Of a stretch of DNA of 45,144 nucleotides, positions 1 through 45,144 are shown one piece after another. The notes beneath the pieces are model-generated. The model did not search any database. It was given only the letters and a program-made list of their open reading frames with translations, and was not told the DNA's origin. The stretch covers positions 1 through 45,144 of the forward strand of contig JAUCBJ010006678.1 in the NCBI GenBank assembly GCA_032718475.1. Reading direction: 5' to 3'. Positions within the stretch are counted from its first letter, which is position 1. The number at the start of each line of letters is the position of its first letter. The translations under genes were made by a program, and so were the position numbers. This DNA is from Nemertoderma westbladi. Lineage: Eukaryota; Animalia; Xenacoelomorpha.

Positions 1-339
1 TTAGTGCGACGGCAAGAAATAATTCTTTTCCTTCTTCCTTACTGTCCGTATTACATTACAAATACGTAACTACAGTAAGATGAAATGTCCGTACTTATTA
101 AAGTACAATAAAGCCACTACTATATTTAAGTATTATTGGTAGGCAGAGTATTAGGAATGCAAAGTTCAGATCCTCGTGTCTCGGCTAAACCAAGCTCTGG
201 GTAGACCTTGGAAACGACTTGCCTCTTCACACTGACATTGCTTCGTGCGATATTGCTCTCATACCGTATATTAAATAATACATATAGTAGCGTGATGTCC
301 CTTTAACAGTAGCGTATAACGCAAAATAAATCTGTTAAA

Positions 340-640
340 CCCTTTGACCATCTGTAATTCTAGTCGATTAAGATGTCGCGGCACCCACCGATATACTTGA
401 AAGACAAATTCTAGAATCAGTGGTTAACGTTCCCAGACAAGTTCTGGAATAAATCGGTGCCCATCTCAAATATTAATTATTTAATATTTGCAAATCTAAT
501 AAATCAAAATCTGTAAAATTCAGATCCTTCAACAATTCTAGTCAATTAAGATATCGTAGCATTTACCGATATTCTTAAAAAGACAATTGTCATAGAATTA
601 AGGATCTTGTGTCCCCAGACATGTTCTAGAATCAAAATAT
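340..640. repeat. degenerate tandem duplication (~185-bp period)
   Basis: aattctagtcgattaagatgtcgcggcacccaccgatatacttgaaagacaa (~356) recurs as aattctagtcaattaagatatcgtagcatttaccgatattcttaaaaagacaa (~534); cccagaca..ttct.gaat also recurs. Confidence 0.6.
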
Positions 641-2871
641 GTCAATTTAATTATCAAATAATAAAATTTCAGGGAATAAATTTAAACTCATGCCTTTTAA
701 TGAATTTAATAAATTGCCATTTTTACGCAATTTATAACATTCCCAAAATTCCATTAATTAATAGATCAAGGGAGCGGAGATTTATCTTATTATGCGTATG
801 AGTGTGCGAAAGTCTCCCAAACATAGTCAATAGCCGATAAAATTCATAAAGTCATGTATAAAACAGGACATTGACCATTAAAGAATTACTATTAAATAAC
901 ATCCCAGATCTGTATGCATGAGAATTACCCTAATTCTACCGCTAGCTTTACATAATGTCACCATAGCAACAACCACGCTAGAATTAGAATTGAGTTAAAA
1001 GAACAATAGAAAGCTTGTCCCATTGAATAGCATAGGGAATAAATAGCGCACTGCTAGTATCCAAGGATACATGATAATAACGTGACATTCTGGAAGGCAC
1101 TGACTAACGGACAAGTGACCCGAGTGTGTGTAATTTGTGACAAGTTGTGTGTGTGGTATTTGTGAGTTTATAGGCGAATGTTACTACTAAGGTGTGTTTA
1201 CAGTAGCGAGTCGCAATTGTGAAAGTAACCCTAACTCTCCAGTAAGAACCTGAGGTGTATCTAAGCCTTTGGGACGGACAGTCGAGTGACTTGTGCCGGT
1301 TGTCGTTGTCGTTGTGCGGCTACGTCGTTGGCGAAAGTACAGCGGCGACGACACATCGGCGCTGAGGATCTCGCACTGTCCGGGGGCTGATTGGGGTAGG
1401 CAGCGACGCTCGCTAGCCTAAATATAAACTCATTATAATATTAATAAACTCATATATAGCAGATATGACGGAGTTGATAGAAGATGGTCTTCGTATCAGG
1501 GAGCGATATACTCTACTTTCAAGCGTTTGTTGATAGCTTGATACGTGGTGATACTAGTCCAACTACTACGAAGGATGATGGTCGTTATATCGAACCTACG
1601 ATTTCCTGGAAGTAACTTACGCGTGAATTGGACTATGGAAAATTCACCGCTCGCTACACGCATTGTAATGGTATGTATATGGACTTCTTAACCATTGGCC
1701 ATTCTATCGATTTACACGATACGGACTATGTCGAACATATCCTACCCAGAGGAGTCGAAACGATAAACCAAAATTCTAATGCGAAAATCCTATTCGAAAT
1801 CGACTCGAAAGAAAAGACATTAAAGAAACAAATAAACGCGGTAACTCCAACATATATTTGGAATTCTTGATAGAAGCATTGTAACAACAAATAAATATCA
1901 TCCGCGTTTCCCCTACCAGACGTGCGTCTTTGGTATTATTACGATAAATGCCCTAGACCCAGCCAATAAACGGAAAGACATAAACATCCACGGAAACGTT
2001 GTGTTAAACACAGTTGTGCTCGTTATATTTACTGGAGTTTCGAGCGAAACTTGTTTGACGTATCACCTATGCTCACTCGGCTCGAACGATCCTGGAGTAA
2101 ACCTACGATCAGAGTCCCGGAATACTCGGTCAAACCTCCTCATTCCTTAGTTGGACCTCAGACCTGCGATCCTGGTGGTGTCGCGGATCCTCGTGGACTG
2201 TATTCACTGTTCAAAGATCTAGTGCTACCCTAACAATTAATCGGTAACACTCCGACAGTGATTTCTAGCTAGCCGCCCATCTTACCTAGCCGGATTGTGA
2301 CGCGGACACCTAATATCACTATCCAACCATATGGTCGTTCCCGTTTAACGCGATACAACCCTTCATCAATGTGAAGGAGAGCGTTGTACGAAACGAGTTA
2401 AACGCTATTCTATAAAGATCAAAAAAGAAACCTGCGTTTGTTCAGATAAACGTAAGTTATAACAGTAAGTCCAATCGATAAACGAATTGGCCTTATCTCA
2501 GTTCGATTGGGAAATCTCGAATCTCTAAGAAGATATCAAGCTTAGAAAACCCTATTCTCTGCGAGAGTTTTGGACGAACGTATCCCATGACAAGCGGAGG
2601 AAAATCAGCTCGAGGAGAAGCATATCGAAATGGACGAGACACCGACCGTAAACCCAAACCTTCTAATGCAATTGTATTGCACCCTTTACCCAGGAGTTAT
2701 AGCCTTTCTAGTAAAGTGGCTCGCCCCAAAGAGAAAAGGACTCTTGCTGGCCTCGGGAAACTGCGTGAACGCCGTCCGCGCAAGAAAAACTAACTGTTTA
2801 GAGTATCTTTATGTTTTAGAAACTGTGATTTTTATATTTTATAGACTGAAAATCCCATTTTCTGGGAGCGG

Positions 2872-3967
2872 TGTAAAAGCTTTTGCGGAATTGCCCGGTT
2901 ATTTTTCCTTATTTTTCCCGTAAAATACTCTGTAGTTGGTTTAGTAGGTGTAAGAGGCCGTATTATTGCTGTATCGGTGTTTTTTAGAGGACCTAAGAGC
3001 TATTTCTTCCGTATGTGTACTTTGGAAGACATGGTTGGTGATTCTATGGCAATTCTATGACGCAAAAGGGGCTAGATACTCTTGAACAGTAGTTACGGCA
3101 AGTGTTTATTATTAGTGTTTATTACTTGTTACGGCAAGTATTATGGGCAGTGTTTACATTCTGTCCTGAGCCAGGAGAGAGCGGCTTTGGAATATTTTGT
3201 GCTTTTCTGCTTTAGCCTAACACTAGTAGGCTTAATTATAAGGACATATATCCGTTATCTGATGTCTGGTTAACTGGCCCATACTGTGCAACTTAACTTA
3301 ACATTACTGCTTTGCTGTCGGTTATTCATTATATTTGTTGATGAATTATTATATTTGGAATAACGAGAAATAACCCCGAAATCCAATATTCTTGATATAC
3401 CGAAGGTAAGAGAGAAAGGTTACATATAACGATTGTGACTTATGTTAAAGTGGTTTGAAGTGAATCTAATGTTATTTGATAGACCCTACATGATTCGGTC
3501 CGTGTTCCTTTTATATGTGACTAAAATCAGTGAAGATCGGCAGATCAGTGTGCAGTATTGTGCAGCATTGTGTATGAGTGAGACTGATAACGAAGCATTT
3601 CCTAAAGAATGCGCCATATATGTGAATTGTAACTAAGCCATATCGTTGTGAGTAGTTTAAGTCATAACTCTGTTTATATAGATAGAGCGCCACGTCCTAA
3701 AGGAACTGTTAATATTCCCCGAAGGTGAATAATATTGTCAGAGATTATATAATACTGTCAGTCGAATAATACATTAGGCTTACATAGCAATACGATTAAG
3801 CCGTCGAAGTCAATCTCCCGGGTATATCCAACGGGTGAATGATCGCGCACAGATTGGTTTCAACTAGTGTAGTGAATCAAATACTTGTCAGAGGCTAAAG
3901 CGATTTATTATCTAGAAGACATCCTAATTTGGCGGGTTAAACTGCCAAAGGTCTGAAAGCGCGAACA
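2872..3967 (+). repeat. putative 3' LTR (~1.1 kb) of the left-hand element
   Basis: TGT...ACA termini, preceded by a PPT-like tract, ends exactly at the integrase breakpoint. Single copy, so boundaries are inferred. Confidence 0.45.
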
Positions 3968-4626
3968 TAATCGAATCGCCCATTTATCCAATGACGTTTA
4001 ACAAGTGCTTTCATGGATTTTACCGCAGCTTCAGCATGTCCATTAGATTGGGCATAATATGCTGATGAAATGTTTTCTCTGTCGATGCCATATTCCTTGC
4101 AAAATTCTCTAAATTCCAATGATGTGTACTGTGAGCCGCCATCACTTCGAAGTTTCATCGGGATTCCAAAATCAACAAAAAACCTCTTTAGAGATCTGAC
4201 CACAGTGGATGTTGAAGGTACTTTATCATAAAAGTCTACACATGGCCATCCTGTATAACGGTCGACATATACCAAAAAATATTGATCTCCATATTGAAAC
4301 AAATCCGATGATGCAGAATGGAAAGGATGGTTTGTCACTGAATCTGACAGAAGTGGTTCCTTAGGTAGACTCGGTTGATATTTCTGACAAAGCTCGCAAC
4401 TATTTACAGTTTGTATAATATCATTGGTCATCCCAGGCCAATAAAATAATTGATTCGCTCTTGCCTTTGTTTTCGTAATACCCTGATGGGAAGAATGTAA
4501 GCGTCGTAAAATTTCAGGTCGAGTACTAGCAGGCAATATGATACGATTTCCATCAAGAGTTATCATTCCATCAGAGATCGATATGCGATCCCAGAGCTTG
4601 CCGTACACTCGAGCCGGATGTTGCAT
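3968..4626 (-). pseudogene. pol: Gypsy integrase (HHCC zinc finger + rve core), split off from the rest of pol
   Basis: LHSSHQG..CELC zinc motif, SDLF / VDRYTGW / RSDGGSQY / SNGHAEAAVK core motifs in ORF 3937..4626. The last ~9 residues read into the neighbouring LTR. Confidence 0.93.
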
Positions 4627-4629
4627 TGG

Positions 4630-6140
4630 TGTTCGCGGTATTTCAACTTTTCATAACGCGAGTTGAATATTTTTTGTATTTATTTAAAATGATTATTCCG
4701 ATATTACTACTGGGTGCGGGACCATGGGTTTTGGGCACATTCAATGGACTGGGGGCGATTTATGGGCGAACATTGGGGCAACTTACAGGGTACGGGAATA
4801 ATTTCATAGTTATAAGGGCCAGGGGTGGGAGGCAAAGTTAAGCAGTATTCAGGTTAGCCTGAGTACTATTAGGCCCTGGCCAACTTCCTGCTGCCTGTAG
4901 AGGTGGATTTGGTAACGCGCCAGGCCTAAAGGACAAGGACTGCCCTTAGTGGCCCCTGGCCAACAGCAGTTATTACGAGCCTGAAAAGGACATCGGAACG
5001 CCGGCTGCTTGCGCCAGGGATTCGCGACGGGAAACGACAGCCCCCTTAGCTAAGCCGTACTGGTTCTCAATGACCGATCCCTTCGGGGTTCGCGAGGGGT
5101 GGGACGGACATGCGAAAGGGTGGCCGACTTACAGAGGAAGGGTTTGACGAGGACTGCCCTTAGCGGTCTCTGGTCAACAGCAGTTATTACGAGCCTGAAA
5201 AGGACATCGGAAAGTCTGCTGCTTGTGCCAGGGATCTGCGACGGGAACCGACGACAGACCCCTTAGCTAAGCCGTACTGGTTCTCGATGATCGTTCCCTT
5301 CGGGGTTCGTGATGGGTGGGACGGACATGCGACGGGGTCGAAAGACAAAAGACTGGACGCTACTGGCCTACCGACTGTTCGGAGCAGTTTCTCGGCTGCC
5401 GAAGCGACTATGAGCCTGAATAAGGACTCGGAAAGCCTAGGTGGTTGGGTCTCTGCGATGAACCGACGGACCCCTAGCCAAGCCGTACTGGTTCTCGATG
5501 ATCGAACCCCTCGGGGTTCGGGAGGGGTGGGACGGATACGCGAACGGGTCCACCGACATGACAGACTCCTAGCCAAGCCGTACTGGTTCTCGATGATCGA
5601 TCCCTTCGGGGTTCGGGAGGGGTTGGACGGATAAGCAACAGAGTCTACCGACTGGACCGACCCTTAGCCAAGCCGTGCTGGTTCTCGATGATCGATCCCT
5701 TCGGGGTTCGGGAGGGGTGGAACGGACACGCGATAGGGTCGACCAACACCGACACTACGGCATCAAGACTAGGACCGAGGGAAAATCTGGGGAACATTAG
5801 TTAGGCTAAAATCTGAGCGAACAGTGGGTTATTAAATAATATACTGTAGGGATTTATATTGTCGTGTATAATTATTGTGAATATTTGGTGTATATTGATT
5901 TGGGGAAGCCCAATTAATTCTCAATCAGGGTTCAATGATGTTGAACAGGGTTCAACAGTAGGAAGTTACATTAAAGAGTATATCCAACCAATGCAACTTT
6001 TCTTCAACCGCAATCCTGCATCTAAGAAATTTCTCCTTCTCCACAATCAATATCCGGTGACTGGCCGGGACTCTGTGGTCTGTAAAGTCACGTCTCCAGC
6101 ATCGGCGTTTTTCCCCCCTGGTGTTGGGATAACGGCAACA
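4630..6140 (+). repeat. BEL/Pao 5' LTR
   Basis: TGTTCGCGG...GGCAACA; collinear with 17314-18824, about 22 substitutions counted by eye and no indels seen. Confidence 0.97.
5045..5735 (+). repeat. five ~70-nt GC-rich hairpin repeats inside the LTR (also present in the 3' LTR)
   Basis: Unit tagc(t/c)aagccgtactggttctcgatgatcgatcccttcggggttcgggaggggtgggacgg at ~5046, 5263, 5475, 5569 and 5664. Confidence 0.9.
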
Positions 6141-6142
6141 AA

Positions 6143-6154
6143 ATTGAGAATTAA
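6143..6154 (+). other. non-tRNA primer-binding site, complementary to LTR 5914-5925 (putative self-priming)
   Basis: ATTGAGAATTAA begins 2 nt after the LTR end and is the exact reverse complement of TTAATTCTCAAT at 5914-5925. No TGG-initiated tRNA PBS next to the LTR. Confidence 0.7.
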
Positions 6155-6387
6155 CACGGTCAATTTTGATAGGGTATCAAAATTGAGAATTAAACGCGAC
6201 CAACTTCAACTGGTGGAAGTTGGGAATTCTTCAATACTCTTCAAACTCTCTCCGTGCTTACCCAGCACCCACTACGAGGAAACTCTGGTATTTGAGTTAA
6301 GACAAAGTTGTGGTTTAATCAATCAACAAACTCGATCTAACCAACTCGTAGTCAGCAAATCACATATTGGAGAGTTGTTAACAGGGA

Positions 6388-6579
6388 ATGGAAGTATCGA
6401 TCACACCCATTGATATCATCCAAGTTGAGCCAGGAATCTGGCACGTCGAGGTGGAAGTACAAGGAACAAACGTCGGACGATTCAGGATTAACATTCGGGT
6501 GGTCCAGGCTGAGTACAATACTTACGAGGAACTATTCTACGACATCGCATATCTTGCTATCAACGAGGCGTTGGAATAA
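6388..6579 (+). CDS. 63-aa upstream ORF overlapping the gag start (TAATG)
   Basis: ATG-initiated, protein-like alternating hydrophobic pattern; its TAA shares the A with the gag ATG at 6579. Confidence 0.5.
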   Translation: MEVSITPIDIIQVEPGIWHVEVEVQGTNVGRFRINIRVVQAEYNTYEELFYDIAYLAINEALE

Positions 6580-9500
6580 TGGCAAACAACGTATCCGATA
6601 TCGATGAGATGGACCACCACACAGATTCGGAAGCCGACGAGGTACCGAACGTCAAGAACATGACCCGTCGACTAGGGGCTCTCAAGGGCGGAGTAACTCG
6701 AGCGTATCAACGGATAGAGAAACAACTCAAGGGAGTCAAAACCCCCCTCAACGAGATACAAACTCAGCTTCAAAGTATCCGAAATATCCTACAGCGATAT
6801 GAAATAATGATACAGGCGTACCAAGAGCTCGTTCCCTCCACCGATCAGGAAAACTACCCCAGGTTAGAAGAACACGTTGTACATCTAGATGGGTTCCGCA
6901 AACAACACTGGAGGACCCTCAGCCTTGTGAGAGGCTATGAAGAACAGTACTACAAGAGAGCTGAAAGAACAGACGCAGAATCAGTGCGAACCTCCAGCAC
7001 CAGGACAGCAGTACATCGAAAGAGAACGGGGTCCTCTAGAAATCAGCACTCCAGCGCTAGGAGCGCGGTGTCCGGTTCAGCACACAGCTCTCAAGGGGGT
7101 CAACCACTCCGAGACCAGCTACGAGAACGGAAGGCATTAGCCCTCAAAGCTCGGATGGAAGATGAGTATATTCAACTGCAAACCGAGCAAGATGTATTAG
7201 CCGCCGAAATGCAAAAACGAGAGGCCGAACGGCAGGCCGTACAACATGAACAGGATGCTGAACAATGTGAACAGGAGGCTGAACAACGTAGACAGGAGGC
7301 TGAACAACATAGACGAGAGGCCGAACGGCAGGCCGAACAACGTAGACGGGAGGCCGCACAACGTGGACGAGAGGCCGAACGAGAGATCGAACAACGTAAA
7401 TGGGAAGCAGAAATGCGTAAACAACACGCCGAGGCCCAAGCGATTCTCATCCACAAAAAGAATGCTGATATTGCGAAACTCGCGGAATATGAAGCCGCAC
7501 TTATAGAACGAGATATTCAACTATACGAGGACTGGGAAAGGGAAATAGATCAGGATTATGAACCAATCCTGGTACCGGAGTTAGAGAAGTCATTTACACC
7601 AACAGCGGCAAAACTTCCGAAACCCGAGATCCCGCCTACCAAACAGTCTACGTTATCGGCACAAGCACCGGTGTTCCATCCCCCACCGGTTACGCTTAAA
7701 AATGAGGAACCGTATTTCCCATCCAACCCCACGACAACGAGTGTATCCAAGTACGAGCCTGAAAGGGACTCGGAACGGGACGCCACTCCCCGATCCAACA
7801 ACCCATTTACATCCACACCACAAACCCGTAGTCGCGTCCTCATTAAAACTCCACCTATCATTGATCCATCGAGTATGGGAGTGAGTGCCAATAACTATAA
7901 CCCTCCGAGTCACTCCAGTTCAGACGACGTCGGTATTATCCGGGCGTTGGAAAACCGCCTTGCCAAGCCTAAGATGGAGATCCGCACCTTCGAAGGAGAT
8001 CCCGTCGATTACCTCAGATTCAAGAAACGGTTCTTTGCGCAGATTGGATCAACGGACATAGCCGACGCACAGAAATTGGTATATTTATCGCAATACCTGG
8101 GTGACAAACCACGCCGAATTATGGCATGTTTTGAGGGTGGTTCTCATGAGGCATACTATGACGCATGGAAAACTCTAGATAAAAGATACGGAAATACCGG
8201 AACTATAATTAATAAAACTCTAGAGAGACTGATACAGGACACGGGATCACTAGGGGACCCACAGAACATCCAGGAATTCTCCGACTCTATGAAGGATGCC
8301 TACTATACTCTGAAACCCTTAAATAAGGAGGACCAGGTGAACAACATTCTAAACCTCCGACAGATCGCCCGGAAGTTCCCCGGATGGCTACAAAGCAAGT
8401 GGGCTTATAAATGCGTAGATCTCCGGCGCAGACATCCAGATCGAGATCCTAGCTTCCTTGAAATGTCGGCATTCCTGGACGATATCTCCGAAGCCATGAA
8501 TGACTCGATGTTTTCAAAACAGAGTCTCGCCAAGTTGGACGGAATAGAGAGCAACTCCAGGAGTAAGATACCCCCTCCGAAACCGAGATTCCGCCCCCCA
8601 CCGGTGAGTACGATGGCCATCACCATGGCCGAGGATTCCGACGACGAAGACTACGAGGAACTGACATCCGCCGAGGAATGGGCATGTTATCTCGCGAATT
8701 GGGCACCCGAGAGGGAAGGCATCACAAACTCCCTGCTCTGTCTCTATTGTGGAGAGAAACATAAAGTTGAATTCTGCAGGAAGTTCCAGTTTGCCGAACT
8801 CGTCCCACGCTTCGAAGCGATTATGAAACACCGAGGATGCTTCCGGTGTCTTGGTACAGGTCACTACGTTCGGGAGTGCGACCAAAGGTCGTGTTGTGCG
8901 GTTTGTAACGACCTACGTCATCACACGCTCCTCCACATCCCCGCGAACTTTGACTTCACTACCCTCCCCTTTCGGATTGAAACAAAGCGAAGAGGAGAAA
9001 CGAACCACGTTTCTAAAGGATCCCGGACAACCCAACGGAGAGAAACCAACCCGTTTAAAACCTCCACTAACGCATCACAAGTGACAAATATCTCAGCCAC
9101 GATCAACCTGATAAATCGCCGTTACATGGTCTTCGCTAAGGTAATCCCAGTAAGAATTCAGGGAGTCGGCAAATCCTTGACGACACTCGCGTTCCTTGAT
9201 AACGGGTCGGACGGAACCATCATCGACCGGGATTTCCTCGAGCAACTCGGCCTAGACTATGAACCTTGCAAACGGCCCATACAAACTATCACCGACAACA
9301 GAGAGGTACACTCCGGGGAGGTGCAACTCCAGATGGAAGGAGTAATGAAGGGCTACGAAACGGTTAAGTTGACCATCAAGAACGCCTTGGTACACACAGA
9401 CCTCCGAGTGCGGTTCCGACAATCGGCCGAGTACGCCCCCCTCATACAGCTGGATCGAGACGACGTAGACCTACGGTGCCCGCCATTGGATGTAAACTGC

Positions 9501-11525
9501 ATCACCCTACTGATCGGACTTGATACACCGGAACTACTCATCCCCACCGGAGATATCGCCCGATCTATAAAACAGGATGACGGATTTTATGCTGAACGAA
9601 CAATAATGGGATGGACACTCTGCGGCATTAAGGAAGAAACTACTGACACCTATACCTACCTTCCCAGATGTCAGATTAAAGAGAATGCAACCTCCGTGGG
9701 TTATTGCTCAGCTACGGACCTTGACGAGGATATGTTTCTGGAGACCGAGAAAACCCAACAAGAGATGACGAAATATTTTAATCTAGAGACCCAGGAGTTC
9801 GCTGAAAAGGACGAAAACCCGTCCGAAGAGGATCAATATTGTATGGACGTTCTCGACCAGGCCACGTTCAAAGACGGACACTGGTGTTCACCTATGTTAT
9901 GGAAGGACCCAAACAAACCAATGGCAATCAACGCCAGCATGGCACTTAGGCGACTTAAGGGGATTCTACGCCGGCTGAATGACCAACCCGAGATAAAGGA
10001 GAAATATAATACCGTAATCCATGGATATCTCGACGATGGATTAGCAGAAATGGTACCACGGAATGAACTGCAAGGTGGTAAAAGAACATATTATCTCCCA
10101 ACCCACTATGTGGTAGAAGCCCGGAAGGGTGGGAAAATCCGAGTGGTAAATGATGCCGCCGCTATGTACCAGGGCGAATCCCTAAACAGTCAGCTTTACA
10201 CGGGACCCAACATATATAGTACACTCATCGGCGTATTGATCAGTTTCAGGGAAAACCGGGTAGCATTCACCTGCGACATCAAGGCCATGTTTCATCAAGT
10301 TCGTACGCTACCAAGAGACTCAGACTGTCTACGTATCCTATGGACGGATAAAACACTAACTCAACAGGAGATTAGTCAACTTACGATAAAGGACGTAGAC
10401 ATAATGCGTATGGTCGTCAGGATCTTCGGCGCTAAGGACTCGCCGGTAGCATGCAGTGACATGCTGAAGAGGACGGCAACTATGTGCGAAAACGAGTTCC
10501 CTCCAACCGTCATAGAAACCATCCGACGATGCTTTTACGTGGACGACGGATGCGCCGGCGCAGATAATGTGGACGAGGCATATCGGCTAGCAATGGGGAT
10601 GGTAGAATGTCTAAAGAAAGGAGGTTTTCCGCTCGTGAAGTTCAGATCCCACAACAAAACACTTATGGAAAAGTTTCCGGAGGACATCCGACTGGAAAAT
10701 AACAAAATGTATTCGGAGGATGTGGAACACCGTGTACTCGGGATTGAATGGGACATAGAATCAGACGAATTCATTTTCAAATATAAACCCCTACCCAAGC
10801 CTATGACGAAAAGGGGATGTTTGTCGATAAAAAGCGCCATCTTCGACCCACTAAATTTCATATCTCCAGTAACCTTGGCCGGAATGAACCTGATTAAGGA
10901 AATGTGGATAGAAGGACTGGGATGGGACGAAGAACTCCCCCCACACCTCAGCGTCAAATGGAGAAAATGGACGGAGCAGCTCGAACACCTACATCTTATG
11001 CGGATCCCTCAACCGTTCTTCCTCGATAAACTACCCACCGATATCTTCCAGCTCCATACCTTCTCGGATGCTTCGAATACCGGAATCGGCGTAGTCACCT
11101 TCTTACGAAGACTAAGCAACGATGGAAACGGCGATACGAGCTTCTTATTTTCTAAAGCTAAGACAGTATCCGGGGAATTCGTAGCAACGATTCCAAGACT
11201 CGAGTTACAGGCTGCAGTTTGGGCAGTGAGACAGAACCGCATGGTCATGCGGAACCTACGAATCCCCATCGAATCTCAACACTTCTGGGTCGATTCGAGT
11301 ATCGTTCTCTACTATCTCCACTCTCCATCCCGACGTCACACTACGTTTGTTGCGAACCGAGCCACGGAGATTAAACAGTGTACCGGCCGAGAACAGTGGC
11401 ATCACGTGAACGGGAAAGAAAATCCAGCGGATTTATCAAGCCGAGGCGCCACCCCAAAACAACTCGGTAAAAGTAAGCTCTGGCTTACAGGTCCGGAAGT
11501 CCTACAGCAGCCACAATTAACATAG
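6579..11525 (+). CDS. gag-pol: BEL/Pao Gag-Pol: coiled-coil Gag, DUF1759-like region, zinc knuckles, aspartic protease, RT, RNase H (ends at premature TAG)
   Basis: FEGDPVDY..F, CLYCGEKH..C / CFRCLGTGHYVREC / CAVC..HHTLLH, FLDNGSD, DIKAMFHQV, FYVDD, FSDAS, TIPRLELQAA, NPADLSSRG. Confidence 0.96.
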   Translation: MANNVSDIDEMDHHTDSEADEVPNVKNMTRRLGALKGGVTRAYQRIEKQLKGVKTPLNEIQTQLQSIRNILQRYEIMIQAYQELVPSTDQENYPRLEEHVVHLDGFRKQHWRTLSLVRGYEEQYYKRAERTDAESVRTSSTRTAVHRKRTGSSRNQHSSARSAVSGSAHSSQGGQPLRDQLRERKALALKARMEDEYIQLQTEQDVLAAEMQKREAERQAVQHEQDAEQCEQEAEQRRQEAEQHRREAERQAEQRRREAAQRGREAEREIEQRKWEAEMRKQHAEAQAILIHKKNADIAKLAEYEAALIERDIQLYEDWEREIDQDYEPILVPELEKSFTPTAAKLPKPEIPPTKQSTLSAQAPVFHPPPVTLKNEEPYFPSNPTTTSVSKYEPERDSERDATPRSNNPFTSTPQTRSRVLIKTPPIIDPSSMGVSANNYNPPSHSSSDDVGIIRALENRLAKPKMEIRTFEGDPVDYLRFKKRFFAQIGSTDIADAQKLVYLSQYLGDKPRRIMACFEGGSHEAYYDAWKTLDKRYGNTGTIINKTLERLIQDTGSLGDPQNIQEFSDSMKDAYYTLKPLNKEDQVNNILNLRQIARKFPGWLQSKWAYKCVDLRRRHPDRDPSFLEMSAFLDDISEAMNDSMFSKQSLAKLDGIESNSRSKIPPPKPRFRPPPVSTMAITMAEDSDDEDYEELTSAEEWACYLANWAPEREGITNSLLCLYCGEKHKVEFCRKFQFAELVPRFEAIMKHRGCFRCLGTGHYVRECDQRSCCAVCNDLRHHTLLHIPANFDFTTLPFRIETKRRGETNHVSKGSRTTQRRETNPFKTSTNASQVTNISATINLINRRYMVFAKVIPVRIQGVGKSLTTLAFLDNGSDGTIIDRDFLEQLGLDYEPCKRPIQTITDNREVHSGEVQLQMEGVMKGYETVKLTIKNALVHTDLRVRFRQSAEYAPLIQLDRDDVDLRCPPLDVNCITLLIGLDTPELLIPTGDIARSIKQDDGFYAERTIMGWTLCGIKEETTDTYTYLPRCQIKENATSVGYCSATDLDEDMFLETEKTQQEMTKYFNLETQEFAEKDENPSEEDQYCMDVLDQATFKDGHWCSPMLWKDPNKPMAINASMALRRLKGILRRLNDQPEIKEKYNTVIHGYLDDGLAEMVPRNELQGGKRTYYLPTHYVVEARKGGKIRVVNDAAAMYQGESLNSQLYTGPNIYSTLIGVLISFRENRVAFTCDIKAMFHQVRTLPRDSDCLRILWTDKTLTQQEISQLTIKDVDIMRMVVRIFGAKDSPVACSDMLKRTATMCENEFPPTVIETIRRCFYVDDGCAGADNVDEAYRLAMGMVECLKKGGFPLVKFRSHNKTLMEKFPEDIRLENNKMYSEDVEHRVLGIEWDIESDEFIFKYKPLPKPMTKRGCLSIKSAIFDPLNFISPVTLAGMNLIKEMWIEGLGWDEELPPHLSVKWRKWTEQLEHLHLMRIPQPFFLDKLPTDIFQLHTFSDASNTGIGVVTFLRRLSNDGNGDTSFLFSKAKTVSGEFVATIPRLELQAAVWAVRQNRMVMRNLRIPIESQHFWVDSSIVLYYLHSPSRRHTTFVANRATEIKQCTGREQWHHVNGKENPADLSSRGATPKQLGKSKLWLTGPEVLQQPQLT

Positions 11526-11609
11526 AGTACCCGATTCAACCCCAAACTCAATAGCGGAAAATACTCCGAGGATGATAAAGAGATCCGTAAAGTCCATAGA
11601 AGCAACGCA

Positions 11610-12314
11610 GTGGAAATTTATAGTTGTCTGACTGAGCCTGCAAAGGACTCGGGCAGGCACTATAACGTCGCGACGATCACTCAACCAGCGGCGTCTTTAC
11701 ATCTGTTGATTGAGCAAACTTCATCAATGAGACGGCTCATCCACCACGTTATAACCCTTCGCAACTTCCTACGGTGGAAAGACAACAAACCGATAGTTCA
11801 ACGGAGTATACAAGAACTCATTATCGCGGAGAAGTGTATCGTTGGATATGTCCAGAGAGAAAGTTTCCCCGATGAGTGGGAACAACTTAGTGCGGGCAAA
11901 ACCTTGAAACTGGACAGCCCAGTCTACCAACTGAGACCAATGATGGGAGAGGACGGACTGATCCGACTGAATACCCGGATGGCAAACGCCCCGGTCGAAT
12001 ATGAGGTTAAATACACGGCGCTTCCGCCCGGAACGTCGACACTAGCCAAGCTATTAATTCAACAATGTCACGAGGAAAACCATCACGCAGGACAGAACTG
12101 GATTATAGCTAATATAAGACAAAGATATTGGATCACCCACATCCAGCCACTGATCCGGAAAGTGTTGAAACGTTGCTTTATCTGCAGAAGATATCTAGCG
12201 CCACCACTCACACAAAAGATGGCCGACTTACCAGCCACCCGTCTACAGTCCGATTCCCCACCGTTCTACGTCACCGGAGTGGACTGTTTCGGACCGTTTA
12301 CAGTCATCGAATGA
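11610..12314 (+). pseudogene. pol: BEL/Pao pol continuation: integrase HHCC zinc-binding region (same frame, between two nonsense codons)
   Basis: HEENHHAG..RQRYWI..CFICRR, MADLP..R, TGVDCFGP; same frame as 6579. Confidence 0.93.
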
Positions 12315-12383
12315 CGATCCAACATCAAATGCTGGGGAGCCATTTTTACCTGCCTTAGGTCTAGAGCAATTTACCTAGACATT

Positions 12384-13241
12384 GTGGTAAACCTTACGCA
12401 ACACGCGTTCATCAATGCTCTGCGTCGGTTCGTGGCGAACAACGGGACATGTCGTCACATGCACTCCGATAATGGTACAAACTTTGTGGGAGGAGAACGA
12501 GAACTTAGAGAGGCGATCGAGGGATGGTTTACCGATAACACCGCATCCCAAGTCTGGAAGGAACACCAGATACAGTGGCACTTCCAGACCCCCTTAGCAC
12601 CCCATACGAGCGGGGTATGGGAGAAACTGATCGACTTAGTAAAACGGTCCATGCGCGTCGCTCTAGGAGACACCCGGGTAACCCATGACAGCCTCCGCAC
12701 CACATTCTGCAAGATCACGGCTACCCTGAACAACCGGCCCATTGTCCCTATCCGAGACAACCCCACAGACCTGGAGCCCCTCACTCCTAACCACCTACTG
12801 GGGAGACCCAAAACCCATGTTCTCCCAGAGACCATGTTTCCGGATCCCAACGATATCGCGAGACATACAAATTGGAAGAAGGCCCAAGCGTTGGCAGCGC
12901 ATTGGTGGAGAATCTGGGCCCAGAAGTATCTCATAACCCTCCGGACCAGGAGGAAGTGGAACAACACCTACAGGAATGTCGCAGTTGGCGACATGGTATT
13001 AGTAAAAGAAGATCTTAAAGACCGCGTCCACTGGCCTGTGGCGCGAGTCGCGGCAATACATCCGAGTAAAGACGGACTTGCGAGGACTGTGATGATACGA
13101 ACGGCAAAGGGCCACTACCAACGCCCTATCCAGAGGCTGTGCCTTCTCGAAGGCAATGACAGTGGTGATTCTACGAGAGGTGATAAGTTCCCTACTCAAG
13201 ATCCTGCTGCGGACATTGGTGACAATTACAAATGCGTTTAA
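12384..13241 (+). pseudogene. pol: BEL/Pao integrase core and C-terminal (DUF5641-like) domain
   Basis: SDNGTNFVG, GVWEKLI, LNNRP, LTPNHLL, W..YL..L..R.KW, DG..R.V; same frame after TGA at 12312. Confidence 0.94.
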
Positions 13242-13514
13242 ACCCTTCTCATCCTGTTGACAAACTCATCAAACTGTGATTTATCGACAATGATAATGGA
13301 CCCCCCTTAAACCAACTGTAACCACGCAATGGTATTTGTGTTTCCTCGTGTGTTATGTGGAGTCCAGCGTCACCCTGCAGATGTTTCGACTGACGCAGGG
13401 TCGTTTATGTATTGTTTACCCTGATTTTGGGCATCGGGACCGACGATATTGGATTATTGGAAATGGTAAAGATTTGAAGTGGAATTCATTGTATTCATTT
13501 CAGTATGTTATGTT

Positions 13515-13940
13515 GTCCGTTGCGTGCGCAGTTCGGGGCGTAGGCGGTGTAACGAGTCCAGCTGTAGATCCCGGATTGCCGCGCAACACCCCCTCTATCC
13601 CTTTATTCTGGTGGGTCCATGGTGCATCCACATGACTTCGACGATAGGGGGTTTTATGTTCTCAGTCGCGTTATTCTGGTGGGACCATTACGTGGATTTT
13701 GGGGCGTAGGCGGTGTAACGAGTCCAGCTGTAGATCCCAGAATGTTGCGTAACCCCATCCCACATGACTTCGTCGGCTGAGCTTTATGTTGTTGGGAGTG
13801 TTATTCTGGTGGGTCCCTGGTGCACTCCACGTGACTTCACTCCCAGCGTCTTCATTGTCCGTTACGTGCGCAGTTTGGGGCGTAGGCGGTGTAACGAGTC
13901 CAGCTGTAGATCCCAGATTGCCGCGTAACACCCCTTCCAC
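13515..13940 (+). repeat. three ~170-bp tandem repeats between pol and the extra ORF
   Basis: Core ggggcgtaggcggtgtaacgagtccagctgtagatccc at ~13536, 13701 and 13877. Confidence 0.88.
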
Positions 13941-14826
13941 AACAAAAATCTACCAAAGAAGATGATTGAATGTAGTTGGAAATGATGAAAAGAAACAGAC
14001 AACTATACTATAAACCGAATGATGATGCGTATGATGATGAAAATGTAATGATGCGCACCCTGGTGCTGCGCTTATAACAAATGATGATAGCCAGGGGGCT
14101 ATAACCCCAATGATGATGTGGAAATAAACAAAATTGAGAATAAATGGTGGAACTAAATGATGAAATATATGTGGAAATAAATGAAATGTGAAATAAATGG
14201 TAGAAATAAATGTGTTGAAATATGTTGAAATAAATGAAATGAGATGAAATAATAATGAGAAATGAAAAAAGACAAAAAAAGGTATAAAAAGTCTAAAGAA
14301 AAGAATTGGAAAAAAGAAAAGGACATAAAAAGTCAAAACTGGTTGGATATTAATGTATAGCTATAGTAACTGTAAATGCTGAATGTATTAGCAATAAGAT
14401 GGTAGATGCCTATATAGCAATGTTATTTAATAAACTGAATTACAAATAAACTGAATTATTCTGCAATCACTATAGTTTCAGACTTTCTGGACTTATAATT
14501 AACTGATCTAATTTGTAACGGACATAATCGTAAATATGGACCCAAATCGCCAAATTATCAGCGAATTACGTAACACGATAGATCTACTGGAATATTTGCA
14601 ACCTGGATCCCCTAACTTTGATACGAATTGGAGCGTCCTGATAAGAGAACGTGTGAATCATTAAATTCACTGGGCGAGAGAGGGACCGGATTCCAAGAAT
14701 CTACGAGCCCTCTGGTTAGCCGATGCTAGTACGAGACTGAAAATAACTCGGAACGCAAAGGCAACCAGAGGGGACGAGTCGTCGTTCTGGGAAACGTTCC
14801 GGCAAAGCGTCTACAAATCCCGATGT

Positions 14827-16197
14827 TTGATATACGACAACGAGGGAAACGCGACGCCCACCTCAAAAGTGATTACGTTGGCGAGATGTCAAAGTTTCGT
14901 CGACGACAAGAGTACGTACCTCGCCCACTGGGGAAACCTGTCGGAGTGTACGGCGACGCTACGAGAGGAACGTATATCGATCATCCAGAATCGCGACAAC
15001 TACCAGGAAAAGTACGGGGCGAAAGAATACGGTCGATCCTTGGTCGTCGTCCTCGGAACCCTGGACGGTTTGGTATTGGTATGTCGAATATTTCCGACAC
15101 CCAGACAGGAAGTGCAGGCAGCCGGAGCGATCTGGTTGCTACCTCCGGAAATCCAAAAGATCCTCTTCAACTTCGACATCATTAAAATCGGGTCGGATAT
15201 AAAGGCGGATGTCCGGAACAACTACGCGAACGCTCCTTCAGGAAGAAACCGACGAGACAACCTCAACGCCCTTAGCCATTGCATCGACACTCAAACGCTA
15301 TTAGCCTGGTTACGATTCGCCGAGTTCATGCGAGGATTCCGAGAGGTGAGACCGACGAAATCCGGGATCGGTTACCTCGCTGTGCTAAACGGCGGCATCG
15401 ACTTCAAACCCCAGAAATTCCGGGATTATAATAAAATATATGGTGGATACCCGGGATTAGAAATAAAGAGCGAGCGAGAGGGTCGATGGAAGGACGTTGA
15501 CTGGAAGTGGACGATACACCAAAGGTGGGAGAATCCTGATCGACGGAACTACATCTACGTCGTTATGGAGTGCTACACCGTCGCTAAGTTTATCTGTAAA
15601 ACTCTCGATAACCTCATTACGGCGGTTCCTCTTTCCTTCGTCGACTACGACTGGAACGAGGTTATAAACCACGCGTTCAAAGCGGTCGAGAACATCACAC
15701 CGGGAGAGACGAAAACGCTCGCCGTTATCGATTCCTGGGACGAGAGCGGACCTTACGACATCCCTACGATTACCGATATTCTCGGTGCGGAGGAGCCTCT
15801 GATTTCTTCGGAAGGGGAAGAACTATGGCTACATGAGGGTGTTCTACTCTCCACCCCAAAGCGACAACTCGAGTCGGAGGCCGCTTACCAACCGGCAGCC
15901 AAACGGGTTACCTCCGCCAAACCTACGACGGAAGCAGGCGTTTCCTCACCACTCGGCTTCGGTAGCCCTGCGAGGGAGTTAGTTACCACCTTGGCGTTAA
16001 ACCACTTCGGCGATACGTGCCAAAGGTTATCCCCGTATCCTTTCCCGGGTGGCGAAGACTGGTCGTCGGAGATTCCGAGTACCAGCAATCAACGGACCCG
16101 CTCAGCGATATTGGTCGAGAAGGGCCCCAGCGCTGCGCCGACTCCCGACGATCTCCTCGGAATCCCTCCGTCAAAAACCCCGGCACCTCTTCGCTGA
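14827..16197 (+). CDS. DEDDy 3'-5' exonuclease domain (WRN/EXD/mut-7-like)
   Basis: ExoI LIYDNEG, ExoII LPPEIQKILFNFDIIKIGSDIKAD, CIDTQ, GIGYLA..GIDFKP, ExoIII-like YVVME. Confidence 0.75.
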   Translation: MIYDNEGNATPTSKVITLARCQSFVDDKSTYLAHWGNLSECTATLREERISIIQNRDNYQEKYGAKEYGRSLVVVLGTLDGLVLVCRIFPTPRQEVQAAGAIWLLPPEIQKILFNFDIIKIGSDIKADVRNNYANAPSGRNRRDNLNALSHCIDTQTLLAWLRFAEFMRGFREVRPTKSGIGYLAVLNGGIDFKPQKFRDYNKIYGGYPGLEIKSEREGRWKDVDWKWTIHQRWENPDRRNYIYVVMECYTVAKFICKTLDNLITAVPLSFVDYDWNEVINHAFKAVENITPGETKTLAVIDSWDESGPYDIPTITDILGAEEPLISSEGEELWLHEGVLLSTPKRQLESEAAYQPAAKRVTSAKPTTEAGVSSPLGFGSPARELVTTLALNHFGDTCQRLSPYPFPGGEDWSSEIPSTSNQRTRSAILVEKGPSAAPTPDDLLGIPPSKTPAPLR

Positions 16198-16203
16198 CCA
16201 GCG

Positions 16204-17136
16204 GTGGCTACCACACCCTCCGTTCCTCAGGATCCTATGCGACTAACCCGTTGGTACGCCGAGCAAACCGAATGGATCCACCGCCAGAAACGGTCGTCCG
16301 AGTTGAGACCGACGGGATACAAAGAAGGTTATCTGAGCGAGGACCTACTACGCAAAAGCCCAGCCTTCCGCGGGCTACCGACCACCGCGAATATTCAGAA
16401 GAGCGACCGACGACTCGAGTATTACGTCGGCGTCCCAATTCCGATATTCCCCGGTCGAGAGATGCAGTTGGAGGTGTGCGGTGACTGTGGTTCGGAGCAG
16501 TGCCCACGCGGTAGAAGGAATCGGGTTACCGATTCGTGCCTCCAGCTCCTCGGGATACTCTATTGCCCATACTGCGCGACATCGGGCCACGACGTTTCCG
16601 TCTGTCCAATCCTATATAACCTCTGCACCACGTGCGGTTTCCATGGACATTCCTCTAGCCCCCGCTGCTATATCAAATGTCCTACCAAAGACGTTACCAC
16701 TATGGGAAATATGGTCATGTTTGAAACATACGCAAACAGCCACATAAAGACCAAGGTTCGGAGAAACGCTCGGAATATCGCGCAGGAGATGGCGTGCGGG
16801 TATTTTTCCTTCCCGGAGCGCCTCCATACGACGGCAACGCTACTTTTCCATTACGTGGATCTGTTGCTGAGCGCCGGATTATTCGGCCCATTCGAAGTCC
16901 TTAGACGCCTATACTCGTATAAAGAGGAGTTCGGTGACGGAGAGTGGTCCCTCGAGGCTCGCAACTCCGAGTTGGAACGACGAACCGACATGATCCCAAT
17001 GCCATCGAAAAGAAGAGCCGCCAGGAGACAAGCCGAAGCATTGCTCACGATGGATGTTGACGCTCCCCTTCCAGCTCTAGTGATCGACGAGAGTCGACGG
17101 GCGAAGAGGAGAGAGGCGTATCAGAGAAAGAAATAG
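16204..17136 (+). CDS. Cys/His zinc-knuckle cluster with basic C-terminus
   Basis: CGDC..., CPYCATSGHDVSVC (CX2CX4HX4C), CTTCGFHGH..C; ends RRAKRREAYQRKK. Confidence 0.75.
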   Translation: MATTPSVPQDPMRLTRWYAEQTEWIHRQKRSSELRPTGYKEGYLSEDLLRKSPAFRGLPTTANIQKSDRRLEYYVGVPIPIFPGREMQLEVCGDCGSEQCPRGRRNRVTDSCLQLLGILYCPYCATSGHDVSVCPILYNLCTTCGFHGHSSSPRCYIKCPTKDVTTMGNMVMFETYANSHIKTKVRRNARNIAQEMACGYFSFPERLHTTATLLFHYVDLLLSAGLFGPFEVLRRLYSYKEEFGDGEWSLEARNSELERRTDMIPMPSKRRAARRQAEALLTMDVDAPLPALVIDESRRAKRREAYQRKK

Positions 17137-17304
17137 TGGACCGGGATATTCCAGGAACATTTATTGAACATTTATTTTATACATATATATCTATATAAAC
17201 TCTAGGCCAAATTAATTAAGACTATGCAATATTAAATTTGGGTTTTTTATATTGGGAATGACCTACGCAAACTCAATCTACCGATAGACCTCACGAAGGT
17301 CATT

Positions 17305-17313
17305 GGGGGGGAC
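17305..17313 (+). other. polypurine tract of the BEL/Pao element
   Basis: GGGGGGGAC immediately before the 3' LTR TG at 17314. Confidence 0.85.
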
Positions 17314-18824
17314 TGTTCGCGGTATTTCAACTTTTCATAACGCGAGTTGAATATTTTTTGTATTTATTTAAAATGATTATTCCGATATTACTACTGGGTG
17401 CGGGACCATGGGTTTTGGGCACATTCAATGGACTGGGGGCGATTTATGGGCGAACATTGGGGCAACTTACAGGGTACGGGAATAATTTCATAGTTATAAG
17501 GGCCAGGGGTGGGAGGCAAAGTTAAGCAGTATTCAGGTTAGCCTGAGTACTATTAGGCCCTGGCCAACTTCCTGCTGCCTGTAGAGGTGGATTTGGTAAC
17601 GCACCAGGCCTAAAGGACAAGGACTGCCCTTAGCGGCCCCTGGCCAACAGCAGTTATTACGAGCCTGAAAAGGACATCGGAACGCCGGCTGCTTGCGCCA
17701 GGGATTCGCGACAGGAAACGACAGCCCCCTTAGCTAAGCCGTACTGGTTCTCGATGACCGATCCCTTCGGGGTTCGCGAGGGGTGCGACGGACATGCGAA
17801 AGGGTGGCCGACTTACAGAGGAAGGGTTTGACGAGGACTGCCCTTAGCGGTCTCTGGTCAACAGCAGTTATTACGAGCCTGAAAAGGACATCGGAAAGTC
17901 TGCTGCTTGTGCCAGGGATCTGCGACGGGAACCGACGACAGACCCCTTAGCTAAGCCGTACTGGTTCTCGATGATCGTTCCCTTCAGGGTTCATGAGGGG
18001 TGGGACGGACATGCGATGGGGTCGAAAGACAAAGGACTGGACGCTACTGGCCTACCGACTGTTCGGAGCAGTTTCTGGGCTGCCGAAGCGACTACGAGCC
18101 TGAATAAGGACTCGGAAAGCCTCGGTGGTTGGGTCTCTGCGATGAACCGACGGACCCCTAGCCAAGCCGTACTGGTTCTCGATGATCGAACCCCTCGGGG
18201 TTCGGGAGGGGTGGGACGGATACGCGAACGGGTCCACCGACATGACAGACTCCTAGCCAAGCCGTACTGGTTCTCGATGATCGATCCCTTCGGGGTTCGG
18301 GAGGGGTGGGACAGATAAGTGACAGAGTCTACCGACTGGACCGACCCTTAGCCAAGCCGTGCTGGTTCTCGATGATCGATCCCTTCGGGGTTCGGGAGGG
18401 GTGGAACGGACACGCGACAGGGTTGACCGACACCGACACTATGGCATCAAGACTAGGACCGAGGGAAAATCTGGGGAACATTAGTTAGGCTAAAATCTGA
18501 GCGAACAGTGGGTTATTAAATAATATACTGTAGGGATTTATATTGTCGTGTATAATTATTGTGAATATTTGGTGTATATTGATTTGGGGAAGCCCAATTA
18601 ATTCTCAATCAGGGTTCAATGATGTTGAACAGGGTTCAACAGTAGGAAGTTACATTAAAGAGTATATCCAACCAATGCAACGTTTCTTCAACCGCAATCC
18701 TGCATCTAAGAAATTTCTCCTTCTCCACAATCAATATCCGGTGACTGGCCGGGACTCTGTGGTCTGTAAAGTCACGTCTCCAGCATCGGCGTTTTTCCCC
18801 CCTGGTGTTGGGATAACGGCAACA
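17314..18824 (+). repeat. BEL/Pao 3' LTR
   Basis: Direct repeat of 4630-6140, followed by TSD ATTGG. Confidence 0.97.
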
Positions 18825-18829
18825 ATTGG

Positions 18830-20776
18830 TAAATCTGATATTTGTGTATCTTGAGTTAGTACTTGACAAATTGACTTGTAATCATTGTCAATGAGAATTT
18901 CTTTTTTTATGAACTCTAACGCACAATCTTGAGTTTCCAAATTATTCAAATCTTTCTTTAGAGCATTTAAGCTTGCGACCAATATCTGATTACTGAACTT
19001 ATTGTCAACCTCTAAGTCAGATATTTCAGCAACTGAAGGCTTGCTAACTGGAGCACGACTGAGTGCATCAGGAACACAATGTTCTTTGCCCCTTTTCCAT
19101 TCAACAGTAAATACATATGGTCCCAACTTCTCAATTATCCTCTGTAAGCGAGGGTTGTCAATCGCATCCAGACTCAAGCCATTACAAATTGATATCAAGG
19201 GTTTGTGGTCTGTTACCACTGTGAAACCGTGAAAACCCAACAAATATATACGACATTTATTTATAGCCCAATGTATCGCTAATAATTCTAGTTCACATAC
19301 CGCGTATCTGCTTTCAGTATCTGAAACAAATCTTGAGCCGCATTGAATTACCCGCCAGTTAGGTGATTGTGAGCAGCCATGGTCCTGCATCAGTGCAAAT
19401 CCTAGGCCATGTAGCCTGGAAGCATCCGTCCAAAGTGAAGTCCTCAATTTAGGATCAAAATGGGCTAAAATTGGCGGTAATGATAAAATCGTTTTGGTTT
19501 TATCAAAGGCTTCTTGGTGTTCAGGTAACCATTGCCAAACATATTTCGTTGAAAGCAGCTGCCTGAGTGGCATAGAGTTATGAGCTACATCGGGCACAAA
19601 TGAACCCAGCTGATTTACCAGCCCAAAAAATGATCTAAGATCTGTTACATTCGCTGGTATTGGAAATTTTGAAACTGCTTCTATTTTTGCTGGATCAGGG
19701 TATATGCCATTCTTGCTGATTTTAAATCCTGCAAACACCACTTCTTGACCAATTACAAATTTTTCTGGATTCATGGTAATTTGATGCTTGCTACAGCGTT
19801 CCAGAACATTATCAATAACATCAATGAGGCCATCTAGAGAATTGGAAAAACAAAGAACATCATCAACAATCTTTCGGACACCATCTACGCCTTCTAGGGC
19901 TCTATCACCACGTGCGCAATATTCATCACCTGAACTGCATAGTCCCATTGGTGCTCTCTTGTACATTTTCCTGCCCCAAGGGGTAATAAAAGTTGTCAAT
20001 TTTTGACTCTCATCATCCATCTCTATTTGCCAGTAGCCTTTTGTGGCATCTAATGTGGCAAACCAAGAGGCTGTTGGTGGTATTGATGAAGTGATATCAT
20101 TTGGTGATGGAAATGGGTGTACTGGCCTCTTTACTACCTTGTTAAGAGCCTTGTAGTCTACAACAAGGCGCACTCCCCCTTTTGGTTTCCCAACCACAAG
20201 AAATGGCGAACACCAATCAGTTGGCCCAATAACATTTTCAATGACACCCATTTTTTCCATGTAGTCCAACTCAGCCTTTGCTGATTCACGGTAAGCAAGA
20301 GGGATTTGGCGTGCTGTTATACACTGAATTGGCTTTGTATTACCAATATCTGTTAAATAGATATGCATGGCGGGCCCCTTCATAGCTTTGAAACTTGTTG
20401 TTGAATCGAAAACAGTTATGTACTTTTGTTTGAATTTCAACTTAAATAAATCAAGTTCATTTCTAGTAGGCATTCTAGTAGAATCAACTGGGAGTTTTTG
20501 AGCAGAAATAGAGAGTTTTTGTTCATTCTCAACATCAGTGTTACAAATAGTTGTTATCTGGCTTGCAAATTTAACCTTTTTAGATACATCATTTAGGCCT
20601 AACGACTTTTGAATAGTCATTGCATATTTAGTTTCTGGTCGCTTGAAGCCATATTTGCAAGCATCACTGTCTGAATAGGGGAAAGTCGGTGAGATAATAC
20701 CTAAATCAATGAGATTATGCCATGCTAAGAGGAGGTTATCCACATCAGGTGAAACATAAGCTGTAATTTCGGCCAC
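18830..20776 (-). pseudogene. pol: Gypsy pol: reverse transcriptase + RNase H (interrupted by BEL insertion)
   Basis: VRLVVDYKALN, LDATKGYWQI, PMGL, IVDD, TDASRLHGLG, ELELLA, TDHKPL, VPDALSR in ORF 18731..20776. The part left of 18830 reads into the BEL LTR. Confidence 0.95.
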
Positions 20777-20970
20777 ATGGTGAAGCCACTTAACATGAAT
20801 AATGGAAGCACCATAACATGCAAGTTCAGATTCTTAGCTGCAAAAATGCGCCTTTTATGCCTATTGTCTATTTTAATATTAAAATTATCAACAACAGAAG
20901 CTGGGATAATACACTCGGAAGCACCTGTATCAGGGAGAGCTTCTATAGTAAAGGACTGGGTTTTGGGGGG
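20777..20970 (-). pseudogene. Gypsy aspartic protease, frameshifted
   Basis: TQSFTIEALPDTGASECIIP reads in a shifted frame between gag and pol. Two apparently compensating indels (~20965 and ~20835), since gag and pol share a frame. Confidence 0.8.
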
Positions 20971-22222
20971 TCCAGACTGTCACTTCGCATAGAGGAGTAG
21001 ATCTACCATAATGTGTAGATGCATGACTAACACAAATATAGTTATTTTTTATATTTGATTTAGAATCCATGGAAGAGTTATCAATGTCAGGGTCATTGTC
21101 ATCCCTTTTTTTTATTAGACATACAGACTTGAAATGTCCGATGAGTCCACAATAAACACATTGCTTACCTTTAGCCGGACAGAACGACCTTGCATGCGGA
21201 TTAAGACCACAAAAAAAACATTTTCTGTTTGGTGTAGTTCTGGGAACTTGTAATCGATCACGTGATTGTGAACGGGTTCTTTCATATTGGTTTTGCTGCT
21301 TATTGCGTCTGTATGAAGACATTCTAGCTGAATAACAAGAACCAGTTTCGTCACTATAGTTACTAGCATTACTCGTACTATATAATTTATTACACCAACC
21401 TTGGTCGTTCTCGTTATTATTTCCTAAGGCTTTTTGGTTCGCTGCAGCTGTCTCCCATGCAAGACATTTTGCTTTAATATCAGATAAACTTTGACTTGAC
21501 ATCCTTAACAGTTCACGTTGCAGTTCACGGTCTTCCACAGCAAGAACAATTCTTGTAGCTAGTTGGTCATCGTATGTGATGTTTTCGAGTTCCGCATTCC
21601 CTCCCAGTAACTTTAGGCGAACAAAGAAATCGGAAAACCGTTCACCATATTTCTGTGCGCATTTGTGGAAATTGAAGCGGCGTGTCATGACGGACAGAGT
21701 TTCTGCCAAATATTTCTGAATAGTGTCTAGTACTTCGTCTACCGGAACTGCAGGACCAACGTCAAGAAGTAGCTCCAATGTTTGAACTACCTTTGAGCTT
21801 AAGCAACCGCGGAGATACGCTCGCTGCTCACGTTGACTAAACCTAGACATGTTGTTCGATGAAAAATAATCTTTGAAGCATGTACGCCAAACAATAAAAT
21901 CCGAAAGGCTCGTATCGGACTGAAGCTCTGAAGGTTTTAAGGCCATATTAATCCGCTGCGTTTGATTTGTGGCCGCAGAAGGGTATGACTGTTCTACAGA
22001 TCGCTGGTTTTGTTCCGAAATCCGTCGGATGCGTCGAATTTTCGCTTCTAGTTTCTGGACATTATCCTCCATAACCTCAAAGGATGAATAATGAGTTTCT
22101 TGATCGGCTTGATCGGCTGGGATGTTCTCCAATTCATGACATAATAAAATTGAGGAACGATATTTAGCTAAAGACCTTTCAACGATTTGTAAAAATTCCT
22201 CAGCATCTCTAATATTCTCCAT
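20930..22222 (-). CDS. gag: Gypsy Gag (Mag-like, two CCHC knuckles)
   Basis: RRFNFHKCAQKYGERFSDFFVRL major-homology-like region; CFFCG..H....C-PAKGKQ-CVYCGLIGHFKSVC. Confidence 0.9.
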   Translation of the reverse strand: MENIRDAEEFLQIVERSLAKYRSSILLCHELENIPADQADQETHYSSFEVMEDNVQKLEAKIRRIRRISEQNQRSVEQSYPSAATNQTQRINMALKPSELQSDTSLSDFIVWRTCFKDYFSSNNMSRFSQREQRAYLRGCLSSKVVQTLELLLDVGPAVPVDEVLDTIQKYLAETLSVMTRRFNFHKCAQKYGERFSDFFVRLKLLGGNAELENITYDDQLATRIVLAVEDRELQRELLRMSSQSLSDIKAKCLAWETAAANQKALGNNNENDQGWCNKLYSTSNASNYSDETGSCYSARMSSYRRNKQQNQYERTRSQSRDRLQVPRTTPNRKCFFCGLNPHARSFCPAKGKQCVYCGLIGHFKSVCLIKKRDDNDPDIDNSSMDSKSNIKNNYICVSHASTHYGRSTPLCEVTVWTPQNPVLYYRSSP

Positions 22223-22528
22223 TTCAGCGGGTATACCTCCGGAAGCGGGAAGTTGATCAACGCTATTTGTTAGTTGAGCAACATCGCGTTCTGCTTTGTA
22301 GGCATATTGACCCCGACTTCTGCGTGCAGTGCTAATTAATGTTAGGTTCTTTGCCGGTAGACTCCATACCGGTACGGTTGCAGTATGCAGGTATGGGAAG
22401 TAGGCCTACCTTACCAAAGTAAGCCTACCCTTCTATTACAGTATTATTCTTGATCCAGGATTAATTACCGCCGCCGTATATTAACGGGATTTACGATTTA
22501 GCAGTTTAAGGTTAGGACTGTAGGACTA

Positions 22529-22540
22529 CTCGCAGCGCCA
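22529..22540 (-). other. primer-binding site, tRNA-Ser-like (TGGCGCTGCGAG)
   Basis: Starts 2 nt inside the LTR boundary; TGG complementary to tRNA CCA. Confidence 0.75.
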
Positions 22541-22542
22541 TA

Positions 22543-22815
22543 TGATATATTATTGAATCAGAATAAATGAGTAAGATAATAGTAAACCCGTTTATTATTA
22601 GAGGGTACGGTAGTCAGCGTACTGCAGTTATACAGCAGTACAACTGCATTGCAGTACTGCATGTACCAGTAAGTAGATTGCAGTTAATATACTGGTAAGT
22701 ACAGCAGTACTGTAATACGAAAAAGACTGATATTACTAGATACTGTAGATAGATATGACCCTTCACCAAACAAGGCTACAGTACATAACAAAAGCATATC
22801 ATATAATATATAACA
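22543..22815 (-). repeat. Gypsy 5' LTR (273 bp)
   Basis: TGTTAT...ATATCA on the minus strand, adjacent to the PBS; partner LTR not in window. Confidence 0.75.
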
Positions 22816-23175
22816 TATGGGCAGTTTGGTATGGCAATGTTTAAACTTTCAAGGCAATTTTCTCGGAAAGTAATTTTTCACGCAAACAAACACTACTCCT
22901 CTGCCATTTAACCTGTTTTTTTGTAATTTTCGCTTCATATGAGTGTATGACAGGTAATTTAATAAACTTCGACAAATTTCGGTCAGTTTTTTTATTTCAT
23001 AATATTTCCCCGTTCCCAAGTTATTTTGTTTATGCAACCACTTTCGAGTTATTTACTGTACAAATTAAAAACCGCAGCGGGGGGGGGGGGGGGGGGTTCC
23101 GCCCCCCCCCCCCCCCCCCCCCCACAATTTATGCATAAATTTATACAATGCAAAAACACCGCAACTACAGTACAG

Positions 23176-23445
23176 ACTTACGGTGTTTTGTCATTGTGAC
23201 ATTTGTTTTGTCATTGTGACATTTGTTTTGTCATTGTGACATTTGTTTTGTCATTGTGACATTTGTTTTGTTATTGTGATATTTGTTTTGTCATTGTGAC
23301 ATTTGTTTTGTCATTGTGACATTTGTTTTGTCATTGTGACATTTGTTTTGTCATTGTGACATTTGTTTTGTCATTGTGACATTTGTTTTTGCATTGTATC
23401 TAATATATTTACATGCAGGTTGTACAATGCAAAAAGACCGTAAGT
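23176..23445. repeat. 20-bp tandem array (ttttgtcattgtgacatttg, ~10 copies) within short inverted ends (MITE-like)
   Basis: acttacggtgttttgtcattgt ... acaatgcaaaaagaccgtaagt are near reverse complements; no clean TSD. Confidence 0.7.
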
Positions 23446-23837
23446 ACAAAAAATAACGCTGAAGTCAAAATATTAATTGAAAGCAGAAATAATCACGTAG
23501 AAAAATTTCCCAGAATAATTTACAACAGCATTTTTTGAATTTTGATTGGATAATTACTTTTTGTCCGCATATTTGTAGATAAAATTACTTTTCTTAATTG
23601 TGATGTTTATTCTAGCTAGAATATGTTCATGAATAATGTTCTTATTGTTCTAGCGTTAGCTATTTATTAATATAATATAATTACTATTCTAGAACGATAA
23701 TACTTTTATATTATAAATTTTTTTTTTTTTATAATATAAACTTTTGTATTATTTATTATAATATATTTTTTGCGCGAATCGTTTACATAATATTGTCAGT
23801 TACAGTCGATCAAAATTTGTATTTGTTAAATTCCAGA

Positions 23838-24629
23838 TCATTTAAACGAGGTAATTGGATCATTCGCCCCTGTTGTTGTTTCTACCAATGCCTGCCGTGT
23901 AGCTATCAACAGTAAACTTGTTGGAGCTATGGGACTGGATATTGTTCGTATTCAGGCAGTAATGACTGGCGGACCTCCAGGCATCATGAAATACATACGC
24001 GATGACCAATGTGATGGCCTTCCACCTTTGTTAGATATTTTCCTCGACATGCCAGTTATGGTCAGTTCTAACGTTGCGGTGGAACTTGGCGTAGCTAACG
24101 GAACTTTGGCGTTCGTCAGAGGAGTTCAGTTTCCCCATGGTACCACATTTTCCGATGAACTGTATGCTCCCGGACTGCCGGACATCTCAAGATGGTGAAG
24201 CGCGCATCCAGTCTACCTGACTTTGTTATTCTGGAACCCATGTTTACCAAGTGCCCTATTTCATTTCCAAACACCCCTGATGGTTATTTCCCACTGTCAC
24301 CAATCGTCATTAAGGGTATATCGATTAAACTTGGACAACACCTACAATTCCGCATAACGAATATCCGTCAGATACCCATGTCTCCAGCGTATTCGTTAAC
24401 TGTATACAAAGTCCAAGGTCTGACACTTATTGTCCTAATCATTGGGCAATGGAATGCGGAGCGCTTCAGTGGCTTTAACGGCCAAGGATCCTATGTGGGG
24501 TTCTCTAGAGTTCGCTTAAAGAAGGGGCTGTACTTACTATTCCCGATCGATGAAACCATCCGGCGCCGGTGTAAGCCCACGGCCAAACAGTTGGCTGAAA
24601 TTGTTTGGATAAAATCCGTGGCCGGGTAG
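23838..24629 (+). pseudogene. PIF1-family (Helitron/Helentron-type) helicase C-terminal fragment, frameshifted
   Basis: MPVMVSSNVAVELGVANGT, QIPMSPAYSLTVYKVQGLTL (motif V), YVGFSRVR (motif VI); possible acceptor ttccag at ~23837. Confidence 0.82.
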
Positions 24630-24630
24630 T

Positions 24631-26945
24631 TATGGCATACATTTGGTGTTTTTATTCGTTAATATTTTCACCTCAAAAAAGCGATTTTTTACACATAATA
24701 AATGATTTTTTACATGTAATAAATGATTTTTTACGTGTAAAAAAATATTTTTTTACGTGTAAATAAACGATTTTTTTATGTGTAATAAATTATTTTTTTA
24801 CGCGTAATAAATTATTTTTTTACGCGTAATAAATTATTTTTTTACGCGTAATAAATTATTTATTTATGCGTAATAAATTATTTTTTTACGCGTAATAAAT
24901 TATTTATTTACGCGTAATAAATGATTTTTTACGCGTAATAAATGATTTTTTTACACGTAATAAATTATTTCTTTACGCGTAATAAATGATTTTTTTACGC
25001 GTAATAAATGATTTTTTTACGCGTAATAAATGATTTTTTTACGCGTAATAAATGATTTTTTTACGCGTAATAAATAATTTTTTACGCGTAATAAATTATT
25101 TTTTCACGCGTAATAAATTCATTTTAACTTAGTATTCTTCTTGACCACCATATTGACAATCTCAAGAAATAGTACTGTCTGTGTTAAATGCTATATAGCG
25201 GCTTACCAATGGATGAACAACTCCAATAAGTTGGTCACCATGCCTTATTATTAAATAAAAAAGTTTACCGAGAACAGAAAACGAACCATTAGCTACATTC
25301 GATATATCTGCGGCAGATGGTACAATATGGTCTTCAATTACCAGAAACATAGAGGACGTTACTACATTGCTGATAAACGATCCAAAAAGATCACGCCGCA
25401 ATCCGCCTTGGTCACATCCTGGCTCCCCTGAAAATGTTACCAAAATCCCTTGGGTTGGATCTAACTTTGGGACGGCCTTTAGCAAATCTTGAACTAACAC
25501 CCGCCTCCGTATTCGAACTTTCTGAAAATCGTCAGGATCAGTAAACACGTCCAAAGTGTCATCATAGATGTAGCTAAATTGAATAGCCGAAATATTATCC
25601 AATTCCTGATTACTTAGACGCGATAGACTTAAGTCAGCCCAAAACTCGCGGGAACAGTCATTAGCATTAGCAAGTTCTGCTGGTGCTGCAGGTACATTGG
25701 CATTTTCGTCCTCACTATCCGAAATTACAAAATACATCATCGAACGTGTTATTAAGAACTGTACTACTAGAATTTAGAGCTGCTCTATCCCTTAAGACAA
25801 CATTCAAAGGTACAGGAGCAGCATCAGACTCAAAGACACATTCTGGATCACCGTCCGAAACTTGGTGATTTGAATCATCTGTTCGATTTTCCATTGTAGG
25901 AATTTGTACATAAATGTTTCTGGAACCTGGGTAAAGGCTACTTAAAACTTTCCCATAAAATTTAAAATCATTTTCTACGGATATCGGTTGAACAATCTTG
26001 CTAACGACCTTAACAAATTTGAAATTTGCATTACATGCTGGATACGCCTCTAAACAAGCGACGACCTTTGATTTGATGACTGCATCACTGTCGTGTTTTT
26101 CGAAAGACAGCACAGAATGTTTTATTGTGGAGTCTTTTCTTAGAGTCCGTAGTTCTCCAGGATTGAACTCTCGAATTACGATCAACGGCTTACTGTAGCT
26201 TATAATTTGAGGCCGACCCCTCGGCGATCTAAGGCCTAATGATATAACTCCTAATGACATTCCGATTCTGACTACGAACTGTAGGAATACTAGTACCCGC
26301 TATGCCAATAGATCGGCCACTCATACCTGACAAGGTTTGAAAGGGTCTATTTGCCGCTGGAGAATAAGGAGCAAATGCATTCTGAAGCTCACGCAACAAC
26401 CCTCGCCTATTGATTGATGGTTCCGCTTCCACTGTCACAGAATCTCTCAGGTTGGTGTTGATGTTGGTGGTTGTTTGTCCACAAGAAGAACAATATCTAT
26501 CCTGCGGCTTAAGGACAAAACCACATTCACAAATGAAGGTTTGGGTTGATTCATGGAATTATGCATTTTGGGGTTTAAACAAAATAAACATTATTTTATA
26601 TTTAAATGTCCCTCGAGAAGAATTATATTCTAGAATAATGGCAAAATAACCAATAGAATACCAAGTAAAAAATATTTTATTACGCGTAAAAAAATCATTT
26701 ATTACGCGTAAAAAAATAATTTATTACGCGTAAAAAAATATTTTATTACGCATAAAAAAATCATTTATTACGCGTAAAAAAATAATTTATTACGCGTAAA
26801 AAAACAATTTATTACGCATAAAAAAATAGTTTATTTACACGTAAAAAAATATTTTTTTACACGTAAAAAATCATTTATTATGTGTAAAAAATTGCTTTTT
26901 TGAGGTGAAAATATTAACGAATAAAAACATGAAATGTATGCCATA
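24631..26945. mobile_element. non-autonomous TIR DNA transposon, IS3EU-like (TATGG...CCATA, 6-bp TSD)
   Basis: Long TIRs tatggcatacattt..tgtttttattcgttaatattttcacctcaaaaaagc. TSD GGTAGT at 24625-24630 and 26946-26951. Inverted subterminal arrays of a ~21-bp ttttACGCGTaataaat unit. Confidence 0.88.
25162..26560 (-). pseudogene. zinc-ribbon + HECT-type E3 ubiquitin ligase (G2E3-like) remnant, frameshifted and C-terminally truncated
   Basis: ICECGFVLKPQDRYCSSCG at ~26480-26535; HECT N-lobe signature IRRR..V.D..ILVTFSGEPGCDQGGLRRDLF in ORF 25162..25740. Confidence 0.72.
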
Positions 26946-27189
26946 GGTAGTTACCCAACGAGTTCCTGCTATAACATGGATCCAAAGGGGCTGTCTCAGT
27001 GATTCTATTATGCGTTACCATGGAAACAAGCATACTGTCCGAAATCAAACTGGCTGCCGGATAATAGTAAGTCAGAAACTTCAACATGGGAATGGGAATT
27101 TCATGGGATTGGCTGTAGGGGAGTAGGGGAGGCCAAATCCTAATTATTATATTTATTTTAAGTAACGTTATTCTTACGAATTGCGACAT

Positions 27190-27297
27190 ATTATTGTGGG
27201 GCGAGCCACGAAGTTGGCGGAGCCTTAGCGAATTGACACTGTTAGGAGGTGGGTCAATTTATGCAAATAGTTGTCGTCGTCGTCGTCGTCGTCGTTG

Positions 27298-27329
<32 letters not shown>

Positions 27330-28522
27330 GTCGTTACGATTTTGACATGCTAATAACTTTGTCGGATTTAAAGCTGCCAAGTTGAAAATTTGTAGGTATC
27401 AATATGAGCAAAAGTTGAGATTTTTGAGAGACTTTCAGACACCATCAGTGCAATGGTCTCCCGCTAGAGGGCCACATGTCTAAACATTAAATGCCCTCCC
27501 ATTTCTTTGCTTTTAATCCGTTTAAGCTGAAACTTGGCAGATATGTATTAGACCATTAGCTGTGACTTTCAAAGGAGGCGAATCCATCTGCAGTTCTCCA
27601 GTCTGCCGCTAGAGGGCCAAAGGTCTGAAAGTGAAATCGTTGTCGTCGTTACGATTTTGACATGCTAATAACTTTGTCGGATTTAAAGCTGCCAAGTTGA
27701 AAATTTGTAGGTATCAATATGAGCAAAAGTTGAGATTTTTGAGAGACTTTCAGACACCATCAGTGCAATGGTCTCCCGCTAGAGGGCCACATGTCTAAAC
27801 ATTAAATGGCCACCCATTTCTTTGCTTTTAATCCGTTTAAGCTGAAACTTGGGAAGTATGTACTAGACCATTAGCTGTAAATTTCAAAGGAGGCTAATCT
27901 GTCTGCAGTTCTCCAGTCTGCCGCTAGAGGGCGAAATGTCCCGAATGTGAAATTATTCTTCCATTTAGTTATTTATGATCTGATCCACCTGAAACTTGTC
28001 ATATATGTACTAGAAGACATCCTAAGTCTTTGTGTGGACAGTAATCGGTCCGGAGTTTTCGAGTCTGCTGCTAGAGGGCGAAATGTAGGAAAGTGATAAC
28101 CTTCGCGAATTCCTTGATCTTAATCTATTTAAGCTGAATTTTGGAATATACAGTACCGGTATGTACTAGACCACATGCCTCGTCTTTGTGAGGAAGGTGA
28201 TCGATCCGTAGTTCTTTAATATGCCGCTAGAGGGCTAAATGTATGAAAGTGAAAACCTTCCAACATTTCGTTATTTATGATCCGTCAATCGGAAACTTGG
28301 TAGATATGTAATAGACCATAGGCTGTGGCTTTGTAGGGAAACTAATCCTTCCTTCTTCAGTTACCCAGTCTCCCGCTAGAGGGTTAACGTTTTCCGGGAA
28401 AATCTTCTCCTATGTTTTTATAATCCTTTCGAGTTGATACTTAGCATTAACTCATTTCACGTGCTGCGCGAAGGCCCCACTTCGTGTATATGGCATATAT
28501 ATTGCCACGTGTATATATGGCC
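27190..28522 (+). mobile_element. DINE-1/Helentron-like non-autonomous element with (GTC)n and ~150-bp central tandem repeats
   Basis: TTATT start, subterminal inverted gtggggc/gccccac, (GTC)n at 27270-27335, seven repeat units, terminal hairpin tggca-tatatat-tgcca. Confidence 0.65.
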
Positions 28523-29847
28523 TAATATAATATGTGTCGTATTTGTAAGTTTTGATATTATTTTGGTGCAATTACAGTTGTAGTTCACTCGTTGTCGTGC
28601 CGGGACAAGGCTGTGAATGTGAAAATTATCTCACGTTTATATGAATGATACCACCCACAACGAACTGATACAACTCAATGTTAGTATAATTTTAAGGAAT
28701 CATAATTTGTGTAAACAGAAGTAACAAAAAAATGTTTAGACGCCCTAGCATTGTTAAATTAGCTTTTCGAAGGTTAAATTTTCAGAAATTGAATGCAAAT
28801 AATTAAATGGTAATAAACAATCGCACAAATAAATAATTTAAATTAAATTATTATTTTCTGTATGTTTGCAATTTCCGATTAGATTAACTCAATTCTGATT
28901 AAATTAATTATAAGTTAAAATGTTAGGAATGCAAAATATGTGGACATCTTCATTCATGTTAAGTGGGTTTGAGACGATTCATTTGATGGTATTTGTGTTG
29001 ATTATCATTATCGTTTCAATGTGCAGTTTGGCGTACACAGAACTCGAGCTGATGTTATAATTAAAGTGCATGGGTCTCGGCCCTTGCATAGGCATGGTTG
29101 GAAGCCAGTCCTCACCCAACCGAGCTTCCTTGGATTCTGTGTGCCCTGATTTCACTGTGGCGGAGAGGGTGGTACCTCTGGCCATGGCAGTCGGTTTTCC
29201 GTTTGGGGACCTACTGTTATTGGTTGGCTTAAGTTTGACCTCGAGCCGTATTTTGGTTCGATTTATTGATGCTTGGCCCCGATTGTGATCAAAGGAGTGA
29301 CGTCAACCGGAAGCTCCTCCTATTGGTGACCTTTAGGATAAGTTAACGTGTCGTATGGATATACGATATCGTATTCAATGGCTTTGTGAGGCCCATTGAA
29401 CCCTAATGGTTACTTAGTGGAAACTTTGATCTCCCACATTGTGAACAAAAGCCCACTCAGCTTTCAAAACATGAGTACGGGTATTTCTCCCTGTATATTG
29501 TGCATAATTAATTAATTGTGTGTATTTATTTTCTACATTTATTTTTATATGATAATATAATAATATTGATTTGTGTCTGTAATAATAATTATTCGCGTAT
29601 ATTTGTATATTATGATATTATTTTACTGGATTACTGGACCTCTATTTTAATAAATCTAGCGATAAATTCCGGTTAAATGAATTATATTGCAATTAATGCA
29701 ATTGGAGATGATTTGCATATTAATTCTGTGGGTCCAAGCGAGGGCAGTAGTGGAGTGGGGCGAACCACGAAGTTATCAAGCTTAGAAAAGAGATGCACTA
29801 TTGAAACCTTGTTTCTGTCTGTCAGTCTCAAATCACCTTAACATCAA

Positions 29848-30500
29848 GTTAGATCCTGGAAGCGAACTTAGTTCCTGGAAGTGTGTGAAATTAGATCCTA
29901 GATCCAAACTTAGATCCTGGAAGCGAACTTAGATCCTAGATACGAACTTAGATCCGAAAGCAACGTGAACATAGACCCTAGATGTGAACTTAGGTCCTAG
30001 ATACGAACTTAGATCCGAAAGCAACGTGAACATAGATCCTAGATATGAACTTAGATCCTGGAAGCGAACTTACCTAGATCGGAACTTAGATGGTGGAAGC
30101 GAACTTAGATCCTGCATATGAACTTAGATCCTGGAAGCGAACTTAGATCCTAGATACGAACTTAGATCCGAAAGCAACGTGAACATAGACCCTAGATGTG
30201 AACTTAGATCCTGGAAGCGAACTTAGATCCTAGATATTAACTTCCTGAATGCAAACTTAGATCCTAGATTTGAACTTAGATCCTGGAAGCGAACTTAGAT
30301 CCTAAACACGAACTTAGATCCTAAACACGAACTTAGATCCTAGAGGAGAACTTAGATCCTGGAAGCAAACTTAGATCCTAAATATCAACTTAGATCCGAA
30401 AGGAACATGAACACAGATCCTAGATATGAACTTAGAACCTGGCAGCGAACTTAGATCCTAAACACGAATTTAGATCCTTGATGTAAACTTAGATCCTAGA
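29848..30500 (+). repeat. ~19-bp minisatellite (gaacttagatcctggaagc / gaacttagatcctagatac)
   Basis: About 30 degenerate copies of the GAACTTAGATCC core. Confidence 0.92.
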
Positions 30501-30502
30501 AG

Positions 30503-30645
30503 TGTCATGGGTGATAGGGAGTTGTGGCGGCGCAATTTTGTCGACAAGCCGGTACAGCATTCTTAAAAATGCAGCTGCAATGCAGCGTGCCGATCCTATA
30601 GTAGTAGTAGTAGTAGTAGTAGGCCTAGTAGTAGGCCTAGTAGTA
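30503..30645 (+). mobile_element. ~100-bp 3' end of the RTE-like LINE with (GTA)n tail
   Basis: Near-exact reverse complement of 37494-37592, followed by gtagtagta... Confidence 0.88.
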
Positions 30646-31354
30646 AAGTACAGTAGTAGGAAACATACTGATTTGTAACCAGGAACTAAAATTTGTAACC
30701 ATCCCAGGTACACAAATTTGTAACTGGGAACGCCAATTAAAAAACCAGGCACTGAGATTTGTAACCAGGAACTCTAATTTATTAAAAGACTCTCAGATTT
30801 GTAATTAGAAACTCCGATTTGTAACCATAACCAGGAAATCAATCAAATTAGTAATCGCTACCAGATGACTGTTTTTTTTATAAAACAAAAGGTCGGTTCC
30901 TTATTGGGTCCTCTAGGCCCATTACTAGGAAATACAGTATGATTGATGACTTACGACTTGCTTAACGGCGTCTTGACGCCGTCACTAGTATATATATAAA
31001 TGTAATTAAATAAAAATTATTCTAGAAAAACTTTCCTCAAAAAGTATGCAGTCTTGGCATTTGTGATGCGAAACTAGGCTAGTGAGATTCAGGATAATGC
31101 GTTTAATATAAAAATCGAAAACGCTATCGAATTCCGTAAAGGCGTTAATAAAAGACTGCAACTTTTTGAAATTTGTAAAATTCTAGAACTACAAAAAATT
31201 AATCTTTGAACGGCGCTGTTTGGGGTTTCGAAACATGGATAGGCTAAAAGAGGACATCGAATTAAGTTGAAAAATAAAAACCCCATCGAATTTGGACAAT
31301 GCGTTCCGGGGTTATAGCGGATCGAAAAAAGTCGCCAAAAATTTACAGTAATTT

Positions 31355-31593
31355 TGTAGTGAGCGCGATTCTCGCATTAGCGCGACTCACATCATTTCAA
31401 CGTAATATATTCAGATATTACAGTCAGGAACATGTACTATGTTGACACCAGGACAGCTGGTGTGGCACCGGTAGGTACATATATAAAGGCAGTAAACGGT
31501 AGTATGAGTGTAATATGAAGACTGACACGGACAGCAGTATGTTGTCCGTCGAAAGTGAAAGAATCTCACAGTTCGATATCTGTTACCGCTACA
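31355..31593 (-). repeat. CsRn1-like 3' LTR (239 bp)
   Basis: TGTAG...CTACA termini; identical to 35514-35721 over 208 bp. Confidence 0.93.
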
Positions 31594-31614
31594 CCACTCC
31601 CCCCAGAACCGTGA

Positions 31615-34600
31615 TTAAAAAAAATACTTCGGCTGTCGGATTTCCCGCCCAATTCGAGTAGTTACGGGAAGTTCGGACGGAGTTTCCGCTAGGTGGGGTG
31701 AGGGAGTAGGAGGTTCAGCCGGGGTGGTACTGGCAGTGGGTGGTCGACCACGGTGTGGCGGGACGGCCACTGCAACGGGCTGGTCGATCGCGAGGTGGGC
31801 CGGTTTTAGTCTGTCGACGGATATAGTTTCGCGCCGACCACCCACCTCGACGATGAATGTTTTGGGCCCCCGTTCCGCTACTTTATACGGCCCTGTGTAG
31901 GGCCGCTGTAAGGGGCCGCGGTGTGCGTCAGTACGCACAAAGACGTACTCGCTTGTACTGAGCTGAGGAGGCACAGATGAGCCGGGTTTCCCGTGTCGCG
32001 AAGTTGGTGTTGGCACGAACTGCCTCGCGTGTTTGTGGAGGTCCTGAAGGAAGGCTGTGGATTCCGGTGGGTTGGTTGGCGAGGCGACGAAGTCACCGGG
32101 CACTGTTAGTGGTGAGCCATACACCAACTCAGCCGAGGAGCAGTTCAGGTCTTCCTTTGGGGCGGTCCGGTTGCCGAGAAGGGCCCAGGGCAGTTCATCC
32201 ACCCAGTTGGGGCCGGTTAGTCGGGCCCTCAGGGACGCCTTGAGGGAGCGGTGGAACCGTTCCACCAGACCGTTTGCCTGCGGGTGGTACGACGTGGTCC
32301 GGTGGAGTTTCGTCCCGAGGAGGCGGTTGACTTCGGACCACAACTCCGAGGTGAACTGGGCGCCACGGTCGGAGGAGAGTTCGGCCGGGATGCCGAACCG
32401 GGCGATCCAGTGGGCTACGAGAGCGCGGGCGCAGGTCTCGGTTGTTGAGTCGGCGAGCGGAATGGCCTCGGGCCAACGCGTCGTCCGGTCGACGATGGTG
32501 AAGAGGTAGGTGAACCCTTGGGATGGAGGGAGGGGACCTACCAGGTCGACGTTAACGTGATCGAAGCGACGACGTGGGACAGTGAAGGTCTCCAGTGGAG
32601 CCTTCGTATGGCGCTGAACCTTGGAGGTCTGGCAGGCGACGCAGGCCTTGGCCAAGGCATCTCGACCTGTTTGGCGAGGCCGTGCCAGACAAAGCGCTCC
32701 GAGATGAGCTTCCGAGTTGAGCGGATGGACGGATGGGACAGGGAGTGGACTACGTCGAACACGCGACGGCGCCACGAACTCGGGACGAGCGGCCGGGGTT
32801 GGCCAGTCGAGATGTCGCAGAGAAGCGTGACGTCCTTCTCCATGAACGTGACGTCACGCAGGTCAAGGCTACCTGGGTTCCTCCGGATGGTCTGGAGTTC
32901 GTTGTCCTCCCGCTGGGCGGCCGCCATGGCGGTGTAGTCAACCCCGAGTTGGGTCGACAGGTGGCCCACGAAGCTGCGGGAGAGGGCGTCCGCCACCTGG
33001 TTGTCCTTCCCGTCAACATGATGTACATTGGTGGTGAACTCAGATATGTATGCCAGGTGGCGCTGTTGACGGGGAGACCAGGGGTCAGTGACCTTGGCGA
33101 ACGCGTGGGTCAGCGGTTTGTGGTCCGTATAGGAAGTCCGGAAGTGGCGGACCGCAAGGTACAGGCCGAGGAGTTCGTGGTCGTAGGCGCTGTACTTCCG
33201 TTCCGGAGGGCGGAGTTGGCGGCTGAAGAAGGCGAGCGGCCGCACTTCCCATCGGACCACTGCTCGAGGGCCGCGCCGACTGCGGAGTCGGAGGCGTCGG
33301 TGGTGATGGAGGTTGGGGCGTCGTGGCGGGGGTGGACGAGCATGGTGGCGTCCGCGAGGGCCCACTTGGAGGACTCGAAAGCGGCGGTGAGTTCGGGAGT
33401 CCAGTCGACGTCCTTAACCTTGGTGGCGACGGCGGCATAAAGGGGCTGCATGGTGGCAGCAACTGCGGGAATAAATCGGTGGTAAAACGTTACCATACCG
33501 ATAAATTCCCGCAACCCTTTAGTGGTGGTTGGACAAGGGAAGGAGCGGACGGCTTCCACTTTGTCCGGGAGCGGATGGACTCCGGACTCGTTGACGATGT
33601 GTCCGAGGAACTGGATCTCCGCCACCCCGAACTCGCACTTCTCCAGGTTGACGACAAGGCCATTGTCCTGGAGTCGTTGGAAGAGTTGGTGGAGGTGGAC
33701 GAGGTGTTCCTCGGGGGTCGCGCTTGCGATGAGAATGTCGTCCAGGTACGCGAAGAGGAAGTCCAACCCAGCGCAGACGGAGTCCATCAGGCGTTGGAAG
33801 GCCTGGGCGGCATTCTTGAGGCCGAACGGCATCCGGACAAACTCGAAGAGTCCGAACGGAGTGATAACGGCGGTCTTGGGAACGTCGCCGGGGGCCACAG
33901 GGATCTGGTGGTAGCCCCGCACCAGGTCGACCTTAGAGAAGATCGTGGCTCAGGCGAGACGCGCCGAGAAGTCCTGGATGTGCGGGACTGGGTAGCGATC
34001 GGGGGTCGTGGCGTCGTTGAGGAGACGGTAGTCCCCGCAGGGGCACCAACCCCCGGCCGGCTTGGGCGTCATATGGAGGGGAGACGACCAGGGACTATTC
34101 GAACGGCGAATAATCCCCATCTCCTCCATCTTGCTGAACTCCGCCCGCGCGATCTCGAGTTTATCCGGCGGGAGTCGTCGAGCGCGGGCGTGGACGGGGC
34201 GACCGGCGGTCGGGATGTAATGCTCCACGCCGTGGCGAGTAGACGAGTCCGAGAAGGTCGGCGTCGTGATGGAGGAGAACTCCGCCAGGAGGTCGGCGTA
34301 GACTCGATCTACGGCCGTCAACGCGAGTTGAGGGTGGGTTCCTGGGATGGCGGAGGAGGAGCAACGGAGGGGGATCGGCTGGAAGGTTTCCATGTCGATG
34401 AGTTGCTGCCCCTTGACGTCCACCATCAGGGCGTGGTCGCAGAGGAAGTCCGCCCCTAGCAACGGCTGGGGGACGTCCGCGATCACGAAGTCCCAGTTGA
34501 ACTGGCGGCCGTTGAACCGCAGAGGAACTCCGCGGGTTCCGTAGGAACGGATCGGTGATCCGTTGATGGCGCAGAGCGGCGGTCTGGTACGACCGGAACG

Positions 34601-34783
34601 GGTGTCGAATCCGCTGGCGGGAAACACGCTCACCTGGGCGCCGGTGTCCACGAGGAAGTGGTGGCCGGAGTTTCGGTCCCAGAGGTAGAGGAGGTTGTCC
34701 CGCTGGTGGTAGCGACCAGTCGACGCAGCGGCTAGCGTCGGCTGGTCGGAGCGTTTCCCGGGAAGCTGCACGGCGACCGGCAC
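31615..34783 (-). pseudogene. pol: CsRn1-like pol (PR, RT, RNase H, integrase) with several frameshifts/deletions
   Basis: FLVDTGA; GYHQIP..PFGLKNA..YLDD; TDAS, TDHKPL, VADALSR; VDLVGPLP, SDRGAQF, NGLVERFHR, GPY module, spread over ORFs 33950..34783, 33110..33922, 32538..33365 and 31615..32775. Confidence 0.93.
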
Positions 34784-35457
34784 TGCTTGGCGGCACTACC
34801 AAACCGGGCGTGGTAGTAGCACAACCCGTCGGTGTCGGGTCGAGCAGTACCGGATGAGTTCGTGGTCGCCTTCGTGGGTTGCAGCGCGGAGGAGTTCTTC
34901 GTCGGTAGTGAGTTCGTCACCCGGTTTAATCCGGCTGGTTGGGAGACTCCCTGCTGTTTGGCCAGCCACAGAACGTCGGCGGTGGCAGCCAGGGCGCGGG
35001 GATCCTCGAAAGAGTTGTTGGAGACCTGGAGCCGGATGTCCTCGGGGAGCTGCTCCAGAAAGAGCTGCTCGAACAGCAGACACGGAGTATGGCCGGCGAG
35101 GAGCCCCAACATCTCGTCCATCAACTGGGACGGCTTGCGGTCGCCCAGCCCGCGCATCCGCAGCAGCTTCGCGGCGCGCTCGCGTCGACTCAAGGCGAAA
35201 GTTCCGAGGAGTCGAGCCTTCAGAGCCTTGAGTGATTCGTATTTCCCTTCGGAAGGCGGGGCGGTGAGGATGTCCAGTAGACGGGCGGCGGTGGGTTGAT
35301 CCAGAGCGGCGACAACGTAGAAATATTTAGTCGTGTCGTCGACGATCCTCCGGATGCTAAACTGGGCCTCCACCTGGGCAAACCATACCGACGGGTTTTC
35401 GGCCCAGAAGTGTGGCAGTTTAACTCCAACCACGTTGACATTTGCCTCGTTAGCCAT
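34732..35457 (-). CDS. gag: CsRn1-like Gag (241 aa)
   Basis: KLPHFW..NP..WF.QVEAQF, LGDRKPSQL, CYYHARFG..A..C..PC (CHCC). Confidence 0.93.
   Translation of the reverse strand: MANEANVNVVGVKLPHFWAENPSVWFAQVEAQFSIRRIVDDTTKYFYVVAALDQPTAARLLDILTAPPSEGKYESLKALKARLLGTFALSRRERAAKLLRMRGLGDRKPSQLMDEMLGLLAGHTPCLLFEQLFLEQLPEDIRLQVSNNSFEDPRALAATADVLWLAKQQGVSQPAGLNRVTNSLPTKNSSALQPTKATTNSSGTARPDTDGLCYYHARFGSAAKQCRSPCSFPGNAPTSRR
34753..34759 (-). other. -1 ribosomal frameshift slippery site G GGA AAC
   Basis: X XXY YYZ heptamer in the gag/pol overlap (gag FPGN, pol GKRS). Confidence 0.75.
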
Positions 35458-35499
35458 TATGTATAAACAGATGTTATTGACGCAAACCCGTTTGCGTCA

Positions 35500-35512
35500 G
35501 TCTGGGTCACCA
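35500..35512 (-). other. primer-binding site, tRNA-Trp-like (TGGTGACCCAGAC)
   Basis: Adjacent to the 5' LTR; one mismatch to the canonical TGGTGACCCCGAC. Confidence 0.8.
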
Positions 35513-35513
35513 A

Positions 35514-35721
35514 TGTAGTGAGCGCGATTCTCGCATTAGCGCGACTCACATCATTTCAACGTAATATATTCAGATATTACAGTCAGGAACATGTACTATG
35601 TTGACACCAGGACAGCTGGTGTGGCACCGGTAGGTACATATATAAAGGCAGTAAACGGTAGTATGAGTGTAATATGAAGACTGACACGGACAGCAGTATG
35701 TTGTCCGTCGAAAGTGAAAGA
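35514..35721 (-). repeat. CsRn1-like 5' LTR, outer 31 bp missing
   Basis: Identity with the 3' LTR ends after gaaagtgaaaga. Confidence 0.9.
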
Positions 35722-35757
35722 CAGGGGGGAACATAGGTAAAATGAAATAAAACTAAG

Positions 35758-37493
35758 AGAAATTGGCACTTTGGGATGGTAGAGAACACAGGACATTGTG
35801 GAGCAGTGGCGATGGGCCAGCTCATGGGGCTTGTCTGCCACAAGCCGATGGACTGGGGTAAGTTCCGAGAGGAGTACGGAGCGGAACTGGCGAACTCGCT
35901 GAAATGGGGAGCGAGGCCAGGGAAACAGGAGGTATATCAGTTCCAAAGGGGAGCGATTTAGATATATCAGAAGAGATATATCTTACAGGAGGATTGGATA
36001 ATGATAGGTTTATTAAACCTATTCATGGCCGTGGTTATCGGAAGAGAGCCAATGGCGTTTCTGCTATCAGGAACACCTCTAAACTACAGGAGAGCCTTTA
36101 AGGTGGCCTTCGAAGGTCTGGCAGACCACCCGGGGCTGAAGGGCGAGTCGGTGTACTACGATAGCCGGCACCTAGTAGACAGAGAGGTGGACACACCATA
36201 CAAGAGGTGGGAGAAGCTGGAAGCAGATAGAGTCGAGTAGAAGAGACTGGAGGGGATCGCCAAGCGAGAAAGGAGGGAAGCATACGAGAGAGAGTCGGAT
36301 ATAAGGGGAGAGGAGTACGGGTTCGAAGCCCAGGACTTAGACGAGCTAAGGTGGGGATCAGGGAGCTCGGGTGAGTTTCTGGGGGAGGAACTGGGATGGA
36401 TGGAGGGATCACCGAAACAGTCGACATCGGGATTGCAAGTGATGCCCATACCAGGGGGCTTCGAGGGTGATTTTGCAAGGAAGAGACCGAGGGAGCAGGA
36501 AGGGTGGAAAGTCACGGGTGGAAACCGAGGCGGAAAGGGGCACATTGGAACTACCGGGCTACCGGGTCCGGATCCACTCCCAGCGAGGAAGGAAGATGAC
36601 GACGAGTCCGGGGAGATGCCGCCCATTGAGAGGATCGGCCACTCAGATACGGACTGGGTGGGTGGGAGAGTGGTGACGGCCAGCGGGGCGAGAGCCTTCT
36701 GGGATAAACCCGGCAAGCTGGCCTGGGTGCACGAGGAGCCGGTGATGGATTTCGCGGGAAGCATGATCAGGCTAGGCGAGCAACCGGGAACGGCACCACA
36801 GGTAGTGTTTGGGGAGATGATGCCGAGGGGGGAGGAGGACGTTGATATGGGTAGGGCCTACAATGTCCAGATGTTTGCCTATCAACGGCTCCACAGACCT
36901 AGGAGACTGTTCGGCGCAAAGGACGACTTGGGGTGGGACGCGTTGATACATGGCTGTGAATACTGCGGGAGGCTAACTCACCAGGAAAAGAGTTGTTTGT
37001 ATCGATTTCAGAAGGGGACGAGCTGCCTCTACTGCCGCGAGTCGACCCATAGGATGGGTGCATATCCGAGGCTGCACAACCGCTGCTCAAAGTGAAACTT
37101 TCGAGGGCACTATGGGCGCCAGTGCGACTGGATGGACGATGAAGAGAAGTTTAAGATCTTCGAGGAGTGGGCCGACGTCGGCGTCATGAAACGACAGAGG
37201 ATGAAGGCCCAGGAGTTCCAGTGGGGCTTCTTCAACATCAATCCGGGAGCCCACAAGGAGATTATCAAGAGCAGACTGCCATTCACATACCAGGAGGTAG
37301 TGACAGCGGCATCATATGGTCGAGTCATCAACATGCAGAGATACTTGGATAGGTGGATGCTAGAGAACAGTGGCGAGTTCAGGGACTTTCTGGCGGAACA
37401 CGTGCCGCAAGCGATGAAAATGATCCTGTGGGACGCTACCAGGGGGAAGCAGGAGAGGCACTCAGCTCAGAAGAGCCACCTGCAAAGCGTTAC
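35758..37493 (+). pseudogene. second copy of the exonuclease/zinc-knuckle accessory gene (N-terminus deleted, in-frame stops, cut by LINE)
   Basis: ORFs 35776, 36001, 36400 and 37132 are all in one frame; G...G..HKP..F..EYG, Y...E, CEYC..H..C, CLYC....H, RCSK*NFRGH, FEEWAD..WGFF. Confidence 0.75.
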
Positions 37494-39168
37494 TACTAGG
37501 ATCGGCATGCTGCATTGCAGCTGCATTTTTAAGAATGCTGTGCCGGCTTGTCAACAAAATTGCACCGCCACAACTCCCTATCACCCATGACATTTGCTAG
37601 ATCATCCGCATCTTTAAGGCCAGTGTCCTTTAAGATGCGTCTCAAGAAAGTCATGGGCTGTCCACCATGCTTATTCACTCCATGAGGCTGCCAAAGTACA
37701 AGATTATGCACTGGCTGGTCCTCACGGCGAAAGCAATGTCCTGCAAAGCGGAGGCGGTTTTGTTCTAGTGTCAAGCTTGGGGGAACCAATGAGACACCTC
37801 CAATGTTATATAGTGTCTGGTTGGAGATGTGTGCATTGTACTTGACACAATGAACCCGGCGTAGCATTCTTGTGAATGTGCCATCCAGAGATTTGGTGTC
37901 CTCAGCAGTTAGAGCCCAGCATGGACTCCCGTAGAGGAGTACTGGAACTACTGCTGCTCTAAATAATCGGACCTTAAGTTTCCGATTAATTCTCGGTGAC
38001 TTCCAAATCCTGGAAAGCCTATTCAAGGCTGCCCATGCCTTTCCCTTACGTATTCGAAGGTCCTCACCTGACTTCCGGATCCATGATCCCAGGTAACAGA
38101 AGTCGTCCACATGCTCAAGCATACCATCCTTTGAGCTTATGCTCATCCGATCAGAGGCTTGCTGAGGACTTTCAAAGTTAACTGTCAGAATTTTGGTCTT
38201 TCTGGAGTTAATAAAAAGACCAACACTAGAAGCAGCATGTTCTAATGAGCTGAGGAGCAGTTGGGCTCCCTCTAATGATTCTGAGAGTACTCCTAAGTCA
38301 TCAGCAAAGTCTAGATCAGTTAGGTACTTGGCAGGATTTCCTCGACTTCTGGAGCCAGTAGGTGGAGTTATCATCACCCCATCATCATTATAATGATGAT
38401 GGGGTGATGATAACTCCACCTACTGGCTCCAGAAGTCGAGGAAATCCTAAGGACATGCGTAGAACATAGTCAACCACAATAATGAGCAAGAATGGTGCAA
38501 GTGTGTCTCCTTGGAGGACGCCCCATAACACTTCAAATGGTTCTGTGTCACCGTCAACAGTGGACACAAATGTTGTCGAACCATCGTATACTGATCTGAT
38601 TGCTGCAATAATTTCATCAAGAATCCCATATAATGAAAGTATGCTGAACATACGTGAGCGAGAGACTGAATCAAAGTCCTTGAAGAAGTCAACAAAGAAA
38701 ACAGCCAGATGCCTGTCTTTCTTTTTTGATAACTCTTCAATTATCCTTCTAAGTGCCAAAATGGGCTCCATGGTCCCTCGACCTTTACGGAACCCATTCT
38801 GATTTCCACGGAGCAGTCTCTCAATGGGATCCCTGATGCGATTTAATAGAATCCTATTGTATAGCTTTGCAGCAATCGAGATCAATGAGATTCCCCGAAA
38901 AGAACCATAGAGTGTTAGGTTGCCCTTCTTGGGAACTGGCACCAACTTATTTGTTTTCATTTCTTGTGGGACTCTTGTTGTTCGGTACATGTCTACTATG
39001 ATGGGATAGATGAGCTTTAAACACTCAGGTATTTTAAAGACCTCAGGGGGAACACCATCTACTCCACTGGCACGATTGGTCTTAATGCTCTTTGCAGCAG
39101 CCTTCACTTCTGCAAAGGAGATATCGCCAATGGGAATATCTGGGAGTCTGCAATATAGTCTGGAATAT
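37494..39168 (-). mobile_element. 5'-truncated RTE-like non-LTR retrotransposon (RT only)
   Basis: 14-bp TSD CTGCAAAGCGTTAC (37480-37493, 39169-39182); PVPKKG, RGISL, QNGFR.GR, QGDTLAP, FADD, YLGS, RLRFAGH. Confidence 0.93.
38333..38448. repeat. perfect 116-bp palindrome inside the LINE RT
   Basis: 58-bp arms, no spacer, centre ...catta|taatg... Confidence 0.95.
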
Positions 39169-40098
39169 CTGCAAAGCGTTACCGGGAGTTGATAACACCA
39201 GCACTCAAAGAACCGACGACGGGGATTAGCAAGACAGTAACGACAAGAATGAGAAGTCTCAGGGAGGAGAAGCTGGAGGGAAGGAAGATGTCCAGACAAG
39301 ACGATGACAGGGGGAAAGAACTAAGATGGTTCCCGAAGATGGGAGGAGCGAACTATAACTCAGAGAAGGAGATGTGGGCGTGCCTGGAAGGCACCACATG
39401 TGGGACTAAAATACGAACTCCTAAGTGCAAATAATTAAATGCAATTAGTATGTATGTATGTAGATAATCAATACAATCAATATGAATATATAATCAAAGT
39501 AAGTACTATAGTCATATATAACCTTTTTCCAATTAGCTACTGGGATTGGGGACCACTTGACTACGATAATTGGACGAGACTTTAGACGGATCTCACTGAC
39601 ATGGTGCACACATGCATGAGACCCGATGAGAGAAAGGAGAGTGGGAACAAAAGTGGGTTGAGTACGAGGGAATTATGGAGAGGAGGTGTTGGCGTGTGAG
39701 GAAGTAAAATAAGTTAAATTCAAGCGTGGGGAGCGAGCAGTGAGAGAAGAAGGGTCCCAAGGGACCGGAGACAGAATAAGGGACAACGAGGTCCATGAGA
39801 GAGAGAGTAAGGGACAGAGAGGTCCGTGAGGAAGATTAGAGTAACGTTGTGAAAATTGTGTGAAGAGAGAGCACAATTGTTTCAAACAGAGACACCAGAT
39901 ACCTTGGTGCAACATAGCTCGTGATTGCACCAAGGAAGGGCAGTAATAACACACCCAGGGGGGGGCGGTCTGGAAAGCCGACCCCGAGAAAAGAACTCCA
40001 CCCCACACCCGATATTAGATTGGGTTCCAACGGAATTGAAGCGCACTTAAGGTTGATACTATCTTCTTACCGGGAAGATAGCATGGGGGGGGGGGGAG

Positions 40099-40707
40099 TG
40101 TAAGCAGTTTCAATTCCACTACATTATCCACCCGAAAATGGGACCAGTGGCATTTTACCAATATAGTTGGGAATACGAGATTACCAATAATAATCTCGCC
40201 TCATAACCAACTTTGGGGGGGGGGGGGGGCGACACAAGCCCTAAAGCCACAGAGAGTGAACAAAGTGACAATTAGTATATTAGCCAATAGCAGAGAGGGA
40301 AGCACGTGATCAGAGATAGGAAAGCATCCACTGGGTACAGAAGGCCAAGTAGAGTAAGAGGTGAAACCAATATCTGTGTGTATCAATCATATAACTACTC
40401 TGTATTACTGATTTACCGGTCAGTTCATTAATCACAGAGTTGCAGACCGGTCATAGTTTACGAGCGTCACCTTCACCAACATCACCAATCAATATCTATT
40501 ACTGATTTACTGCTGTCATTCTGTATTGTGATATCAATTACGTACTGATTCTGTGCTATTATCATTCGGAACATTAACATTGAGATAAACACAAACTCTG
40601 TTATTTTCCCTGACGGCCTTAGGCCAAAACGACTATAGTTCAACGGCCCCAGCAGAACGGTGACGCATACGAAATCTAACCCGGTCGGGATCTACGATCC
40701 CGTCACA
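40099..40707 (+). repeat. putative 3' LTR (~609 bp)
   Basis: TGTAAG after a G12-AG PPT; ends ...GTCACA before AT-rich flank. Single copy only. Confidence 0.55.
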
Positions 40708-40917
40708 GCCAATTTTTCCTAGGATTTGATTTTATAACTGCTAATAATAGTAATAATTTTTGTTAACGGTACATTTAAAATTATTAAAGTTATTTAGTAA
40801 GTAGTAATAAATTAAACATAGGAAAAACTGGTCCAAAGTTGCCTTGTTAAGTTTCGGCCCACAGTTGTCATATTCAAAGCCTGTCAAAATTTGATTGCAA
40901 GTTTAATGCTTTTAATC

Positions 40918-41213
40918 TGTGATCTAAGTTCGCTTTACTTTTAACGTGGGTTCTAAGTTCACTTCGCGACTATTATGATTACCCAGGGCTTATTTTAATA
41001 TAATAAAGTCTGAAAGTGGGATCTAAGTTCACCTTGTTATGATCTAAGTTCACCTAGTTAGGATCTAAGTTCACCTAGTTAGGATCTAAGTTCACCTAGT
41101 TAGGTTCTAAAAGTTCACCTAGTTGGGATCTAATTTCACCCAGATAGGATCTATGTTCACAAAGATCTAAGTTCATCAAAGTCCTGAAGTCAGGCCTTGC
41201 AGGATCTAAGTTC
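40918..41213 (-). repeat. inverted copy of the GAACTTAGATCC minisatellite (ggatctaagttc units)
   Basis: About 10 GGATCTAAGTTC cores, ~21-bp period in the dense part. Confidence 0.85.
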
Positions 41214-41546
41214 GTTTTCCCGTAGGCTAGTACTGTACCGGTAGTACTGCAGTACTGTAGAGGGCCTATCTGCCTATGCTCATGTAAAGATTATCGCACA
41301 TTTATCATTGACTGACTCACAGATCTCATGTTATGGCATCCTGGTACTGTAGAAGAAGTAATAGTCTTCATAATGTTGGAATTTATTGGAATGGTACCGG
41401 CATTATTTTGATTGGCCTAGGCTTAGGCCTATTATTTTCAGGTAAGCAATAGCCTGATATCTGAATAGGCAGATAGGCTGATAGGGCCTACCGGCAGACC
41501 GGTCCGGTAGCGATACTGCAATGTACTGCAATAACCCAGTACATAC

Positions 41547-42394
41547 TAGGGCTCGATCGGAGTTGGGATTTGGCCGGAGCCGGAGCAGGAGCCGGAGTTG
41601 GACAATTTGGCCGGAGCCGGAGCAGGAGCCGGAGTTTTTCAAAAATTTTAAAAATTTAATTATTTATTTAAAAAAAAATAAAGTATGGTTATCGTTCGCC
41701 AATCGCTCACAATCAATCATACTGTAGGTCTAATTAATTTCATAATTTATAGATTTACAAATTTTCAATTTAAAATTTAAGTAATTAATTTATCACGGAC
41801 AGACGGCCTGACGCTGACGGCGACGGCCTGATGCTGACGGCGACGGCCTGATGCTGACAGCGACGGCCTGACGCTGACGGCTAAAAATTACCTACAGTAC
41901 CTAACTCGCTAACTGTCTAACTGTGGTAGAGGTGTGTACTGTAGGTAAGGCTGTAAGGTAGCCTACCGCTACCGTACGTGTACCAGTACTGCAGTACAGT
42001 ATGCTGGCATGCTTGACAGCAGTAAATGGCTGCAGTGGTACAGTCTGACAGTGTACAATCATAGCATTTACAATTTTTTAAAGTAGGGCCTATCTGTCTG
42101 TCTGTAATAGTCTGCTAGTCAGCCAGCTGGCCAGTACCAGTACTGCAGTACAGTCAGTCAGTCATTGACTTTAAGTAAATACTGCAGTATTATCAGATTA
42201 TACTTGATATTGAAGCTGTACTACAGTAGGCCTAGGCTACTTATAGTGTTAAATAATTGTTCAGATTAGAATATGCACGAAATATAATACTTTATTAAAA
42301 AATTAACTCCGGCAATATTTTTACCGGAGCCGGAGCAGGAGCCGGAGGTGCCAAAATAGCCGGAGCCGGAGGCCGGAGCTCCGATCGAGCCCTA
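41547..42394. mobile_element. hAT-type MITE (848 bp)
   Basis: 16-bp TIR TAGGGCTCGATCGGAG/CTCCGATCGAGCCCTA; 8-bp TSD GTACATAC; subterminal GCCGGA repeats; internal 20-bp tandem at ~41800-41880. Confidence 0.93.
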
Positions 42395-43281
42395 GTACAT
42401 ACTGCAGTCAGCAGGGAGCATACCCTTAAATAAGCTCCAAAAGTGGGTTCTTATTTAAGGAAAATGGCTCTTATTTCTGTATTTACGATTTAGCCAGACT
42501 GGAATCTCTCAGCTTCAGCTGAAGCAAGCGCCGGCGCAGGCCGGCGCAGAAACTAATATAAGCAAGTGCTGGCGTATAAATTATTAAGGTTGTTGACCAA
42601 CCTGCCAACTACAGAACTAGGCTCTCAATCTGCAGATCTGTCAATCTGGGAAGTGTCCATACTGCCATACCTCTGTACCTAGCTATGCAGCTATGTATCG
42701 GATTAACTCAATTTAACTCAAATTCCTAGTAATTTGTTAAAACTCTTAGGGTCCGACGAATTTGTACAAAATAGTACAATATAAGTACAAAAGAATAGGC
42801 CTACAATTTAAGAGTACAATAAAGTGCAAAAATAGTCAGATAGTACAAAAGACTGAAAGAGTGCAAAAATATTACAAAAGAGTACAAACGAGTGAGAAAC
42901 GCTTGCCAACGTGTATCCAAGTGTAGTTCAAATCGTTTAGAGGGGCGCACATGATGTGCGAAATAAAACAAAGCATTGTCTGATTGTCTGATTGTGGGGC
43001 GAGCCATGCATTGAGCGGGGGCTGATCTAGCTGTCTAGCAGTCAGAGAGTAGGCCCCTATTACAATACAATCTTATGAAATTTAATGCAGCCTTTTTTCA
43101 GTTTGTGTTCAAAAAACTTATTTTGGGTCCCATCCCAAGCCCGCAAAATTGCAGAGGGAGAACTCAATAAAGTTGCAGATAGAGGCTTACATATACATAC
43201 AGACATACATAGCCTACATAATGTACAGTAGCATACAGTCTATCCTTCAGTATATGGGCTACTTTAACAGTCGGGCACTTT

Positions 43282-43560
43282 GTCAATATTGACATGTGTC
43301 AATATTGACAGGTAAAGCTAATTTCTCCAGGATGGAGCATGTCAAAATTGACATGGACATGTCAATATTGACATTTTTTTACCTGACGTGTTCAAATATT
43401 TCCAGACGTGTTTTCTAAATATAAAAATCGAAATTATAGGGGCCTAAGTAAATTAGAAACTTTTGACCGTGCGGAAATTTTTTTCACCGTGCCGGTTAGT
43501 TAATATAAATACTTAAAGTTTTTCTCATGTTAAAATTGACATACATGTCAAAATTGACAT
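43282..43560. repeat. cluster of palindromic TGTCAA(T/A)ATTGACA motifs (MITE-like remnant)
   Basis: About six copies of the 14-bp quasi-palindrome. Confidence 0.6.
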
Positions 43561-43903
43561 GTAATGATGAGAACAAAAGTGTGGGGTTGCAGGGTTGGGC
43601 CACGCCACCATATAGTCTATAGACTAGATACTACAGTAGGCCTACTGTAACTCCAGACTGGAATCCATACACTTCAGCACTTTGCGCCGGATTAATCCGG
43701 CGCACTTTGCAATAAAAGCGCGCCAATGTGCGCGTGGCGCGCTCGAAAATCGTAAAGCGCGCCAACTTTGGCCCGTGGCGCTCCCAAAAATAAAAACCGG
43801 CGCCGATTTGTTAGTTTACAGCTTTAACAATTAGGCAGTTAGGCTATGGAAGTGCCTTAAAAATTGCATTAGCTGTTTAAAAATTTCGACTCGCTTCGCT
43901 CGC

Positions 43904-44011
43904 CTTTCTTTTTCTGTTGTATGGTTCAGTGGTTACTAACCACTGAACCATACAACAGATAAAGAAAGTATACAACAGTTGCCTAACCACTGGTTAGGCA
44001 ACTGTTGTATA
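43904..44011. repeat. two abutting palindromes
   Basis: 43913-43959 (23-bp arms, extending to 43904-43968 with one mismatch) and 43969-44011 (21-bp arms), each with a 1-nt C loop. Confidence 0.9.
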
Positions 44012-44497
44012 GGGCAGCAGGGACTGGCAGACTGGGAGGTAGAATTATATGTCAGATGCCGTCCGATCCGATCCGATCCGATCCGATGCAATTCAGCAAT
44101 TTTTCTAGCTACAACTGTCAGACTGCAGACTGTACAAGCCTAGCTGCTTAGGCCTACTTCTGTTTTGCCTATCGCAGTTCTGCAGTTTCTCTAACGCAAT
44201 ATCCCTTTAATTGAATATCAGAATATTCCACCTATCTTTGCGGTGTTTTATTTAATTAATTTAGGGCATAACAAATTAGTAGAGGAGCTAGATCTGAAAA
44301 CTGATTATACCGCGGTTATACGGCGCCTACACTTTTCTTTACTGCAATGAAAGCCGGTGTATAGCTGTATAGTACCCGGCTGCGTGGGGTTCCAGGACGA
44401 AGGTCAGAAAAAAAGCACTACTGTATGGCCACTTTTCGACCGTCGACACAAAGCCGCTGCGAAGTTATTATGGGACAGGATGGTGATGCTCGGTAGA

Positions 44498-44950
44498 CAG
44501 TGGCGGTTCTAGGGGGGGGGGGGGGGGGCAAGGGGGCATCTGCCCCTCCCCAGGTATCTTGGGGGGGGGGGGGGGGGGGGGGGGGGCTTGTCCCCTCCCT
44601 AGCGAAAGGCAGAAAGGTAATGTGGCAAATCTGTCGGCTACCAGTGGGTACCGACTTGCTCGAAAACAGACCTCTCTGGAAAAGACTTCTATTTTTTTTC
44701 AAAATTTAGTTACCACCCGGAGATATCCATTCTTTGGGATTTCGGGAAAACATCGGGGAATTTTTTTCAAAGTATAATAATTTTTTTTAATGTTTCCTTT
44801 TGTTTATTTTTTTTCATTGGGGGCTGCGACGAACTGTACGGCCGTAGCTTGTTTCCGAAACGTGCAGTGGCGTGCAGAAGGGGGGGGGGGGGGGGGGGGG
44901 GGGGGAAGAGACGGCCCCGGGCGCCACCTTCCAAGGGGCGCCAAAATTTC
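44498..44950 (+). repeat. CAGTGGCG-initiated, poly-G-rich repeat ends (probable DNA-transposon/MITE termini)
   Basis: cagtggcggttct+G run at ~44498 and cagtggcgtgcagaa+G run at ~44865; no partner TIR found. Confidence 0.4.
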
Positions 44951-45144
44951 AGCAGTAGTGGCATCATAGCCAGCTGATAGTATAATGGTGGTTCCAAGTT
45001 TAGCTTATTGATGCTAGACATTTAGCCCATCCAACATACAAACATAGTAGTTTGGTTCTGTATTGGTTGCATAGCCTTTCAGCACTCCCCACATTGCACC
45101 TGTGAAGGTGTCACAGGTGAGAAGGTAGATGTCTCCTGCGATTG

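Follow-up and report, generated by a model that had tools for sequence, protein, structure and literature searches.

A predicted self-complementary primer site in a BEL/Pao retrotransposon of Nemertoderma westbladi and its putatively splice-joined counterparts in related elements

Results

The BEL/Pao element and its insertion site

The window, i.e. the whole stretch of 45,144 nucleotides of Nemertoderma westbladi DNA analysed here (contig JAUCBJ010006678.1), harbours a BEL/Pao element of 14.2 kb at positions 4630-18824 (Table 1). A direct repeat at a spacing of 12,684 nt sets the bounds of both LTRs, which are 1511 nt long each and 98.5% identical, with 22 mismatches. Protease, RT, RNase H and integrase follow each other in gag-pol in the BEL/Pao order, with E values of 2e-14 for DUF1759, 7e-37 for Peptidase_A17 and 2e-28 for DUF5641, and the same domains are present in 985 homologs; the TG..CA LTRs, the target duplication and the polypurine tract are likewise those of a BEL/Pao element. 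The copy is young but broken, with two in-frame stops in gag-pol (11523-11525 and 12312-12314), and sits within the integrase region of a Gypsy-type element on the - strand (3937-4650 and 18731-22405; PNMA-like gag, RT, RNase H and integrase). The U3 regions (4932-5750 and 17616-18431) consist of tandem units of 95 and ~214 nt, which bring the LTR to 1.5 kb. The spacer behind gag-pol (13242-14664; 1.4 kb, non-coding) contains three 83-nt repeats (at 13513, 13679 and 13855), an A-rich tract and, at position 14133, nine nucleotides that match the beginning of the primer site described below.

Table 1. Features of the BEL/Pao element, in positions of the window.
Feature	Position	Strand	Remarks
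Target-site duplication ATTGG, 5 bp	4625-4629; second copy 18825-18829	+	
5' LTR	4630-6140	+	TG..CA; U3 tandem repeats ~4932-5750; without canonical splice donor
TATATT, weak TATA-like word	5891-5896	+	23 nt before 5914; non-canonical
Predicted self-primer segment	5914-5925	+	ends in AT; initiator-like YYANWYY match at 5914
ATTAAA, candidate poly(A) signal	5970-5975	+	44 nt downstream of primer 3' end
Predicted U5 stem-loop	6092-6130	+	pair probabilities 0.62-0.98
Predicted primer-binding site	6143-6154	+	2 nt past LTR end, exact complement of 5914-5925
12-bp hairpin	6160-6186	+	predicted fold; pair 6170/6176 is T-A in the window
Second copy of site	6182-6193	+	first half buried in hairpin 6160-6186
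gag-pol	6579-13241	+	DUF1759, aspartyl protease, Peptidase_A17, integrase H2C2/rve, DUF5641
Accessory frame	14665-17136	+	weakly DEDDy-exonuclease-like N-part and two Cys/His knuckles; in-frame stop 16195-16197
Polypurine tract, G-rich	17305-17312	+	before 3' LTR
3' LTR	17314-18824	+	TG..CA; primer segment present again at 18598

A post-LTR site complementary to the element's own LTR

The terminal CA of the 5' LTR is followed by two A's and then by ATTGAGAATTAA, the exact reverse complement of the LTR segment TTAATTCTCAAT, and no TGG site is found directly after the 5' LTR. Dinucleotide shuffling of the entire LTR yields a complement of at least 12 nt in 2 of 20,000 cases, and shuffling of its AT-rich last 400 nt does so in 12 of 20,000; complements of this length also occur at 6 of 10,900 internal start positions, which overlap. 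These counts place the chance of the match in the window at 1e-4 to 6e-4. Sequence and shuffles thereby confirm what an earlier note on this DNA had pointed out, namely a missing TGG primer-binding site and a 12-mer exactly complementary to the LTR. Use of the ATTAAA at 5970 as a poly(A) signal would place the primer segment in R. The second copy of the site was rejected as a working site, its duplex probability being 0-0.06, and is likely dispensable, since single-site copies of the family exist (four contigs in X2 and two in X3, see below). An intron in the LTR of the window was rejected as well; there is neither a canonical donor nor a junction match of at least 9 nt.

When 5914-6200 is folded, the duplex between the two 12-mers forms the closing helix (z -2.04; 4 of 200 shuffles equally stable). 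The predicted duplex in cis is favoured only if the RNA starts at 5897-5918 (0.88-0.96, in folds to 6160 or 6200), its probability being 0-0.47 for starts at or before 5885; for a start at 5914 it varies with the 3' extent of the fold, from 0.88 to position 6200 and 0.11 to 6300 to 0.87 to 6600. The three-duplex 'pretzel' of Tf1 is represented in folds of the window by the central duplex and the U5 stem only, and no pairing above 0.6 is predicted between the LTR and sequence 3' of the site. The TATATT at 5891, from which a transcript start near 5914 had been proposed, is indeed present 23 nt upstream, but it is a weak word, and no match to TATA[AT]A occurs anywhere in the LTR. The usual spacing from TATA to start is ~25-31 nt. 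Further TATA-like candidates lie at 5830 and 5867. The LTRs of eight among 21 relatives contain a TATA-like word ahead of the paired segment, at a distance of 31 nt in L003 and of 68-165 nt in the other seven. For self-priming, a cut at the 3' end of the primer suffices, and the primer does not have to coincide with the start of the RNA.

Variation within the family

The family of the window was found in four DNA runs (X1-X4) of three studies, its variants being read from short, unphased contigs over the leader, in the listed rows only; no TGG variant after the LTR occurs among these rows. If the pairs of the duplex are numbered starting at the LTR end, the LTR arm in X1 and X3 shows a swap of pairs 10 and 12 relative to the window, and the matching swap is seen in the post-LTR arm for pair 10 in X1-X3 and for pair 12 in one X2 contig, all contigs being unphased. 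Pair 4 is changed from C-G to U-A in the LTR arm of eight X1 and seven X2 contigs, again unphased, and in the post-LTR arm of one X4 contig, there at the second site. The variants at pairs 4, 10 and 12, read from unphased contigs, fit covariation of both arms. Hairpin pair 6170/6176 is C-G in about 90-100% of the read depth in X1-X3.

Complements split by predicted introns in related elements

Relatives were collected through an RT-RNase H alignment search; the best 80 of 542 confirmed loci, all on metagenome contigs and 34-39% identical, were considered. The 5' LTR end was set independently by LTR-LTR alignment in 12 loci and placed by eye in the further ones. Among the 80 loci, 32 could be classed; every one of them has a post-LTR site complementary to its own LTR, and none has a TGG site. 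Of these 32, 27 gain their complement, which includes a G-U pair in one locus, only when the exons flanking a predicted canonical GT-AG intron within the LTR are joined, whereas four (L026, L034, L073 and L076) have a contiguous complement as in the window. The remaining classed locus, L044, displays both states: one LTR has an acceptor where the junction falls, and in the other LTR the sequence is already joined. These LTRs (1-326 and 6694-7103) are 88% identical, with the donor outside the contig, and the pair looks like an exact intron loss, but may derive from two copies. In L073 (455-720), a likely splice acceptor precedes the contiguous site by ~13 nt, and an intron may therefore have been kept there without splitting the site.

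Across the 12 loci with alignment-fixed ends, the complement to the own LTR measures 10-15 nt, a length that no more than 5 of 1000 shuffles attain in any of them. Without splicing, the ten intron-bearing loci among them retain 6-9 nt, and the short contiguous complements in 10 of the 12 abut a polypyrimidine-AG; in silico removal of a GT-AG intron, with donors of the GTAAG or GTACGT type, joins perfect complements of 10-15 nt over the junction. In a cross matrix of the 12 loci the sites fit their own LTR, the pattern being diagonal except for related families, and the largest value between unrelated loci is 10. We also ran a blind scan for junction complements in the 64 loci with enough upstream DNA, to which LTR ends were not supplied. 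Matches were obtained in 15 loci, and 13 of the 15 top matches are located 0-3 nt behind the ACA of an LTR end (background 0.115; p 5e-11, with loci that are not independent), which, counted by hand, amounts to about 11 of 13 families.

The anatomy is shared throughout a set of 22 segments, i.e. 21 loci and the window: paired lengths of 10-15 nt, a gap of 0-6 nt past the LTR, and an AC or AT at the end of all 22 paired segments. The junction lies 4-7 nt from the 3' end of the paired segment, with predicted introns of 71-426 nt, and A[AT]TAAA is found downstream of the segment in 19 of the 22 and upstream in two. The window matches all of these traits except the intron. Covariation of the two 12-mers in relatives, which had been set as a check beforehand, is found both within the family, where contigs are unphased, and across families, and it strongly supports the proposal of the earlier note that a self-complementary primer site replaces the tRNA site.

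No TGG site was detected behind any readable LTR end of the relatives. A TGG-like word at the start of L063 does not qualify as a tRNA site; it is not located behind an LTR end, and the 3' LTR there is of the L056 type. The 48 unclassed loci comprise L010, L011, L014, in which no complement of at least 9 nt was found despite a likely LTR end with 900 nt of sequence before it, and eight loci with a readable end without TGG and no match in the LTR parts within their contigs; the rest are too short, truncated or not read by eye. Viral contigs gave 51 pattern matches, none of them a relative of the element.

Phylogenetic distribution

The tree contains 26 classed loci in 19 families at 80% identity (median identity 51%, midpoint root); it leaves out L079 and L080, which are too short, and L026, L064, L065 and L069, and otherwise consists of loci and database proteins only. 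Named clades of BEL/Pao are Suzu, Sinbad, Dan, Sailor, Pao and Tas. The trait is common to at least 19 related families, with a partner that is mostly intron-split, and is not an invention of this single element. Contiguous forms are scattered on the tree, L073 and L044 each being sister to a junction form. The window forms a long branch, ~40% identical to its nearest neighbours, in a clade with the junction-type loci L002 and L003 (support 0.997). From its place on the tree alone, as the LTR has no trace of an intron, we infer that the window represents an intron-less form produced by intron loss.

The accessory frame

The protein encoded by the frame between gag-pol and the 3' LTR has two remote homologs among 1.84 billion representatives (E 3e-5 and 2e-4). 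One of them has the same layout, and one gives a weak Pfam match to a 3'-5' exonuclease (E 0.2). The ExoII aspartate aligns, but no acidic residues of the window's protein align to the first acidic motif (ExoI D-x-E) of both homologs. No match was returned from the PDB and none from a word search, a profile search recovered only the protein's own member, and a single-sequence model (pLDDT 33) was unusable. In all 18 relatives with both pol and 3' LTR on one contig, these are separated by 59-447 nt, i.e. the accessory ORF is absent, and the frame is therefore not needed for self-priming. The idea that an accessory exonuclease is tied to priming finds no support in view of this absence and the weak exonuclease identity.

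Discussion

A proposed self-priming mechanism

Based on the complementarity of the two arms and its recurrence among relatives, we propose that the element probably primes minus-strand DNA with a segment of its own LTR RNA, with a 3' end freed by RNase H, rather than with a host tRNA. In the window, the RNA would fold back in cis, pairing 5914-5925 with 6143-6154, and the RNase H of the element would cut after 5925, leaving a 3'-OH that ends in A-pyrimidine. Strong-stop DNA would then be extended through U5 and through R as far as the cut before transferring to the 3' R; the position of the poly(A) signal, downstream of the cut, makes this transfer possible. Finally, the plus strand would copy the primer into a new primer-binding site, so that both arms stay matched. 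In Tf1, the self-primer is copied into the plus strand.

Self-RNA priming is likely a trait of the whole clade, with a primer that appears usually to be built by splicing, the window being intron-less. In the intron-bearing relatives, spliced LTR-derived RNA would serve as the primer, and the unspliced copy of R would serve as a template that retains the intron. As the poly(A) signal follows the intron, the repeated region of the RNA must include the intron, which can persist only if the unspliced copy is the template; spliced RNA is thus the likely primer donor. Occasional copying of spliced RNA would generate intron-less forms such as that of the window. Going one step further, we lean towards the reading, by a modest measure, that a broad group of animal BEL/Pao elements may employ a reverse transcription primer built by the spliceosome, in which spliced LTR RNA would substitute for the tRNA on the unspliced genome, splicing would act as a switch for retrotransposition, and intron-less forms would revert to fold-back priming of the Tf1 kind.

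Alternative explanations

A strict copy of the Tf1 scheme, in which the RNA would start at 5914-5916, the primer would be its first 10-12 bases, the trait would be private to the lineage and the accessory exonuclease would trim, is unlikely. The initiator-like pattern at 5914, the best folding for starts at 5897-5918 and the TATA box of L003, a member of the same supported clade, which precedes the paired segment by 31 nt, speak for such a scheme; yet the TATATT of the window is non-canonical and only 23 nt upstream, TATA-like words in seven relatives lie 68-165 nt upstream, the trait is clade-wide, and the accessory ORF is missing from the relatives and has an unaligned first acidic motif. 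Still less probable is that the pairing is real and selected, but for RNA folding, dimer formation, packaging or strand transfer, with another primer in use. A structured leader is suggested by the second site and the conserved hairpin, but in every classed locus the segment lies 0-6 nt past the LTR end, the position required of a minus-strand primer, and none of the readable LTR ends is followed by a TGG site.

Priming by a host RNA, i.e. a half-tRNA or another small RNA, with the LTR match being secondary, is considered very improbable. Half-tRNA priming exists in Ty1/copia lineages, according to the available part of PMC6317226, and BEL/Pao elements are given as tRNA-primed by ICTV (PMC8742986); the sites differ between families, however, each tracking its own LTR junction, the variants within the family alter both arms (in unphased contigs), no tRNA gene is encoded by the element in the window or in 28 loci, and an Rfam search of the element gave no match. 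Finally, a chance match or a rearrangement private to the copy in the window might be suspected from the AT-rich 12-mer and the adjoining local duplication, but the shuffle tests, the presence of the match throughout the family in three studies and the 32 classed relatives refute it. We accordingly retain self-RNA priming as the probable reading.

Comparison to known systems

ICTV describes BEL/Pao elements (Belpaoviridae, Semotivirus) as 4.2-10 kb long, with LTRs of 0.2-1.2 kb and a site of 18 nt for tRNA-Arg or tRNA-Gly, and their replication as poorly understood and tRNA-primed (PMC8742986). The element agrees with this description in its domain set and order, its LTRs and its polypurine tract, but differs in lacking a tRNA site, in its 1.5-kb LTRs and in its length of 14.2 kb; with no TGG after the LTR, it is BEL/Pao-type by its proteins and departs from the ICTV genome description.

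The closest functional parallel is Tf1, in which an RNase H cut makes the self-primer, as stated in the accessible portions of PMC7175516 and PMC5341516; self-priming has been reported for Tf1/sushi elements and predicted for Tcn1 and TAR (parts of PMC6317226; bioRxiv 2022.12.06.519325). Like Tf1 and Tf2 of Schizosaccharomyces pombe and other Tf1/sushi elements, as far as the excerpts of PMC7175516 and bioRxiv 2022.12.06.519325 describe them, the elements studied here have an LTR-adjacent site complementary to 10-15 nt of their own LTR RNA and no tRNA site. In contrast to the Tf1/sushi group, which are Ty3/gypsy chromoviruses, the window encodes BEL/Pao proteins and no chromodomain was found in it; there is a gap of 0-6 nt past the LTR, the primer is a candidate RNA 5' end by folding and motif scans, and it spans a predicted splice junction in most relatives. 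The element is thus predicted to work like Tf1 but is no member of Tf1/sushi. A plant criterion for self-primers, complementarity to the LTR over 10 bp or more that starts 0-5 bp past it, is given in the part of PMC6317226 available to us, and by the same positional criterion self-priming is predicted there for the TAR lineage of Ty1/copia (Houba, Osr-1) and the Tcn1 clade. These differ in belonging to other superfamilies and plant hosts, and that part of the source describes no splice-built primer. Bdelloid rotifer elements with a DEDDy-type ORF3 (Juno, Vesta), in the sections seen of PMC5408684, similarly have an extra frame past pol with exonuclease-like and Cys/His motifs; the window's frame, by comparison, is weakly exonuclease-like, with the first acidic motif unaligned and no link to priming.

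Neither self-priming nor splice-built primers in BEL/Pao were found among the literature matches listed, which leave out subscription journals, Repbase Reports and supplements, nor in the portions seen of PMC3601003, PMC8220671 and PMC5408684. The main texts of PMC554778 (Sinbad), PMC3118150 (metazoan BEL/Pao) and PMC6238403 (mollusc LTR elements) mention no PBS or tRNA. With no earlier report found, self-RNA priming in BEL/Pao and a splice-built primer seem to be new.

BEL/Pao ranks among the main LTR groups of animals, and a tRNA-free primer would, if true, represent a further independent origin of self-priming and may put the elements beyond control by tRNA fragments at the primer site. A self-primer would explain why tRNA-based annotation lacks PBS calls. 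A primer assembled by splicing, if true, would tie transposition to host RNA processing and raises the matter of how introns are retained through reverse transcription. For annotation, a junction complement 0-6 nt past the LTR end offers a practical signal.

Other repeats in the window

Further repeats are located downstream of the BEL/Pao copy. Long inverted repeats of 22-nt tandem units, foldback- or MITE-like, occupy 24631-26945, and a GC-rich element spans 31355-35721; its direct repeats, 208 nt long, are identical, and it has an integrase core on the - strand. A perfect 58-bp palindrome without spacer (38333-38448) lies between two RT-like frames and may be a foldback or an assembly artefact.

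Follow-up and report, generated by a model that had tools for sequence, protein, structure and literature searches.

A predicted DEDDy exonuclease with zinc knuckles in the env position of a BEL/Pao retrotransposon from Nemertoderma westbladi

The window analysed here, a 45,144-nucleotide stretch of the Nemertoderma westbladi genome, carries a BEL/Pao retrotransposon whose third gene, ORF3, is predicted from sequence comparison and modelling to encode a DEDDy-type exonuclease. We tentatively favour the reading that this is the gene of a knuckle-bearing 3'-5' exoribonuclease, predicted to trim the 3' ends of single-stranded RNA, whose likeliest task would be to weaken the small-RNA silencing directed at the element, a view that we hold with somewhat less than even confidence. 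The gene is one of a multi-copy family, and its protein falls in a spread family, combining a nuclease with a knuckle domain as far as sequence comparison goes, that is unnamed in the libraries searched.

The element is 14.2 kb long and is flanked by a five-base target-site duplication, ATTGG, identical on the left (4625–4629) and the right (18825–18829); all other features given here lie on the forward strand. The TG...CA LTRs (5' LTR of 1511 bp at 4630–6140, containing 95- and 214-nt repeats; 3' LTR at 17314–18824) are 98.5% alike, with 22 differences. Gag-pol (6579–13241) contains a DUF1759 gag, knuckles, protease, reverse transcriptase, RNase H and integrase, and is assigned to BEL/Pao by its domains PF05380 (E 8e-37), PF03564 and PF18701; LTR termini, 5-bp duplication, gag-PR-RT-RH-IN order and Pao-specific domains all agree with this superfamily. 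BEL/Pao elements usually measure 4.2–10 kb (PMC3118150), which makes this a long one. The copy in the window, with two in-frame stops in gag-pol, is dead. A non-coding spacer (13242–14535) with three repeats of ~83 nt and an A-rich block separates gag-pol from ORF3; an acceptor-like TTTCAG was noted by eye at 14476–14481, and none of the seven joints of run X4 was a splice into ORF3. A polypurine tract, a G run followed by a 2-nt spacer (17305–17313), precedes the 3' LTR.

ORF3 itself (14536–17136, 866 codons) lies between integrase and 3' LTR, separated from the stop of gag-pol (13241) by 1294 nt and from the start of the 3' LTR (17314) by 177 nt. It is interrupted by exactly two stops, at codon 43 (14662–14664) and codon 554 (16195–16197), as against 27 and 24 in the remaining two forward frames and a mean of 36.6 (minimum 18) in 2000 base shuffles of the same span. 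The frame is thus open far beyond chance, and the original prediction of some 866 codons broken by only two stops, downstream of integrase and inside the LTRs, agrees with these coordinates and counts. Contigs from three sequencing runs cease matching the window copy at 14678, so the first stop may be no simple point nonsense mutation and the reading of the initial ~45 codons is uncertain. At the second stop the whole of the aligned depth departs from the window copy in four of four runs. None of the 12 indels among those listed between contigs and window copy falls within ORF3 or gag-pol. Many contigs are less than 95% alike to the window copy, which points to a diverse family, and the primer-site region varies among the other copies as well. 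The 19 listed differences private to the window copy divide 10/3/6 among first, second and third codon positions, so that third positions are not over-represented, a neutral pattern that applies to this dead copy only.

The reading frame had been held not to be env because no signal peptide or transmembrane segment was seen. A single hydrophobic window does exist (Kyte–Doolittle value reaching 2.08, residues 168–186), and to that extent the earlier statement needs amending; judged by alignment and model, it is the beta-hairpin of the nuclease core rather than a membrane anchor. No likeness to viral fusogens appeared among the Pfam, PHROGs, NCBIfam and fold-search matches of the ORF3 product, and the conclusion that it is not env is supported by relatives, controlled profile–profile matching and two fold searches.

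The predicted DEDDy-type domain spans approximately codons 81–365 (14776–15630), with ExoI at D101/E103, ExoII at D225, which aligns with the relatives, and ExoIII at Y341-x-x-x-E345, a variant of the canonical Y-x-x-x-D. All these anticipated residues are present, with the correction that an insert of about 60 residues separates ExoI from the core strand that follows. This insert (14845–15030) is helical in the model and shared with other copies, being spanned by contigs 14184–15236 and 14746–15275. Of 845 placements of ExoI, D101/E103 scored highest (9.5; next 2.0); a placement without the insert scored -10, left acidic residues missing and was rejected.

Homology to known nucleases is remote. 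Searches of Pfam, PHROGs, NCBIfam and PDB sequences with the window protein (P0001) alone returned no real match, and the PF01612 cut-off of 23.6 bits was reached neither by P0001, which gave no match, nor by its relative P0003 (E 0.2, 11.9 bits). With the window protein alone hhalign gave Prob 40, while a five-sequence domain alignment compared with four bacterial WRN/EXD2-like PF01612 proteins gave Prob 91 and 95 (scores 49 and 57), from small alignments of five ORF3-family rows against four reference rows. Column shuffles (50 for each comparison) scored at most 19.5 and 28.5, the reversed control 13, and six reverse transcriptase, RNase H and integrase decoys at most 20.7, so that remote homology to PF01612 members holds against shuffling, reversal and decoys. 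PolA-type references (Prob 18–53) fell far under the WRN/EXD2-like ones, and RNase D references matched poorly (Prob 1–4). The N-terminal part of the family profile matched PDB sequences that include Egalitarian (best, E 0.06) and EXD2.

The structure model was poor (pLDDT 37), and a single-sequence fold was unusable (pLDDT 32). With the former, 40 of 43 Foldseek rows were DEDD-type, none at E<=0.001, and the VIA fold search gave 22 solved chains at Z>=5, every one DEDD-type and with EXD2 and Nibbler leading, at a best Z of 6.8 (rmsd 5.4, 108 aligned) that lies below the tool's caution line of 8; the classing of rows as DEDD-type follows record titles and, for a few, recall. The BFVD search likewise had no row at E<=0.001; the row of greatest probability there (0.75) was a giant-virus 3'-5' exonuclease, and the ESM Atlas yielded no usable match to the nuclease domain. 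The combined DEDDy and zinc-knuckle reading gains its support from relatives, controlled profile–profile matching and the two fold searches, direct searches with the window protein being without significance.

Among 1.84 billion proteins there were seven matches to ORF3, six of them real; P0008, which has Ig-like repeats, was discarded as spurious together with its cluster mate P0011. Word-based homologue searches found no match, whether the query was the entire protein, its nuclease domain or the alignment. Nuclease and Cys/His domains follow one another in the same order in four of the six relatives. The full acidic set is retained in three of the five that have a nuclease part, P0003 and P0005 also carrying E in ExoIII and P0009 the canonical YxxxD; P0004 and P0007 have lost it. 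Four proteins of only 22–28% identity each retain D-x-E, D and Y-x-x-x-acid. Neither half is constant, because P0006/P0010 are knuckle-only and have no nuclease part, P0009 has no knuckle domain and P0004 has it doubled. Scans for related loci gave none in viral contigs, none in genome contigs and one in metagenome contigs (L001), so that genomic context is available for one relative in six; this relative directly precedes a polypurine tract and an LTR-like stretch, on a contig that carries no pol. Neither tblastn against phages nor the family profile run against five bacterial genomes holding PF01612 genes found a relative.

Three Cys/His knuckles (codons 648–711, 16477–16668) had been predicted, and they differ in quality: that at 677 is a perfect CX2CX4HX4C, that at 697 reads CX2CX4HX5C, and the degenerate first one at 648 lacks the His found in relatives. 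The CCHC profile PF00098 gave no Pfam match for P0001 and E 0.046 for P0003; the family profile weakly matches Lin28 and nucleocapsid knuckles among PDB sequences. By analogy with trypanosome RNase D the knuckles are predicted to bind RNA. Past them the family alignment reveals a conserved module, FE-x-YA ... G-aromatic-F-x-FP ... Y-x-DLL (16720–16881), with no Pfam match and no named family. The C-terminal tail (17005–17133) is basic, with 11 K/R in the last 40 residues (9–16 in five of the six relatives, 3 in P0004), and to judge from this composition may act as a nuclear signal.

In the favoured scheme ORF3 would be expressed from its own spliced or internal transcript, the basic tail would bring the product into the nucleus, the knuckles are predicted to grip single-stranded RNA, and the nuclease would trim the RNA 3' end despite the E in ExoIII. 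The targets would be piRNA- or siRNA-type RNAs or their precursors, and silencing of the element would thereby be blunted. A job independent of priming is suggested by the recurrence of DEDDy cargo in rotifers, where gypsy-type and Penelope-like elements have it (PMC5408684), and by the L001 relative, whose element has a primer layout of the tRNA type. Arenavirus ExoN offers a counter-defence precedent for a DEDD-family domain (PMC7968707). Counting against the scheme, neither copy number nor small-RNA cover is clearly tied to the type of ORF3 in rotifer elements (PMC5408684). An active nuclease is also argued against by E for D in ExoIII, the 60-residue insert and catalytic loss in two of five relatives.

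Alternatively, ORF3 may encode a catalytically weak or dead RNA-binding adaptor in the manner of Egalitarian, Exd1 or Maelstrom, its nuclease fold and knuckles binding element RNA and aiding export, transport, protection or packaging of that RNA, which we consider possible if somewhat unlikely. Maelstrom and EXD1 have been named as inactive parallels of the rotifer proteins (PMC5408684). The substituted ExoIII recurs in P0003 and P0005, the catalytic set is gone in P0004 and P0007, P0006/P0010 are reduced to knuckles, Egalitarian is the best N-terminal PDB-sequence match, and Exd1 and Egalitarian reach fold scores of Z 5.7 and 5.4. Retention of the motif acids at 22–28% identity, however, would exceed what is usual for a dead scaffold, and according to Klenow mutagenesis Glu at the ExoIII position can reportedly still support catalysis.

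LTR elements usually have a tRNA primer-binding site after the 5' LTR. No TGG occurs there in this element, and tRNA and Rfam searches gave no match; in a gypsy element nearby the TGG site is normal. The candidate self-priming site, 2 nt past the LTR (6143–6154, repeated at 6182), is the exact complement of an LTR 12-mer (5914–5925, second copy 18598–18609), with polarity and a 2-nt offset as in a primer site; in a control, 2 of 11050 internal 12-mers had an LTR complement. The leader (6135–6240), with a perfect 12-bp hairpin at 6160–6186, folds at z -4.18, none of 200 shuffles being as stable. ORF3 might accordingly be a primer-maturing enzyme that trims an overhang to the edge of the 12-bp duplex, 2 nt from the LTR, exposing a 3'-OH from which reverse transcription would start. 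The MFE fold of 5912–6240 and the centroid fold both contain the duplex. In L001, where the nuclease has degenerated, the primer layout is of the tRNA type and self-complementarity does not exceed 8 nt, but this comparison sets one element against one. The fold of 5912–6240 reaches only z -1.9, and Penelope-like elements without such sites also have DEDDy genes. In Tf1-type self-priming the primer site is complementary to the first nucleotides of the transcript; the sequence here shows a 12-nt complement in the LTR. Tf1/sushi primers are cleaved by RNase H. Self-priming was described for these elements without such a gene in the accessible parts of two accounts (PMC6317226, PMC5445492). That a tRNA-independent BEL/Pao element encodes its own primer-making knuckle-DEDDy enzyme seems unlikely to us.

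A proofreader of reverse transcriptase or a trimmer of pre-integration cDNA ends, acting on DNA, is very improbable and the weakest of the three jobs originally proposed for an element-encoded RNA-binding exonuclease. A-family polymerase DEDDy domains do proofread, polA-type references gave some likeness, and nidovirus ExoN ties proofreading to genome size (PMC7968707), a parallel for a 14.2-kb element; yet the gene is separate from pol, its knuckles are of the RNA-binding type, WRN/EXD2-like references far outscore polA and the family is diverse. That ORF3 is no working gene at all, being an env remnant or a passenger with chance motifs, is scarcely credible and largely refuted: two stops, the want of a direct database match and the 10/3/6 pattern speak for it, but that pattern concerns the dead copy only, the frame exceeds chance, no membrane anchor is present, and relatives share both domains and motifs, one of them placed before a polypurine tract and LTR-like stretch.

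EXD2, Nibbler/mut-7, Exd1, Egalitarian and WRN (the PF01612 group) resemble ORF3 in predicted fold, motif order and top search ranks, and differ from it in that ORF3 shows 11–20% identity, falls below the Pfam cut-off and has the 60-residue insert and E in ExoIII; its subfamily cannot be fixed because the top Z scores are tied within ~1. Arenavirus and nidovirus ExoN are of the DEDDh type. Like the predicted ORF3 product they are DEDD-family exonucleases with zinc sites acquired by a selfish RNA replicon, and they serve counter-defence or proofreading (PMC7968707), roles that ORF3 may share; they have their zinc fingers within the domain, and the Lassa NP fold score is only Z 3.8. Tf1/sushi elements likewise have no tRNA site and a primer site complementary to their own LTR-derived RNA, but are gypsy-type chromoviruses (also some plant copia) with no exonuclease cargo described in the accessible parts of the sources (PMC6317226, PMC5445492). 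Trypanosoma brucei RNase D (TbRND; PMC7797062; PDB 7c42) has a DEDDy domain followed by CCHC knuckles that provide RNA binding and boost cleavage, and it trims small RNAs. The structure 7c42 was matched by the knuckle profile (E 0.005) and by fold (Z 5.2). TbRND is, however, a cellular mitochondrial enzyme with a 28-residue linker and four knuckles, as opposed to ~280 residues and three in ORF3, and serves as a working analogy rather than demonstrated orthology.

The closest parallel comes from bdelloid rotifers, where DEDDy exonucleases form ORF3 of Juno/Vesta LTR and Athena/Terminon elements (PMC5408684). In Juno, Vesta and Athena as here, ORF3 is a separate third gene after pol, in the place of env and without transmembrane or coiled-coil env features, with a D-to-E motif change, unproven activity and the same candidate functions (PMC5408684). 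None of the rotifer proteins was recognisable among the seven unnamed database matches. The statement that such cargo lacks a standard description in BEL/Pao survives for BEL/Pao itself and not for the kind of gene, published in rotifer gypsy-type and Penelope-like elements (PMC5408684); our literature search found no BEL/Pao exonuclease cargo, a weak negative, since the search lay outside subscription journals, Repbase, GyDB and Dfam and probably missed the slash spelling of the name. What is novel is the BEL/Pao host, the fusion with a zinc-knuckle domain and the spread family, the DEDDy ORF3 itself being already known. The family supplies natural variants (canonical, E-substituted and with lost catalytic residues) alongside differing primer layouts. 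If active and blunting piRNA or siRNA silencing, ORF3 would rank among the rare counter-defence enzymes that transposons encode in animals; if a primer trimmer, it would add to reverse transcription both a step and an enzyme so far undescribed in LTR retroelements. The rotifer hosts are gypsy-type and Penelope-like, their motif is DEED where it is DEDE here, and two of their families have a Cys-His-Cys motif where ORF3 has a separate three-knuckle domain and conserved module after a long linker. Exonuclease cargo in the env slot is extended from rotifer gypsy-type elements to BEL/Pao, and the recurrent capture of DEDDy enzymes suggests that retroelements of unrelated groups may have a need in common.

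ORF3 (14536-17136, plus strand) is carried by an LTR retrotransposon spanning 4630-18824, flanked on each side by the target duplication ATTGG. Its LTRs (4630-6140 and 17314-18824) start with TG and finish with CA, and differ by 22 mismatches, 16 of which are transitions. The gag-pol gene (6579-13241) is a single frame with two in-frame stops and contains the BEL/Pao markers PF05380, PF03564 and PF18701; BEL/Pao reports are confined to animals (PMC3601003), which makes an animal host likely. The gag N-terminus harbours a Glu/Gln/Arg-rich, coiled-coil-like expansion of a 21-nt repeat (7200-7440). The BEL/Pao element interrupts pol of a gypsy-type element on the minus strand whose gag is PNMA-like (3937-4650 and 18731-22405); the break falls between RNase H and integrase, so that RT-RNase H now lies on the right side and integrase on the left.

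The original prediction placed a frame of about 866 codons with only two stops inside the LTRs, in the env position downstream of integrase, and both points hold. ORF3 comprises 866 codons in one frame, interrupted at codons 43 and 554, whereas the other plus-strand frames contain 27 and 24 stops and 2000 shuffles of the sequence gave a minimum of 18. It begins 1294 nt past pol and ends 177 nt ahead of the 3' LTR, and its sole strongly hydrophobic window (168-186) corresponds to a beta-hairpin in both alignment and model. The pol-ORF3 spacer holds three repeats of ~83 nt at 166-176 nt spacing (13500-13940), which match nothing in Rfam or among tRNAs.

ORF3 is present in four public sequencing runs, representing one organism and three studies. 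At 80% likeness, and with every likeness class counted, 15324, 11558, 7386 and 232 contigs align to the element, covering ORF3 to an extent comparable with gag-pol, and no single contig from the four runs crosses the whole element at this threshold. At the second stop the entire aligned depth departs from this copy in 4/4 runs. Contigs of three runs cease to match at 14678, near the first stop, and the N-terminal 45 codons are therefore uncertain. None of the 12 best supported of 98 indels, a choice that may favour the LTRs, falls in ORF3 or gag-pol (ORF3 versus non-coding DNA, P about 0.007). ORF3 is a real, family-wide cargo. The private differences of the window copy, at least 19 among the best 40 of 1330 and the best 40 of 811, are distributed 10/3/6 over codon positions 1/2/3; this copy therefore decays neutrally. 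One contig of run X4 (n=1) starts with a loose end at 4840, a place that also exists in the 3' LTR (region 4810-4840), ~25-29 nt downstream of a TATA-like TTATAAG, and LTR transcription possibly starts nearby. The loose end resembles a template-switch library oligo, which hints that X4, listed as DNA by guess, may be cDNA.

The predicted combination of a DEDDy nuclease with Cys/His knuckles is supported by remote homology but not by library searches: Pfam, PHROGs, NCBIfam and PDB sequences all fail to identify the protein. A five-row domain alignment matched four bacterial stand-alone PF01612 proteins with scores of 49 and 57 (Prob 91 and 95); column shuffles (50 each) stayed at or below 19.5 and 28.5, and six decoy domains taken from the window at or below 20.7. 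References for RNase D (Prob 1-4) and for polA (Prob 18-53) were weaker, and the window's ORF3 sequence alone reached Prob 40. The AlphaFold2 model (seven rows) is weak (pLDDT 37), with the helix-strand order of the fold visible at 81-365. With this model Foldseek returned nothing at E<=0.001; 40/43 of the rows listed were DEDD-type, with EXD2 on top. In VIA-align all 22 chains at Z>=5 were DEDD-type, the best Z of 6.8 lying below the tool's caution line. The knuckles show weak likeness to Lin28 and retroviral nucleocapsid. Overall, ORF3 is very probably a DEDDy exonuclease.

Seven matches came out of an exhaustive search through 1.84 billion proteins, and one of them was rejected as spurious. 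Four of the six relatives (P0003, P0004, P0005 and P0007) combine a nuclease-like part with a Cys/His domain behind it; P0009 has the nuclease part without the Cys/His domain, and P0006 (cluster mate P0010) the reverse. D101 and E103 align to the relatives' D-x-E behind a helix, the best of 845 placements, and are followed by a ~60-residue insert common to other copies. D225 and Y341 are retained. ExoIII closes with E345, the glutamate-for-aspartate exchange noted originally, and P0003 and P0005 likewise have E; P0009 has the canonical D. On balance we predict ORF3 to be catalytically active, with moderate confidence. P0004 is the sole relative with genomic context, a metagenome contig (L001) on which its ORF (124-2025), with a degenerate nuclease and the entire knuckle module in two tandem copies 585 nt apart, lies 5' of an LTR-like stretch. 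The ORF ends 47 nt upstream of a purine tract and TG (2073), and behind a CA at 3159 come GT and TGG, then an acidic open frame that leaves the contig. This contig, with one LTR-like stretch and without pol, would represent a permuted LTR element bearing an ORF3-like gene in the same slot.

The BEL/Pao element lacks TGG after its 5' LTR and has no tRNA primer site. Two bases past the CA, the stretch 6143-6154 is perfectly complementary to LTR 5914-5925 (18598-18609) in primer polarity, a property of 2/11050 control 12-mers, and the 12-nt complement is present again at 6182. The 6141-6240 region contains two hairpins (z -4.18), and the primer-site/LTR duplex appears in the predicted fold, with a z of only -1.9 for the whole stretch. 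Other copies diverge from this one at 5913/18597 and within 6151-6201. The element is a candidate for self-priming, and Tf1/sushi elements are alike in the complementarity of primer site and own LTR (PMC6317226, PMC5445492). Elsewhere in the window, a second gypsy-type element (31355-35721, minus strand; GC about 63%, frameshifted pol, LTR cores of 208+ bp 100% alike) has an ordinary TGG primer site. Among non-LTR-like RT fragments (37529-39320, minus strand), two 58-bp arms form a perfect inverted repeat with no spacer between them (38333-38448), which may be an artefact of fold-back or of assembly, and two unnamed ORFs (25162-26299) are bracketed by inverted 22-nt tandem arrays in a foldback-element-like arrangement (24631-26945).

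The nearest folds of ORF3 include Nibbler and Exd1, which are small-RNA factors; because of this and the basic tail, a role in counter-silencing is our favoured, if tentative, reading. A catalytically dead RNA adaptor, for which it speaks that P0004 and P0007 have lost most of the catalytic set, is a less likely alternative. A primer trimmer is rather improbable; the element may prime itself, and the job of such proteins seems independent of any single priming mode because gypsy-type and Penelope-like elements also carry such cargo, as does L001 with its tRNA-type layout. A DNA proofreading or trimming enzyme is improbable next to the RNA-binding type of knuckle, and a mere passenger, for which the decay of this one copy might speak, is slightly less probable still.

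The original prediction knew of no standard description of this cargo in BEL/Pao. A literature search outside subscription journals, Repbase, GyDB and Dfam turned up no example from BEL/Pao, which is weak evidence of absence, and the accessible part of a BEL/Pao survey reports env in a few elements and never uses the word 'exonuclease' (PMC3118150). As a kind, however, DEDDy ORF3 cargo is already published: in the rotifer elements Juno and Vesta it was acquired at least two times, and Terminons share it (PMC5408684), an account restated in PMC5718144. The rotifer motif is DEED, activity is undemonstrated, and the suggested roles are 3'-end processing and silencing (PMC5408684). The two-part plan of ORF3 is also that of trypanosome RNase D, whose knuckles give RNA binding and boost cleavage (PMC7797062); by analogy, ORF3 would likely grip single-stranded RNA and trim RNA 3' ends.
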